In this document: in pieces, positions 1 to 64,000 of the stretch | Numbering within the stretch: the first letter of the stretch is position 1 | Layout: each line of letters opens with the position of its first letter | NCBI GenBank assembly: GCA_946965045.2 | Contig: OX337228.1 | Span: forward strand, 2,294,001 to 2,358,000 | Length of the DNA stretch: 64,000 nucleotides | Reading direction: 5' to 3' | DNA from: Epithemia pelagica | Taxonomy: Eukaryota > Protista > Bacillariophyta | Translations under genes and position numbers: made by a program | The notes under the pieces: model-generated | What the model saw: only the letters and a program-made list of their open reading frames with translations | The model's database searches: none | What the model was told of the DNA's origin: nothing

Positions 1-590
1 CGTCCCAGCTGGAGGAGATAGATGTCCTGGCCGCGAAAGGTAACCAAGCCACACCTATTCTCTGGTGGCAAAAGCGAATGCTGAACTTCTTTGTTGAAGG
101 ATTGAGCAACGTCATTCCCGTTGAAATTCTTCCTTTGTTTTGCGCACATGAGCTGCAAGATACTCTTTGCGGTAGTTCTGATGTTGACGTGGAAACGTTG
201 AAGCGGGTTGTTGAATACGAAGGTTATGATGGTGACGAACCAGTCATCCAGAATTTTTGGACTGTTCTTCGGGAATCGACCTCACATGACCGGAAAGCGT
301 TCTTACAATATGTTTGGGCAAGGAGTCGTTTGCCTTCACGCGTGGCGGATTTTGAGACACCATTCAAAATAATAAAGGATACCGCTAATTCTGGGGAACG
401 TGCGGACATGGCTCTCCCCAGTGCTTCGACGTGTTTCTTTTCACTTACCCTCCCGATGTACAGCAGTGTTGAAATTCTTCGACAAAAACTGTTGTTCGCT
501 ATTCATAATGTGACTACAATGGAAACTGACTTCCAAACAAATTTGTCTGAGGTGGCAGAGGGTTACCGCGCACTAGCGGGAGTACCATAG
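1..590 (+). CDS. 3' end of a HECT-domain E3 ubiquitin ligase (5' part outside window)
   Basis: Frame is open from position 3 to TAG at 590. HECT C-lobe motifs: ELQDTLCG, FWTVLRE, FLQYVWARSRLP, LPSASTCFFSLTLPMYSS..LRQKLLFAI (catalytic Cys in TCF). Confidence 0.92.
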   Translation, partial: SQLEEIDVLAAKGNQATPILWWQKRMLNFFVEGLSNVIPVEILPLFCAHELQDTLCGSSDVDVETLKRVVEYEGYDGDEPVIQNFWTVLRESTSHDRKAFLQYVWARSRLPSRVADFETPFKIIKDTANSGERADMALPSASTCFFSLTLPMYSSVEILRQKLLFAIHNVTTMETDFQTNLSEVAEGYRALAGVP

Positions 591-656
591 ACAGTAAGCA
601 AAATCATGGGATTCAAAATATAGACATGTAATCATCTTCATTCTTTGTTAACCATA

Positions 657-3554
657 TTAATTTAGCTCTTGAGCAATGTTGCTCGCTTGGTTCGGTTCGC
701 ATCGCGAATTGTTAGCGATGTGTTTCAATTTGGCTTCCAGCGCTACCATGAAAAACTGAATCGCCGTACTGCGCTTCTTCATTACGCACGAGAATAGAGC
801 AACGGCCTCACGAATTTGTTTTTCAGTTCGCGAAAGTTCCAGAATAACGTCACTCACGAGATGGCGGTCATCTTGATGAAAACAAAATAGCAGGTTCTCC
901 TCCCAGTTGTAGAACACCTCACTGAGCGCGTCTAAAGTTGACTTTTCCGACCTTGCCTTCTTGACAAAACAGAGGGCTTGCTCACGATCGGTTTCATGTA
1001 GCATCGAAATATTCACTTCTTTATGTTGGGAGACGGGTACACGGTCTTGAAAGTGGTCAATCATGCCTAACAAATCATTCATACCAGCATTTTCCATGTC
1101 ACTGGATTCAACGAAAAGGTTGTCGAACGACGACGTTAACTCGCTGGTGATGAGTGCTTGCCACAAACACGCTGTTTCCGGCGATAATCTCTCATTCGTA
1201 CGAGATGAAACTTGGATGCGACTGTGGCAACGCAAAACATCGTCATCATCGCTCTGGAAGCCAGCCTCGTGTCTATCCAGGTCGTCGATAAAAGGGCATT
1301 CGATCTTGACTGCAACTTCATCGATCTGGGGGCACTCTTTGGCATAAAGGTCGTTGTCTTCAGACTCATCATGGTCCGACAGCTGAGCGTCTCTAACTTC
1401 TCCATTAACAATTTGCGTTAAAGTTGCCTGAATACCTTGCCTCTTCACTCCAAAGAGTCGTGATTGCGCCTTCTCCACCATGTGGTTCGCTAATGGGTTT
1501 CTCGGTTCAGCATGGTCCAATTTGTCATCGAGTTCTTTAGAATCAGGGAGGAACCACGATTTTTCAACGTTTTCTCCAATTTTCATGAGCCGTTCTCGTT
1601 TTTTCCACATGTCGCGGCGGTGTGCTTTGAGTCGCCGCCGCAAGCTGTCTTCTTCACTGGAATAGCGTTCCACAAGTTTTTCCAACTTTTGTAGTCGGCT
1701 TATCAATGCCTTCTCAATCGCAACATCTGACTGGGACATATCCAAGGGAATCTTCTCTTCGTTTTTAAATCGACCTTGCATACACGGGCAACTCTTACAT
1801 TGTTGGCAAGTCATCGATCGAGGTCTTATCTTTTCGTTCTGTACCCGACTAGTGGACGTCACCTTGCTTCGGTCGGAAATATCTGAGGATTTAGAATCCT
1901 TTCGTCTTTCACCACACGTTTCTTTTTCACACAGAAGAGATTTCTTTCCTGATCCAGCCGTTCTGCCCCTAGCTCGTGATTTTGTTGAATCACTCGATTT
2001 GCTCTTTGGGTTTTCTTTGTTAATTACCGCCTTCGTCTCTGGTCGATCCTGTTGAGGCGGGTGGCTCGCGGCGAAATGACCAGGTGATATCATGTCATCA
2101 CCGGGATCTTTTCCGGACTCGTCGACACCCTGACTTGGCGCACAAGAGAATTGCTGTATTGAGCGAGTAGGGTGGCATGTCCTTTCGTCTCGATCCGCGT
2201 TGTCCCTGGGCGAGTCCTTGATCGCTTCCGGTCGAAGCTGCGACAATGGCAAGGTTTTGGACGGAACCAATGAGGATGCATCATTCTGACTCTCTGCCTG
2301 TCGTCGCGCCATTGCTTCGAGAACAGTTTCCTTCACATGTGATTTCATCTTTTTTGTCAGCCGCACCCCATGATCCGATTCTAGCATTGCGTAGACGTCT
2401 TTCAAGGTGACTTTGGTGGGATCCCTCGGCTCAAGATAGGCCTGTAGGATCTCGGTTAGTTGATTGTTATCGATATGTGACACTGCCCTTTTAACAGTTG
2501 TTTCTTGACCAGTGTTAGGACGTTCGCAATGATTATCCGACGCGGTCTTGTTTGGACTCAAATTTTCGCATTTGACATGCGACTCAACAAGACTTTTGTT
2601 CGCGGCATCCGGTCGTTGTGATATAATGGGATCCTTTGGTGTTTCTTCATGACATTTGGTTATTGATTGTGTGGACTGCGTTCCGTACTGCACACTTTGT
2701 TTTTCCCGTTTAATGGAAGAAAAGATTGGCTTTGACAATAAAAGTTCGTCATCGGATGAATCGTCGGAAAGCAGACTCAGCTCATCCGAAACCTTTCTCG
2801 TATTGGATGACGGAGATGGACTACTCGCCTTGGACTTTTTGTTGACTTGAGTTAAATCAACGTTTGAATGGCCCGTCTGTTGACTTGACGTAATGCTACG
2901 CTTGGATCCTCTGTGGGACAATTTGCTGTTGTTGTCAATACTGAGAAATGCTCGTTCGGCCCTTTCAATTTCGTCGTCAATGTTAAAGGATGGGAGCGGT
3001 GGCATAGTCCGTTTTCGCCGACGTCGGCGATTCTTTTTGTGGCTACTAGAAGTACTGCTGTTGCTTTTCGCCGACGCTTGCAACAGCGTCTCATCTTTGT
3101 CAATCTCCACAATCGGTGACGATGGTTGCGATAACAATGCCGTCGTTTCTCGGATGCAAGTTTCCCTGGTCTTCCATCGGCACGTTGTGCCCGAGTTGTT
3201 GCGTCGTGAGAAGGATCGCTCCTGACCAGCCGACTTTTCCACACAGCGAGAGAGGCTGAATCCTATCATGGAATTGTCGGGACAAAGAGACATTGTATCG
3301 ACCAGGGCTATTAAAAGGTTATCGACTTTGACAAAACTCTTGGAATGAAAAGGCAAATCGCGCCAAAGTCGACAAACTGCGATCAAAAAATGGGCGGAAG
3401 AAAGTGGAACATGGTTAGAAGGCGTGACGCGCCTGTCGGCCCAACAAGAGAGCGTGGTCATCCGTTGGATGGGCCGAATGCCGAGAGGGCAACCACCAAC
3501 ACGTGCACCAAGGAACCGTAATCCGTGGCGTTGGACCTTATCTGTTGTGAACAC
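657..3554 (-). CDS. Large low-complexity nuclear-type protein with a DEK_C-like helical domain; true start uncertain (ATG at 3293 or 3005)
   Basis: 965-aa ORF. Basic NLS-like HKKNRRRRRKR. DEK_C-like segment LTEILQAYLEPRDPTKVTLKDVYAMLESDHGVRLTKKMKSHVKETVLE (~2300-2470). CQQCKSCPC motif and a coiled-coil C-terminus. Confidence 0.7.
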   Translation of the reverse strand: MFTTDKVQRHGLRFLGARVGGCPLGIRPIQRMTTLSCWADRRVTPSNHVPLSSAHFLIAVCRLWRDLPFHSKSFVKVDNLLIALVDTMSLCPDNSMIGFSLSRCVEKSAGQERSFSRRNNSGTTCRWKTRETCIRETTALLSQPSSPIVEIDKDETLLQASAKSNSSTSSSHKKNRRRRRKRTMPPLPSFNIDDEIERAERAFLSIDNNSKLSHRGSKRSITSSQQTGHSNVDLTQVNKKSKASSPSPSSNTRKVSDELSLLSDDSSDDELLLSKPIFSSIKREKQSVQYGTQSTQSITKCHEETPKDPIISQRPDAANKSLVESHVKCENLSPNKTASDNHCERPNTGQETTVKRAVSHIDNNQLTEILQAYLEPRDPTKVTLKDVYAMLESDHGVRLTKKMKSHVKETVLEAMARRQAESQNDASSLVPSKTLPLSQLRPEAIKDSPRDNADRDERTCHPTRSIQQFSCAPSQGVDESGKDPGDDMISPGHFAASHPPQQDRPETKAVINKENPKSKSSDSTKSRARGRTAGSGKKSLLCEKETCGERRKDSKSSDISDRSKVTSTSRVQNEKIRPRSMTCQQCKSCPCMQGRFKNEEKIPLDMSQSDVAIEKALISRLQKLEKLVERYSSEEDSLRRRLKAHRRDMWKKRERLMKIGENVEKSWFLPDSKELDDKLDHAEPRNPLANHMVEKAQSRLFGVKRQGIQATLTQIVNGEVRDAQLSDHDESEDNDLYAKECPQIDEVAVKIECPFIDDLDRHEAGFQSDDDDVLRCHSRIQVSSRTNERLSPETACLWQALITSELTSSFDNLFVESSDMENAGMNDLLGMIDHFQDRVPVSQHKEVNISMLHETDREQALCFVKKARSEKSTLDALSEVFYNWEENLLFCFHQDDRHLVSDVILELSRTEKQIREAVALFSCVMKKRSTAIQFFMVALEAKLKHIANNSRCEPNQASNIAQELN

Positions 3555-3597
3555 TACGACGACGAAGGGCCATGGTCATGTTGGTTTTTGTCATGTG

Positions 3598-3900
3598 TCA
3601 TATGCACCAAGAGAATAGTCCACAGCAGAACAAACTAGGGTTGTCGTCTTCTCTCCCTCTTTTCTGATGATTTTCCCATTGCTCTACGACTGATCTTTTC
3701 CGTTCGGCACGGTCCTGCTTTTTCTGTTCGTATTCTCGAACACGATCTTTTCGTCGTTGCTTCGACTCTTCTTTCGTGGCACAACCTCGTACGCTATTCG
3801 CGCGGTCCAAACGGCGATTCACGGCGGCCAAGGAATTGTGGCTTTTGAAACTCTTTCGTATAGATTCCCGTCGTCGATTCGTTGTGGCATGAGTGGGCAT
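3598..3900 (-). CDS. Small basic protein (~100 aa) with Cys-rich hydrophobic C-terminus
   Basis: ATG at 3900 (MPTHATT...). Arg/Lys/Glu coiled-coil-like body ending LFCCGLFSWCI. Confidence 0.45.
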   Translation of the reverse strand: MPTHATTNRRRESIRKSFKSHNSLAAVNRRLDRANSVRGCATKEESKQRRKDRVREYEQKKQDRAERKRSVVEQWENHQKRGREDDNPSLFCCGLFSWCI

Positions 3901-4458
3901 GACGACAAAACAAACGACGACGGTTTTTCCCTCCACTAAGAATCACAACCGATCGGCAACCGAATACAATAGATCATGGAGTCCACCGACCCTCGAGCAA
4001 CAATCTCGTTCCTCCTCCTTCGGGATGCGTTCCAAATTCCAGTCGATCACGATCGTGATCGTGTCTAGAAACAACCGTTTGGATGGAACAATCGACACAC
4101 GATCAAAGGCTTGTCGAATTTTCGAATGACTTCTAATTATTGGGAGGGTCGGCGGATCGAAAGACGACCTCGCTCGCCGATGGTCGTGCTTCCCCAGAAT
4201 TCAAACTTATTCAAATTTAGGTTTGCTACAAGTATGTAGGTCCTCGCGTGACTGGTTTGAATCCTTGATTCATTTTGAATGTCACACGCGAGCAGTTCCT
4301 CATTTTTTCGAAAACCGACACATCTCTCCCCTGGTCATCTCTGGTCATGCCACAAACTCAAAAGAACAGACACTGGAGGTCTTTGCCAAACAATCTTGTG
4401 GTTGCATTGTCCGTTCAATCTCTAGAAAGGTTATCTGAAATTGAAGTTGTAAAGCAGA

Positions 4459-6279
4459 ATGCGTCAAAATCGAAAAGGTCGTAGTCGCAAACACAGTGAA
4501 GGCGGAAGAGCCGTCGAACTGGATTGCCATGATGCCAGTCTCGCCAGTGGAGGGGCTCAGCAGTACCTCATTTACGATCAGCAGCTTCGTGCTCTCATGA
4601 TGAACTCGACGGCCAATGGGGGATTCGACGCAGCGTCAACAATTGGAGGTGATGAGTCTTTGGCGGGAATGGATGTCCAATCGTTGGGGATTTCTTTTGA
4701 CGGGGAGTCCATTCTCATGCCCACCACTCATGGCGGCGAACCGGTACCCTTGACGGCCATTCCAGGACGAGCAGACTGCAGCAGCATTCATGGGGACTTT
4801 GAAGAGAGCAATATTATTTTCGGAGACGAAGAAGAGCCACCACCACCTTCCTCATCTTTGGCCCACGATCGAGTCTACGCGGCCATTGTGGATGAAGATG
4901 GTCGAATAACACTCAAGGAGGTCACTGCGCCAATGAAGCTGGTTTCCTCCTTGCCACCTTCTGCATCCCAAAAGAGACAGGAATCATTGACCACAACGCT
5001 CCCCACACATGACCTCAATCCTTCGGATCCTCCCAATCTCCTTGATCGTTCGTCTAGATCGCGCCGATGTTGCTGCCCCACCTGGATCACGGATGCTCCC
5101 TTTTCCCTCAAGGTCTATATACTTGGAGCACTGGTTCTGTTTCTAGGCTCCATGTCCCTGACTGTCTATACCATCTATGAACTTGGTAAGAATGAGTCCA
5201 GCAACAGCTCTTCTCCGACAGTCGTCGGAGACAACTTCAACGACAAGGGTTACAATAGGCCACCTACTCAAGTTGACGTGCCACCCCCCTCGCCTACGAA
5301 AGCGTCCTCTCCAACAGCATCCCCAACACCGCTCCCAGTCATGGTCGAACCGGTCGTCCGATCTCCTTTTGTGCCAATGGATACAACTGTGTATGACACG
5401 ACGGCGCTAAGTTTCTACCTTGTCGCCGGAGCATTGAGCAATGGAGATTTGGCCAGATTGACAGACTTGCCTACGACACAGTCCTCCAGTGCGACCATTT
5501 CTCCATCCGTTTTGGAAGCCTTTCCCTTTCTGGTGAACCTGGGTTCCTGGAGTGCAGAGAGTTCTTTGACTGAATCTTTGTCCTGTCCCAGTTCCATGTA
5601 CGAATCGGTCGCTACCCAATACCAAAGTTCTTCCGTACCCGTCATGTTTGTCATGGGAGATGACGAAGTCACCAATTGTCCAGGCCCCGATCTGGCACTG
5701 GAACAATGGAGGCAAACCTTGGGAAACTCTGTACAACAACACAATTCGTTTGACAACTCGGATTGGCAATGGTGGACTAAACCCGACCGACCGGAAAAAT
5801 TTTCGTTTGTCTTTGGATCCGTCTTGTTTGTCGGCTTGTATCTACCCCAAGAACCACTTCTAAATAGTGCCGGGACACCATCCACTTCCGCCTACAATAC
5901 TTATGACTGGAATTTGGAATATGCATCCGACAACTTGGATTGGGTCAAGGTTAACTTTGAATATGCGAGCGAGAGTACTCGTGTCATGGTCCTGTTCACG
6001 AGCAACCCCGTGGACTCCAATTCCATGTTCAATTTGGCTTTGACGGAACAAATCATTACCAACTACGAAATGGTTCGCATCATTTCCATCAATGCGAGTG
6101 GTAATGGAACCGCCAGTCTGAATTCTCAATTTCAAGGAGTTGGCAATTGGGATGTCATCAACGTTCCATCCTCGGCCTGGCCCCCCACCAAAGTGGACGT
6201 GGTTGTCCAAGAACCGCAGCTGCCCAACGAGAGAGCCATTGTTTCCGTCACGGTGGACCAAGATCAGTGGCTTGTCTAA
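4459..6279 (+). CDS. Single-pass membrane protein with a degenerate calcineurin-like metallophosphoesterase-fold ectodomain
   Basis: 606-aa ORF. TM segment VYILGALVLFLGSMSLTVYTIY, then a Pro/Thr stalk, then FYLVAG, FLVNLGS, VPVMFVMGDDEVTNC and RPEKFSFVFGSVLFVGL. These resemble the diatom GDNEWNDC phosphoesterase family. Confidence 0.75.
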   Translation: MRQNRKGRSRKHSEGGRAVELDCHDASLASGGAQQYLIYDQQLRALMMNSTANGGFDAASTIGGDESLAGMDVQSLGISFDGESILMPTTHGGEPVPLTAIPGRADCSSIHGDFEESNIIFGDEEEPPPPSSSLAHDRVYAAIVDEDGRITLKEVTAPMKLVSSLPPSASQKRQESLTTTLPTHDLNPSDPPNLLDRSSRSRRCCCPTWITDAPFSLKVYILGALVLFLGSMSLTVYTIYELGKNESSNSSSPTVVGDNFNDKGYNRPPTQVDVPPPSPTKASSPTASPTPLPVMVEPVVRSPFVPMDTTVYDTTALSFYLVAGALSNGDLARLTDLPTTQSSSATISPSVLEAFPFLVNLGSWSAESSLTESLSCPSSMYESVATQYQSSSVPVMFVMGDDEVTNCPGPDLALEQWRQTLGNSVQQHNSFDNSDWQWWTKPDRPEKFSFVFGSVLFVGLYLPQEPLLNSAGTPSTSAYNTYDWNLEYASDNLDWVKVNFEYASESTRVMVLFTSNPVDSNSMFNLALTEQIITNYEMVRIISINASGNGTASLNSQFQGVGNWDVINVPSSAWPPTKVDVVVQEPQLPNERAIVSVTVDQDQWLV

Positions 6280-6378
6280 AGTTTGTATCCAGCTTGTGCT
6301 AACGTCGCTGCTTTGAATTTGTATACTTTTTGATAAAATATTATTTATTGTCATTGTCAGGATTGGTTTGTCTTCCAT

Positions 6379-9300
6379 TCATTTTTTTTTAGAACGATCT
6401 TTACTAGGATAAGCTACTCCTAAGCGGCGAGCTGGCAAAGGAGTGGGGCGTCGTCTGTGGGCGTGATGAACTCCGTCATCGGTATTGGGGAATAGATAGG
6501 TGTGACTTTGTGTTATGCGAACTTGTTGTCGTTGATGATGGGCTCGGATGGCAGCGATACTGTTGTTGGCGTGGGTTGCCAGTCCGGAGACGATGGCGTG
6601 GCTCAGGGAGGCTTTTGCGAAATGGCCGATGGAGAAAATGTTGGCTTCACGGTAGCAGAATTTTTTGACTTGTTTGTTGGCGGCACCCAGAAGATTGGAC
6701 GGCGCATGGTCGAGTTGTTGGTACAGGGCAAAGGCTTGTGGGTGGGGGAGACTGCGGCCGTTCGCCTTTCCAAAATGTGGATCGTCCCACGAGGGAGGAA
6801 TTGTGGTGGAAAATACGTGAGGGTAGTGGCTCGATGAGAAAAGTAATTTGTCGGCAAAAGATCCCAAGGATCCGAGGTGGTCAACCGTGAATGGCAAGAG
6901 GTAAACACCTTGATGGAGGAGGTGTTGGGCCGTGTCCGGGTCACGACAATACTTTGCCCGAGCAGCGTCTTGATGCGTCTTTGAAGCACATTGTGCAAGT
7001 GTAAAGTGGTCAGACGGGTCAAGAGTTGGCTGGGGAAGCTGTGGCGGCGGAACGGTGATGTCAATTGCAACGTATCGAAATGGGTCGTTGCGGTGTGGTT
7101 GGGTAAGAAGCATGCCGACGTCGGCCGGGCGGATGTTTCTATTGTGTTGGGGGGCAAGGCCGGGCGGTTCCACATGAACGTCATGTGGTGAATCCACCGC
7201 TTTGGCGGCGAGCGCGATTTGGCGTAGTAGGTCAAAGAGGGTGTCGCGTATCGCGTTGGAGAGGGCCGTTTTGGACGCGGCACTGCATGAGAAGAGATGG
7301 TCGCCATGCGGGTCCAACGTTTTCTTGGCTGTACAACGGCAGACCGTGGACCGTTCCAGTTCATCTGTCGTGAACAAGGGCAAGCGAAGTTTTCGCCGCA
7401 GAGCTGTCCGAAAGATGTTGTTGGTCAATCGGAATTGGGAGGCAGTTAGTGGCATGGTAAGTGCCATGCTGGTGAGGGGGTTGAGGAGGGACGGGAGAAA
7501 AATTCGTTGTTCCGCCGGCGTGGTTTCCATCAAATGAGGCATCACGTGCTCTCGCAAAATGTGGTTAGTTTGTCCGTGGTGGGTGTTGTGGTCGAATCTG
7601 GATGGGTCGAAAAGGGCATCGTCTGCTTGTTCGTTTGCCAGCAGCGATAGGGCTTTTCGAAACGTGACCATTCCCGGTTTGGTGCTCTGTTGCCAGTTTT
7701 CGTATTCCTGTCTGTGGATGGAGGGGACGGGTGTCGCGGTGGAAGTGGCGAGTTGAATCGCACGAGCCGTCTGGGTGATGAGTCGTGGGTAGGCTGCAGC
7801 CGCTGCATGGTGGAATCCCAGTCCGCCCAGGCGTTGAGGGAGAGAGGCAATGAGAGTGGATGGGACAATGATTGCGTCTTCGGGCAGGGATGTCGTCACG
7901 GCCAGGAACTTGACAATCAAACGGTCGGTTTGCTGTGTGACCGGGCTGGACCAAAGGGTGGTTCGTGGGTTGGTGGCTTGATGGGCCAGAAGGATTCTGC
8001 TGGGAGCAGGTGAAGGATCGACGCCATGATCGAGTAACGGAAGAGTGCTCCTTTCGTTTGCAAATCGTGCAGTTGGTCCAGGTATTCGATTCTTTCGTTC
8101 ATCTTGGTGAGTTTTTGATTTATGTATGTCCGGGCAAACTGGATGGAACCGATTGGTTGCCCCAGGAAACGGACCGGGCAAACTGGATGGAACCGATTGG
8201 TTGCCCCAGGAAACGGACTCCGTCGGTGATCTCTGCCGAGTGTGGGTCTGTTGGTGACAGGAATGTGAGTGCTTTGTCAAGCCCTTCTCGATTCAGGATG
8301 GAGAGCTGTGGACTGGTTCCCGTTGTGGAGGTGAGAATTTTTGTTTTTCTTTGGTTCATGATGATTCCTAACGGCTTGCCCAGTTTGTTGAAGCGGTTGA
8401 GGAACCAATGGAGGTCAGTATGGGGCAGGCATACCGAGGTATCGTCCATAATGGACGCTGTATGTGCTTTGCCACCCATACCATCGTCTGCTGGGTCGCC
8501 TTGGCGTAATCGTTGTGTGGCACGAAGGGCCTGTTCTTTGTTAATTTTGGTTGTCAGTGCGAGGAGGACTAAGCATGAGAACAGAGGGCTCAAGGGGCAG
8601 CCCTGGGGGAACCCTGCTTCTTGGAGGAGGTATTGTGCTTGTTTGCACTCGTCGAAGTACCATGAATGGCATGGTTGATTGGTCAGTAGATCAAACAGGG
8701 GGACGAGTGGCGCCGTTGCTGGTTCGGAGAGCAGGATTTTGCGGGCCTCGGTCCTGGAAATGTTGTTAAACATGTTTGTCAGGTCTAGGAGGACCAGACT
8801 TCGGCTCGGTGGAGGAGGTTCTTTGTTTGTTGTGTCGTCTTGTCGGTCGATGAAACGGCGGACAGCGGACGCGGTGGTTTGGGCCACAAAATCCACTCCT
8901 CCAGGGATTTGTATTCCGTATTGGCCACCTTTTAGGAGCAAGGGTCGGATGGACTCTGTCTGGTGGACTAGTGCCGTTTTCGCCGCCACTCGTCGAATGG
9001 CGGTGCCGATACCGATTGGACGCAACCGTTCGGGGTTGGTGATGTCCTTGTGGAGGGCAAGGAAATAGTTGCTGGACAAAACGGTCCTGATCGTGGGTGG
9101 GATTTGGGCAGTGATGACAAGTTGCATGAGGGCCTTGATGTGGGAGAAGTAGGGCCGCGTTGCGTCGGGAGATTTCGTGGTCCTGTGGAGGGCCATGGAT
9201 ACGATGACGTCGATACAATTTGCAAAGGGACCCGAAGCCGTTCCTGGCTTCATTTGTCGAAGCGCTGTTTCAAAGAGGTCGTCCTTGAGTTTCAGCATTT

Positions 9301-10366
9301 GGTTGGCTTCTGGTGGATGGTTGGTGGATCGTTGACCGCCGGTTCTGGTCGCAGGTGGTGGCTGTCTGCGTGGCGGGAAGAGTTCGTCTTGGCACCTTGC
9401 AATTCGCGTTGGAGTGAGCGTTGCTGTTGGTGTGTTGGTGGTGAGACGCTGGAAGGCGGCTCTATAGTTGCCGAGATCTGCTGCCTGTTGTGCCGCGGCG
9501 AGTCTCCAGGAGGGAAGCTTTCCGTCGTGTTGATGGCGCTGTCGTTGTTGCCTTTTCTTGTTTCCTTGGTTCTGCTTGCCTGTGGTTGTCGGAAGCGGTG
9601 TTGGGTTCCATGTTTGGTTGTGAAGGTCTTGTAGCCGGCCGGCCTTGAGCAGGGACAATCTGGCTTTGAGGGCATTTGAGTGGGAGAGGTGGATGGTGCC
9701 TTGGATGGGAGCGAGAAGGAGTGGTTCTAAGAGCATAAGTAGTTTCCAGAACGGACTCGCGTCTGTTTGGTAACTCGGGGGTCGTTCATCTCGGATGACT
9801 GATGGGTTCATCTCTGGAGTGGCGTCGAGGATCCAGGAGACGGTGTTGTTGTACATGGTGTAGAATTCTGCTCTGGCGGGTGGTTTTAGCTTATGCCAGA
9901 TGGAGCGACGGAAAGGTGGTGGTGTCATTTCCAGTTGGTGGAGAAAGGACAGGCTTCTGGTCCAGTTTGTTTCGACTTCCGGAGTAGCATGTCTGAAGGT
10001 TGACAGCACTAGTTGAAGATTGTTTTTGTTTCTACTATGTTTTTTCGTTATGTGTTGTTTGAGGTGGCCCGTTGTAGTGAAGATGGCGGTTGGTGTATCA
10101 CAGTGGTGGCAGAGATGGAATCCGTGTTGGTGGCAAAAGGTTGGAGTCATGTAGTCGCTTGGGTGTGTGTTGTCGTGTTCGGTGATGATATGCTCTTTCA
10201 GGTGGGCATGTGGTCTTGTGCTGTGTCTCGGTACTTGCCACGGGCAGCCAGGCACTGGGCAGTGACGAGGTGGGTTGATTCTTGTGTTACTCATTCGGCG
10301 CCTTGGCCCATTCTGCATGTGGGTCCACATGGCCGATGCGGGAGTCGGCGACGCTGGCATCCCCAT
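6379..10366 (-). pseudogene. Retrotransposon ORF2 (ZnF-RT-zinc knuckle-RLE), split into three frames
   Basis: Pieces: 10366/10294 to ~8174, then 8129 to ~7996 (TYINQKLTKMNERIEYLDQLHDLQTK...), then ~7995 to 6379. Breaks are a 44-bp tandem duplication (8130-8173 = 8174-8217) and an apparent 1-bp loss at ~7995. Confidence 0.88.
8130..8217. repeat. Perfect 44-bp tandem duplication inside the RT ORF
   Basis: ccgggcaaactggatggaaccgattggttgccccaggaaacgga occurs twice head-to-tail. Confidence 0.97.
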
Positions 10367-12563
10367 TCTGTACTAGTGACTGGGCGAAATGCCACGCGTC
10401 TTGCGCGTCTGTGTCATTTGAGAATGACGTTGTGTGTTGCAAGTATTGTTGCAGCTCTGGGAGTCGCGACGGGTTGTTATGTCGCACATATTGCTTGATT
10501 AGGTCGATCTCATTGCCGGTTGGAACGGAAAAGTGATGTCCTGTTTCGTCGTCCTCTTCTGCGGGGAGGAGGGAGCGGGAAAGGTCGTCTGATGCGGCAT
10601 CGATCATTTCCGCGTCATCTTCTTCTTCAATGCTGTCTCGGTTGGGTGGGCTGTCATTTTCGCTTGACTCTTCTTCTTCCTGGAGTGGGGCGAAGGTGTT
10701 GTTTCGCGCTGGTGATTTGGAGTCGTCGTCGTATTCGTTTTTGTGGTGCCTGGGTGGTGTTTGGACGAGACGGAACGCAGTGTTGGCCACTGTGTTCCAG
10801 TCTGTGCCGTCGTCATAAGGGTCGTCGTCGTCGTTGTCGTTTCGATGGGACGATGGGGCGTTCCTCTTGTTGGGTGGTGGTGTCCCTGGGGGGCTGTCCC
10901 TGGTCCTGGTTGGTGAAGAGGTGGGACGGGCCGCATTCGCTTGTTCCTGTTGGTGGTGATTGGTGTTGTTGTTACGACGAAGGAGGCGATCTGTGAACTC
11001 CAGAAGCCTGTTGGTGTGGCTGGAGGATGGAGGCGTCGGTCGTTCGTTGTTTTCGTTGTTGTTTCGTGTCGGTAGGGTCGCGGTTACGGCAGCTAAGGTA
11101 GGAAGGAGAATGTTCTCCGGGAATCCGGGATGTTGGCGGATTGTGTTGGTTGTGAGATGGTGCGTGTCCGGGGTCTTTCGCAGGTAGAGCGTGAAAGACT
11201 GGGGATCCGGGTCGACGTGTTCGTACTCTGGGAAGAGTCCCACGTATTCTTCGATTTCCTGGAGTTGCTCCCATTCTTCGTCGGTCGCCTCGATGTTGAT
11301 CGGCCTGAGTCTGATTTTGACACACGATCCGTAGAACTGATCGATGTCTTTGAGTGCTTCAAGTGTTGTTGTCCTTGTCGTTTGGTTTTTGGGCATTGGT
11401 AGAAGTTGGATTCGGTTGTCCGTCCAGAGGATTTCCGTGTTCCTGTTGGCGGCCCGGAAGGCGTTGTAGCTTCGGAGCAGTGTTTCGAAGTTGTTGCGGC
11501 TGGACGCAGCGACGTATACCACTGGTACCTGTCCGCGTTGCTTCGTTTTGAGTTCGCCACTAAAGGTGCCCGCTCGGCAGCCTATGTGGTTGAAGAAATC
11601 CATGCCTTGGAGTTTCTTCGGGAGATGGGGTGTTAGGCAAGTCTGGATTGCCAGAGCCAGGTCGATGAAAGCCCGTCGATGTTTCACGGCTTGGGCTGGC
11701 GCTCCCACGATGATGCCATACGTGTCGCTGTTGCGATTGTTGCACGCGGGCTGGTAGACGTTCACTTGGTCGTATCTCGGATTGATGGTTGGGTTTGATT
11801 GTGCCGTGCCGGATCGGAGCACGCATTGTTCTCCCCATTCGTCGTAGAGGAAGTCGTCGTTGTGGTGGCGATGCCACATCTGGCAGACGAAACGAAGTCC
11901 CTGTTCGTTGAATACGTCTGAGTCGAAGGCATCGTTCTCCGGTGCGGGGGATAACGTCACATGGAACGTGGAGGTGTGTCCACTACGGGACCGGGAGGGG
12001 GAATCTTGTTGGCCACGGGTGTTGTTTCTGGTTCCAGAGAGTTTCGTCTCAATGAAATCAACGGAGTGCACCTGGAGCCACATTGGCTCTTCCCGTTTGC
12101 GGTGGTGAGCAAAGACGTCATTCAGGTGTTTCTTGAGGGATGTCTCGGTGAGGCGGGGAAGGGTCGCTTCCACCTGTGGGTTCGGGTTGTGGTTCACTGC
12201 CACATGGATGTGAAAGAGAATGCCTGGTTCCGGGGTTGGCGGACGTGGCTTTGGAGACTGGGTTTTACGGTACGGGTTGGCGGGAGAGGGTTTGTTGTCC
12301 TCCGTGGGGGTGGAGGCCTGTTCTCTGTGGGGCGGGGAGTGTTCCGGGGTTGGGTTGTCCTGGCCGTGGGGGTTGGCTGTTTCGGTGGGTCGTGCATCGT
12401 CTTGGTCGTTGTTGGTTTGTTCCGGGGTGGCGTTAGGTTGTCCTTCGTGGTGGACCGTCATATTGTCAGGGTACCGAGGCGTCGTTCCTGCCTGATGGGT
12501 GTTGTCTTCGTTGGTAGATTTCTGTTCGGTGGTGTCGATGTGGTTGTTGTTGTCAATGGTCAT
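10287..12563 (-). CDS. Retrotransposon ORF1 (758 aa), no recognisable domain
   Basis: Intact ORF directly upstream of the RT ORF. It has a globular-looking core (GILFHIHVAVN..., YGIIVGAPAQ..., VPVVYVAASS...) flanked by low-complexity N/P/T/D/E regions. Confidence 0.75.
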   Translation of the reverse strand: MTIDNNNHIDTTEQKSTNEDNTHQAGTTPRYPDNMTVHHEGQPNATPEQTNNDQDDARPTETANPHGQDNPTPEHSPPHREQASTPTEDNKPSPANPYRKTQSPKPRPPTPEPGILFHIHVAVNHNPNPQVEATLPRLTETSLKKHLNDVFAHHRKREEPMWLQVHSVDFIETKLSGTRNNTRGQQDSPSRSRSGHTSTFHVTLSPAPENDAFDSDVFNEQGLRFVCQMWHRHHNDDFLYDEWGEQCVLRSGTAQSNPTINPRYDQVNVYQPACNNRNSDTYGIIVGAPAQAVKHRRAFIDLALAIQTCLTPHLPKKLQGMDFFNHIGCRAGTFSGELKTKQRGQVPVVYVAASSRNNFETLLRSYNAFRAANRNTEILWTDNRIQLLPMPKNQTTRTTTLEALKDIDQFYGSCVKIRLRPINIEATDEEWEQLQEIEEYVGLFPEYEHVDPDPQSFTLYLRKTPDTHHLTTNTIRQHPGFPENILLPTLAAVTATLPTRNNNENNERPTPPSSSHTNRLLEFTDRLLRRNNNTNHHQQEQANAARPTSSPTRTRDSPPGTPPPNKRNAPSSHRNDNDDDDPYDDGTDWNTVANTAFRLVQTPPRHHKNEYDDDSKSPARNNTFAPLQEEEESSENDSPPNRDSIEEEDDAEMIDAASDDLSRSLLPAEEDDETGHHFSVPTGNEIDLIKQYVRHNNPSRLPELQQYLQHTTSFSNDTDAQDAWHFAQSLVQNGDASVADSRIGHVDPHAEWAKAPNE

Positions 12564-13483
12564 TTTTTCTGGAATTTTGGTTGTAAGATGGGTGGGGTCG
12601 GTTGTTTTTTTGGTGTTTTTTTGTTTTCTTGTTTGGTGGTGGACAGGGAGCGGCGGTCCGGGGTGATGGTCATGGAGGCGATGGGGTGGGAGCTGTGGTG
12701 GGCCGCGTTTGGGCGTTGTTTGTTTCGGCTGGGCTGGGCACGGCTGTGGGTCGGTTTCGAGTGGACATGCATCGTTGGCGTTGTTGGCTGGGTGGTTGTC
12801 GGGCGAAGGCGGCGGTGATCCTCAGGAGGCTTCTCGGGGAAAAGGGTCTTTTCCTTGATTGTGAGGGTTGGGGGAAGGTTGTTCCGGACCTTGAAACAGT
12901 CATTGGTGTTGGTTGGGACCCAGGGTGAGGGGTCATTCGGAATCTTTGGGGTGGTTCCTGGTGTCTTGTTGAAGACGGTTGTCGTTGTGGATATCGCGTT
13001 GTCGGTTTGGGTAGCTGTGGACCGGGTCTTTGTGGTGGATTTGGGACCTGTTGGATGTCTTGGGCCGGTGCGAGGGAGTGAGGGTGGTTCCATTGTCGAG
13101 TTGTCGACGTGGTCTTGTCGCTGTCGCAGCTGGTGCCGGACTCCGTGGTTGTCGTTTGGTCGGTGGTGTAGCCGTTGGTTTGTTTTTGGTGGTTGGGGAT
13201 TGGGGCGTCCGTTGTGCGTGCGGTTTTCGGTCGGTGTAGGGCCTTGTGACCGGTGGTTACCATGGCGGTACAGGGAGAAGGAGGCGGGTTGATCGTTTTG
13301 TTTGAGTTTTCGGAGTCCTCGTAGTGGTTCCATGACCATCGAGTGGGTCACCGGGCGCGTTGTCCGTTTCGTTCCGATTGGCGGTGGCGCGCGGATTGTT
13401 GGTTGGCGTTTGGGTCGTGGTTGAAGCATGGGAGACGTGTTTGATGCCGAAAAATCCCATGGCGGGTCCGCGTCTTGCGCCAT
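12560..13483 (-). CDS. Putative retrotransposon ORF0 (307 aa from first ATG), Pro/Thr/Arg-rich with basic tail
   Basis: ATG at 13483. Its TGA overlaps the ORF1 ATG (ATGA at 12563-12560). It may be favoured by the T-poor strand composition. Confidence 0.4.
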   Translation of the reverse strand: MAQDADPPWDFSASNTSPMLQPRPKRQPTIRAPPPIGTKRTTRPVTHSMVMEPLRGLRKLKQNDQPASFSLYRHGNHRSQGPTPTENRTHNGRPNPQPPKTNQRLHHRPNDNHGVRHQLRQRQDHVDNSTMEPPSLPRTGPRHPTGPKSTTKTRSTATQTDNAISTTTTVFNKTPGTTPKIPNDPSPWVPTNTNDCFKVRNNLPPTLTIKEKTLFPEKPPEDHRRLRPTTTQPTTPTMHVHSKPTHSRAQPSRNKQRPNAAHHSSHPIASMTITPDRRSLSTTKQENKKTPKKQPTPPILQPKFQKK

Positions 13484-13636
13484 GGGCGCCGTGACCGTCG
13501 TACGCGGGGACAAAGGTGCAGAAGAGGACACTGTCGGCAGTGTTGTCAATGTTATCGTCCTCGTAGTAGTTCACAGGAAAACAGTTTACTTTTTCGCGTA
13601 TTTTTTTTTCTTCTTCCATTTGTGTTTCTAGCTGTG

Positions 13637-14246
13637 AGGTGTAAGGGCTGGGGATACCGATCCATGTACATCTAAGTAGGCTCAGTACATTAAGCTACGT
13701 AGTACTATTTTCATCAGTGTAACAAGTGGGGCGGATGGTCTCAAATTGAAAACTTGCTGCCACGAGCAACAATGCAAATTGGAAGCCATCGCTCGACAAT
13801 GGTGGAAGCCATCACCCCCATGGCCATAACTTCCTCAATAATAGAGCTTGACTCGACCGCTTTGACAATAAGATTATTTACTACTAGAGTGACTATGCTT
13901 TCAATTCGGTCGAGTCAGCATTGAAAAATGAGTGAGATAGGGCGGTCGTTCGATTTCATCACTGCAGAAAAATGAGCGTACCTTTTCAGCCAACTTGGCA
14001 AATCTTTTGTAATTTTAGACAACAATTTCAAAGGTAAAGGCAAAGGACTTACGGTGGTTGGATGTTTATGCGATGCATGGGTGAATGCATACGGCGTCAC
14101 CGGATCTCGCCATCATTGTCGAGCGTTTTTGCATTTTTTTGAAATTCCGACCATTTCCGGCGTGACGTGTACTATCTGATTTTATGTACTCTTCGTAGCT
14201 TTTGTACTGAGCCTACTTAGATGTACATGGATCAGCCCTTACACCT
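13637..14246. mobile_element. MITE-like non-autonomous element with ~44-60-bp terminal inverted repeats
   Basis: Left aggtgtaagggctg[gggataccg]atccatgtacatctaagtaggctcagtaca (13637-13689) is the reverse complement of 14203-14246, apart from a 9-bp insert. An imperfect aagctacg extension continues it. The interior is non-coding and no clear TSD was found. Confidence 0.7.
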
Positions 14247-14467
14247 AGGAGTATATTCTGGCGTGTTGGAATCGCACTAGAGGTAGCTAATCCGGTAGAA
14301 GAGAGGGTAGTCCATCCGGAATATACGAATCACGAATTCATCCCCACAGTCGGGACCCGGAGATTATGAATCACGAGAAGCGAATCATACGTATGCGTGG
14401 TCGCGATTTCAGCCACAAATTCTCGCACATGTGGGTTTTCTGAGAATAGAAGACGACGACTGCCACC

Positions 14468-15895
14468 ATGGACCCTTTGACGCCGTCAAGCTCCAGCTGC
14501 GAATCACAACCCAGTTCTTCCGGGAATGTTGGGGTTGGCGCAGAAAGAAACGCCTCTTCGTCCAACTATGATTCGTCATCGTCGTCATCATCACCATCAT
14601 CCGCCAAGGATTCCGGCTTGTTGGTAGATTGGGTGGTGGGTCTGGGCTTGTCCGTCATTATGGGATTAACAGTGCGATATTTGGTTTCGTCCATTGCTGG
14701 ACTCATGGAGTTGGACCGGAGCCTAGATATGGAAGACCGTCCTTCCTCTTCTGCTGTGGAGCGCCGATTGAAGGGTATCCTCTCAAAGCGTGGTGAGAAA
14801 AAAGTATCAGTACCCCGTCTCAACAGCTACGAGCAAATGATTGCACAAAATGTTATGGACCCCGATGATATTGATAGTTCATTTGCGGATATTGGGGGGC
14901 TGGACAAAACAAAGAAAGAAATCTACGAACTAGCCATTCTTCCCTTGATCGAACCTGAACTTTTTCAGGGCAAGCTTGTCCAACCCTGTAAGGGCATTTT
15001 GTTGTATGGGAAACCGGGAACCGGGAAAACGATGCTTGCGAAAGCATTGGCGAAAGAAGCGGCGGCCGTTTTCGTTCCCCTTCAACTTTCAAATATTCTC
15101 AACAAATATCTCGGAGAATCAAATAAAATGATTGCTGCCACGTTTACCCTGGCTCAAAAACTTGCACCGGCCATAATCTTTATTGATGAACTTGATACAT
15201 TCCTGAAAGCAAACACAACAGAGACGGCTTATCTTGACACAATTAAAAGCGAATTCTTGACGTGGTGGGACGGTGTGGGAACTCGAACAAATTCCCAAGT
15301 ACTGGTTCTCGGAGCGACAAACAAACCCCAGGCCATTGACCCCGCAATTTTGAGACGTATGCCAAGAGCATTTGCTGTCCCCTTGCCTGATGAATCTGGG
15401 CGCAAAGCGATACTGACACTACTCTTCAAAGATGAAAAGTTGACACCAGAGGCTCGTGACTTCATACCAAAACTCGCGAGAAAAGCGTACGGATACTCAG
15501 GAAGTGACCTAAAAGAGCTTGCCAAGGCGTCAGCTATGGTCGCCGTTCAGGAAAGAACGGCCGAGTTCGCAAGAAGAAGAGTAATGGGAGAAAACTCTTT
15601 GGCGAGCCGAGAGGAAATTCAGAAAAAACAGAAAACACCCCTTCGACCAATAACTGTTCATGATATGGAGATTGCAATGCAAAAGGTTTTAAAGACTGGT
15701 GAGGCAGCGCGATCCTACGGTGCCAAATTTGACGCGGAGAACTCAGTTAGTCGACAGCAAAGTGACAATTCTATGGATGATGCGACCTTGCGTCAAGCAG
15801 CCATGCTTCTTCGTGCTATTTCGAATATATCTTCTAGCAATGGCATGCCATTAGGAGGAGGGGATGATGACAATGAGGAAGTCCCGAACGTTTAG
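14468..15895 (+). CDS. MSP1: Membrane-anchored AAA+ ATPase Msp1/ATAD1
   Basis: N-terminal TM segment; [16 protein letters not shown]; Walker A GKPGTGKT; Walker B IIFIDELD; [20 protein letters not shown]. Confidence 0.9.
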
Positions 15896-16698
15896 TTTTG
15901 TCCAGACTCATTGATACGGCGAGGGTCCTCTTATATGGGAGAAGCTTTTGGAACTGATGGAACAACTGATGACACGTACACTCATTAAATCCTAGTACCT
16001 GTTATGGGCATGTGGATTATGGATGGCTGAGAATCGTTGGATCGCTTTCAAATCACGACAGGGAGATCTTCTGGTTAGATCAAAGGAGCTGCTGGAAATT
16101 CTATAGGAAGGAACATATGTATTGGTTCTGCGTTCCGCCTTGCGTTCTCTTCCGATTGAACGGAGCCCGTGTTAGATGGTACGAATCTAAGATCAGATGG
16201 GGAACCCTCTCTCTATCGTCAACCATAAACAGCTCACGCTTGGTGATTGATAGGAGTTGGCTCATAGACGAGAATCAGAGTGCACTCATCGGAGCCTTGT
16301 AGGTGCTCACCATAAAGCATAACTATTCACTTGGAGTACGAGATCCTCACCTTTTTAAACGACTAGGAGTACCTACGAGTAGGAGTGGAAAAAAACTCCG
16401 TAAGGAAGTAGAGCCCTAGAGGTAGCTAGAGAGCAAGCAACAAGCAACAGTAGTTGTGATTCGTGATTCGTGACGGCAGACACGATCACCGGGCGACGCC
16501 GGCCACTTTTGGGGCGCGACGCGCGACACGCGAACATCGAATATGTCGGTTAGGACTTAGGATGCACAAATTGCGCAGCTTTGATCGCAATGCGCCTGGT
16601 TGTCGACGAGAAGAAGAAAAAGAATTAGAAACATACCTTTGGTTGATCTATTGATTATCAACCATTTCTGACGTCTTCCAAGGAAGTTGTTTGATACC

Positions 16699-18576
16699 AT
16701 GACTCGAATCCAAGCTGCAGTTTTTGGATACCTTTCCATTGCATTTCTGGACTTTTCGTCCGTAGTATTCGCAGATGCGACCGTCGACGATGACGATGCT
16801 TGTAACCTATATATGGCGCCGTCGACCACCGGAACAACCTCTTCTACTGAGTGGGGTCTTTTTGCTGGAAAGAATTTCGAGGATCTTGAAGCCATTGGGG
16901 ATGCATCTGTTGCTATCAATCTTTTTGACCTCAGAGCTAACTCTGAAGGCGAGGACGAAGAGGAGCATGGCTCCTTGAAAGAGCTTGTTTCGTTTCTCGA
17001 AGGATTTTTGTGGGTTCCGGATTCTGCGGGAGCAAAGTTTGAAACTTCTGATGGAAATGCCATGACTTTTATTCCTGGATCTGGTATCCTTTCCGCCATG
17101 AATGTCAAGATGACCAATGCAGAATGGGACCATGTATCCGCTTATCAACGCCCCTTGGTTGGCGAGCAGCCTGGTGTCGCCCATGCTGGGAGAGGTGCAC
17201 AAACACCCTTTTACAACATTGTCATTAGGGCAACGGAGAAAATCGCGAAAGGATCAGAGATTTTTCTTAACTATGGTGCAAACTACGAGGACGACGACGA
17301 GGACGATTTTGAGAAATCGGATTATGAGAAGCTCGATGCTACCATCCAAAAAATGATTGAATTCTTTGGCCGGCACGAGGAAGAACTTGATGAACAGGCA
17401 AAGATGCAGATTTATGGGTTCTTAACTAGGGATGTCATGAACGCCGCGGTTGGATCAAAACGGCTCCCTCGAATTGGCAAAATCCTGCCCAGCCACCCTG
17501 ACAAACTCAAGGATATCCTTGACAAGGGAGGATCGGTAGCCGTCGACCACGACGTTTCTCGTGACATGGAATGGTTGAAGAAGGAAGGGTTCTGTGCGGA
17601 CAACATTCGATTTGGTCCCTCAACGATCAAGGAAGCTGGACGTGGTGCATTTGCAACAAGAACTTTAAAGGCGGGAACCACCATCACTGGATCCCCTCTC
17701 ATCCCCATTTCGGACCCTTCCGTCTTTGACATGCACCCAATGGTCAAGAATGAGAAGGACAATTTCGTTTTGGAATCTGAAGAGGTCATCAACAAACAAC
17801 TTGCCTTGAACTACTGCTTTGGACATCCAGAGGCTTCCATGCTTCTTCTTCCTACAGGATCTGGGGTCGCATTCATCAACCACAAAAAGGAACCTAACGC
17901 CAAACTAGTGTGGTCAAAGAAACCGTCCAGCTCAACTGAGTGGTTCGAAACTGCACCGGCTGAATTAATGGACGAAGGTCTGGTTTTGGTCATGGAAATC
18001 GTTGCATTGGACACGATTCAATCAGGTGAAGAAATCTTTTTGGACTACGGCGATTCATGGACTGCTGCTTGGGAGGCACATGCGAAGCAGTGGGACAGTG
18101 AACATAAGGGAGAGACTTGGCCAACCAGGGCTATTGAACTGAAAGAAAAATACCTCGATGCTCCGTTCCCCACTGAGAAAGAGCAGAGCGACGCCCAAGA
18201 TGCTTACCCGGAAGATGTAGCCTTGGTCGCCTTTATCATGATTGCGGAGTCCACGGCCGCAGGTACTTTGGAAGACCCCAAAGTATGGGACACGCCCAAG
18301 GTGGGATCGGTGTACGACGCTCAGAACCTGTTTGAAGTCGCGATTGTCGATCGGATTGAACTTGAGGATAAGTCTTGGAGCTACACCATTCGCTGGCTCA
18401 ACGTCCAAGGCAAGGCAACTTATGTACAAAAGGTTCCTCACGATGCCTTTGTGCTTGTAGACCGTCCGTCTACAGGAGACAGTTTTGTCACCAAGCCATT
18501 CCGCCATCCGATTCATATACCCGACGACGTATTCCCCAAAGGCACCTGGCGCGATATTGCCTCCGCGGAAAAGTAG
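16699..18576 (+). CDS. Signal-peptide protein with two SET-like domains (diatom family), paralogue 1
   Basis: Signal-like N-terminus (..SSVVFA/DA). SET motifs: WGLFAGK, ATEKIAKGSEIFLNYG, GRGAFATRTL, FINHKKEPNA, ALDTIQSGEEIFLDYG. Confidence 0.88.
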   Translation: MTRIQAAVFGYLSIAFLDFSSVVFADATVDDDDACNLYMAPSTTGTTSSTEWGLFAGKNFEDLEAIGDASVAINLFDLRANSEGEDEEEHGSLKELVSFLEGFLWVPDSAGAKFETSDGNAMTFIPGSGILSAMNVKMTNAEWDHVSAYQRPLVGEQPGVAHAGRGAQTPFYNIVIRATEKIAKGSEIFLNYGANYEDDDEDDFEKSDYEKLDATIQKMIEFFGRHEEELDEQAKMQIYGFLTRDVMNAAVGSKRLPRIGKILPSHPDKLKDILDKGGSVAVDHDVSRDMEWLKKEGFCADNIRFGPSTIKEAGRGAFATRTLKAGTTITGSPLIPISDPSVFDMHPMVKNEKDNFVLESEEVINKQLALNYCFGHPEASMLLLPTGSGVAFINHKKEPNAKLVWSKKPSSSTEWFETAPAELMDEGLVLVMEIVALDTIQSGEEIFLDYGDSWTAAWEAHAKQWDSEHKGETWPTRAIELKEKYLDAPFPTEKEQSDAQDAYPEDVALVAFIMIAESTAAGTLEDPKVWDTPKVGSVYDAQNLFEVAIVDRIELEDKSWSYTIRWLNVQGKATYVQKVPHDAFVLVDRPSTGDSFVTKPFRHPIHIPDDVFPKGTWRDIASAEK

Positions 18577-18874
18577 AAAAACCTTTAACTCAGCTGGATA
18601 TAAGGGTTGAAAATATCGCAGAAACACATCATGCTGTAAGAACGACTAATGTCACGCTCTTCATTGTTGTGTCCCTTGTAGCATTATTTCAATCCGTACT
18701 GGAACTTCTGTGGTTTCACTTCATTGGAATTGACCACCTATTGACCTACCTAGTAAATCTCCCGCTTTTCCATCCTATATAGTTAATGGGTCGCTTAAAA
18801 GTCGCTCTTCGAAAAGTGTGAGAAGTGCGTCAATGAATTTTCATGTGCGGGAGATACACAACTCGACGATCACA

Positions 18875-19312
18875 ATGAACCATTTGGGCTCGTTCTTTTT
18901 ACTCTTCGGGCTTTGCCTCGGCATTCTATCTCCTGTCTCAGGATTTTCTATTTCATACAGAGATCCAGCTCGGTTTGCACCTTCGGTAGCTTATCGTCGA
19001 CAGTCTTTTCGTTTGAGGTCCTCTCCGAACCCCTCTGATGACTCATCAACGACGCAATCGACCGAAGGCGGAGTGGTGGAGCTATCTGACGATGAGGACG
19101 TCCTAGCAAGCAAAGCTGCGCCATCTGGTCCAATGTTTATCAGTCAAGGAGAGTTGGACCCCCAAGCTTTAAACCCAGATTTTTCGGACGCCAAGCAAAC
19201 ACGAGTATTGATTTACATCATCCTTTCGCTTCTGCCAGTTCTGTTTCTGATTCCATTCATGCTGAGTCGAGAGTTCATCCCTCAAGACATGATGCCTCCA
19301 GTGGATATGTAG
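18875..19312 (+). CDS. Small plastid-targeted single-TM protein
   Basis: MNHLGSFFLLFGLCLGILSPVSG/FSISY gives a signal peptide with Phe at +1. Ser/Arg-rich transit peptide and a C-terminal TM (VLIYIILSLLPVLFLIPFML). Confidence 0.75.
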   Translation: MNHLGSFFLLFGLCLGILSPVSGFSISYRDPARFAPSVAYRRQSFRLRSSPNPSDDSSTTQSTEGGVVELSDDEDVLASKAAPSGPMFISQGELDPQALNPDFSDAKQTRVLIYIILSLLPVLFLIPFMLSREFIPQDMMPPVDM

Positions 19313-19550
19313 CACACAGAAACCATTGTTTGAACTAGATTCTATAGGTGGATGTTGCTGGGTCTTTAAGACTCCATGCACAATTCTACGAAAAGCATGC
19401 GTGTCACAATGATCACAGGTGGTCGTAACAGCTTACATTAGAAGAAAGTTTCATCAGCAACCCAACTATCAATGACCACACTGAACTTCATATAGCGTCC
19501 GTGGACCATACACCTCGATTGATCCCCTCAGATGGAACCAGTGCAGACGT

Positions 19551-19799
19551 CTATTTGTCACCCTTCACCTTCTTCATAGCGTCATCAAAATCTGCGTCCC
19601 CATCAGCGGCATCGAACATTTCAAACATCTCGCCCAAATCAAGATCAAGTCCCTCGGTCTCTTCTTCTGTGTTGGTTGGTTCAGGGGTCGACATGGAAAG
19701 AGAACCATGGCGTGAAAAAGTGCCAGACGGCACTCTCACTGTGAAGCTTGAACAGCTCACCAACAGAACAGCCAATAGCAGAGCACAGAAGTTATTCAT
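19551..19799 (-). CDS. 82-aa plastid-targeted acidic micro-protein
   Basis: MNNFCALLLAVLLVSCSS/FTVR signal with Phe +1, then a transit peptide. Mature part ..LDLDLGEMFEMFDAADGDADFDDAMKKVK. Confidence 0.7.
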   Translation of the reverse strand: MNNFCALLLAVLLVSCSSFTVRVPSGTFSRHGSLSMSTPEPTNTEEETEGLDLDLGEMFEMFDAADGDADFDDAMKKVKGDK

Positions 19800-20059
19800 C
19801 TTTCCGAAATATGTTTCTTTTGTTTCGACCGCACACCTCGCTCCCAGGGAACCTGCAGATATTATGGTGGACAGGGGCTCTCCCTTGGCATCTCGCAGAG
19901 AAAAGTGTCGTCATCATTTTCTTCGTTTTAAACGACCTAGGCGCGACCACTATGACGATGAGAAACGAGAAATCCGCCACTATAAGACAAAGAACAAAGA
20001 AGCGGCCCACAGACCAAAGCTGTTCAATCAATGATCATTGGCGCTAGAAGTTTGAAACC

Positions 20060-22058
20060 ATGAAGCTGTATTGGCTTACGATCTCACTCGCAGGATTTAG
20101 TTTCGCAAAAGCGGACGACAATGGTGAATCAGAAGGAGACTGCAAGCTTTGGCTGGCTCCTTCGTCATTGAGCACATCCTCTACAGTTGAGTACGGCCTG
20201 TTTGCAGGGGTTGAATTCAGCAAGGATGACATCATACCTGATGTCGAGTTGGCCATCCCCTACATTGATTTCTTCTTGGACTCAAACAGGGAGACTGAAT
20301 ACACAAAAACAGTCCTTGGTTATTTGGAGCATCAGATGTGGGCAAGTGAATATTCAAGCTCCATGTTTGAGGGTAACGTTAGCACGTCGCCGTTTGTGGG
20401 AGGACTTGGTACCATAGCGAACTACCACGCATTGGTTTCTAATGCACAGTGGCTAAAGGCATCATCGTTTCTCCGCGAGCGTGAAGACATTACCGAACCC
20501 GGAAAGCCACACCTTAGCCGTGGCGCGATCACCAACGTTTATAATTTGACCATGGTCGCAACAGAACGCATTCCGGTTGGGATGGAAATTTTCCCGAACT
20601 TTGGTGATTTGTGGGACTCTGAGGAGCCTTCTACATTTCAAGATAAAATTACGCGCAAAGATATCTATGATGCGGACAAGGTGAGCGTTAAACGCTGTGA
20701 AGGCATGTTTTCTATGGACAGAGATGATTGGATCTTTGGGCCGGCGGTCGTCTGACTCGACCTTTGGATTGGACTCTCCCATTTATATTTAGGTATTGGA
20801 CCGCATTGTCGACTTCTACGATCAATATGAGTCTCAAATGACGGAAGATTTGAAAGAAGATATGCTCGACTTTATGCTTGAAAAAATCCTAGGCGTTGCA
20901 GCTGGGGCCCGCTCCGCCGTCATCCGTTCCCTCATCCCTCAGAATTATAGGAAGATTAGACAAGCGAAGGAAGCCGGTGGGACCTTTCTTTATCGCTTCC
21001 GAGATTCAATTAAGAAAACCAAGTGGTTGGAGGAAAATGGAATTTGTGTCGACACCATGTACCCTGCCAAATCCACGATTGCGGCTGCTGGACGCGGTGC
21101 ATTTGCATCAAGAGATATTGCAAAAGGAGATACGATCACTGTCGTTCCAACCGTCTTGTTTGGATCAAGGGATCTGATGAAAATGTATGATGTTGTTACC
21201 ACCACTGTGGAGGAGGAGGACGGAAGCACAAAAATGAAACATGACTTCAATCGGGATCTTCCTAGAGGACAACAAATTGGCCTTAACTATGCATTCGGTC
21301 ATCCTGAAAGCAGTTTTTTGTTCCTACCTGCCTCACCGATGGTTCATTACATCAACCACAAAAGTACGCCGAACGCGAAGCTTCAATGGTCGACTCATTC
21401 CACCATGGGCTACGACAAGGCCACCTGGGATCACACTGTTGAAGAAGTAATGCTGTTCAAGAGTAACATGGTTGTCTTCGAGATTGAAGCGACTCAGGAC
21501 ATTAAGAAGGGAGACGAGATCTTTTTGCATTACGGGAACGAATGGATTGAAGCTTGGACATCTTATGAAGACCAATGGAAGAAAAAGCATAAAAATAAGC
21601 CCTGGCCGTTGAGAGCTGAAGACGTCAAAATCACGTTCAAAGACAAACCTTTCCCAACGGATTCCACCACTGGTAGCCTACCTCCTGGAGTAGCATTCGG
21701 CTGCTTCATTAAAAGCGAGCAAGTTCCCGATGGAAGTGCATCACTAACGGAGGATGGCACTCCCATCCAACAGTGGACTGGACCGGTGATTTATCAAGAC
21801 TTTGGTGGGAGTATCCTCACAATGTGTGAGCTGAAAGATCGTCGTGACGATGGCTTGGGGAGCTATAACTACACTGTTGTAGCGAACGTGAATCTGGACG
21901 GAGAATACACATACTCTCAAGTCAATGACGTCCCCCACTCAGCAATTACTGTTGTGGATTCACCTTACGCAGGTGATATTCATACACCAGATGCGTTCCG
22001 ACATTTCATTGGAATTCCCAATAAGATTTTCCCTCAGAACTGGCGCGACTTACGTTGA
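20060..22058 (+). CDS. Signal-peptide protein with two SET-like domains, paralogue 2 (2 exons)
   Basis: Exons 20060-20680 and 20793-22058, with a GTGAGC..TTAG intron in phase 0. Signal MKLYWLTISLAGFSFAKA. Motifs YGLFAG, IANYH, EIFPNFG, GRGAFASRDI, YINHKSTPNA, DEIFLHYG. Confidence 0.9.
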
Positions 22059-22134
22059 TCGAAAATGAAGAGCATTCGTATGTTCTAGACACAGTTATCG
22101 GTTAATAGCTTAAGTTTGACCTGGTCGTTTTCTT

Positions 22135-22686
22135 TCACGCTTTATCACCTCCTACTTCACCCACTCGCTGCGCAATATCTTCCAAAACCTTCTCCACTGA
22201 GCTGGATAGCACGCTTTTCGCAACACATCCCACAATAGTATCTAGCACTTCTCCCTCGGAATAGAGTTGTATTGTGGGGATACTGACGACGTTGGCATCA
22301 GCAGCAACTTCTGGTAGGTCATCAGTGCAAACTTCGACAAGGTCTAGCCGTGATGAGAACTCTTTCATAACATCTTTGACCACAGGTACACTTAAGCGGC
22401 AAGGTCCACACCATGGTGCCGTGAAAAAAACCATCACAGGTCTTGTATTTCCGAGGACAAGTCCCTTGTATTCGTCAACCGACTCTATTACTTTTCCTCC
22501 TGTTTTTGCTACCGCCATGAAACACTCTGTAGGCTGTCTTATTCGGGTCGTAAGGGTCCCTCTTGACAGCAAGCAATTAACCTGAGCCCTCCTGCTAAAG
22601 AAAATGAACAGCAATGCGGCTCGTAACCACAACTGAGGAAACGAAAGGGTGCTTCTTCTGGATAGGAAGGCCATTCTTGAATTCAT
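22135..22686 (-). CDS. Thioredoxin (m-like) with N-terminal targeting extension
   Basis: WCGPC active site and VVSIPTIQLY. Hydrophobic N-terminal leader; exact start uncertain. Confidence 0.9.
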   Translation of the reverse strand: MNSRMAFLSRRSTLSFPQLWLRAALLFIFFSRRAQVNCLLSRGTLTTRIRQPTECFMAVAKTGGKVIESVDEYKGLVLGNTRPVMVFFTAPWCGPCRLSVPVVKDVMKEFSSRLDLVEVCTDDLPEVAADANVVSIPTIQLYSEGEVLDTIVGCVAKSVLSSSVEKVLEDIAQRVGEVGGDKA

Positions 22687-22899
22687 GAAATATATTAGGA
22701 GTCCTGAACGAATTGGTTGGTCGGAATGGTGACCACCAGAGAGTGTGAAAAATGCTGTCAATCAATAATCAACGGCAGCCGGCGAGTGCCATGGTCCTTC
22801 TAAACACGAGAAAAACGGATGATATGTTGACGTGTCAAATGTCAACAAAGAAGTGGACGTCCGTCCGTCGCCATAGACTTTCTTCCAACCCACAGAAGG

Positions 22900-23130
22900 C
22901 CTAACTACCTAGGGGAAAACTAGCGGAGCTACTCCTAGAACTACTCCCAGCTATATCTCCTTAGCTGCCGATTATCCTCTCTCTAGAGGAGTGTAATATA
23001 AATGGAAGCAAGGGTGCGTTTTACGCCATGTTAACTAGGAGTACGCTGTTAATGACCCCTGCCGATGCGGTGATCAGAAGACCGTCTCAACTCACAACAT
23101 GAATGAAGGCAAACCGAACTAGGAGTAGCC
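22900..23130. promoter_or_regulatory. TAG-rich intergenic island with three TAGGAGTA/TACTCCTA octamers, upstream of thioredoxin
   Basis: Exact copies at 22930 (reverse), 23036 and 23120; near-copy tactccca at 22942. Confidence 0.5.
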
Positions 23131-23168
23131 AAGGGTCCCATGCTTTCCTCCTTGCATTACACAGGTTG

Positions 23169-26100
23169 CTATAGTTCCTGTTGCTTCATTTGCACCGAGT
23201 AACATTCAATTTCATCACCGACTTCGAAGTCGTTGTGACCGTCCAGAGAGAGACCACATTCTTTGCCTTGAGCCACTTCAGTAACATCTTCCTTGAAGTG
23301 TTTCAGGCTTGTTGACTGGATCAAATCTTCGCGTGATATAACATCTTCACCTCGCAGAACTCTAAAGTAGCATTTATGTTGTCCCTGGTCAGCAGGAGTG
23401 CGGTTTCTGAACAAGGTCCCCTCCTGAACTTTCAAACCCGCGACTCTTGTGGCGAGACCGCCAATATCATAAACTGCACCAACAGTTGCACGTCCATGGA
23501 CTGTCCGCTCCTCTACCTTTGGGAGATACGAGCTAAATTGTTCTTGGGCTGCCTCTAATAGACGGTAAATGACATCGTTGCTCAATAACGGCAATCCCTC
23601 TTTTTCGGCAAGCTTGGACCCCGCTGATTTGCCAGTGTTGAAACAGACAATTGTTGCGCCACTTTCCTTTGCAAGGTCTACCTCGGTTTCTAAGAGAGGG
23701 CCGACACCCTCAAAAATAGGATCAATGACAACATTGTGTTCTGATTCAGACCCAAGCCTGAGGAGAGAATCTCGTAGAGCTGATAGCGTTCCATCGGCGT
23801 CGGCTCTTATGATAACAGGGATTCGGAGGGGGGCGGTATCAGTGTCCTCATTTTCGTCCATTCCATGTTTCAGTTTAAATTTATCACGCCACTCTGGCTT
23901 CATCATCTGTTTTCCCGCGCTCTGAAGCTCAGCCTGACCCAAGGCATCCGTAGTGGATGAGTTTTCAAGAACAGCACGCTCTGCTTCAAGTGCTCTTTCT
24001 TTTGCTTTCTCCCTAAATTCATCTTCTGATACACACACAATCGGATCGCCAGCTTTTGGTATTGTGTCAAATCCTGTTAGACGAACTGGCTGGGAAGGAG
24101 TCCCAGTCTTGATCGACTGGCCATGGACGTCTTTTAATATCCGAACCTTTCCAGTGTTTGGTCCCGAAAGGATATGGTCGCCAGCTTTTATCACGCCCCA
24201 TCTGATCACACAATCCACAACAATCCCAAGCCCTTTTTCCATGCGAGCGTCCATAATATACCCTTCAGCTCTATCGTCACATGATGCCCGGAGGTCCATA
24301 ACTTCACTTTGCAACGCCACACCTTCTATAAGCTCGTCCACTCCTTTCCCGGTCAGTCCTGAAATTGGGAAAAGCTGTACGGGTGGTCCGTGAGATCCTT
24401 CAGTCGATCCACTCATGCCCTCTGTAAAAATTCCATGCTCAAGTAGTTGTGATTCAATGCGAGTTCGCGCTTCGTCGACATTTATACCGTGTTTATCAAT
24501 TTTGTTCATTGCAACGACCAGCGAAATACCACCACCGCCTGCTTTTACTATTGATTTGTAGAACTCCAAAATCTCCACTGTCTGAGGTGATACTCCGTCA
24601 TCAGCAGCTACAACTAGTACGATGATATCGGCTGCGTCAGAGCCAGACTGGCGCATTGATCGAAAGGCCGCATGACCAGGAGTATCTAAGAACGTAACCA
24701 CTCCCAGTTCTTGGCCAGGCAAAGGTACCTGGAAAGCACTTATCACCTGTGTGATTCCTCCAGCCTCCGTCCCGGCAACATCCTTGACCTCGTCGGAAGA
24801 AGCCTTTTTGCCCTTTTTCTTTGACTTCTTCTCGCTCTTTTTGTCTTCGCCTCGGGAACGGCGGCGCAAGGTCTGAAATTAATGAGAATCACAATCGGTG
24901 AGATAAAGATTTACCACGCGTCGGATACCGCGGAGGCTTCACCAAGAGGTCAAGTCACAACGATAATAGCAATCATTCATACGTACATCCATAAGAGTGG
25001 TTTTTCCGTGATCGACATGACCCATGATACAGACCACGGGTGGACGCGGAGGGAGTGCTACATACTCAGATGCTCCGTCGTTAGTTGCAGCTCGGCGTTG
25101 CAGGAGAACTTCCTGATCGGTAGCCTTGTCAGCGGATTCATCAACCTCAAAATCTAAGCCCAGTTCCAAGGCCACTAGTTGAAGCACATCGGGTTGCACC
25201 ATAGTCTCACGGTCCGGGAGTCTGACCCTTGGAAGCTCACCTAGCGACCGCAAGATGGACCTCAGTTTCTTTGTGGAAACTCGTACAAGATCTGCCAGAT
25301 CCGTCAAATTTAATGCGAAGTTTGGTAGCATCACGGTTTTTGCCTTGGCTGCGGCGGATGCCGGTTTGGATGAACGTTCCAGAGATTTGAGAAACTTCAT
25401 CTCAAAAAGTTCTGCCTAGGAGCGCAAAGAAAAAGACAGGAAACACAAAAAACAAAGATAATGGTAAGCAAAACCTTGACTCCAAAAGGGTCATCAACGG
25501 CTCCCCCCAGAACGGAAATCACTTACCTCAGCTTTTTGTCGTGCCGGTGTTTCAAAATCTCTTCTATTATCAACAGGTAGGGATGACAAAATGGGGATTT
25601 TGTCAAGAATAGGTCCTGGGCTACCTTCTGTAGTTTTTCGTTTTTCTTGTAACTTCTGCACATAACTGTAAATGTAAGACTTACCATCACCAAAGTTCAT
25701 TTCATCGTCTTCCTTTTCCTTCGGTTCGTTTTTCGGATCCTGTGCGGGTTGTTCGGTCTGCCTGGTTGCCCCTTGTGTGTTTTTCAGCAAATCAGTAATC
25801 GGATTTGGCATCGGTCCTTCATTCCTCTCTGGTTTAGAGGAAGAATAAGTAGAGGACTGAGCCGCTGCTTGGGTCTTGTTTTGTCGAGCGGACAAGAAAT
25901 GGTTGCGGACCGTCTGAATCAGATCGTTGGTGACTCGTTTCGCAGTATTGGTCGTTTGTGCGGTTGTCGATGGTACTCCCTCCGTCATTGTAGCTGTTTG
26001 GGTCGTACTACTGGCACCACCTTGGGACACGTTGTTGTTACTTCTGGCGGTTGGAACCTCTCGTCGTGGTGAAAGCTTTTGAGTGACAGTCGTTGTACGC

Positions 26101-27158
26101 CAGGAGGGACGCAAGTTGGATCTGGGTGAATAAGTTTGTGCCACGTCGGAATCATTCTTGGACGTGGGCATTTCTGGATTCGAGTTGGTGGTTGTCCTTG
26201 TCCTTGTCGTCAAGGGATCTGGTTTCTCGGAAAGCACAGTACGCGATTGTCCCGGTCGAGCATCACGAATACCGTCTCCTACCGGGCCTTGTGGTTGTGG
26301 CGGACTTGGAGAAAAAGTCCGGGTATCAGGCTGACTAGTATTAGTATTTGCAGTGTGTGACTGTGGTGATGATGCCGCAAAGGATGACTGTGGTTGCGGA
26401 TACGGCTGTGAATGTCGGTGTTGTGGATAATACTGCGGTTGTGGATAGTATTGATTCGGTTGTGCATGTTGGGGAACGAAATCACGTTGGTGGTTTGGAT
26501 AAGGATTGGATTGCGGAGTAAATTGTGTGCCTTGGTTTCGCGATTGTGCAAACTGGCCCTGGGCTGAATATGGAAAATTGTTGTTGTGGTGATTGTTTTG
26601 TGAGTTCCATTGATTCGGATCCGGATTGGATGCCAGAAACTGAGAATGTCCCTGTTGACCATAATGATGATTGCCGTGGTGGCGTTGGTGTGTCGGTCTC
26701 TGGCGTTGTCGAGAGCCTTTTTGCTTTTGTCTTTGATGTTGTTGTTGTCCTTGTTGACCATGATGATGCTTGGGCGTGGCTGGGGCATTCTTGTTGTGGT
26801 TGTTGTGACTCGCAGTATTCGACGAGGTGGTCACAGTTGGCTCGGCGTGGGGTTGTTGGGGTGGTGGTCCTTGTTCTGGGTTGGTTTGTGACTGAGACGG
26901 AGCACTGTTCGAGGAAGCATCCTGTGAGGCCGAACTACTACTAGATCGACCCCACACAAGTCGTTGCCGTCGTTGTCGACATGTCCATGAGGTCACCGCA
27001 TTGGGATTGGCCAGTTGTTGTTCTTCTCTCTCGGCGGCAGTGGGAAGGCAGCAGGACGATCTCACAAGTAATGACGTCAAAGGCCTTCTCGGTTGGTTCA
27101 GCAAAAGGGGAATTATTCTATGGGACGGAGGTGACGAACACGAGACAAGTCGAAGCAT
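23169..27158 (-). CDS. infB: Organellar (probably mitochondrial) translation initiation factor IF-2 with long Q/N/H-rich N-terminus (3 exons)
   Basis: Exons 27158-25527, 25415-24987 and 24872-23169 (GT-AG, phase 0). G-domain motifs GHVDHGKT, DTPGH, NKID. C-terminal SLKHFKEDVTEVAQGKECGL. Confidence 0.9.
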
Positions 27159-27455
27159 GGTTCGAGGGTTCCTCTTTGTTGTCGTTGTCTAGCAACGTCG
27201 ACAAAAGATCGTCACAAGTCACAACCAAAATGAGAAAGAAAATCGATACCTTATATCGGTGTGATGGAGGGAGAAAACCATGCCTGACCTTCCACGTGGA
27301 GGAAAGTGGACTCCGGATACCTACTCTTTGTTGGACAGTAGAGAAACGCACCGACCTCCTGTTGGTCGCGGTATTATCGTAGTTGCAGTTCGGCATGTTT
27401 TGTGATGATCGGATTGTTGTTACGCTGTCAAAAGGAAGCTTCTAATTGTCCAATA

Positions 27456-28106
27456 ATGTTGCGGCGGAACATGATCTTCCATACATGTGTCTGGCTGGCA
27501 CTTGCGGCAGTACAACATGTATCGTTGGTCCAAGCCGTTCGATTCTGGCCGTTGGACCGAAACAAGAATGACTATACGCCGCTCGTGTTCTTCACACTCC
27601 CTCCCGGACTCAGTCCCGAAGTCGATGCCATGGAACAGGCGGTTCGGAAAGTCGAACGACAACTCCATGTCCGAGTGGAACGAATGGATCTTTTGCGTCA
27701 GCCTGAATCGGAAGCTGTCTTGCGTTCCGTGGGACGGGGCATGGCAGCCCCTCCCTACCTGTACCACCGAGAATCCCTCCAAGTCTATTCCATGACACCG
27801 ACAAAGTCTGGCGGCGGCGACGACGACGAAGAGTCGGAGGCTGCTCGCCGCTACTCGGTTCCAGTCGACGTGGACCGCATTCGAGCATGGGCCAAAGGAC
27901 GCTACTTACCTCCCAAAGTGGAACAAAAGATTGGAGGAATCAAAGTGTTTGCACCAACCAGGGTCGCTTCGAGAGGGGACGACGGCAACACGGAGGACGA
28001 GGATGAACTTTTGGAAGAGCTCACCATGACACCTTTGCAACGAAAAGGCAAACAAGCCATGAAAGAACGAACTGAAGAGCTCGCTAGTCGAAATGCCGAT
28101 AGCTAA
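27456..28106 (+). CDS. Signal-peptide protein with a thioredoxin-like fold lacking CxxC
   Basis: Leader ending VSLVQA. PLVFFTLPPGLSPEVDAMEQAVRKVERQLHVRVERMDLL and PPYLYHRES resemble a Trx/glutaredoxin-like beta-alpha-beta unit. Acidic/basic tail. Confidence 0.6.
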   Translation: MLRRNMIFHTCVWLALAAVQHVSLVQAVRFWPLDRNKNDYTPLVFFTLPPGLSPEVDAMEQAVRKVERQLHVRVERMDLLRQPESEAVLRSVGRGMAAPPYLYHRESLQVYSMTPTKSGGGDDDEESEAARRYSVPVDVDRIRAWAKGRYLPPKVEQKIGGIKVFAPTRVASRGDDGNTEDEDELLEELTMTPLQRKGKQAMKERTEELASRNADS

Positions 28107-28313
28107 CAGGACCGGTAGACAAGAATTTAACTTCTCCTTAGAATAGGAGGAGGATACATTCCATCCATTCCTATAGATTCAACGAGTGGCGCACAATGTT
28201 TGACGTAGAAGAAGTACATCCTGATAGGACAAAGCTGAGGGAAGTCCACTTGGTGGGACCCCATTTTTACTATGCACTTCTCGGAAAAAAAGTCGGGTAA
28301 ATGTTCCTCCCTC

Positions 28314-30956
28314 TTAGAACTTGGCATTCTTGGCCCACCGAGGGAACGGAATCACGTCACGGATATTCGACAATCCTGTTACAAAGAGAATCAAACGCTC
28401 AAATCCCAAACCAAATCCGGCATGAGGAATGGTTCCAAAACGACGAAGGTCAAGATACCACCAAACCGCACGAGGATCCAAACCCGACTCCGCACAACGT
28501 TCCTTCAATACATCCAGTCGATGTTCACGTTGAGAGCCGCCAATAATTTCTCCAATCTTGGGGACCAACACATCTGCCGCAGCCACTGTTTTTCCATCAT
28601 CGTTGAGCTTCATGTAGAAGGCCTTGATCTCTTTCGGATAGTCAGTCAGAACCACCGGTTGCTGAAACACTTTCTCACAAATGTAGCGCTCATGCTCAGA
28701 CGGAAGATCAATACCCCAAACGGGTTTTTCTTCAAATTCGACGCCATCTTCTTCTACGGCCTTTTGCAGAATTTCAATTGCTTCTGTATAGGTCAAGCGC
28801 TATTAAATAAACGGATTGCAACAGTGTAAGTGCCTGGGATAACAAACGACCAATACACAGACATGGAATGGTGTGCACAATGGAGAGCATCGTTCCGAGA
28901 GTATAAAACAACAAACTTTCTCGACAGAAGAAACATTCTTTCCGAGAGATTCCCATTGAATGTTTTGTTCGTCCTCACGAGTTCTCTTGGTAGTCGAGCA
29001 GAAAACAACGTGGACTTACCTTAAATGGACTCTCCAACACATTGCGAAGTCGGGCGCGGAGTCCTTGCTCTCCATGAGGACTATTCTCAAAGAATTCCAA
29101 ATCTGCCGCACAGTTCTCCAAGGCAAATTGAACGCAGTACTTCAAGTAGTCTTCCGCCAAGTTAATATCATCTGAGAGATCCGCAAAGGCAATTTCCGGC
29201 TCAATCATCCAAAACTCGGACAAGTGACGAGACGTGAAGCTGTATTCCGCACGAAAGGTTGGACCAAAAGTGTATACATCTGATAAGGCACATGCATGTG
29301 TCTCCACATTCAACTGCCCGGAGACAGTCAGGTTCACGCGCTGACCAAAAAAGTCTTTGGTGTAGTCCACAGCACCTACAACAGCTTCCTCTTCGGGAGG
29401 TTTGTTGGGGTCGCCTCCACCCTTCTTCTTTTGTTTCGCCAATCGCTTTTGCTCGCTTTTTGAAATAGATTTCTCTGGTTCGGCGGGTGGTGCATTGACG
29501 GGCAACGCCACGCCCGGCTGGAGATGGTCGTTTCCCAACAAACCAGTGACACCAAATTGCTCCCCTGCTCCTTCGCAATCAGCACCCGTAATGATGGGAG
29601 TATGAATGTACAAAAAGCCATGATTGTGAAAAAAGTTGTGTGTGGCGTAGGCCATGCAATGTCGAATCCGCATGGCGGCAGCATGAACCGCGGTACGGGC
29701 TCGCAAATGGGCGACATCACGAATATGTTCCAACGTATGCTCTTTTTTGCCGAGTGGATAAAACCCACCACCGACCGTAGTACCTTCAATGTTACCCGCA
29801 TAAACAGCGCCCAGTAACTTTGCCTCCAACACTTGCAACTCAACTGCCTGACCAGCTCCTTGCGATTGAATGAGTTTCCCAGTGAATGAAAAGGATGCAC
29901 CCGTACCACCACTGGTCTTGCATCCGTCAAAGCCCTCACAGTCATTCGCATGCAAGACGCATTGTAGAGATTCGTTGCAGGATCCATCATTGATTTGGAC
30001 AAATAAAAGTTTGCTACTGGCCTTTCGAACGGTGCGCGCCCAACCTGCCACCGACACGGATTGATCCATGTAGTTGCCGCCGTCATTGGCAATGAGTTCT
30101 TTGATACGAATACGATTGCGACGGTACATTTTGTTGACAACAGCAGGAGGCGCACCGTTAAACAGAACTCCTTGGGCTGCAGATGAAACAGAAGTCGTGG
30201 GAACTGCAGATTTGCCATTGAACCAGGTTTGATTCTTGAGTGTTTCATAGAGGCGAAGTACATTTCCGCAGGCTCCCTCTGCTTCTTGTTCAAAAGTCCA
30301 CAGCTTGGCTTTAACTGCCACGTCGAGAGACACAGCCAATGAGATATCAGCAACTGAAATGGAATTACCGACAAGATAAGTACGATAAAGCAAGTGCTGA
30401 TCGAGTTTGGTCATGGCCGATGTGAACTCGGCGTCGAGCACTGGGTCCTTCTTGGTTTGTTGTTGAAGCATTGCTTTCAAGGGCAAATCAAAGCTAGACC
30501 ACAAAAAAGATAGCCAACCTTCCACTTGAGCTTTTTCAACAGCCGATGAGCCAAAGAGTGACGAGGACGACAGAGGCGATGCCAATTGGCCCACGAGTCG
30601 CAAGGCCGAATCCAATTTGTAGATACGCAAATTGTCGCCATACGACAAAGTCCATGCTGCGGATGAGGATGGGATCAGAGGGGCCAAGCAAGGGGCTGTC
30701 TTGGACAAATCCGGAGCCGATGAAGCCTGTTGCAGCGGAATTTGCGCACAGGCAGCAGCAACCAAGATCTGGAAACCACAAGAAATGCCAACCAAAGACA
30801 ACAAAGCGACAGTTGAGCAGCGCGATTGAATATGGGGCGTGTCCACATGACAGATATTCATCATTCGTCAACAACACTTACTTTCCGAGCATCAGGATTC
30901 GATTGTAGGTCGCTGCCCGAAAGAACAAGCGATTTGCTGGAAGACAAAGCTGTCAT
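28314..30956 (-). CDS. NARS: Asparaginyl-tRNA synthetase with N-terminal GST-C-like domain (3 exons)
   Basis: Exons 30956-30882, 30768-29020 and 28799-28314. OB-fold [11 protein letters not shown]; LTVSGQL; [24 protein letters not shown]; [11 protein letters not shown]-like [23 protein letters not shown]. Confidence 0.93.
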
Positions 30957-31215
30957 GGTGAACTCAGTCAAAAGAGCTCACAGATCTGGCGAGAGCGAGA
31001 GGTGTGCGTCGCAAAGCGCAAAAGCTGCAAACGTGCGCGTGCGCCTGTCGTCCGTCACACCTCCTTTTGTGCGACCACCCCGAGAATACCTTTGCGCAAA
31101 TACAGGTAGCTAATCGATGTTGATAGCCTTTCGTTTGATGAGCTCAACCATCATCTTGATGAACGGCCGACAAACATATCCTTGTCTCTGAACTTGGAAT
31201 ACAGTACTTGGATCA

Positions 31216-32442
31216 ATGATGACTCGGTGCTTCACGGGGACAACGCTTCTCGTGGGGAGGACAAGTGCCACTGTCCGGAGCCAAGTTGCCATGGAGAGAA
31301 GTTCGAGGTATACAAAAAACTGCGAGAGACGGTGTCCGAGGTTCACTTCATCATCAACAAACTTCTCTTCACCATATCAGTCAAGGTCGCTCTCATCTTC
31401 TTCGTCTTCTGGTATGTCGTCAAAGGAGGAAGGATCGATGAACGCAACAAACTCAACGTCCAGAATAGATCAATCACCAGTACGCCGTTACCCTCGATCT
31501 GGACGAAAACCTGTCCCCGATCACATTGGACGGCCTCCCTATGCCGCGACTGGCATGGTGCCAATGCCTGATATGGATCGCATCTATCGACACGACAAGG
31601 AATCGATAGATCGTATGCGACAGGCGGCTCGGTTGGCACGTCGAGCCTTGGATTTGGCTTGTTCCATTGCCAAGCCAGGGATGACGACGGATGCCATTGA
31701 TACCGTTGTACATAATGCCCTCATTGAAGCAGGTGCCTATCCCAGTCCACTCAATTATTCTGGCTTTCCCAAATCGCTTTGTTCGTCTGTGAATGAAGTT
31801 GTTTGTCACGGCATCCCCGATACGCGTCCCTTGCAATTTGGTGATATTGTTTCATTTGATGTCAGTTGCTTCTTGAATGGTGTGCACGGAGATAATTGTG
31901 CAACAATCATTGTTGGGGATGAGCCAGATGGTTTCGAAAGTTCAACTGCAATATCCGAGAATGAGAAAGCATGGCCTTTGGCAGACATGGACTGGAGAGG
32001 AGTTCCGTACAAGGATGATTTGCGGCCTGACGAGGAGCACCATTTTCAAATGGTGCGTCAACTCAGTCGAGCAACACGTGAATCATTGTATGCGGCAATC
32101 AAGGTGTGCCGACCAGGCGCGTGCTTGACGGAAATTGGGAGTGCCATTCACGCTGTGGCCGACCAATACGGATACTCGTCGGTGCGAAAGTACATGGGAC
32201 ATGGAATTTGCCACGAATTCCACTGTCCGCCGTTTGTCAAACATTTCCGAAACAAAGATACCTTAAGATTGGAACCTGGTATGATTTTTACGATTGAGCC
32301 CATGCTCGTTATGGGCAAACAAGACACGTATGAATGGAGTGATCAATGGACCGTTGTTACGAACGATGAGAGTTTGGCGGCCCAATTTGAACACACAATT
32401 CTTATAACGGAGGATTCCAGGGAAATTCTGACCCTTCCCTGA
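31216..32442 (+). CDS. MAP1D: Type-1 methionine aminopeptidase, organellar (MAP1D-like)
   Basis: FPKSLCSSVNEVVCHGIPD, GDIVSFDVS, HGDNC, GHGI, FTIEPM, AQFEHTILIT. Arg/Ser-rich presequence. Confidence 0.92.
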   Translation: MMTRCFTGTTLLVGRTSATVRSQVAMERSSRYTKNCERRCPRFTSSSTNFSSPYQSRSLSSSSSSGMSSKEEGSMNATNSTSRIDQSPVRRYPRSGRKPVPDHIGRPPYAATGMVPMPDMDRIYRHDKESIDRMRQAARLARRALDLACSIAKPGMTTDAIDTVVHNALIEAGAYPSPLNYSGFPKSLCSSVNEVVCHGIPDTRPLQFGDIVSFDVSCFLNGVHGDNCATIIVGDEPDGFESSTAISENEKAWPLADMDWRGVPYKDDLRPDEEHHFQMVRQLSRATRESLYAAIKVCRPGACLTEIGSAIHAVADQYGYSSVRKYMGHGICHEFHCPPFVKHFRNKDTLRLEPGMIFTIEPMLVMGKQDTYEWSDQWTVVTNDESLAAQFEHTILITEDSREILTLP

Positions 32443-32551
32443 CAGATCACAAGCTAAATAATTCCTCTTGCTATGTACACTTTACCTGTATGATGATACA
32501 TCGAAGGTACCGTAGCTTGGGGTAATAGCCCAGCACTTCTTGACAACAATG

Positions 32552-35500
32552 CTAAAGCGCGAGAAGTGTCTTTGATTTGGATGTGGAAGTCCACATGGAT
32601 GGTGCTTGTTGCTCCTTTCCACCGTCCAAACCTCCAACTCCCAGCCACTGCATTCGTTTGCGACGAGGCCCGGTGCGAATGGTACGAGGAGACGGATTAT
32701 ATCCATCACTGAACAGTCGACGACACAGCACTTTTCGGGCTGTATCCAACCAAAGAACGGACGAACTCAAACAAATTATATAGGCCAGATCGTTGAAAGA
32801 CAATGCTTCGGTTTGAAAAATCTCTTGAAGAGGCGGGAAAAAGATTAGCAGCAGCTGGCCCACAACCGACCCGCCAACGGCCCAGAGAAATACCGGATTA
32901 CCAAACGGATCCAACTCGTAGAAGCACCGATCTGCACTACGGCACGCGTAGGCGTTAAACAAGTCAAAGTTTACAAATGTCATGAAGGTCATGGTGGTAT
33001 CTCGTCGGGATGGCTTCCCATCTTCCAATTCATGAGCAAACACGTACAATGTGCCGACAACAATCAATGCTGCACTCGAGATTGCACGTAAGAGCAACGC
33101 CCGCGTCACAATGGGATCGTCGGCTTTTCGTGGCTTGGCACGGAGAATTCGTGGGTGACAGGGTTCGACACCCAAACTCTGAGCGGGAGGACCATCCATG
33201 ATTATATTGATCCACAAAATCTGCATGGCGTTCAACGGCGAGGGCATACCCAAGGCAGTTGCCACACTCGCCATGGTCAATGCAGCAAATGATGTGCTCA
33301 ACTGGAATGCGAGAAAACATCGAATGTTGAAAAAGATACCTTTCCCTTCTGCAATGGCCATTGTGATTGTACGAAAGTCATCATCTGCCAGCACAACATC
33401 GGCCGCTTCCTTGGCAACATCAGTTCCATTCTTTCCCATTGCGACTCCGATATCGGCCCCTATTTCACCACCCCATTCAACAAGGAACAGTGTGAGTACA
33501 TGCTAGTAGTGCCAGCAAGGACAGCTCTCAATAATCTCGGGACGCACCTTTCAACGCCGTTGCATCATTCACACCGTCGCCAGTCATGACAACAATTTCA
33601 CCGAGTTCTTGGAGTGCTCGCACAATTGCAAGTTTGTGTCTGGGAACCACTCGGTAAAATACTCGAACTCCTGCAATGCTTTCCGCCAAATTCTGTACCG
33701 GGATGTCGTCCAACTGATCGCCACTCATCATGGTCGTACTACTATCCTGTGCCATCTCTGGATCTGGCAGTGCATTGGATAGATCTCCGTAGCTGTTGCT
33801 TTCGGCAATAAGTCGTAAATCATCCATACCCGTCAGTGAATCGGGTGCATCGGTCGTTGGTTCCGCTACAATACCACATCGTTGGGCAATCGCCAAGGCG
33901 GTTTCTTTGGAATCACCCGTTACCATCATAACCTTGACTCCTCCTTGTCGTAGTTGTCGAACGGAATCAGCCACACCCACGCGAGGCGGATCTTCCATAC
34001 CAACAATGCCCGCAAAGGTCAAGTTTTCCAGCGTCTGACCATAGGCCATGGCCAGGACTCGCAGTCCCGATGCAGCCATGCGTCGTGACTGCATCAAGGT
34101 CCTGGTGCGGTCCTCGCTCACCAGTGTTTGTGCCGACCCATCGGCCGAGGTAAAGGTTTGACACTTTCCGAGTACCTTTTCTGGCATGCCCTTGACAAAG
34201 TAGAGACTACCATCAAAGGAGGGTCGACGTGGAGAAGTCTCTTTGTTTCCGTCTTCCAGCAACGCCGTGGAGAAGGCGGAACACGCATGGCGGCCACTAA
34301 AGGGCCGCGCCCGTACCTCCATGCATTTTCGTTCACTCGTAAAAGGAATCTCCTGTAAACGGTGGTATTGTGATCGAGGATCCTCCAGACCGATCTTCTC
34401 TGAGGCACACAGCAAGGCAAGTTCAGTGGGTTGACCACACAACTTGCTGCCAGGGGAAACTTCCATGGACTGCTGTTTCAAGGTAGCGTTGTTACAAAGG
34501 CAAGCTGTGTAGAAGAGAGCCGATAAGGCTTCCAATTCAGGGCCATCGTTGGCAATAATGGAGGAAGATTCATCCTTTGGCCGTCCATGCCCTTCGAAAT
34601 CTTCCAGATTGATCAATCTTCCACCCACCGGATCGTATCCGACCCCGGTAAAACCGAATTGGCGTTCCGGAAAGGCCAAGGAAAAGGCAGTTCGCACCGT
34701 CATTTCATTCTGTGTGAGCGTCCCCGTCTTGTCCGAGGCCACGGAGGTGGCACAGCCCAGTGATTCGACCACGGGTAATTTCCGGACAATGGCATTTCGT
34801 CGCGCCATGCGCAACACTCCCAAGGCCAATGTGACGGTAACACAAATGGGCAATCCCTCTGGAATGGCTGCTACCGCTAAACTGACCGCAACCGTCAAGG
34901 TTTCCAACAAGGGTCGTCCCAGGAACCAGCCCAAGACTGCGATAATGGCAATGGCGACCGAGGACAAGACGGCCAATCGATGACCCAATTCATCCATTTT
35001 TGTTTGGAGAGGTGACTTGCGACTGGTGACCGAGGCCAATTCTGTGGCTACCTTGCCAAATTCTGTGGCATCGCCAATGGCCACAACCAAGGCTCGACCT
35101 CGGCCAGCTTGAATGAGAGTCCCACAAAAACAAATGTTGTCTTGTTGAGAAATACTGGGTGCTTTTGTCCCAATGGTCGTCAAGGCTTCTCCCGTTTTGG
35201 GAACGGGATGGTTCTCCCCTGTTAGACTGGACTCATCGACGGTCAATTCAATGGAATCGACAACACGGCAATCCGCCGGAACGCGATCTCCTGTTGCCAA
35301 GAGGACCAAATCACCCAGTACCAGATTCTGCGCCAAGAAATTGTCATGAACAACACCATCTCGAACGACGGTGCAGGTATGAGGGACCAAATGATTTAGT
35401 TTTTCAATCGCTGCTTCCGATCGGTATTCTTGAACGGCCGCAACCGCCGACACAATCATCAAGGCAATGGCAATACTGACGGCATCGGCGACATTGCCCA

Positions 35501-36014
35501 ACAGAATGGAAATGGCGGCCGATCCGAGTAACATGACAATGAGCGGTTCTTTCAGCTGCGATCCCAAGGCCGACGCAATGGGACCGGTGCATATTTGACA
35601 GTAATGGCGCATCAGCGAACTCCAGGTGGACGGTCGTTCACTGTCATTGTCGTCACTGTCACTGGACAAGCGATTGGTTCCATACAAATCACTCAAGACA
35701 CGAACTTGTTTCGACGACCATCCTTGACTGAGCAGAAAGGGCGGCGTCGAATGCCCGCCACCACTTGTAGAACTCGCAGAGCTGGTCTGGTGCGTCAAGG
35801 CTGGAAGGGGTGTTGTTGGAGGGTCGTGGTCGGACAGTGGCCGATTGGCAGGTTGTGTGGCCGACGCAAGCGTGTGGTTGGTGGTGTCCGTCATTGTCAC
35901 CAATAAGGCAGCCATGTGTCGGGCCATTTCTTCTGGTTGCCATGTGCATTCTTCCGATCGATTATACGGATACAAAACATGGGTAGAAGTCAATTGTTGT
36001 TTCAACTCGGTCAT
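32552..36014 (-). CDS. PMR1: P-type IIA secretory-pathway Ca2+/Mn2+ ATPase (PMR1/SPCA) (2 exons)
   Basis: Exons 36014-33548 and 33459-32552. Motifs VDESSLTGE, VAAIPEGLP, DKTGTLT, MVTGD, TGDGVND..LKGADIG, QILWINIIMDGPPAQSLGVEP. Confidence 0.95.
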
Positions 36015-36361
36015 GGTCGTTCTCAACTGTCGATATATTCTGTTGTTTAGAGGAGACGAATGAGAGCATTCCCGTGTTGGGCGTATTATTCCCCCAAGTC
36101 CCACGATTATCCGCGAACTAAACGCGACCGTAATCAAAGCGCCATGAAGCGCGACCTTGCAACGACCAAAAAATGAACGTATCTGGTTGCGCGTGGAACT
36201 TTCTCATACGTCATCGTGGAAGACAAGCGTTGGTGTGAAGTGTGGTTGCTTCTTCGAGAGAACACCAAACCCCAAACAGAGGGTATCTTCATGTTGCGCC
36301 GAAACCGAATCCTTTGAGACCGAACTACTACTACCACCACCACCACCACCACACCACCACC

Positions 36362-38500
36362 ATGGCAATGGATCATCCAGGTAGATTCGCCGTCTTGTTC
36401 GTTCTGTTGTTGGGAAATATCGTGTCGGTGCAAGTATCGGCATTTCTTCCCATTATTGATTTGAGAGATGGAGTCAGCCATGTGACTTCACCACCACCAC
36501 CATCACTCACATGGTCCCGATTGACAGTCTTCGCATCGGACAACAACAACAACAACAAAGACCCATCGTCCTTGCCACCCGTACCGGGGTTTCGAACGTC
36601 CAGCAAAAAACCCAAAAAGCTCATTGTGGATCCCAAAACTGGCTTGTATCGGCCCATGAAAAACCAACCAGAAACCGAAAACCAAATCACATGGGACGGA
36701 TTCAAATCAATGGTCTATGGCGGTGTGGATCTATTGACGACCAAGGTACCACAAGGGATCCAAAAGATTCAAGAAACGGCTCAAGATGTGACCGGAGGTA
36801 CTACTACTACACCTCAAGACTCAGTGTCCTCCGGGGACGGTCGAAACCAGTCACCTGCACCGGCAGGGACCCTGAACCTGTCGTCGCCCGCGTCGGCCAC
36901 CGGAACTCAAATTGTCGGTGGTTACAAAGAGCGAGAAGAAGAATTTATCAACAGTTTAAAGGACGTTCCCGCTCAAAGATTGACGCAGGAATTTAAAGTC
37001 CCCACCAGTATCAATGAACGATCCATGGATGCACAAGTCGACAATGTCTTGGAGGAGTCCAGTACGTTTGATTCTTTCAAGTCGCTCTTGTACAAAGGTC
37101 TCGACGCGGTTGCGTCCTCCTCCTCTAGTAGTAACGAAATTGGAGCATCGCCGTCGTCACCACTCAAACGATTGCCTTCGAGTTTGCAAACTCGAGAAGT
37201 ACAGGCTCGATTGTTGGCATCGGACGAGGAATTCTTGGAGGCCATGGAAGCCTTGCAGTCGGACAACCCCGTGACGCGTTTGGCGGCCGGATACAAGGTA
37301 CGACGTATGGTGGACCGAGACGAGGTGCTCAAACGACGACGGGAGCGAGCCGTCCAACGCGAAGAACAAGCGCTGGCGATCAAGACGGGATTTTATCAAG
37401 CCGGAGACGCCTTGGTGGGAGGTGTCAAGGCCCTCGTAGAATTGCCGCCCAAGGTTGCCGAAACCTATGAAAGTACCGTTGTGGGAACTCGCAAGACGAT
37501 TGCAGCAGCGCAAGCACTGCCGGAACAAGTGAAAAACAGAGTCGAAACGGTACAAAAGCAAGTCGAGGATGTCCAACAATCGGTTCAAGATAGTGTCGAA
37601 ACGACAAAAGATATTATTGAAAAGACAAAGCAATTGCCAGGTGATATTCAGAATAAAGTGAAAGAGACCCGTGAATCGGTTCAAAAGACTGCCAAGGAAA
37701 CCAAAGAAACCATTGAAGGCATTGGAGAAGTCGCGCAAGAACTCACAACGTCATCGAAAGTACTGCTAGGATTGGAAAAGCCTGTCCCACGACCACCCAA
37801 GGCTGTACCGAAGGAGATTCAAGAGGAGCTATCCTTGGCTAAATTGGGTTGGAAGGCATTGAGTGCCACGGGATCCTTGGCTGGAAAAGTCACATGGGTG
37901 GTGGGGAAAGAAACAACCAAACTTGCCTGGAAAGGAGCCGAAATGGCCTTTTCCAAAGGCAAGGACGCGTTTGACGAAGCCGCGGCAAAGGACCAGAAAC
38001 GCCGTGATCTCGCCGCTTCAGCATTTAGTTCGGAAACGGACAACACGGCTTCGAGTACTGTAGTAGTGGAAGAAACGGATAGCGGCAAACCGGTTTCAAC
38101 GACAAAGGTAAAGGAAACCACTCCAGTGACATCCGACGTTCCCGACAAAAAACTGGGCAACAAAACTTCTAGGCGAGCAAAGGACACCAAACCACCAAAG
38201 TCCATAGAACAGGACATGTCTTCAGCTCAGCAAACAGATGAGACGACCCTTACGCTGGAGAAACAGGACGACAAAAAAGACATGGCGGAGAATGAAGACC
38301 CACGATCCTCGGAACGGTTGGCCAAACGAAAAGAGGAACTGGAACTGTCGGTGCTGGATTTGGAACTTGAAATTTCTGAGGCGCTCCGCCTGGCGGAAGT
38401 TGCGATTGAATCGGCGAAAGCTGAGATGGATGATATCCGTGAGGACGGTGATACCAAGTCCTTATCCAGCGACCAATCGACCGACAATGGTTCGAGTTAA
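36362..38500 (+). CDS. Plastid-targeted protein of unknown function with an amphipathic/coiled-coil repeat region
   Basis: Signal ..SVQVSA/FLP (ASAF-type). LEA/apolipoprotein-like VQKQVEDVQQSVQDSVETTKDIIEKTK segment. Confidence 0.8.
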   Translation: MAMDHPGRFAVLFVLLLGNIVSVQVSAFLPIIDLRDGVSHVTSPPPPSLTWSRLTVFASDNNNNNKDPSSLPPVPGFRTSSKKPKKLIVDPKTGLYRPMKNQPETENQITWDGFKSMVYGGVDLLTTKVPQGIQKIQETAQDVTGGTTTTPQDSVSSGDGRNQSPAPAGTLNLSSPASATGTQIVGGYKEREEEFINSLKDVPAQRLTQEFKVPTSINERSMDAQVDNVLEESSTFDSFKSLLYKGLDAVASSSSSSNEIGASPSSPLKRLPSSLQTREVQARLLASDEEFLEAMEALQSDNPVTRLAAGYKVRRMVDRDEVLKRRRERAVQREEQALAIKTGFYQAGDALVGGVKALVELPPKVAETYESTVVGTRKTIAAAQALPEQVKNRVETVQKQVEDVQQSVQDSVETTKDIIEKTKQLPGDIQNKVKETRESVQKTAKETKETIEGIGEVAQELTTSSKVLLGLEKPVPRPPKAVPKEIQEELSLAKLGWKALSATGSLAGKVTWVVGKETTKLAWKGAEMAFSKGKDAFDEAAAKDQKRRDLAASAFSSETDNTASSTVVVEETDSGKPVSTTKVKETTPVTSDVPDKKLGNKTSRRAKDTKPPKSIEQDMSSAQQTDETTLTLEKQDDKKDMAENEDPRSSERLAKRKEELELSVLDLELEISEALRLAEVAIESAKAEMDDIREDGDTKSLSSDQSTDNGSS

Positions 38501-39214
38501 GATCAGAAGTGGACACGCGTTCTTATGCATCCATCACTGTTTCATTGTTACTACATGACGAAAGCAACAAGACGAATTCGCGTTTGGTATTGCGTGTGGT
38601 TTTGCTAGTACCTTTGCGCCCACTCTAGTATACTGCATTTCTGGTGGGGTCGCTGCAGTGACCATGGGATGGATACTCGTTGGCTAAATGGAAAAAATAC
38701 GTTTCAAGTCTATGGTCAACTGGACGATTTGGGTAGACGCATGTTGTGTCACTGGTAGCTACTAGGAGAACCTCTAATCATTTTACGTATCTGAATCTGA
38801 TGAGTTCCATATTCCTAATTCAGATCACCATGGCCATGAGTTTACTCCTTGCTATAGCTACCTATACCAAGGTAGCTTGGTATTTTCAGTCGCACATCTC
38901 CTTTGCTCACGTATGATGCCGCGCGCGCGTCGACGCCGAAAAAGTTTCGTATGCCAAGCTTCCACACAAAAATCTGTGTATTCCGAAAACCGGGGATCAC
39001 AACGCATGAGTTTACCACAAGAGTCGCAGCACGAAAACACGATACCATTGTAACTCTCACAAGATCTCAATCATGCTCCAACACTTCGGGCGCTGGGAAA
39101 ACAAGAATGATCGACAGAAAAATGATCGTGTCCAACAACAAGACCAGTCGACCCACAATCACTTGATGATTACAACACAAAGACACTCTCCGGGAAGTTT
39201 GGACATTTGCAACC

Positions 39215-41809
39215 ATGAGGAAACAGAGCCGTCGCTGGCAACGAAAAACATTCAGCATGCCCGGTACATCGCAAACAGGGCAACTTCTATTAACTTTGAC
39301 ATGTGTGGCGTCGCTAATCGGCAAAGTCGCGTCTCAGAACTACAATCCTAGTGCGACAGACTGCGGAGATGGTTCTCAGGGCTACCTGTCAATTAGCGAC
39401 CTACAACAAGACATTAACACAGAAAGGGATCGAGTCCTAGCAGGTGGGTCCCCACCAAATGGACCATACAAGTTCACTTTATGTCCAAGAAGACCGTTTC
39501 GCATCACAGAACCGTTGGTTCCCGCCCTCGATAATATCGAGATAGGATGCGGAGATCCTCCTTTGAGATCAAACAATTGCTTCGTGTCCGGGAGTGACAT
39601 CCAGGTTGATATTCAGGAATTTCGAGGTTCTTCTTTTCCAGTTACACAGGTAACACTGCAAGGGCTGGGCTTTGGTTTTTTTGGAGACGCTGCCATTGCG
39701 GGTGACGCAACTGATGCAACAGAACTTGTTCTCCAGGATGTTGCATTTCAGGTGAGAACCAGCGAACGTTTAAGACTAGTCCATGATGTACGAATGCACT
39801 CACACGTTTCTCTACAGGCTTTTGATGGCGCTTCAAACCTTGTCAGGCAGCAACCTGCTGAAGGAAGCAATAGACCGCCGTTTCGTGTCTCCGTCTTTGA
39901 AGCCGCTGTTACTGGTGGAAGTACAACAGGTGACGCATTCCTTAACGAAGGTGGCGAGCTGGTTATTCAGGGCCTTCAAGTTAGTGGAGTCACGGTTCCG
40001 ACTTCATTGATTCAAGCATCCGGAAACAGTGCTAGTGTTTTCATCGATCAAGCAAGCGCTAATTCGGCGGCAATGTCTGTCACTCAAAGCGAAATTGGTG
40101 TAAGTGCTTTCTCTTTCCGCCTTCCAAAGTGCCATGCATGTCGCTGACTTTCTCATGTTGTCAAAACAGAATGTTGTGAACTTGATTGATGGTGCTGACG
40201 GGATCATTAATTTTCTTGAAGTTGAGGATATGATCAATATCGGCCGAGTTCTTCGTACATTTGGAGAAGGCTCACAAGCTAGGCTACGATCAGCCAGTAT
40301 AACTGACAATGTCCCTGAGTCTGGAAATCCATGGCGGGCGGTAGAGGCAATCGATGGGTCGTCGGTGGTCATTCAGTTTCTAAATATGGCAAACAACCAA
40401 AACCTAGAGCACCACATCGCTGCCACTTTCAGATCAACTGTGTCGATTGTCGAAATGGAGATCGTTGGATCAACTGGATCTCTCGGATCTGTAAGTAAAA
40501 GCCTGTACAAATTGTTCTTTTCGGCAAATTTCGCTAACTTTGTTCCTTCCCCTACGAAGTCGTCTGCTGCTTCCACAGTTCTTCTATCAACAGGTGGTAG
40601 CGAAATGATTGTGTCCGATTCGAGGTTAGCAGAAATTTCTGATATCACGGTAAGTGCTCAAAGAACGACCCTTGAAAATGCGATTGATCGCTTTTCCTCT
40701 CACGACCATTGTCTTAGACTGGAATTTTTGTGTTTCAGGGGAGTGATGTTAGAGCCACGCGCGTTTGCATTGAATCTATTGATGCAGCGGGTATCGTCTT
40801 TGTCCAGGATGGCTCAACTGTTTCGGTGACGGAGGACAACGCAATTGCAAGCTCTCCAACAGAAACGTGTCCAGAACGCCCAGAAGGTGGAGGTCGTTTA
40901 ATCCAGGAAACGCCCGGGTCTGGTTGTTTCGATCCAAGCAATCCCGCCGAATGCGATTCAACCTGCGGAAATTTTGCTGAGTTCGGCGACTGTCAACTGA
41001 TACCAAATGTAAACTTTACGTTTCCACCAACAACGTCACCCTCCCACGAACCAAGTGTCTCTCCGACGATATCTTCTCAACCAACTGTGTCGCCGCAGCC
41101 GTCTTCTACGCCTGTTGCTCCCCAGTCCGACTTTCCCTCCATGGTTCCAAGTTCTTCGCCACGACCAACTCCAATAACAAAATTTCCGTCATCTTCACCC
41201 AGCATCACATCAGCTCCATCTGTACCATCGGCTCCTCCAAGTGGAGTCCCTTCCACTCTACCGACCATTCCAACGACAAACTCCCCTACCACCAGTTCAG
41301 CACCGACATCTTTAGTTACGAGTGAGCCGACTCCGGTAGATTCTACAGCTCCAACAAAATGCAGAGAAAGACCTTCCAAGGGCAAAGGATACACAAGAAA
41401 ACTTGACAGCACCGGGACCTACTACGTGTACCATTACGTTCACATCGAAGATCCAGGGGATGGCTTGCCATGGTGCCCAACACCCGCTCCCCTTAAACCA
41501 CTTTTTTCCGTAGGAAAAGGAAAGGGTAAAGGTATAAATACGAAGGGCAAAGGGTACTATCCTACGAAGGGCAAAGGGTACTATCCAACAAAGGGTTATT
41601 ACCCAACAACGAACAAAGGGTACTACCCTACGACAAAAGGAAAAGGGTACTATCCCGTCAAAGGGAAAGGGCGGTACAGGTCAAGCAAAGATTCGAAGAG
41701 CAGAAGGAGCCCACAGAGCTACGGAAAACGAATGCTTGCAACCAATCGAACCGTACCTGGCCATAGAAGGGAGCTCCCACAAGAACCAGACGACATGCTT
41801 TTTCGGTAG
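39215..41809 (+). CDS. Secreted multidomain protein, paralogue A: Cys domain, beta-helix-like repeats, P/T/S stalk, KGKG-YYP tail (5 exons)
   Basis: Exons 39215-39751, 39818-40099, 40170-40490, 40560-40649 and 40718-41809, all GT-AG and frame-consistent. Hydrophobic leader before SQNYNP. Confidence 0.8.
41512..41672 (+). repeat. Imperfect coding tandem repeat encoding (KG)KGYYP[TV] x5
   Basis: aagggcaaagggtactatcctacg / aagggcaaagggtactatccaaca / aagggttattacccaaca / aaagggtactaccctacg / aaaggaaaagggtactatcccgtc. Confidence 0.9.
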
Positions 41810-42517
41810 CGATTAGCGATATTCTCATCTTATTGTAAACTGTTTCAATAGAACATGTGATTTCTATTTGTCATGACATACATGACATGAGAAAGGTCGT
41901 CCTCATGGTTTTAGAAGCCTTCTATCATTCTGTTGGAGTTGGAGAGAGGTGAAAGACGTGTCCTTTTTTACCGGAGACCCATTGTCACCACGACCGACTA
42001 CATAGCTAGACTCCTAGGACCTAGGACTACCGTAATTACGGTAGGACGCCAAAACATGTAACCTTACCGTAGCTCCTGTACAGAGAACCCGGATCAAAAG
42101 GTACCAGAATATTCGAGAGGCCTCTGGATGAATCTTAAGCTTCCGAATGACTTTGGAAAAACTACGATAATCGATGATGTGCGTTGAATCGTTTGGTTTT
42201 CCTCCACAAAAGAATGAATTTGAATTCAGTCATAAGATGGAGGCTATCAAAAGATTAACAAATCTGGATGTAGAAGATGGGTCGTTTGATCATGTGAGCG
42301 TTCCCAAGAGCGACTGTTCGACCCATTCTTTTCCACAGCACATGCTTACTGCACACAAGAATCGGAATGCGATACGCAATCTTACCAAGGGAATTATCTG
42401 ATTTGTGGTAAAGGACAGCTTATTTTTCGACCATCAATTGACGCCAACACCTCAACACACTGTATCTCCAAGATGTATTATCTGGGAAGAAGAAATCGAT
42501 GTCCATGGACGGCAACC

Positions 42518-44722
42518 ATGGCGAAGCCGTATGCCTACGCTATTCTTTCATTATTCATTTTGTGTCCTGTTGTGGCACAAGGACCATGTAGTTCTGATTC
42601 TTCAGTGACAGGCTACAGCAGCATTTCCGATCTGAACACAGACATGGATGTTGAACTGGCACGAATAGAGGCAGGTGGAACTCCAGCTAGCTCGTATCGG
42701 TTTATTTTATGCCCGGACACTGTGTTTGATACATCATCGACACCTCTTAGACCACTGCTCGATGGAGCCTTGTTTCAATGTGGGGAAAATGGTTCAAGAG
42801 ATAATCAGTGTACATTTGAGGGTGGAGATGTTCAGATTTTGATAGAAGATTCCACCACACCAGGATACCCTCTTCGTCAAGTTGCATTCACAGGCATAAC
42901 TTTTGTCGATTTTAAGTCGAATGACGAGGAAACAGGAACCTCTGTAGCTGCTGAGGCTTCGGCCCGAACCACAGCGACCTTTGAGGATGTCTCGTGGAGC
43001 GTAAGTAGAAAGAGCTCAAGGGTGTATTTCGATTGGTGAACACTAATGTCTCCTTTTTTAATAGAATTTTGTCTCAAACACAGCAGTTCGACAGGATAAT
43101 GACAATGGCCAAAAACCGATGACCGTGGTCATTGAGGACAGTTCTATCATTGGCGGGACATCAGATGATCTGTTTGTGAATAATGGGGGGCAACTAAGTA
43201 TTTCCAATCTGGATGTGACCGGTACGACGGCCGAGAGTATGATTGTCACCACAAATAGGGGCACATCAACGCTTCTCGACTCGACAGTTACAGCAAGCAG
43301 CATTCAACATGTCACAAAAACACAAAGCGAAGGAACTCAGAATGTAGAGGGAGTCAATGTCAACAATATGGTTTTGATGGACAGAACATTCTCAGTTGCG
43401 GGAACCGGTTCGAGACTGGTCGTGGAACGGACTACGGTCGAAGACAACCAACCCTCTTCAACCTGGAGAGGTATCGACGTGCAGGCTGGAGCAACAGCCC
43501 AAATGAGACGGGACAGCTTGTTTTCAGGAAACACAAACATGCAATATGGAGTTATTGCAGGTTCTCGGGCATTTGTCGAAGTGCTAGACTCATTTTTTAC
43601 CAACAATGTTGGTCTCGGAGTAAGTGTCACAATAGAAAAGAACTGGATCTCTCATTCTCTGAATGAAAGACGTCTCATGGTTTCATTTCAACAGGCAGAA
43701 GCGAGCGCGGCGGTGGCCACAATTGGTGGTGAAGTAAATGTAGAACGGACAGAGTTCGATGGAAATAGACAGTTCTCCGTAAGTAATGTGCACATCTGTC
43801 AATCACTCAAAAACACCGAAAACAACTTACAAGTTTGATTTGTTGACAGGCTCAAGTGCTTGCTTTAATTCAAAGCTCTCTTCGGATCATTCAATCATGT
43901 TTCCAGAATGGGTCTTCCAGTTTCGTTGTCTTTGTAGATAATTCTTCAGGGAGCGTAGTTTCCGAAAACTTCCTCGAGAACATGGTTTCATCAAATTGCC
44001 CTGATCCTGGAAATCGACTATTTCAAGAGTCACCAGGGTCTAACTGCTTTACAGGGATCACTTGTGAAGGCACATGTGAAGTCCTGGCCGATCAAGACGA
44101 ATGCCAGTCAACTCAACCGACAGCGGCACCCTCCTCAAACCCATCAGCTCCAACAACCGCTCCGTCTAGTTTCCCGACGAACTCTCCTGTTGTCGATGGT
44201 CCAACTCGGCCACCGACCCCAACACGCAGCCCTTCGGCCCGACCTCCTACAAGGCGTCCATCTGTTTCCCCACCCTCCATAAACCCCCCAACACTCCGGC
44301 CAACATGTCCCGGCAAGGGATTCCCGCCGAAGCCTGAAAAGGTGAAGCTCAGCTCAAGGACGCATGTTGGTTACCACCAAAGAAGAAAACCCATCGAGAC
44401 CGATTCTACTACCTTCCGGGAGTGGTTGAAACACCCGTATTTGATCAACCAGCAAAGAGGTCCAAGAAAAGAAAATTTTCCTTCAAACATCGTATCCCCG
44501 AGGTATGATTTTTACGCACCTCCAACGTGCCCCCCAACTCCATCTCGAAAGCCATCTTGGAAAAATAGACCGATGCCAACGGCGAAGGGAATCGCTGTGG
44601 CGTTTGCAATAGAGAAACGAGGCAAGAAAAGAAACAAACGTTCAAAGGCCAAAAAGTCAAAAGAGCACAGCAGAAAATCGGACAGATTATTGGTTTATGA
44701 CCAGTATATCGAAACAAGATGA
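42518..44722 (+). CDS. Secreted multidomain protein, paralogue B (4 exons)
   Basis: Exons 42518-43000, 43065-43619, 43695-43778 and 43850-44722. Signal MAKPYAYAILSLFILCPVVA. Shares GYxSISDL..AGG.P...Y.F.LCP and RL.QE.PGS.CF with paralogue A. P/T stalk and Lys/Arg tail. Confidence 0.82.
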
Positions 44723-44866
44723 GGTTGAGTACAAGTAGACATGTCTATGGACGGCGGTGCATACATTTGCAAGTGTGGGTATAAGTTGTATCATATACAA
44801 GAGACTTTCGAATGAGTGAAAGTAATTCTTCTGTTTTAGTATATTTTCGTGTTTCAACTCCTATGA

Positions 44867-45955
44867 CTACATGCCACTCACATTCCACCTATAAGAATCC
44901 TCCTTTTGTTGAGTTGCACTAAATTGATTCGCCAGAAGCCGGTCTTCGAATCCATTTCCTCGATCGTTTCCATCCCATCTGAAACCAGGTGAGATTCCGA
45001 AGCGATTTGGTTTTGGCTTTGGTCCCTGATACATGGGACGTTTCTGTCGCACATCATCCCTTTCCGATTCTTTTCGTTTCGTGCTTTTGTGCGCCATCGG
45101 ATCCCCTTCTCGAATTGCGCTCCGTTGAATTTTGTCAATTTCGGCGTCATCTTTCCCCCGCGCAAAGTCAGACTGTCGAACTTTCTCAAACTCTTGTCTA
45201 GCCAGCTCAAGTTGCCGTTGTTGGACAGATCCTGTATTGAGTTTGACTTGTTGCGCTGTGTTCAGAGAAAACGAGTTATCCTTTGAGCTATTCCCTGATC
45301 GTCGATATACTGTCTCTCCCATTCCGTGTTCATCCACCATTGCTTCTGAATGATTTCGTTGTTCATCACGAATACGACCCTCTATCTTAGCGAATTCGCG
45401 TCCGGATTGGAGTCCGTGCTTGCGACTGGAAAGGGATCGAGAAACCCTATTGATTTTGTCTTCATCGTCCGAATCTTCTTCGTGACGAGGTTTGATGATT
45501 TTCGTATTACCTGCAGCGTCAGATTCAAGGCTCTCTTCGCTCGAATCATATCGCTGCTTCGGTCTTCTTTCCGATGAATTTCCGTGGTGAGCTCTTCTTT
45601 CCATATGAGGGATGTTGGTCTCGTCGTTATCATCTGAATCGTATCGGTGGCGCTTCTTTCCGACCGAGTGGTTTCTGTCATGATACGATGACGAAACAAA
45701 AGAATTTCTCTCGTTATCATCTTGATTTACAATCACTGGATTGTCTTCTTCACTATTTTCTCCTTCGTCGGTATCATTCCAGTTTGCGGAAGACTTCACG
45801 TCCTTTTCAATATCGTCATCGTCGTTGAAAAAGACAGTGTGGTGCTTCTCGGACCTTTCCTTCTTTTTCCGATGCTTTTTACCCTTCTTCCGGATACTCC
45901 TAGCCTCATCTTCTTCTCCATAATACTTGGACAAATAGTCGAGCTTACTTGACAT
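44867..45955 (-). CDS. BUD13: BUD13/Cwc26 pre-mRNA retention and splicing factor
   Basis: LDYLSKYY N-terminus, GETVYR, REGDPMA, PNRFGISPGFRWDGNDRGNGFE. Confidence 0.9.
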   Translation of the reverse strand: MSSKLDYLSKYYGEEDEARSIRKKGKKHRKKKERSEKHHTVFFNDDDDIEKDVKSSANWNDTDEGENSEEDNPVIVNQDDNERNSFVSSSYHDRNHSVGKKRHRYDSDDNDETNIPHMERRAHHGNSSERRPKQRYDSSEESLESDAAGNTKIIKPRHEEDSDDEDKINRVSRSLSSRKHGLQSGREFAKIEGRIRDEQRNHSEAMVDEHGMGETVYRRSGNSSKDNSFSLNTAQQVKLNTGSVQQRQLELARQEFEKVRQSDFARGKDDAEIDKIQRSAIREGDPMAHKSTKRKESERDDVRQKRPMYQGPKPKPNRFGISPGFRWDGNDRGNGFEDRLLANQFSATQQKEDSYRWNVSGM

Positions 45956-46317
45956 TCACAAACCAGAGTTGTCGCACGTCGTCGTGCTGCGTAAATCATC
46001 AACAAATGGCGGGGTGTGGTGGTTGGTGTTTTGGTGGTGGTGGATGAGGGGCGCTCGTCTGTCGTCTGTCCGATTCCGATATGTTTTGTGTTTTGTGTTG
46101 CCAATTGCCAATTGCCAAATTCATCATCTGTGACAACAGGCGCGCCGTTGAAGGTTATGCACGCGTTCTACCTTTCCAAAGACGTGTCTTCCTTGGACAA
46201 CAACACGAATACAAACTCTCTTTGCCATGCTTGTTCCGCTTTGGCCAGTTTTTGCTCACTCTTTTTCACAACAGGGAATACGTACTGTCACTAAGGCAGT
46301 TCACGGGGTAAAGAATC

Positions 46318-47356
46318 ATGGATCGGTAAGTTCCTTTTGCTTCCTATTCGTACGGTGGCGGTGGACAAAGTTAATGGGATAGGAGAGGCCTTCCGTATGG
46401 CTTTCTCCTAGCATTCAGTTCATGTTATGGCGTGACTAATTCAAGCCCTTTTGTTCATCATCTTCAGTTATCAAAAGATTGAAAAGCCAGGATCAAATCT
46501 TGGAGAAGGGACCTACGGAGTGGTTTACAAAGCCCGAGATCGTCAGACTGACGATATTGTGGCCTTGAAGCGTATCCGTTTGGAGGTCGAAGATGAGGGT
46601 ATTCCATCAACCGCTTTACGCGAAATTAGCCTTTTGCGCGAGCTATCGCACAGAAATATCGTGGATTTGAGAGATTGCGTGCAGGAAGATGGAAAGCTCT
46701 ACTTGGTTTTTGAATTCCTTGATAAGGACCTAAAGAAATACATGGAATCATGCCACGGGATGCTTTCGCCGGCTCTCGTCAAGTCTTATCTGTTCCAGAT
46801 GTGTCGGGGATTGGCTTTCTGTCACGCCCGTGGAGTGATGCACCGTGACTTGAAACCGCAAAACTTGTTGGTAACTAGGGACGGTCGCCTAAAGTTGGCT
46901 GACTTTGGATTGGCTAGAGCGTTTTGTCCACCGGTTCGCCCTCTGACGCATGAAGTCGTCACTCTTTGGTATCGCCCTCCAGAGATTCTTCTTGGGTCCC
47001 AAACTTATGCTCCTCCCGTCGATGTTTGGGCAATTGGTACCATATTTGTCGAAATGGTTACCAAACGACCTCTCTTCCCTGGTGACTCTGAAATTGACGA
47101 ACTCTACAAGATTTTCCGGCAGCTTGGTACCCCGACAGAGAGCGTTTGGCCTGGTGTTACCCAGCTTCCTGACTGGAATTCGTCATTTCCAACTTGGTAC
47201 AAGTCTCCTTTCGCCCCAAATGTCACTAAAAACCTGGAGCCTTCTGGGCTTGAATTGCTCGAATTGTTTCTAGCTTATGATCCCAAGAATCGCATCAGTG
47301 CAAAAGAATGCTTGAACCACCCATTTTTTGATGATTTGGACAAGGAGAATGTGTAG
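46318..47356 (+). CDS. CDKA2: Cyclin-dependent kinase with PSTALRE helix (diatom CDKA2 type) (2 exons)
   Basis: Micro-exon 46318-46325 (ATG GAT CG), intron 46326-46467, exon 46468-47356. This gives [53 protein letters not shown]. Confidence 0.92.
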
Positions 47357-47721
47357 TTTTCCAGTTGTGGCTCTTCCGCCCAAGGACTCATGGAATCTGT
47401 CATCGAAGGACGCCGGGATGTCCGTTGCTTCATGTTTCCAATTTGAATGTTTTGTGGCAGGGACATGCTCTTCCGTAGGACACGTTGCTCAGTAACATTG
47501 CCACTGTGACAGAAGCAGACTTTGTTGTCAATCTATAGAACGTTAGCAAAAAATCCTAGGGAAGCTTCGTGTTAATCTATTGGTACACAATCCTTTTTTC
47601 CAGTGAAGTGGGTGCAAATAACGATGCATTGACCAGTGCCTATGATAGCGGTAGGAGTGACGCGCTCGTAGCAGGATAAGGTAGGTCGTCTGCCGGCTAA
47701 GCGGAAAAAAGAACAGAATGC

Positions 47722-50296
47722 TCAGGATAATCTGCTTCCATGATGTCCCAGATCATGCTGCAAAGGCGGCACGACTGAGTTGCAATGATGCTCACGGTGT
47801 GTTTTCCGAGTTACCCTGGTGAACGCGTTGTGGGAAGGTTCATCATGTTGTTGTCTACTGCAAGCCGATGGGCTGTTCTCCAGATAAAAGTTCAGTAAAC
47901 GTGTAGTCGCTGGATTAGAAGTCGTCACGGGTAAGCCGTCATTTGCTCGACCTGTCCGCATATGTGTCTGAACATCCAGGGCCAACTTTTTACCCAGTTC
48001 CACACCCCATTGGTCAAAGGAGTTAATGTCCCACATGAACCCTTGCACAGCTGTTCGATGCTCGTATATAGCCAACAGTTGCCCGCATGCATAAGCTGTG
48101 AGCTTAGGTAACAGAAGTGATAAACTGCAAAATCAAAATATAATGACATGAGAAAAAAACATTCCGATAGTGCAGGGGTACAAGATATACGTACCTCGGT
48201 CTATTTCCCTTGAATACTTTGTGGGGGATCAACTCTTCGGGAACACCCTCTGCCCTAACCTGTTCCTCGGTTTTGCCTGTTGCTAACGCATCCGGCTGAG
48301 CGAAGAAATTGGCCATCAATTCGTCGTGAGACGACAGATCTTCACCCTCTACACAAAAGTCATGTTGGGACTGGACGAAACCAATGAAGTCACAAGGAAC
48401 AGTTTGACCCATGTGAAGGAGTTGATAAAATGAGTGCTGGCCATTTGTTCCAGCTTCTCCAAAATCAATTTCACCCACAGGGTAATCGACTTCGAGTCCA
48501 TGTTTTGTCATGCATTTGCCATTGGATTCCATGTCCAGCTGCTGGATATGGGCCGGAAGCTTCAGAAGAGCTTCTGCGTACGGTAACGTTGTCCTAGATT
48601 TGTGCTTCATGAAGGACATGTTCCAGACTCCCAACAAGCCCATCAATACAGGTATGTTCTGGTCGAACGGGGCAGTTGCGAAATGCTTGTCAATGGAATT
48701 TGCTCCCTTGAGAAACTTCTCGAAAAGGTCGTAGCCATACAAGAGACTGATAGGAACAGCACCCGCAGCACTGCAGACACTATACCTTCCACCTACAAAG
48801 TCCCAGAAGCGGAAAAATCTTGACTGGGTATCAATGCCAAAGTCTTTGACCTTCTCAATAGATGACTGTGATGCACAAGCAACCATGTGTTTTCGAACAA
48901 CCTCTTTGTCATTGCCCATGAAGTCCCAGAGCCATTGTCGCATGGTCTTGGCATTCAACATCGTTTCAGCTGTTGTAAATGTCTTTGAAACAACGACGAC
49001 CAAAGTTTCCTCAGGATCTAGGTCTGCACAAGTACGTTCAACGTCAACAGGGTCAACATTGGCAAGGAATCTCAAACTATGGCGGAAGGGGGATGATGAG
49101 AAAATTTCACAGCATTGGGCGAATGATCGAGTGAGCAAAACCTACCTGTATCCCAGGGCCGAATTCACTCCTTCTGGTTCTGTCTTCAGGCATTCGTGTA
49201 GAAATTCGGGTCCCAGATATGAACCACCAATTCCAACTGATACAATGTTGCGTAGTCGTTTCCCAGTGTAACCAAGAATCTTTCCCGATCTTACGCCGTC
49301 CGTAAATTGCTTTATTTGATCCAAGACTTCATGTACTTCCGCCACTACATCAGTGTCATCAACGATCACTGTGCCAACTTCCTCTCGTCCAGCGCGTAAA
49401 GCAGTATGAAGGACGGCACGTTCTTCAGTAAAATTGATTTTGTCACCCCTCATCATTGCTTGAATTTGTCCAGCAAGATTTTGTTTCTTCGCGAGTTCAA
49501 ACAGAAATTTCATCGTATCTGCAGTAACTCGTTGTCTCGAATAGTCCAAATACACGCCATCGTAGGTAGCATACATAGTATCTGAGCGTTCTTGGTCTTG
49601 CAGCAAGTCTCGCAAATGCTGTGTCTGTAGATGTTCTGCATGCTTTTGCAAACGCTTCCATTCTGAACATTCTGAGACCAGCTTTGGACGGTTCACGATG
49701 CTGTCCCATATGAGAGCAACTGGGTTCTTTTTCTTAGGTTTGTTGGAAGAATCATTCGTGGCCTCATCCGTGCTTGGTTCACTTTCAATCTCTTGTTTGG
49801 GAATCTCTTTCTTGTCCTCTTCCTCAACCTCTTTCACATCTTCTTGCTTAATGATATTGCTATTTCGTCTTGAAGATACAATACCATGAACTAGATTGAC
49901 TGTCGCATGATGATGGTGCTCCCAAGCGACAGTGGGTAAAAAGCGAGTTGAACGGGCTACGTGGCCACGCACATCGGAATGTATCTTGTGTGAGTCAAAC
50001 TGAAAGTTGCGACGGGCACCTTCGTCTTCCTCCTCCTCGAATTCCTCGAGTGCATGATAAAAGCTGGTAAAGTCTTCAGTTTGCAAAAAGTAGTCTGGGT
50101 AGTCTTCTAGCTCGGCCGAGCGGTCTGGTTCAGTCATAACGTTCCGTGCCCATTCTGTTTCTGGTCGATAGTTCGACTGTAAGGGCGAGTGTTTCACTGG
50201 AATAACAAAGGCTTCCACTATCCTTAACCGACTGTTGTTGAGGACCAAGAGAGAGGAGGAGCAAAACAACAAGCAATAGCAACGAAAAGCATTCAT
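47722..50296 (-). CDS. GPI: Glucose-6-phosphate isomerase with bipartite plastid-type leader (3 exons)
   Basis: Exons 50296-49146, 49076-48195 and 48124-47722. Motifs [77 protein letters not shown]. Leader ..VEA/FVIP. Confidence 0.94.
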
Positions 50297-51028
50297 TTTA
50301 CAGGTGTATCATTTGGTGTGAGTAAAGATCTCATATCGATGCGTAAAGGACGAGAAACGAGAAGCAACCCGAAGTGTTTTGGAAGTTGCTGTTGAGTGTT
50401 GACGTTTGCTTGCCACGACATCTCGGCCAATTAGAAAAATCGACAATCGTAGGTGTCACTCTCTGCCAAAGTGATGTCAAAAAAGTGTCGCGTTCGTTCT
50501 CATGTCGTCATCTATCCCATACAACTTTATGGTGACACAAAAAAATGAAACAGCATCCATCAACAACACACTTTCTCCAGTTTGCAAGTTACTCAAGCCG
50601 CGTGTAACTCCATGAACAAGACACATTCGACACGCAATCCACGCGTAAGGGTGGTGCTACTTGTAGCATCCATGGTCCAACGAATCGTGTCTTACCTGGC
50701 AAAGATGCCGAGCACCAGAGTTGTCCTGGCTTTCCAACGATCATGTCTTCTATCTGATGTGTTTGATGGTTGAAAGTGATATCTTCCATCCATGGTTTAC
50801 AGACTTCCCTTGGACTCGCCAAACTTGAAGAAGAACCTTTTCGCCTCACAATTCGAAGGCTTCTCCAATGTGTAGTGTGGGAGTGTTCTATTGTGAAGGA
50901 CGAGGCGAAAATCTCCTTTTGCTACTGCAGCGTATCAAACAACCTGACCACAACTACAGGCAAACTTACAAGACTTTCGTACTAGCCTTGACTTGTAAAT
51001 GGAAAGTCGATTGCAAAACAAACAAAAG

Positions 51029-51412
51029 ATGCCGCTTCTCTCTTCTGCTCTAGCGATGGGCTTTTCGCTTTGCGCATTGTTCGTTCTTGTTGAAGGAGTA
51101 AGTACGCCCGTCACATCCGGGTCCGGCCAGCTTGTCTGTCGCGGACTCGGACAGAATCCTTTGGTGTAGGACCACGTGGTAGTTCCTGTAGGGGCACTCA
51201 GTTCGCCACGCACTTTTTCAGTGTCTTCGACAGTTGAGGCCGCAGCAGGATGCAGGGTCTGCCACCAAGCGCTTCCGAGTTCAAAAACTACTGATCGGTT
51301 ACGATTTTCCCTCACAATAAAGTTTCGATCTTGGAACGCTTTGAGTGATGATGGGGTTTTCGGATCCATAAATTTCAATCCCAGTTGCGAGGAATATGAC
51401 GCCTTCAACTGA
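51029..51412 (+). CDS. Possible small secreted protein (2 exons, ~104 aa)
   Basis: A-rich context then ATG at 51029. Exon 51029-51097 encodes signal-like MPLLSSALAMGFSLCALFVLVEG. Intron GTAAGT..TAG 51098-51169 (72 nt, phase 0) joins in frame to 51170-51412. An antisense 164-codon ORF competes with this model. Confidence 0.33.
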
Positions 51413-52188
51413 GTGATGTAAGCGACCAATCAACATCATCTGTATGAATGGTGACAAGAGCTGATTGGATACAGTAAAGAAAGCTGTTTTGCAGGAACAT
51501 TTTGCCAAGATGGGAATTCCAAGCGAGAGGTACGTTCGAGTCAACGTGAGCGTGGTAAGTACGTATGTCCCCCACAGTTCCCCCGCACCCCCGCGCTATT
51601 GCAATAGGTACCTAAAAATCGAGCATCGAGCTACTCCTACCAACCAAAGCTAGCTAGCGCTAGAGGTACCCGTGTAGGCCGTAGAGCGGGTAGGGATATC
51701 GTTATTCCATAGGAGTATTTATCTTGACGATGTGGCAATGGCGCTTTCTCGCCGTACAACCAACTGCACCAAGAACCAACAATCAACGAAAAGAGATCAT
51801 TACCGGGATTTTTCAATCTTCACTCTGGTTCTCTTGTGTTTGAATTCCGTCCGTGATCTGATACTGACTATGTGCAGGTCCCTTTTGTCACCGCAGGATG
51901 GTGGGAGTCAAAATTTTTGGGGTCGGTTCGAATCGACCAATGGCAATGCACCAACCGGACACGATGTTAGGAGGGACTATGACAAGGCGCCATCATGCAA
52001 TCGCTTTGTTTGGGTTACATCGTCTTACATCACGCTCACGATTACCAGGGAGTCGCTGGAAACAACCGTATGGATTTGGAGACTAGAAGTGGGAGTCAGG
52101 AACTCGACCATAGTTTCATTCATACAGCAGGGATCATCCATTACAAGGCAGATTTGCTTAATGTTGGAAGAAGCTGACGTTGTGAACC

Positions 52189-54171
52189 ATGGCGGTGTCA
52201 TTTCCTGGACAATTCGATGATGCAGAGGACGAGGAATCGTTTTGTATCCCACAGGCTACTTTTGTCGGTGCGTTTGACGATGCCGAAGAAGAAGAAGGAG
52301 AAAACGAGAATGATTCGTTTCCGAGATCATCATGTGTATCCAGGAAGGCGATCATGCCAATGAGACCCGAAACTGGCATGGATGCAACCAACCCTCCCAT
52401 TGATTTCGGCAGCGACAAGGACCAGCCAAGAAATGATGAGGGCAAGGGCCCTTCCCCTATGCATGTGTCTCAAACCAAAAGCCACGGTTACAGCAACAAT
52501 CGCACGGAAACTATTCAGAAAAGAGTCTTTTCTTCAGAATCATCCATGCCTGGGAACAAATCGAGTAGGGGCGTCATTGACCTAGCCACGGACTCGGAGG
52601 AGGAGGATGTGGAGGGAGATTTTGAGAATGATTGTCCACAGAAACCCCAGGATCACTTGCGACTGGAAACGATTCGTCAGCAGCTCTTGACACTTCATAT
52701 TCAAAATAGACCATCGAACGTGACTCCAATTGCCCGAAGAAGGAATTTGCACACCAAGAAGGCTAATAGCAGCAGCATCTTTCAAGGTGTTTCTCGCACA
52801 GGATTAGTCTTTCAAAGTACCATTGCATTTTCCAATGTGAAATACCACCTTGGCTATTATGCGAGCGAATGGGATGCAGGAACCATGTATGCTTGGGCAT
52901 ACGGTATTATTCATGGGAAGCAAGAGCGACCAGAACCACTGCAAAAACATCAAGTCAAGGCGACGCTCCAAAACAAACATTGTGCTTCTTCTAGAACCAC
53001 CGCACCCACAGAGAACCCAAATCCAGGTCCGAAGAAGGAATCCGACAACGCAGACTCCGCAACGTCTGCCGAAAAGGAAACACCACTTGGGAACAAAAGT
53101 CACCACCTTCTCCCAAGACCGACTCTTGCGGGCACAATGCCACCTTTGGCACTCTTGTCGCGGAATGGCAGTCCACAGGGGACGACCCTTTTGCCTCGAC
53201 CACTAGAAGTGCCCAAACCCGAGAAAGTAACAACCCCAGCCCATAGCCCTCTTCGACGTCGAAAGCTGCCTCTTCAGCTGGGACCCAGAGAAACAGAAAA
53301 ACTCAGTGCCCAAAGTGTTCGAGAGAAACGAAAACGTCGTAAGCTAACAGCCGTGGAAATGGAGAATTTGAATATTTTGCAATGGGCTGCAGACTCTGTT
53401 TTGAACCCTTCGAGGAAAGACACGCCGAAACAAGACCCCCGCTGCTTCCAAGGGCAAAACGTTAACGTTACCGTCGCAAAGGACTCTCCACAAAACGAAG
53501 AGCAAAACAATGAAAAACAGAATGGTTCCCCCACAACCACGACTGTGTCACTCTCTTCCCAGACATTCCAAGGGGGAAATGAATCAACGATTTTGTCACA
53601 AACTATTTCAGAAGCAACCAAGTCTCGCGCAAAGCTTTCTCCGGCAGCCACAGAGTTGCTCCATTTACAGCATCCCTCCAAGTTACTCATACAAGCGGGT
53701 TTTGTAAAAAGCCGTTTGCTCATTCCTCGGATTGTGACACGCGACCATGGTTTGGCTCGTCCCGTGGTTTTGGGCAAGCACAGGGATAGTCTGACGAACC
53801 GAGATGTCATTTTTGGTCGTGGGAATTTTGCCAACTACCATCCAGGCAATGTCTGGTTCCGATCCTTGACGTCGTGTTATCGTGATATGTATGCGAGCCT
53901 TTCACATGTGGAAAAAAATCAATTGGCGAACAACTTGGTCCAATATATTCGGTTCCTAGGAGGACGGTTTTTGGAGCAACAGGAACACCATGTATTCTTC
54001 GAGGCGGGGGACAAACGTGCCATTACCAAAACCACACAGGTCTTGCGGGATGGCAAAAAACCAGAATCCTTGTTGGTGCAATCCAAACAAGGACTCTCGG
54101 ATGAAGTGAGCAAGGCCAATGTAGTAGACGAGCCTGTTCGGACGGGTCGGCAAAACCTGGATGGAGTCTGA
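52189..54171 (+). CDS. Putative transcription factor: AP2/ERF-like domain plus C-terminal DUF6824-like domain
   Basis: AP2-like SSIFQGVSRTGLVFQSTIAFSNVKYHLGYYASEWDAGTMYAWA (~52770-52910). DUF6824-like DVIFGRGNFANYHPGNVWFRSL..GGRFL..AITKTTQVLRD (~53800-54050). NLS-like EKRKRRK. Confidence 0.78.
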   Translation: MAVSFPGQFDDAEDEESFCIPQATFVGAFDDAEEEEGENENDSFPRSSCVSRKAIMPMRPETGMDATNPPIDFGSDKDQPRNDEGKGPSPMHVSQTKSHGYSNNRTETIQKRVFSSESSMPGNKSSRGVIDLATDSEEEDVEGDFENDCPQKPQDHLRLETIRQQLLTLHIQNRPSNVTPIARRRNLHTKKANSSSIFQGVSRTGLVFQSTIAFSNVKYHLGYYASEWDAGTMYAWAYGIIHGKQERPEPLQKHQVKATLQNKHCASSRTTAPTENPNPGPKKESDNADSATSAEKETPLGNKSHHLLPRPTLAGTMPPLALLSRNGSPQGTTLLPRPLEVPKPEKVTTPAHSPLRRRKLPLQLGPRETEKLSAQSVREKRKRRKLTAVEMENLNILQWAADSVLNPSRKDTPKQDPRCFQGQNVNVTVAKDSPQNEEQNNEKQNGSPTTTTVSLSSQTFQGGNESTILSQTISEATKSRAKLSPAATELLHLQHPSKLLIQAGFVKSRLLIPRIVTRDHGLARPVVLGKHRDSLTNRDVIFGRGNFANYHPGNVWFRSLTSCYRDMYASLSHVEKNQLANNLVQYIRFLGGRFLEQQEHHVFFEAGDKRAITKTTQVLRDGKKPESLLVQSKQGLSDEVSKANVVDEPVRTGRQNLDGV

Positions 54172-54309
54172 ATACCAGCAAGATTCCATCAATGACAATA
54201 ACAAATAGGTCTCTTTCTCCTTCAAGGATTCAATGTCATGAAAAGTTGCATCGACCCAGGAGGAACACCATCCTGTCCGAAACTAATGCCACCAATGAGG
54301 AATCCGTCA

Positions 54310-54490
54310 TCACTTACTCCTAGCTTATCGTTTCGTCCTTTTCGATATAGGAGTAGCTATGCATTCAATAAGCTATCTTTGCTATATCTACCTTTCTTTT
54401 TACAGTCGACCTTGAGTCGCTGTTAAAGCACGGAAAAGGAAAAGACGGCGCGACGACGACCTATTTTTTGTTGTTTTAGATAGGAGTAAT
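54310..54490. promoter_or_regulatory. TAG-rich intergenic island upstream of the DMXL-like gene; inverted octamer pair
   Basis: TACTCCTA at 54315 and TAGGAGTA at 54348 (inverted, with an inner tatcg/cgata stem). A third copy sits at 54481. Confidence 0.5.
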
Positions 54491-54752
54491 TGGCGAGCTG
54501 TTTTACTTGACGGCATAGATTGCTCTTGGTATTGCGTTGACCGTTGATCGGATCATTCGCTTGTTTCTTGCACCAATTGTTGTGTCCTACGTCGTAGCAT
54601 ACTGTCTGTGGCATCAGTGGGTGTGAGGGTGTGAGATTGTCGTTGGGGGTCGACGATATCCAAGGAGGCCGGTGGTGTGACTCCAAACTTGGTATTCGGT
54701 TTGGTTGATTCGTACGTAGCTCTGCGCCAAACCACGCTACAGTGGACGCACC

Positions 54753-57700
54753 ATGCCTGGATCGCAATCGAAGGATGACGGTGCTCCGGTGGGAAATTCA
54801 GGAGAGCAGTCCAACAGCCGAAAACCGACAGCGGCAGACTCGACAACAAGTTCGACCAACGGCCCACCACCGGTGGGCTCTTTGGGCAATTTACGAGCAC
54901 CAACCGAATTGGGTCAGTATGAGAGAAAGGAAAGCACTACAAGTTGGACATCTCCGGCCTTGCGCCATGTGAAGGCTCATCCTGGAATCGTTCGTACGCG
55001 ACGAAGAGCTCTCATGGCCGTTCAGCGGATCAGTACACCCGCTGCCATTCAGGAAGAACGAGAAATTTATCAATACATGTCGTCGGGGACAAGCAATGAG
55101 GGTGGAGGTAAAATGAATAGCAGTAGTACGGATCCTACGAAAACTGAAGACGGTTGGAACAAGTCGAGAATGACGTATTGTACCTCGTTTGCCTATCGAG
55201 GAATGGAAATTTTGGTTGGGACGGCTCATCAAAAATGTTTTCTGTTGTGTCCTCGAACCAAACTGGTCTTGCAAACGCTGGATCCACCACCTCCTTCTAC
55301 GTTGTCTTCACCGACGCAACAACACCCAAGCCCCATTATTTCTCTTCGAACTCATGAGGCCACCGGTCAGATTGTCCTGGTGACAGCGGATGGAACCCTT
55401 GTTTCCTATGCGCCGAAACCCAGCGATCCTCTTCAAGTCAATTTTGGACGCTTCCATTGGTACACGGGTCCGACCGTGAATTGTGCCCGTATTTTTTACA
55501 ACGACAGTCAATCGAGGGCTCGTTTTACCCCCGCACGAAGTAAACACGGTTTGGAAGTGTCAGTGGCCAATGATTTTAAAATTCTCTTGGTGCATCGAGA
55601 TCAATTGGCCGTCTTGGATGCCAAGCCTGAATTGCGAGAAGCGGAAATGCTCTGGACTACCTGTTTGCCTTCGCCCATTGTCACGGCACAGTTGTCGGGG
55701 GATGCCCAATCCATTGCGGTGGTTCTCAAATCCAATACACTAGATATAGACGCGGCCGATGCCGATGGCGTCCACACGCTGGAACGAGACTGGGAAGATG
55801 GCGGTAGTAGCGGTCGTGACAAAAGCAACAATGTGTCGGCACATTCGTCAACGTCGTCGTCCGTGAACGCCTCCAACTCTCTTCATCGCAGTAGTACGGA
55901 GGAGACCAAGGATAGAGAAACGGATCCCTCGGCGTCGGTTGGTGTCATCTACAAACCTGGTCCATTTTTGGTCCATTCGGCTCCTGTAGTTCGGTTGGCC
56001 TTTCGAGGTAAAGGCCGGGAGACCAGCAACCCACCGCCATCAGATGGACCCAATGAAGTCGACGAAATCCCGGGTAATGATTTACTCTTGACTGTTTCCA
56101 AAGACAACACCGCACAAATCTTTGGCCAATCCAACTGGAAACCTTTGACCGAGTGGACCATGACTCCCAAAACTCGGGTTGACTGGATCACTGGAACGGC
56201 TGCCATGACATTGGGTGATTTGGAAGGAAGATCTATATCATCCCAGCGGAAAAGAGGTTCGACAAGTGCGAGTAGTAGTCGTCGTCCCAGTTCCAACGAT
56301 TTGGTGGGTGAAACAAACGAGGTACCAGATACGACCAATCGTCATTCGCATTTTGCAACCATACCGACTCATACAACGCCCGTATCGAAAGCAGGCGCAT
56401 GGATTTGCGAGATCAATTGCCAAGGACAGTATCCGTCTATGCGTCTGAGTCGGCTGACCTATTTGAAACGAGGTGCCGATGATCTCAGTCCCACCCTGTT
56501 TGAAAGTTTCACGGGGCACCTACCTGCCAACGCAATCTACGAAGACCTCTTGTTGGGAAAAGAAGAGGATCCATCCACGTTGTCAGTGGAAGGACTATGG
56601 CCTATTTGGAACCCGTTTGTTGCAGATCCCACGCCAGCATCTGACAATGCGCCTAGTCATGAAACTCTTCGTGGATCAGCAATGGCCTTTTTGGGACTGT
56701 CTTCTGCCCATCATGCAGTAGGTCCAGGTGGAACATTCTTTGGAGATCCCCAGTTGATAGGGACACAATGTCCACCTACAGAGTTACGATTGACCATGTC
56801 ACATCCTGTCTCTGGAAGTTTGACAGTGATTGAAGTGCCCTTGTATGGAGACAAGTCTTTGACAAGCTTGGAACTCGGACGTCCGATGCACTCTGTCTGG
56901 GCGTTGAATGAAATACATACGCCTGAGGGCACTGCAACAAGCAGCCATGACATTTTGGATATGGAATCCACCAAACATGGAGACGGACGACTGGTTGCGA
57001 AATTACACCCGAACAATGTCATCCGCGTTACCTGGAGACAGCCAGGCACTGGAACAATGCTACCATCGGCCTGGCATCCTAAGGACATTGCCATGCCCAA
57101 TGTGGCCGATCTTCTTTCCAACACAAAGCGAATGAATGATGAAAGTTTGATGCCTCCTCCATTGGCCCTTCGGCCATTCAAGCTACCACAAGAGTTTGAA
57201 GACGCAAATGACCCGTTTGTCATGTTAATATGGTGGCCTGATTCTGGAAATGTCGGCTCTCCTCCCACGCTTTTGGCACTCACAAAAAGTGGGTGTGCAG
57301 TTGCCTTTGAGGTTGTTACTCCGCTTGTGTCGACGGTTGCAGGATCCGATCCGAGTTCGGCATCGCAGTCATCTAAAGATACCTCGGCAAGCACGTCGTC
57401 GACGAGTGATACTGTGTACGAGCAAGGTTTCTCCGAATACGAAGTTTACATTGTACCAGATCCAGACCTCGGGCTGGGCTTGCGACTGGAGTCGTTGGAT
57501 GATGGACAACCAGCTATTGCAGGCTCGTTCAAGAAGAACCCCAAAACTGGTGGAATCCTTCCGGCTGAAAAGACCGGAATGATCACGCTAGGAGATGAGC
57601 TTTTAACTGCGAACGGAGTTCTTCTAGAGGACAAGCCATTTGATGAGATTATTGGGTGTGTCCGTGAGCTTGGGGCCAGTAGTGGCCCAGACAATCCAAT

Positions 57701-60700
57701 GAGACTTCGTTTCCGTCGGAAAGGCCCCTCACTCAGGTCCCGCTCTAATAGTGGCACTTCAGACGGCTCGAACCGTCGAACGGTGGAGCAAATGTTTCGT
57801 CTTAGCAGTCAGGAACTTGCGCAGCGGAGACCTTTCCAGAATGGATCAGTCCAGAGAAGTTCCGGAGCATCCAGGACTTCGACACGAAATGCGGGAGGTT
57901 GCTCAATCGTGTGCTCTTTTCGTCGACCAATACCTGGTGCGGCGCAAGTTATGAACTCAGGTGATTTTCGCCGAAACATATTACTACTTGAAGCATCAAC
58001 TGGTGGCACCGATGACGATGATTGCTTGGTGGCTCTTATGTGTTGCGCCGATGGACGGCACGTTGTTTTTTCAGTTTTATCACTTCAAGGGACTGATCAG
58101 TACAATTCTTCTTCATCAAAATCGCGTCATCTTCACACTTTTACCAGTGAAGACGATATTGATTCGATCAATTTTGTGGACAGGCAGCTTTCGTGTTATT
58201 TCATCCTGGTTCTAGAAAGAAGCGCCCGGGTTCGGTTACTGGTGGCAAATCTGGACTTCGTCTCAACGAATCATTCTATACGTTCGTTCGATCTTTCCCA
58301 ACTTTGCAGCAAGACTCCGTCAGACCTTGTTCTGAAAGCTCATTCCGTGGAGCTCATCGCCACGTTCGAAAAAGACTCTTCCAATCCTGAACCACTAAAG
58401 ATTTGGTCGTCCAAACTGAATCCAGGATGTGATCTAGGCGGACTTGAAAGCTCTGAAGCTGGAGAAGGAGGACACAATTTCAATTATGTTCATTCGGTCA
58501 TCAGAATCGATGTGGAACCACAGTCCAATGGGACGTCAGAAAGTAATGTTGTCGATTTTCGTTTCGTAAGTTCCGGATACTTGAATCCATTTCCCTGGTT
58601 CCTAGTGTACGGCCTTCACGGAACGACGCTTCATCATCGTCCCGGTGGGTCAGATGAATGGATTCCCTTAGCCGTGATTAACTACACCTCGGTGCCCGGC
58701 TCTCTGTCACTGAATATTGATCATGGTCAAAGTCCAACCCTTTTTGGCAGGCATGTGCACCTGATGGACGCATACCCCCATCTGGATGCTGCATTCCGGT
58801 CCGCGTTACCATCATCGGAAGGAGACTCATTCTTACGTTCAGACTGGCACCCTGAATCCCTGCTCGCGAGCGTATGTTTGAATGGGGAAGGGGCCGACGC
58901 CGCCGTAACTAGCAAGCTCCCAGGTTTTTTTACGTGGTTATCAACCGAAATCGCAAGCATTGAAGATCATCACGTCGATTCTCCTATTCTGTGTGCTCCA
59001 CTGCTGGCTTTGGAGGAGAACAGAAAGGGCCCTGTACAAAATCATTCATCACAGGATATCATGCAAGCCATCAAGACGAAGGATGATGAGCCGGAAGAGA
59101 TCGTGAGAATGAAGGAGTTACAGACACTCCTGATGGAAGCGGCGAAAGACTCCACGCGACAGTTATATATTGAATCTCAGTCGAAAAAGCAAAACCAATC
59201 TACACAGAGTGCGTTGCCACCGATGCTTCGAGCAAGTAGCTCTGACGATCTTTCGTTGTTGTGGGCGATTGGAGAGCTTGTCGTTAGCCCACCTGACTTA
59301 AAATATCTCGATCACTCTGGCCAACTCTTTCTGTTCTCTTCATGTTTGTTCAATATTTTGAAAACACTTGATGAATCCAAGAAAGATACGAAACCGGCAA
59401 AGTTTGTCGCCCCTACGGTGCTTCGAAAGGAAGCATCTAGTCGCACAAAGATATCAGATAGTCCAGAAACGGACACACAAGTCTCATCAGGTGCTTGTCT
59501 TGCTGCTCTGATGAGTAACTCTCAGGAAAGGCTTGTCGAATGGGCGAGAAAGACATACGTGAAGATGGATTGGCACCAACTACGCAGTATTCGAATGCCC
59601 TTCTGGCTGCGGTCAGACAAGAGCCTTGCGCGTATTAGTGAGGAAATAGGACAAAGTATCTTTCGTGAAAAGCGAGATGTCATGGAATGTGCATTGTTCT
59701 TTATCATTGCACGGAAGTTAAAAACACTTCGAAATCTTGCTGCTACTGATCGTTCAGATAGCGGCCAAAAGTTTTTCAACTTTCTCACTAGCCATGATTT
59801 CTCCAGCGATCGAGGACGACGTGCAGCCGAGAAGAATGCATTCAGTCTCCTTAGAAAATGCCGCTACCGGGTGGCTTCAGCATTTTTCTTGCTCGCTGAA
59901 CCTCCTGCACTTCAATCGTCGTTGGAAACGATATTAACCAAGCTGCATGATTTTGATCTTGCATTCATGGTTGCGAGACTAATGGAAAGTAAGGAATTGG
60001 ACTCTACTAATGGTCTGCGTCTTGGTTTTAGCGGGAGTGGATTTGGCGGCGGAGGTGGCTACGCTGGGGCGGGGACTGAGGGGCCAACTTCCGCAAGCCC
60101 AGACTCAGTCAAGTACGATCAATGGTCTCCAACACTTGGAACGGGAACCCGAAAGCTGCTCGTGGAGAGGCTATTCAAGTTGTCATCAAATGACAATGCC
60201 TTGAGCGCCCTCCAATTACTATGGCTTAAGAAACCAGAAGAAGCTTCTTGGTGGCTGCCAGGCTTCATTATTTCCTCACATGCTTCAGGAACTGGGTTCA
60301 GAGTGGTGGATGATTTAAATTCGAGACTGTCGGAGAAGCTGAAAGAACGCGATGACCTTCTGAAAACTGGAGCTATTGCAAAGGCAAATGCTATCATCGA
60401 CTTTGTTTCAATTCCGTTCCTTCAGCGAATAATGAATGTCAGTTTGAGATCAAGATACGCTGGTTGTCTTCTGGTATGTGATCAGTTGATTTCTCGAGGC
60501 GTTGAAGTGCCTTCTTTGTGGAAAGTGATGGTAGATCTTAAGGAGTCTGGAGACAAGCCATCAAATGAGAAAGAAACAAGTCCAGGCCTCCAGAAACCGA
60601 CAGACCATGTGTCGTCGTCGATCTTTGATGGCTTCGATGTTCCGCAAGTTGCAGTTACCAAACCACCTAAACTTGATGTTCAATCTTCTGTATTTGACGA

Positions 60701-63700
60701 CTTCGACGTGGCACCAAAGCAAGCAGAAGTAAAGTCGTCTATTTTCGATGGTTTCGACGTTCCAAGACCCGCGCCCAGAACCGCTCCTCAAGCTGAAATG
60801 CAATCCTCTATATTTGACGGTTTCGACGTCCCAAAACGCGTGCCACAAGCCTTCACTGGCGAAATGCAATCTTCTATCTTTGACGACTTCGCTGTTCCGA
60901 ATGCTCCCAGTGCATCATCAAAATCGATGTCGAGTTTGGCATCTCCACATATGAATGGTGAAATCAATAGAGAATCTGATGATACGCCGCCAGCATGTGA
61001 TATCGACATCTCAATCCCGGCGAACCCAACCCCTGAAATATGGAACTTGTGGAAAGACCGTGTTGTCCTTCTCAGTATTACAAGACGTCTGATCCGAGAG
61101 GTAGCAAGCATTGTATCAAGTTTCCATGGAGACCCTCTTCAGGTCTCGATTGAAGATTTTTATCTTCAAAATCGCACCTTCCTCCCCGCGACGGCATCTG
61201 AAGTCTTGCAGATACCATGTGATAGTCATAGAATTCTGCACCGTACCAAGGAATCGCTGATGCACCTTACATCTGTATCTGGAGTGAACAAGACAACCCT
61301 CGTTAGCTCTGCAGTCAACCTTCTCGGCGTTCAAAGCAATCACTACAGAACGCTTTTGTCCGTGGTGCTGTATTCGGTAATTGATAGATTTGATCTTGCT
61401 GAGTCCATGATAATGTCCGCAGCGGGCTCACTTGTCCGTCAAAGTGGAGCTTTTGCTCTGGCCTTTGATGATAGCTGTCAACGGAGACAAACCAGATTTC
61501 AAGCATCCTCGATTCAAGCCCGTCGACTTTCGGCCCGAGTGAGCTGGCAGCTAGAAATGTGCCTTTGGTTGAATAGGAGTGGTTTAATTCCCTTGTCGGG
61601 ATTGGCCTTCAAGGAAGCAACTGTGTCCGTGAGATTGGGTGTCTTAAGCGCCTCGTGGAATCGATCACCGGAAGCAATTGAGGCGCTTCTACGTTGTGAG
61701 CCAGATGCAATTATTGATGAGGACGAAGGCATGCATCTCTGGAGCTGTCTGAAACACATAGGTGAGACCTCGTTTGACAAGTCAAAGAAGGCTAGCAGTG
61801 GGGGTTGGGAGTTTTTTGTCGATTGTAGAAGGTCAGAGGCCACGAAAATTCTTCGAGAGAGTCCGACTGGTAGCTTCATCATTCGACCACACCCGAACGA
61901 CCATGGTGTTTTTACGTTAAGTTTCAAGACCAATTTGGTGCCTGGCGACGAATCTGGAATACTTGATGTTGACACACAAGATCGCTCCCTTGAAGGTGCA
62001 GATGGTGATGCGCAAGGGCGTCCTCCACGACAAAGCTCGAAATCTGTGAAGAAAGATGATATTGTTCAACATGCAATAATACGTCTGTCGGATTCTGGTT
62101 TCCGTTGTGGATCTTTTGGTCCATTTACAAGCCTGTTGGATCTTCTCGAATCTGTTTCCGAGTCATTGCCATTTGAACTTCGATTTGATCTGCCTCCTAT
62201 GAACCGTGCCATCCGTGAGGAGGGATCCCAGCCATCCCCGAATGCTCTTCTTTTCCGAAGACTTACTCTTAGCCAGACGGATAGTATGGATCCTGTTCGT
62301 CGAGACAATGACAATGAAGGCAATGCCGGTATTTCAAATGACAGGGTTACCCATGAGATGGAACCCTCAGAACGTAATCGATGCTTTGGATCTTTCTTAG
62401 ATCTTCTCCTCCTTTCAAAAATACGGAGACAGCTGACAGGGGTTGCCATCGTTGGCTACAATGACAATGCAGCCGATGCCGAAAACCGATCAGATCGAAC
62501 TCGGAACGACCAATCTCACTATTCCACCACTCAGGTAGCTTCATGGATTGTTGGACCTCTTCTCGGCTGGTGTCGGTCGTTGGAAGTGAGAGCAGTGTAT
62601 GAGCTCGCTCCGAGTGTGGCTTCCTTGTGGAAAATGCTGGGAGAGAAATCGAAAGCCATGATGGACGTATTAGAGCAGTCGATTGAGATCACTCTTGGTC
62701 CACATGCTGGAAACTCGTCAGATAGCGGAGACTACATCCTGCGCTCTATGATACAGCGGAACTCAGGCGTAGATTTCAGCACTTTGAGACTTGTTGATGG
62801 AGGAGATTGTTCCATGGTTGTCCTCTTCAGTAAGAACGAAGCAATTCAATGGCTGGTGTCTAGCGGTACCGAATTATCTGAAGCAGATGCTTCACATCGC
62901 CTTGCCAGAATGGAAAGAGAGCGAGTCATAGAACCCATCGATTTTTCACGACTGCCTTTGAAACAACGCCCTGCTGACTTGGATGAAGGTGTCCGATACC
63001 GCTTTGTTGACCCATGGGAAGTCGAAGCTGTGAACTCCCGTGAGGGCGAGACGTCGAGTGCATCCTTGGGTCGACAACATTTCTTGGGATTCAGCTTAGG
63101 AAGAATAGCTTTGGCCTGTGAGTCTGATTTCAGGATGCTTGGCGGTATTCCGCTTCTAGAGTTATGGATGAGTACCAGCGGAGGAGTCGTCCTTTCCAGA
63201 GCTCTCGCGGCGGTGCATCCTCCCTGGGAACGATCCTCTGGAGGTGATCTGCAGGTTCGAGGTGGTGTTTTGGCTGAACCGGAGCCATTCGCAAACAGTA
63301 TTCGTCAGCATTTATACAGAAACGCTTTGTTTCAACGTCTTGAGTTACCTCAACGCTTTCTGGCGTTGGTACAGGTGGAACTCTTGGATTTGAAAAATCT
63401 TACCTCACCAGGGGGTGCATTGGCGATGTCAGTGTATTCTTTGCTTCGTCTGAAACGAAGAGGCTCAAGCGGCGTTCTTTCTAACAAAACTAGAACTCTG
63501 GACACAGCATCTACGAGTCCCGTTCGTCTTGGAAAGCCAACCGGAGTTGGTCCGAACGCCCCGGCATCTTGGGGAAGCGTCGTCCGGTTCAGATATCCTT
63601 TGCCTGATGAAACTTCTGTTGATGGCACTAGTTTCGATTCTGATCGGGAGGCCCTCTTCAAAGGTCCTCCGTCTGTTTTACAGATAACTGTGTACGAAAA

Positions 63701-64000
63701 GAAGCTTCTTGTCGATCATGCGCTTGGCACAGCTGATGTCGACATGGATGGTCTCTTCGCTGGGGGCCAAGTAGAAGAGTGGGTACCGCTGAGATCGGAA
63801 AAACATGGAATACATTGGTTTACTCGAATCAGGTTAACGCTTCGATTTGAACTCATGTGCCTAGCATCCCGGGAATTGAAGGACTTGTCGTCCACTGCCC
63901 CTAGTGTGGGACTCCAGCGAATTGAAAACCTCTGCCAAGCGGGTGGTACTGCTGCACATGAAGACCAAAGACGCAGCATGAGTTCTCCTGACCTACTGCA
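54753..64000 (+). CDS. Giant DMXL/Rav1 (rabconnectin-3alpha/RAVE)-like protein with PDZ, Rav1p_C, SH2, DEP and C2 modules; 3' end outside window
   Basis: ATG at 54753. No ORF in this frame is listed in the track, consistent with an open frame to the window edge, and spot translations were stop-free. PDZ GLGLRLE..GDELLTANGV (~57430-57720); Rav1p_C MPFWLR..AAEKNAFSLLRKCRYRVASAFFLLA (~59560-59900); SH2 (~61800-62190); DEP-like (~62740-63015); C2 (~63350-63850). Confidence 0.85.
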   Translation, partial: MPGSQSKDDGAPVGNSGEQSNSRKPTAADSTTSSTNGPPPVGSLGNLRAPTELGQYERKESTTSWTSPALRHVKAHPGIVRTRRRALMAVQRISTPAAIQEEREIYQYMSSGTSNEGGGKMNSSSTDPTKTEDGWNKSRMTYCTSFAYRGMEILVGTAHQKCFLLCPRTKLVLQTLDPPPPSTLSSPTQQHPSPIISLRTHEATGQIVLVTADGTLVSYAPKPSDPLQVNFGRFHWYTGPTVNCARIFYNDSQSRARFTPARSKHGLEVSVANDFKILLVHRDQLAVLDAKPELREAEMLWTTCLPSPIVTAQLSGDAQSIAVVLKSNTLDIDAADADGVHTLERDWEDGGSSGRDKSNNVSAHSSTSSSVNASNSLHRSSTEETKDRETDPSASVGVIYKPGPFLVHSAPVVRLAFRGKGRETSNPPPSDGPNEVDEIPGNDLLLTVSKDNTAQIFGQSNWKPLTEWTMTPKTRVDWITGTAAMTLGDLEGRSISSQRKRGSTSASSSRRPSSNDLVGETNEVPDTTNRHSHFATIPTHTTPVSKAGAWICEINCQGQYPSMRLSRLTYLKRGADDLSPTLFESFTGHLPANAIYEDLLLGKEEDPSTLSVEGLWPIWNPFVADPTPASDNAPSHETLRGSAMAFLGLSSAHHAVGPGGTFFGDPQLIGTQCPPTELRLTMSHPVSGSLTVIEVPLYGDKSLTSLELGRPMHSVWALNEIHTPEGTATSSHDILDMESTKHGDGRLVAKLHPNNVIRVTWRQPGTGTMLPSAWHPKDIAMPNVADLLSNTKRMNDESLMPPPLALRPFKLPQEFEDANDPFVMLIWWPDSGNVGSPPTLLALTKSGCAVAFEVVTPLVSTVAGSDPSSASQSSKDTSASTSSTSDTVYEQGFSEYEVYIVPDPDLGLGLRLESLDDGQPAIAGSFKKNPKTGGILPAEKTGMITLGDELLTANGVLLEDKPFDEIIGCVRELGASSGPDNPMRLRFRRKGPSLRSRSNSGTSDGSNRRTVEQMFRLSSQELAQRRPFQNGSVQRSSGASRTSTRNAGGCSIVCSFRRPIPGAAQVMNSGDFRRNILLLEASTGGTDDDDCLVALMCCADGRHVVFSVLSLQGTDQYNSSSSKSRHLHTFTSEDDIDSINFVDRQLSCYFILVLERSARVRLLVANLDFVSTNHSIRSFDLSQLCSKTPSDLVLKAHSVELIATFEKDSSNPEPLKIWSSKLNPGCDLGGLESSEAGEGGHNFNYVHSVIRIDVEPQSNGTSESNVVDFRFVSSGYLNPFPWFLVYGLHGTTLHHRPGGSDEWIPLAVINYTSVPGSLSLNIDHGQSPTLFGRHVHLMDAYPHLDAAFRSALPSSEGDSFLRSDWHPESLLASVCLNGEGADAAVTSKLPGFFTWLSTEIASIEDHHVDSPILCAPLLALEENRKGPVQNHSSQDIMQAIKTKDDEPEEIVRMKELQTLLMEAAKDSTRQLYIESQSKKQNQSTQSALPPMLRASSSDDLSLLWAIGELVVSPPDLKYLDHSGQLFLFSSCLFNILKTLDESKKDTKPAKFVAPTVLRKEASSRTKISDSPETDTQVSSGACLAALMSNSQERLVEWARKTYVKMDWHQLRSIRMPFWLRSDKSLARISEEIGQSIFREKRDVMECALFFIIARKLKTLRNLAATDRSDSGQKFFNFLTSHDFSSDRGRRAAEKNAFSLLRKCRYRVASAFFLLAEPPALQSSLETILTKLHDFDLAFMVARLMESKELDSTNGLRLGFSGSGFGGGGGYAGAGTEGPTSASPDSVKYDQWSPTLGTGTRKLLVERLFKLSSNDNALSALQLLWLKKPEEASWWLPGFIISSHASGTGFRVVDDLNSRLSEKLKERDDLLKTGAIAKANAIIDFVSIPFLQRIMNVSLRSRYAGCLLVCDQLISRGVEVPSLWKVMVDLKESGDKPSNEKETSPGLQKPTDHVSSSIFDGFDVPQVAVTKPPKLDVQSSVFDDFDVAPKQAEVKSSIFDGFDVPRPAPRTAPQAEMQSSIFDGFDVPKRVPQAFTGEMQSSIFDDFAVPNAPSASSKSMSSLASPHMNGEINRESDDTPPACDIDISIPANPTPEIWNLWKDRVVLLSITRRLIREVASIVSSFHGDPLQVSIEDFYLQNRTFLPATASEVLQIPCDSHRILHRTKESLMHLTSVSGVNKTTLVSSAVNLLGVQSNHYRTLLSVVLYSVIDRFDLAESMIMSAAGSLVRQSGAFALAFDDSCQRRQTRFQASSIQARRLSARVSWQLEMCLWLNRSGLIPLSGLAFKEATVSVRLGVLSASWNRSPEAIEALLRCEPDAIIDEDEGMHLWSCLKHIGETSFDKSKKASSGGWEFFVDCRRSEATKILRESPTGSFIIRPHPNDHGVFTLSFKTNLVPGDESGILDVDTQDRSLEGADGDAQGRPPRQSSKSVKKDDIVQHAIIRLSDSGFRCGSFGPFTSLLDLLESVSESLPFELRFDLPPMNRAIREEGSQPSPNALLFRRLTLSQTDSMDPVRRDNDNEGNAGISNDRVTHEMEPSERNRCFGSFLDLLLLSKIRRQLTGVAIVGYNDNAADAENRSDRTRNDQSHYSTTQVASWIVGPLLGWCRSLEVRAVYELAPSVASLWKMLGEKSKAMMDVLEQSIEITLGPHAGNSSDSGDYILRSMIQRNSGVDFSTLRLVDGGDCSMVVLFSKNEAIQWLVSSGTELSEADASHRLARMERERVIEPIDFSRLPLKQRPADLDEGVRYRFVDPWEVEAVNSREGETSSASLGRQHFLGFSLGRIALACESDFRMLGGIPLLELWMSTSGGVVLSRALAAVHPPWERSSGGDLQVRGGVLAEPEPFANSIRQHLYRNALFQRLELPQRFLALVQVELLDLKNLTSPGGALAMSVYSLLRLKRRGSSGVLSNKTRTLDTASTSPVRLGKPTGVGPNAPASWGSVVRFRYPLPDETSVDGTSFDSDREALFKGPPSVLQITVYEKKLLVDHALGTADVDMDGLFAGGQVEEWVPLRSEKHGIHWFTRIRLTLRFELMCLASRELKDLSSTAPSVGLQRIENLCQAGGTAAHEDQRRSMSSPDLL
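60612..60899 (+). repeat. Five-copy peptide motif SS[IV]FD[GD]F[DA]V[PA] within the giant ORF
   Basis: Translated copies: SSIFDGFDVP, SSVFDDFDVA, SSIFDGFDVP, SSIFDGFDVP, SSIFDDFAVP, with 9-14-aa spacers. Confidence 0.9.

Follow-up and report, generated by a model that had tools for sequence, protein, structure and literature searches.

The window analysed here, a 64,000-nucleotide stretch of Epithemia pelagica DNA, carries on its minus strand what is likely a dead copy of a two-ORF, RLE-type (R2-fold) diatom non-LTR retrotransposon whose ORF2 is probably translated by termination-reinitiation. The original prediction was that of a tricistronic RNA translated by two successive reinitiations. 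This is wrong for the family, since ORF0 and ORF1 together constitute a single ORF1 of approximately 1,060 codons in intact copies. The stop/start coupling of ORF1 to ORF2, on the other hand, received strong comparative support from approximately 42 copies and from distant relatives, and fits termination-reinitiation.

Results

The element is a decayed LINE copy of approximately 7.2 kb (6382..13574; all features described below are likewise on the minus strand), as delimited by a shift in strand composition at both ends and by the limits of homology among copies, its 5' end being approximate (13574-13589). Homology with other copies opens at GTGAAC and closes at an A9 run, approximately 40 nt past the stop codon of ORF2. 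The 5' untranslated leader (13484..13574) is conserved across the subfamilies in an alignment of 13 copies, while at the opposite end the homologous ORF2 stop (TAG, 6422-6420) is followed by a short 3' UTR ending in A9 (together 6382..6422). The window copy is a singleton; its relatives sit on many contigs of the genome, from which four full-length relatives were taken in whole.

The letters of both stop/start overlaps were confirmed, i.e. ATGA at 12563-12560 and ATGAGTAA at 10294-10287. In the former, the TGA of the ORF0 frame (12562-12560) shares letters with the ATG that comes first in the ORF1 frame (12563-12561). The ORF0 frame, with its first ATG at 13483, corresponds to the N-terminal (approximately 307) codons of ORF1 (12560..13483), a weakly constrained portion rich in P, T, N and K, and aligns with the N-terminus of intact ORF1s of 1,001-1,074 aa, including the motifs TMQVHSKP and ITPDR. 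The 'ORF1' of the window (10287..12563) aligns with the remainder of these proteins and represents the C-terminal 758 codons, comprising the conserved core and an acidic tail. The two pieces add up to 1,065 codons (307+758), as compared to 1,001-1,074 in intact relatives, and a continuous ORF1 of that length range is present in 15 of the 28 related copies of the diatom genome. Across eight subfamilies the ORF0 frame contains no stops, whereas the two alternative frames have 41 and 36, and dN/dS of the ORF0 portion is 0.37-0.75; the 'ORF1' piece displays 55-65% amino acid identity to relatives and a dN/dS of 0.06-0.26. A stop homologous to the end of ORF0 is absent from every relative, and the Met that opens 'ORF1' is unconserved and part of a hypervariable linker. 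The change of frame, by one position, occurs within a low-complexity linker in which both frames are open (12560..12652): ITPDR (12667-12653) is read in the ORF0 frame and NPYRK (from 12278) in the ORF1 frame. This interval holds runs of A7 (12622-12616), A7 (12611-12605) and A6 (12568-12563), and includes the ATGA overlap.

These alignments show ORF0 and ORF1 fused as one predicted gene in relatives, and on this comparison the ATGA between them is a chance by-product of decay and the split an apparent frameshift scar. The proposed reinitiation from ORF0 to ORF1 consequently falls, its junction being without counterpart in any relative, and the tricistronic reading is refuted because the two frames are continuous in relatives and the break is a linker frameshift in a multiply broken copy. 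Conservation of the junctions across copies had been named as a check, and it separates the two: the ORF1/ORF2 junction is kept in the approximately 42 copies and in distant relatives, whereas that of ORF0/ORF1 is not. A fusion of ORF1 to ORF2 in intact copies had been named as evidence against the prediction; the fusion that was observed is its mirror image, as it joins ORF0 to ORF1.

A true tricistronic element, with ORF0 as a gene of its own and ribosomal restarts at ATGA and again at ATGAGTAA, is very improbable: the overlap at 12563-12560 does exist, and a metagenomic relative (L053) with TAATG, a 29-codon ORF, ATGA and then ORF2 makes a relay within the clade conceivable, but 15 intact copies read straight through with no homologous stop in relatives, the Met of 'ORF1' is unconserved, and the window copy is a singleton with an ORF2 that is broken several times. 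It is also unlikely that the split reflects a homopolymer assembly error and that ORF1 of the window is really intact. The A7, A7 and A6 runs lie within the break interval and the assembly, of only 23 contigs, is presumably long-read; against this, the window copy has other real lesions (e.g. a 44-bp duplication) and many copies in the same assembly retain intact 1,000-codon ORFs with similar A-runs. Such an error, if real, would leave the two-ORF conclusion unaltered.

ORF1 is normally approximately 1,000-1,100 codons in length, with a low-complexity, poorly constrained N-terminal third followed by a conserved core, and a separate ORF1 of approximately 600-1,560 codons lies upstream of ORF2 in all relatives examined. 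The core probably contains RRM-like RNA-binding domains, one of which is predicted at 11388..11729 (residues 184-297 of an AlphaFold2 model with a mean pLDDT of 62). In VIA-align comparisons this ORF1 model matched the RRM of human L1 ORF1p (2w7a_B; Z 7.5 over 97 residues, a weak match), while other RRMs also matched, and the RRM assignment is to be taken as a lead only. LINE-1 would thus resemble the diatom element in having an upstream ORF with an RRM-like domain, presumably coating RNA, although the diatom ORF1 is three times longer than ORF1p and no coiled coil or CTD was detected in it. ORF1 had no match in Pfam or the ESM Atlas, and ORF1 of the window was not on record in an exact-protein look-up.

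The ORF2 of the window is broken at least three times, with frame changes at about 8174, 8000 and 6507. Its first piece (8174..10294), defined by Pfam RVT_1, zinc-finger patterns and tblastn with intact ORF2, encodes C2H2 fingers at 10261-10163 and 10111-10037 (residues 12-44 and 62-86) and an RT domain (RVT_1, approximately 8821-8198; Pfam E = 1e-8, and 1e-8 to 5e-10 overall), the RT motif residues of which are invariant among 29 sequences. The first break (about 8174) is a 44-bp tandem duplication (8128..8215; copies begin at 8215 and 8171), and tblastn with the intact ORF2 of relative L031 placed the remaining pieces (6423..8174) in three frames, at 8174-7995, 8004-6508 and 6506-6423. A CCHC motif and RLE domain are located at 7341-6832, where the C-terminal motif reads C-x-C-x11-H-x4-C, then RD, E, RPAD and D; C654, H666, C670, E709, R722, P723, D745 and K781 are invariant and D725 (of RPAD) is nearly so, at 90% or more. 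Pfam revealed no APE/Exo_endo_phos domain in ORF2, and the PDB gave no match to it by sequence, either with a single sequence or with a profile. The top Foldseek matches of the ORF2 model (pLDDT 88) were R2 and L1 ORF2p, R2 proteins being the best structural matches (821 residues, E about 1e-13, TM 0.55-0.60); the model can be aligned with R2 over its entire length and shows a predicted R2-like fold. The CCHC and RPAD..D..K motifs together with the R2 match bear out the earlier assignment to the RLE elements. The LINE-type RT, the CCHC motif followed by a PD-(D/E)XK endonuclease, the N-terminal zinc fingers and the lack of APE are as in RLE-type (R2-supergroup) elements; the single ORF of that group is not found here, ORF1 being separate from ORF2. 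Regarding a clade name, single-sequence and profile protein searches with ORF2 gave only unnamed proteins.

At the second overlap (ATGAGTAA, 10287..10294), which recurs among copies, the ORF1 stop (TAA, 10289-10287) is preceded by an ORF2-frame ATG (10294-10292) that opens MSNTRINPP, followed by the C2H2 finger. This ATG is positioned 5 nt before the stop (AUGAGUAA) or, in some subfamilies, on the stop itself (AUGA). Approximately 42 copies have ATGAGT followed by TAA, TAG or TGA, or ATGA with ORF2 in the other frame; ATGAGT followed by one of the three stops occurs in all 24 distinct junction sequences, and the junction motif has 44 matches in the genome against a single control match. In the ATGA subfamilies, ORF2 is in the -1 rather than the +1 frame, the upstream ATGs are out of frame, and the ORF2 frame is closed by a stop 21 nt upstream. 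The geometry is the same in a second family (42% ORF2 identity; ATGNNTAG, ATGNNTAA or ATGA) and in metagenomic relatives (29-36% ORF2 identity; ATGA). Furthermore, the codon that supplies the 'AT' of the ORF2 ATG is always AAT, GAT, CAT or TAT and never NAC, while NAC makes up 87% of the NAY codons of ORF1 and the T-ending form 13%. As judged from these copies, the overlap is conserved, and its geometry kept, beyond chance.

The ORF2 frame of the window has further upstream ATGs (10366, 10330, 10318 and others), and two in-frame ATGs at -41 and -29 are invariant in most subfamilies. The latter were rejected as the main ORF2 start, as in ATGA subfamilies they are out of frame or are followed by a stop before the junction ATG. 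The distant relatives L055 and L058 have no junction AUG, and their ORF2 is open across the ORF1 stop, an arrangement also compatible with frameshifting or with restart at a non-AUG codon. A two-ORF layout and a ATGAGTAG overlap had already been noted elsewhere in the same genome.

Just upstream of the ORF2 start, the 3' end of ORF1 contains a stretch of approximately 50 nt (10295..10345) marked by synonymous conservation. Over the final 20-30 codons of ORF1, synonymous codon identity reaches 0.87-0.92, as compared to 0.51 in the core, and pS is 0.05-0.3 versus 0.55-0.76, such that the synonymous sites of these codons are nearly frozen. A motif similar to this stretch is present at the 5' end of ORF1. 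Pairing of the 50 nt before the restart with diatom 18S rRNA (RNAduplex) was on a par with that of shuffled sequences (z = -0.3 to +0.4); the diatom 18S contains no complement of the conserved UGGGCC and GGGGA motifs, and the loop of its helix 26, relevant to the TURBS idea, reads differently. RNAalifold on 13 junctions returned only short invariant hairpins (CAUGUG..CGCAUG) without covariation, and single-sequence folds at the junction (z = -1.6 to +0.7) supported no stable structure.

Discussion

The ORF2 of this family is probably translated by termination-reinitiation; we infer this, and a role for the upstream element, from the comparison of copies. The stop and start codons lie within a few nucleotides of each other and out of frame, as AUGAGU followed by UAA, UAG or UGA, as AUGNNUAR or as AUGA, and such an overlap is a hallmark of reinitiation after long ORFs, with SART1 as the LINE example (PMC10275272, PMC5972666). 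A ribosome finishing ORF1 would be held near the stop and restart at the overlapping ORF2 AUG, a small fraction of ORF1 translations thereby yielding ORF2 as well, and the approximately 50 conserved nucleotides upstream of the junction may assist the restart.

Two other routes to ORF2 were weighed against this. Programmed frameshifting at the overlap would generate an ORF1-ORF2 fusion, by a +1 shift at GAG-UAA-C (antizyme-like) or a -1 shift in the ATGA subfamilies, and would suit the type A copies, whose ORF2 frame stays open over the 80-209 nt before the stop, L055 and L058, which lack the junction AUG and have ORF2 in the -1 frame, and L050, with an A6 run ahead of the stop. It is nonetheless unlikely: the shift required differs (+1 versus -1) among close subfamilies while the AUG is fixed, the bias towards NAT codons preserves an AUG that frameshifting does not require, L040, L045 and L056 have an ORF2-frame stop 9-21 nt upstream, and no canonical slippery heptamer was seen when the junction sequences were read by eye. 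Initiation at ORF2 independent of ORF1 termination, through an IRES or a shorter transcript with the 50-nt stretch as promoter, would make the overlap a matter of compaction. The nucleotide conservation of that stretch without detectable structure or 18S match, and the similar motif at the 5' end of ORF1, are in its favour, yet it appears rather improbable, as it leaves unexplained why, in distant relatives as well as in the two families, the ORF1 stop stays at most 5 nt from the AUG even though the frame, the stop codon and the bases in between have changed.

Termination-reinitiation finds a close parallel in SART1, the telomeric LINE of Bombyx mori, an APE-type (R1-clade) element with a gag-like ORF1 of approximately 700 aa. 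In both, a single LINE RNA carries two cistrons, the AUG of ORF2 overlaps the stop of ORF1 or comes close to doing so, and ORF2 is out of frame; in SART1 the translational coupling takes place at a UAAUG stop-start (Kojima, Matsumoto & Fujiwara 2005, reviewed in PMC10275272, PMC5972666). The diatom element, however, is RLE-type and its AUG either precedes the stop or sits on it (AUGNNUAR or AUGA); moreover, SART1 needs downstream RNA structure, whereas in the diatom element it is the upstream side that is conserved, and no structure was detected downstream. In the TURBS systems of caliciviruses and influenza B, ribosomes likewise resume translation once a very long ORF has ended, the two codons being only a few nucleotides apart (AUGA etc.), and, as in the diatom element, approximately 40-80 nt of conserved sequence precede the junction within the first ORF. 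However, motif 1 of TURBS base-pairs with 18S rRNA, whereas the diatom element lacks such complementarity to diatom 18S; TURBS RNAs are also viral and not retrotransposons.

R2 elements have one ORF and insert in 28S rDNA. The structural match to R2 (R2Bm, R2Tg, R2Pm) spans RT, linker, CCHC and RLE, and N-terminal C2H2 fingers are shared, although sequence identity is only 12-14% and the diatom family has a large separate ORF1. The CRE clade (CRE1/2, SLACS, CZAR, MoTeR, FoTeR) likewise consists of RLE LINEs that combine a CCHC motif with a REL signature, and in SLACS and CZAR, too, there is an ORF upstream. The REL signature, C[x1-3]C[x7-8]H[x3-4]C[x9-10]RHD/N..E..R/KPD[x12-14]D/E in CRE/SLACS (PMC12857005), is kept in motif order by the diatom REL, which differs in having X11 rather than X7-8, RD rather than RHD, RPAD rather than R/KPD and X19 rather than X12-14. 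No association with spliced leaders or telomeres was seen for the diatom element.

It is possible, if tentative, that the family belongs to a widespread, unnamed marine RLE clade, of diatom and metagenomic members, that acquired a giant RRM-bearing ORF1 and in which ORF2 is reached by reinitiation after 600-1,500 codons, with a cis element that does not need 18S pairing of the calicivirus type and with either frame offset, and perhaps even by non-AUG restarts. What is known of stop/start coupling in LINEs comes chiefly from a single insect element, SART1. The diatom family would add a diverged RLE lineage with two ORFs, in which the overlap has been conserved while frames switched and the sequence turned over, and a second, independent natural system for eukaryotic ribosome restart after very long ORFs. 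Model diatoms can be transformed. R2-type RLE elements are usually described in textbooks as having a single ORF (PMC3894237), as are RLE-bearing LINEs generally, whereas the diatom lineage has two. For annotators, the window copy illustrates that frameshifted copies on a T-poor strand give rise to long, plausible extra ORFs with accidental ATGA overlaps.

Organisation and decay of the element in the window

The element lies on the minus strand (about 6,382-13,574) as one A/C-rich, T-poor block, T making up 11-20% of its coding strand, and includes an RT-containing frame (Pfam RVT_1). Its broken ORFs were read as separate pieces: an ORF0 frame with a first ATG at 13483 and a TGA at 12562-12560 that overlaps an ATG at 12563; an ORF1 frame of 758 codons ending with TAA at 10289-10287; and, in the third frame, an ATG at 10294, the candidate ORF2 start, after which come MSNTRINPP and a pair of C2H2 fingers. 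The sequence letters originally quoted for both overlaps proved correct when the minus strand was re-read. Searching the genome of the diatom (60.5 Mb, 23 contigs) with the DNA of the element turned up about 30 relatives of 66-72% nucleotide identity, none of them a close copy.

When an intact ORF2 of a relative is aligned to the window, the match passes through four frames in turn and is broken near 8174, 8000 and 6507. At the first of these points 44 bp are perfectly duplicated in tandem (8128-8215, minus strand), within the RT C-terminal region; the duplication shifts the ORF2 frame and causes the peptide RFLGQPIGSIQFAR to be encoded twice. Judged by its sequence, the window copy is dead. 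Directly upstream of the element start (GTGAAGTGAAC...) there is often an A-run or other A-rich DNA, as in the 5' flanks of related elements L013, L020 and L007 and at 13600-13625 of the window, and this may reflect a target-site preference.

ORF0 and ORF1 as a single gene

The original prediction envisaged three ORFs on a tricistronic RNA, translated with two successive reinitiations. For the family this model is refuted, as the frame homologous to ORF1 remains open, counted from its first ATG, over 1,001-1,074 codons in 15 of 28 related copies; the 307 and 758 codons of ORF0 and ORF1 in the window amount to 1,065. The N-terminal ~300 residues of the long proteins of these relatives align with ORF0, including the motifs TMQVHSKPS.GRR and (A/T)ITPDR, and the remainder aligns with window ORF1. 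The frame change of window ORF1 falls between ITPDR (12667-12653) and the TGA, an interval that constitutes a hypervariable N/K/T-rich linker with A7, A7 and A6 runs; the presumed start methionine of window ORF1, which is not conserved among relatives, is part of this linker. The possibility that ORF0 is a composition artefact of the T-poor strand was also checked and is not borne out: across eight subfamilies the N-terminal third of ORF1 carries 0 stops in its own frame and 41 and 36 in the alternative ones, with dN/dS values of 0.37-0.75 versus 0.06-0.26 in the core, and this region is evidently coding and under weak selection. ORF0 and ORF1 are, on these alignments, one gene, and the ORFs of the element number two instead of three. 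Since the window copy is dead, the ATGA overlap at 12563-12560 is most plausibly accidental, a product of decay that attracted notice because T-poor DNA keeps all frames open over long distances. Possibly the break in window ORF1 is instead a homopolymer assembly error; the two-ORF conclusion holds in either case.

Two successive stop/start overlaps do occur on one contig, that of the metagenomic relative L053 (ENA ERZ25039503 contig_41414; L053:5880-6010), where a 947-codon ORF1 ends in TAATG and is followed by a 29-codon ORF and then an ATGA overlap into ORF2. This arrangement may represent a frameshifted ORF1 tail.

Protein models and classification

An ORF2 model covering residues 330-1150, made from an intact relative (pLDDT 88, pTM 0.83), found its best full-length structural matches in the R2 proteins of zebra finch, turtle and silkworm (E about 1e-13, TM 0.55-0.60), with human L1 ORF2p ranking behind these, and in 29 sequences the residues of CCHC and RD..E..RPAD..D..K show no or almost no variation. 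Both observations support the earlier assignment to LINEs of the restriction-like endonuclease (RLE) type. With regard to the clade, proposed as CRE-like, sequence searches returned unnamed proteins only, and the published REL signature of CRE/SLACS (PMC12857005) has spacings unlike those of the diatom element. The ORF1 core model was of moderate quality (pLDDT 62) and displays repeated beta-alpha-beta-beta-alpha-beta units. One of these, a predicted RRM-like domain (11388-11729), resembles numerous RRMs, with that of human LINE-1 ORF1p among its top structural matches (Z 7.5), and a second ferredoxin-like unit is modelled upstream of it; the RRM-like unit is to be regarded as a lead, not a finding.

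The ORF1/ORF2 junction and expression of ORF2

The predicted stop/start junction between ORF1 and ORF2 is real and conserved. In all 28 related loci (24 distinct sequences) ATGAGT is followed directly by TAA, TAG or TGA, with ORF2 in the +1 frame, and the junction-region pattern produced 44 matches genome-wide versus a single one when the pattern was reversed as a control. The AT of this ATG comes from an ORF1 codon that reads AAT, GAT, CAT or TAT depending on the subfamily, so that the amino acid varies, and the third base of the codon is never C, though T ends only 13% of the NAY codons of ORF1. In further subfamilies the spacer is 1 nt longer, whereby the ORF1 stop becomes the TGA of ATGA and ORF2 lies in the -1 frame. 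One such subfamily is young, with three copies that are 99-100% identical and have intact ORFs. The AUG adjoining the stop is the only constant candidate start of ORF2, because in ATGA-type subfamilies neither of the upstream ATGs (-41 and -29) shares the ORF2 frame, and in two lineages that frame has a stop 21 nt upstream. A second family of the same species, with an ORF2 42% identical, carries ATGTCTAA, ATGACTAG, ATGAGTAG, ATGTGTAG or ATGA at the junction, while metagenomic relatives (ORF2 identity 29-36%; ORF1s of 622, 947 and 1,560 codons, whose cores show weak homology to the diatom ORF1) carry ATGA.

Reviews treat a stop and a start that lie out of frame and a few nucleotides apart, at the end of a long ORF, as the signature of termination-reinitiation and cite SART1 as the LINE example (PMC10275272, PMC5972666, PMC3894237). 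As the junction geometry persists even where frame, stop codon or intervening bases have changed, termination-reinitiation is the best, and a probable, explanation of ORF2 expression. Initiation of ORF2 independently of ORF1 termination remains as a rival, as does fusion of ORF1 and ORF2 by frameshifting. The direction of the frame offset differs among subfamilies (+1 versus -1), which argues against a dedicated frameshift site. In the distant relatives L055 (4400-4500) and L058 (3030-3120) the junction reads AUAG and CUAA, respectively, with no AUG, and ORF2 is open in the -1 frame across the ORF1 stop, its first zinc finger starting immediately after that stop. These two relatives represent the main caveat to termination-reinitiation and could reflect frameshifting, plain decay or a non-AUG restart, the last of which is reported for calicivirus RNAs in vitro (PMC5972666).

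The assembly that provided L054 (ENA ERZ21939226 ctg1362l) shares a 100% identical element stretch with the diatom genome (L035 versus C1:5219720-5220720), and a 901-bp junction-region probe from the second-family element of L054 (L054:4600-5500) had no match above about 70% in that genome. These findings point to another strain or haplotype, or to insertion polymorphism.

Nucleotide-level constraint upstream of ORF2

Mean synonymous codon identity among eight subfamilies is 0.51 in the ORF1 core versus 0.87-0.92 in the last 20-30 codons, and pS drops from 0.55-0.76 to 0.05-0.3 toward the ORF1 3' end. Some 50 nt upstream of the ORF2 AUG are therefore constrained at the nucleotide level, and this holds also in subfamilies where double coding is excluded. 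The element is a two-ORF RLE LINE with probable stop/start coupling and a conserved upstream stretch. RNAalifold and single-sequence folds of the junction revealed nothing beyond a short, invariant hairpin that is backed neither by covariation nor by excess stability. Synonymous sites are also frozen (0.8-0.96) in the first ~60 codons of ORF1, where an invariant motif, GACGCGGACCCGCCATGGG (window 13456-13474), resembles the pre-ORF2 stretch GAC.CGCGCACCGGCCATGTGG (10300-10345); the resemblance may point to a cis element that serves initiation or protein binding at both sites.

A calicivirus-type mechanism received no support, as duplex energies with the diatom's own 18S rRNA equalled those of shuffles and complements of the conserved G-rich motifs are absent from this 18S. 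Among the twelve 18S rRNA gene matches in the genome, nine measure 1,773 nt and three (C8:2482901-2485333, C17:1950181-1952597 and C17:1991399-1993815) exceed them by about 650 nt, suggesting an intron or insertion in some rDNA units.

Follow-up and report, generated by a model that had tools for sequence, protein, structure and literature searches.

In the 64,000-nucleotide stretch of the Epithemia pelagica genome that we analysed (hereafter the window), the last 9 kb are occupied by a gene for a Rav1/DMXL homologue of unusual composition. Our analyses support the view that its Rav1/DMXL core and four further modules, namely a PDZ, an SH2, a DEP-like and a C2 domain, form one polypeptide, an arrangement which an initial annotation of the same DNA, made from the letters only, had proposed. 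Rav1/DMXL proteins are scaffolds that rejoin the two sectors of the V-ATPase, bringing V1 back onto the membrane sector Vo. While surveying the literature on Rav1/DMXL, diatoms, stramenopiles and the evolution of SH2 domains, we did not encounter any description of this architecture, which is thus apparently undescribed so far. The features recognized in the gene are summarized in table 1.

Table 1. Features of the Rav1/DMXL homologue, with positions counted in the window.
Feature	Residues (aa)	Position	Strand	Basis
Rav1/DMXL homologue CDS, single, intronless		54753..64000	+	stop-free frame; database twin P0001; X4 contig without a joint in the ORF
N-terminal region, presumed beta-propeller part of Rav1	145-880	55185..57392	+	atlas features
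PDZ domain with GLGL carboxylate-binding loop	896-991	57438..57725	+	Pfam matches of orthologues; GRIP1 PDZ match in the PDB
Rav1p_C / alpha-solenoid core	1516-1747	59298..59993	+	Pfam; PDB 9cop_x profile match
Five SS[IV]FD[GD]F[DA] acidic-aromatic motifs in a low-complexity linker	1955-2053	60615..60911	+	motif positions
Conserved helical block preceding SH2	2250-2340	61500..61772	+	mean identity 0.47
SH2 domain	2350-2482	61800..62198	+	Pfam; AF2 model; Foldseek; SHP2 alignment
DEP-like winged-helix domain (predicted)	2659-2755	62727..63017	+	DEPTOR profile match; atlas features; AF2 topology
Conserved, mostly helical block linking DEP to C2	2760-2866	63030..63350	+	AF2; mean identity 0.58
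C2 beta-sandwich (modelled)	2867-3038	63351..63866	+	VIA-align; Foldseek
Conserved C-terminal tail ...QYLESMVY-COOH	3070-3090	63960..64000, ends at window-equivalent 64022	+	orthologue endings

The gene and its Rav1 core

As read in the window, the plus-strand frame is free of stops from position 54720 to 63998, and with its 3,093 codons, none of them a stop that would split the modules, it agrees with the intronless frame of more than 3,080 codons originally claimed; the chance probability of such a stop-free length is ~1e-64. The first ATG lies at 54753, while the stop codon (window-equivalent 64023-64025) falls 23 nt outside the window (the end was read in L003), the last eight codons and the stop together occupying window-equivalent 64001-64025 and the encoded protein comprising 3,090 aa. 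The frame was missing from the list of open reading frames because that list omits ORFs running off the source sequence. The integrity of the stretch is attested by independent DNA contigs matching it exactly and by a database twin of the protein (P0001), equal in length and different at two residues.

Concerning the transcript, a probably RNA-derived contig from run X4 shows a GT..AG splice joint in the neighbouring gene and none inside the Rav1 ORF, and short metatranscriptome contigs with 95-99% identity likewise map onto the gene. The X4 contig extends into the downstream methyltransferase gene, and the contigs alone are therefore no proof of a single transcript. The neighbouring genes encode a DUF6824 protein and a methyltransferase, and we found no functional link between them and the Rav1 homologue.

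The Rav1p_C block, called clear in the initial annotation, is matched by Pfam at E 1.4e-34, its 120 bits exceeding the gathering score of 27, and this match is the sole one obtained in a six-frame search of the 60.5-Mb genome. Residues 1605-1746 align to positions 927-1067 of yeast Rav1 (PDB 9cop_x, E 2e-16), a segment that takes in the three helices (1012-1050) which alone contact V1 subunit A in yeast (bioRxiv 10.1101/2024.07.18.604153). Three of the four hydrophobic contact residues named for yeast are kept (F1020, L1023 and F1035), whereas four of the seven contacts in total are changed, namely the hydrophobic L1016 and the proposed hydrogen-bonding residues T1013, D1043 and K1050. The V1-A-binding segment has a mean identity of 0.63, which ranks it with the best-conserved stretches of the protein.

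For the N-terminal region, atlas features favour beta-propeller/WD40 clusters (0.90-0.93), but with low recognition, and searches for Pfam (WD40) and PDB profile matches in this region returned none. A six-frame genome search for Rav2/ROGDI (PF10259) gave no match; the controls were silent too, and the search accordingly had little power. The acidic-aromatic motifs in the linker behind the core recur in the orthologues, with at least three copies in 103 of 115 of them, and the repetition exists at the protein level only, no tandem repeat having been found in the DNA under these SSIFDxFD motifs.

The added modules

The PDZ domain is below the Pfam threshold in the window's copy (13.2 vs 23.2 bits), which is nevertheless 44-73% identical to orthologues that Pfam does match, and the identity of the predicted domain is confirmed through these orthologues: 45 of 46 are matched by Pfam PDZ at E <= 0.01 (best 3.3e-8) and 34 of 46 by PDZ_6. 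The GLGL loop noted initially is located at about residues 905-909, with G23 and G25 of the underlying alignment (A3) invariant, and a search of the PDB retrieved the PDZ domain of GRIP1 (E 0.01). The protein ends with a conserved ...SMVY-COOH tail specific to diatoms; among 113 diatom orthologues, the terminal Y occurs in 66, M at -2 in 72 and V at -1 in 71. A complex prediction combining the PDZ domain with the last 40 residues scored 0.00, the controls were not run, and the result speaks neither for nor against binding of the tail by the PDZ domain.

The SH2 domain, when scanned alone, reaches 30.8 bits in Pfam (cut-off 21; model positions 2-43), and Pfam SH2 was matched in 46 of 46 orthologues. 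Its AF2 model exhibits the canonical topology with pLDDT >90 in the ordered parts, and the best 50 Foldseek matches obtained with this model are all SH2 domains (E down to 3e-6), with that of tensin-2 (2l6k) on top. The conserved arginine on which the initial annotation relied is Arg2378 (beta-B5); together with Arg2360 (alpha-A) and His2440 (beta-D4) it is invariant in all 46 orthologues, and the phospho-residue pocket predicted from these positions is intact. The motifs FIIRP and VQHAIIR align with FLARP and VTHVMIR of SHP2, respectively, and the FxxRP motif is retained in the pelagophyte and chrysophyte homologues. Strands C and D are separated by a disordered, variable insert (residues 2399-2428, mean identity 0.12), and the helical block preceding the domain has no family match, Pfam included. 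Besides the SH2 domain of Spt6, the one discussed here is the sole SH2 found in the genome, and its only classical one. To our knowledge, no classical tyrosine-kinase signalling is known from this lineage. PF07714 was considered as a marker of tyrosine kinases in the genome and dropped as unspecific, for it matches bacterial kinases as well.

The DEP-like domain is the least well supported of the modules, yet profile and model data support its presence as predicted initially. Pfam DEP did not match the window's copy, gave nothing in the genome search at E <= 10, and matched weakly in 4 of 44 orthologues (best E 0.011). A profile built from 76 sequences (A4), in contrast, matches both DEP domains of DEPTOR (E 6.6e-4), the atlas features of the segment reach 0.91 with DEP domains making up ten of the best ten named clusters, and the AF2 topology (a1-b1b2-a2-a3-b3b4) has the order expected of a DEP winged helix. 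Fold searches with a model spanning the DEP-like domain, the following helical block and the C2 domain (pdb, pdb_via_wide and atlas) were filled by C2 matches. The helical block itself has no family match; in the AF2 model it packs together with the DEP-like and C2 domains as one rigid C-terminal unit (pTM 0.81).

For the C2 domain, also named in the initial annotation, Pfam is sub-threshold in the window's copy (13.8 bits vs 22) and matches weakly in 26 of 44 orthologues, and it is the modelled fold, an eight-stranded beta-sandwich, that confirms its identity. VIA-align gives a Z of 12.5 (rmsd 2.7 A, 120 residues aligned) and 74 chains at Z >= 8, all of those listed being C2 domains, and Foldseek gives an E of 9e-7. 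Most of the usual Ca2+ ligands, the aspartates of loops 1 and 3, appear, by eye, to be replaced in this domain.

Distribution of the architecture and its possible explanations

The full layout is found in more than 110 diatom orthologues of ~2,800-3,900 aa coming from independent genomes, metagenomes and a transcriptome (MMETSP Chaetoceros protein P0081, 3,205 aa), and the gene is kept in all diatom groups sampled. Across these orthologues the modules are the best-conserved portions of the protein, with a mean identity of 0.56-0.76 (0.61 in the PDZ domain) as against 0.37 for its whole length; as far as residue identity can tell, the added modules are thus more strongly constrained than the remainder. 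SH2, DEP and/or C2 domains are also attached to Rav1 homologues of Pelagophyceae sp. CCMP2097, Chrysophaeum taylorii, Epipyxis and Chrysoparadoxa australica. Diatoms thus share modules with pelagophytes, a chrysophyte and Chrysoparadoxa, so that the layout, represented in several ochrophyte classes, extends across the ochrophytes at the least; an oomycete Rav1 (Plasmopara halstedii) carries a C-terminal C2 domain. A seemingly standalone SH2-DEP-C2 protein (cluster P0156, 1,212 aa) was rejected as a separate entity, because on its contigs it is collinear behind a 2,042-aa ORF with Rav1p_C. In a metagenomic relative, the gene was called as three collinear ORFs separated by gaps of 3 nt and ~95 nt.

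We consider it probable that the gene represents a single-copy ochrophyte Rav1/DMXL orthologue combining a V1-binding core with phospho-dependence conferred by the SH2 domain and with placement of pump assembly on membranes by the DEP-C2 unit and the PDZ domain. The Rav1 core would still bind V1 and promote assembly of the pump, the scaffold may be directed to specific membranes, or to the tails of membrane proteins, by the DEP-C2 unit and perhaps by the PDZ domain as well, and the SH2 domain would make recruitment or activity depend on the phosphorylation of a partner. Jointly, the modules might let the cell choose the site and time of organelle acidification. Phosphotyrosine and lipid signals, put forward as the inputs in the initial annotation, are candidates for this role.

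It is scarcely credible, and largely refuted by the data, that the layout is an artefact, i.e. a read-through of two adjacent genes or a fusion made in assembly or annotation. The continuation of the X4 contig into the methyltransferase gene and the three ORFs called in the metagenomic relative might be cited in favour of such an artefact, but those ORFs are collinear and nearly contiguous, the frame in the window is uninterrupted, the exactly matching DNA contigs are independent, and so are the genomes, metagenomes and transcriptome in which the layout recurs. The initial annotation went further and proposed a diatom system in which phosphotyrosine and lipid signals act directly on organelle acidification, taken here to mean a device peculiar to diatoms and serving the silica deposition vesicle. 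Its part concerning one polypeptide made of a Rav1/DMXL core and added modules has held, unlike the restriction to diatoms and the coupling to the silica vesicle, and we regard the device as very improbable. The diatom V-ATPase has indeed been reported to acidify this vesicle (PMC7972479), and the presence of the gene across all sampled diatom groups and the diatom-specific tail are compatible with the idea. However, modules are shared with the pelagophyte, chrysophyte and Chrysoparadoxa homologues (and C2 with the oomycete one), and since the layout reaches beyond diatoms, the link to silica is unsupported, with no observation pointing to the silica vesicle in particular. Moreover, the genome has no other Rav1 gene, and this one should therefore serve every V-ATPase compartment, endosomes included. 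The absence of a second Rav1 gene that could take over pump assembly also argues against a changed role of the Rav1-derived core, namely that of a general endomembrane or trafficking scaffold for which V-ATPase assembly is no longer the main job, as does the high conservation of the V1-A-binding segment. A change of role might be suggested by the differences at four of the seven named V1-A contacts, by the failure of the (weak) genome search to detect Rav2/ROGDI and by the repeated acidic-aromatic motifs and PDZ, DEP and C2 domains, features typical of trafficking adaptors, yet we deem it improbable.

A more serious alternative leaves the scaffold as described and concerns what its SH2 domain reads, which may be phospho-Ser/Thr or an unphosphorylated ligand rather than phosphotyrosine, unless the domain has a structural or intramolecular role. 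We lean against this possibility, although it carries considerable weight. The SH2 domain of Spt6 keeps the invariant arginine, yet in organisms lacking tyrosine kinases its ligand is the CTD phosphorylated on Ser (PMC3507883), the tensin-2 domain retrieved as the closest structural match was solved as one recognising a non-phosphorylated peptide (2l6k), and with PF07714 matches being unspecific, no dedicated tyrosine kinase is established in the genome. Binding of phosphotyrosine is, on the other hand, favoured by the invariance of the beta-B5 and alpha-A arginines and the beta-D4 histidine in all 46 orthologues, by the agreement of the motifs with the phosphotyrosine-binding SH2 domains of SHP2, and by two matches, both weak, to PTP-type phosphatases in the genome. 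It is conceivable, though rather unlikely, that an SH2 domain reading phosphotyrosine here would be part of a minimal, ancient circuit outside animals and amoebozoans, wired to organelle acidification and with membranes addressed by the DEP-C2 unit and the PDZ domain.

Significance and comparison with known systems

Where and when cells assemble the V-ATPase is an active question, and in yeast and metazoan systems the regulation involves separate subunits; in the present case, an ecologically dominant algal group appears to have reader and targeting domains built into the scaffold itself. The gene may thus offer a direct handle on the control of acidification in diatoms, be it in the silica vesicle, in endosomes engaged in iron uptake or in vacuoles. 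It may also provide a clean test case for the role of an SH2 domain in a lineage where SH2 proteins are otherwise virtually absent, a matter relevant to how phosphotyrosine signalling arose.

Comparable control in yeast and animals is exerted by separate subunits and cues (Rav2/ROGDI, Skp1, WDR7, glucose and loss of the proton gradient). The yeast RAVE structure appeared in 2024, and the metazoan DMXL-WDR7-ROGDI complex followed in 2025. In DMXL proteins, WD40 repeats flank Rav1p_C on both sides and WDR7 and ROGDI are the partners; we know of no DMXL protein with an SH2, PDZ, DEP or C2 domain. Metazoan DMXL1/DMXL2 (rabconnectin-3 alpha) resemble the diatom protein in being giant (~3,000 aa) Rav1-family scaffolds, and three papers present them as assembly scaffolds of the V-ATPase under the control of cellular signals (PMC12527914, PMC12246789, PMC8264551). 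Yeast Rav1 (RAVE; PDB 9cop) has in common with the diatom protein the Rav1p_C alpha-solenoid and a large N-terminal region before it, but its 1,357 aa comprise two beta-propellers, the alpha-solenoid and a disordered tail (bioRxiv 10.1101/2024.07.18.604153), without PDZ, SH2, DEP or C2 domains, in keeping with what the initial annotation had assumed of fungal members; the diatom protein, in contrast, continues for ~1,350 residues after the solenoid and has a PDZ domain before it. The protein of Plasmopara halstedii (XP_024578909) combines a Rav1 core with a C-terminal C2 domain that matches the diatom C2 profile (Pfam C2 30.5 bits), whereas diatom profiles detected no PDZ, SH2 or DEP domain in it at E 1e-3.

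As for the individual modules, the SH2 domains of SHP2 and tensin-2 have the fold and pocket motifs of the diatom domain, which differs by its 30-residue disordered C-D insert and by being located in a V-ATPase assembly factor. With the DEP domains of DEPTOR, the putative diatom DEP domain shares an alpha2-alpha3-beta3 core that aligns with both of them, but it is very divergent, with a longer beta1-beta2 hairpin, an insert in the wing, and a predicted packing onto the helical block and the C2 domain.

The open reading frame and its genomic surroundings

The initial annotation had described one frame of more than 3,080 codons that was absent from the list of ORFs. Indeed, the + strand has 3,093 consecutive codons free of stops (chance probability ~1e-64), starting at position 54720 and continuing through the window's final complete codon, and the frame was unlisted solely because it runs off the source, the ORF lister skipping such frames. 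The first ATG is at 54753 and the stop codon, in DNA beyond the window, at window-equivalent 64023-64025; the product thus has 3,090 aa, residue i corresponding to nucleotide 54753+3(i-1). A database protein of equal length (P0001), probably from another haplotype (allelic variant) or assembly, differs at two residues, F2034S and T2290I.

The proposal of a single product has stood up. Over 110 orthologues, from both pennate and centric species of diatom, share the full layout; among them are those of Epithemia (84% identity over the C-terminal third), Nitzschia, Cylindrotheca, Pseudo-nitzschia, Chaetoceros, Thalassiosira, Skeletonema and Cyclotella, and all modules are present in P0081, a 3,205-aa Chaetoceros protein from an MMETSP transcriptome. 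An 11.7-kb contig from sequencing run X4, probably RNA-derived given that a 94-nt GT..AG joint is spliced in the downstream methyltransferase gene, has no joint within the compared part of the Rav1 ORF, and three short contigs (95-99% identity) come from the metatranscriptome of a separate study. That there is a single transcript cannot be proved from contigs, since the one from run X4 also continues into the next gene.

In a metagenomic relative (contigs L005 and L006, both 3507-13639) the gene appears in the gene calls as three ORFs (2,042, 88 and 1,212 aa) in collinear order, separated by one single stop codon and one gap of ~95 nt, which could reflect an intron, read-through or error. The recurrent 1,212-aa "SH2-C2" protein was rejected as a standalone protein; it is a split gene model directly behind the Rav1p_C ORF.

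The methyltransferase gene begins ~370 nt past the Rav1 stop codon, and its 94-nt GT..AG intron (64745-64838) is spliced out in run X4. Directly upstream of the Rav1 gene lies an ORF with a C-terminal DUF6824. Another ORF resembles the beginning of phosphoglucose isomerase (PGI) and probably represents a single exon within a larger gene, and an ORF with a protein-kinase domain is found ~7.7 kb upstream of the Rav1 gene.

Features of the Rav1 gene and its neighbours
Feature	Window position	Residues	Strand	Remarks
Protein-kinase domain	46493-47065		+	PF07714, 114 bits; in 306-codon open frame
PGI-matching ORF	49142-50296		-	C-terminal 125 residues, E 4.6e-39
660-aa ORF	52189-54171		+	DUF6824, E 5e-21
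PDZ		896-991	+	13.2 bits in window copy (weak); orthologues match Pfam
Rav1p_C		1516-1747	+	Pfam 120 bits, E 1.4e-34
Five SS[IV]FD[GD]F[DA] motifs	60615-60911	1955-2053	+	low-complexity linker; spacing ~17-23 aa
Variant codons	60852-60854; 61620-61622	2034; 2290		sole differences from P0001
Block preceding SH2		2250-2340	+	conserved
SH2		2350-2482	+	Pfam 30.8 bits, cut-off 21 (segment scanned alone)
DEP-like		2659-2755	+	profile, language-model features, model topology
Helical block		2760-2866	+	conserved
C2		2867-3038	+	fold match; Pfam below threshold
Tail ...Y[LF]ESMVY-COOH	63960-64000, on to 64022 (equivalent)		+	conserved
Methyltransferase gene (Methyltransf_32)	64398-66150 (equivalent); 1398-3150 of the continuing DNA (L003)			two exons

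The modules and their conservation

Four of the suggested modules, Rav1p_C, PDZ, SH2 and C2, were confirmed. Pfam recovers the Rav1p_C block, this gene being the only match in the 60.5-Mb genome. The window copy of the PDZ scores weakly, but Pfam recognises a PDZ in 45 of 46 orthologues, and the GLGL loop never varies. For C2, the structure model of residues 2655-3045 (pLDDT 80.9, pTM 0.81) matches C2 domains with Z 12.5 over 120 residues, and such domains fill the match list, though Pfam stays below threshold. The DEP-like domain is probable, not proven. A profile of 76 sequences matches both DEPTOR DEP domains (E 6.6e-4), language-model features point to DEP clusters in all ten best named matches (top score 0.91), and in the model a helix and a hairpin are followed by two helices and a wing of two strands. 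Against them, Pfam DEP has no match in the window copy, and a genome-wide DEP search returned five other loci and not this segment.

Pfam SH2 matches all 46 sampled orthologues, the AlphaFold model has the canonical strand/helix order (pLDDT >90 except in a disordered 30-residue insert), and SH2 domains take all of the top 50 places in a Foldseek search of the PDB. Arg2360, Arg2378 (beta-B5) and His2440 (beta-D4), with which the SHP2 pocket motifs align, are unchanged in 46/46 orthologues. The phospho-pocket is intact and may read phosphotyrosine, but need not: the SH2 of Spt6, keeping the invariant Arg, can bind phosphoserine in organisms without tyrosine kinases (PMC3507883). A genome search with PF07714, an unspecific marker, established no dedicated tyrosine kinases, and PTP-type matches are two and weak. 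Pfam SH2 and a diatom SH2 profile each find this gene alone, and an Spt6-type search one other locus; Spt6 aside, the sole SH2 detected in the genome is thus in a V-ATPase assembly factor.

Mean identity to 114 orthologues is 0.37 for the whole protein, 0.63 for the Rav1 core, 0.61 for PDZ, 0.75 and 0.76 for the ordered halves of SH2 (0.12 for its insert), 0.56 for DEP, 0.58 for the helical block and 0.68 for C2. The added modules are therefore constrained at least as much as the core. Neither the block preceding SH2 nor the helical block matches a domain family. At least three linker motifs occur in 103 of 115 diatom orthologues (median five, maximum nine). The free C-terminus is kept in most diatom orthologues and missing from non-diatom homologues; it resembles a class-II PDZ ligand in a protein with its own PDZ, and the domain might conceivably bind this tail.

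Distribution beyond diatoms

Searched exhaustively, 1.84 billion representatives contained only 198 proteins that the DEP-helical-C2 profile matches at E <= 0.001. Scored with profiles from diatom alignments, Pelagophyceae sp. CCMP2097 has the Rav1 core, a weak SH2, DEP and C2; Chrysophaeum taylorii the core, SH2 and C2; Epipyxis SH2 and C2; Chrysoparadoxa australica DEP and C2; and the oomycete Plasmopara halstedii only the core and a C2, which passes Pfam. PDZ is also present in two homologues of ~2,300 aa, and the SH2 signature GxF[ILV][ILV]RP[HQ] is conserved in the pelagophyte and chrysophyte proteins. The layout is therefore older than diatoms, contrary to the suggestion of a diatom system, and the C-terminal C2 may be stramenopile-wide. 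Of the postulated link to silica, it stands that V-ATPase is reported to acidify the silica vesicle, yet a role in the endosomes of diatoms has been implied for this pump as well (PMC7972479). With only one Rav1 gene available and a layout predating diatoms, a silica-specific reading has no basis.

A possible mechanism and comparison with known systems

Onto the demonstrated architecture, conservation, single-copy status and retained V1-A-binding segment a mechanism may be fitted, in which the Rav1 core would still bind V1 and promote V1-Vo assembly, the DEP-helical-C2 unit and PDZ would target the scaffold to membranes or protein tails, SH2 would gate this addressing via phosphorylation, and the repeated acidic-aromatic motifs could bring in a multivalent partner. 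These motifs resemble adaptor-ear-binding motifs in composition but differ in residue order.

In databases the orthologues carry machine-assigned names, for example "PDZ domain-containing protein" or [quoted passage not shown], and our literature search found no account of a Rav1/DMXL protein with SH2, PDZ, DEP or C2. In yeast Rav1 (structure 9cop), residues 927-1067 align to residues 1605-1746 of the diatom protein (E 2e-16). Its V1 contact, at subunit A, consists of only three helices (1012-1024, 1028-1037 and 1041-1050), which fall in the region closest to rabconnectin-3 alpha (bioRxiv 10.1101/2024.07.18.604153). At the level of alignment the diatom protein retains this segment: of the contact residues, L1016, T1013, D1043 and K1050 are changed, whereas F1020, L1023 and F1035 are kept.
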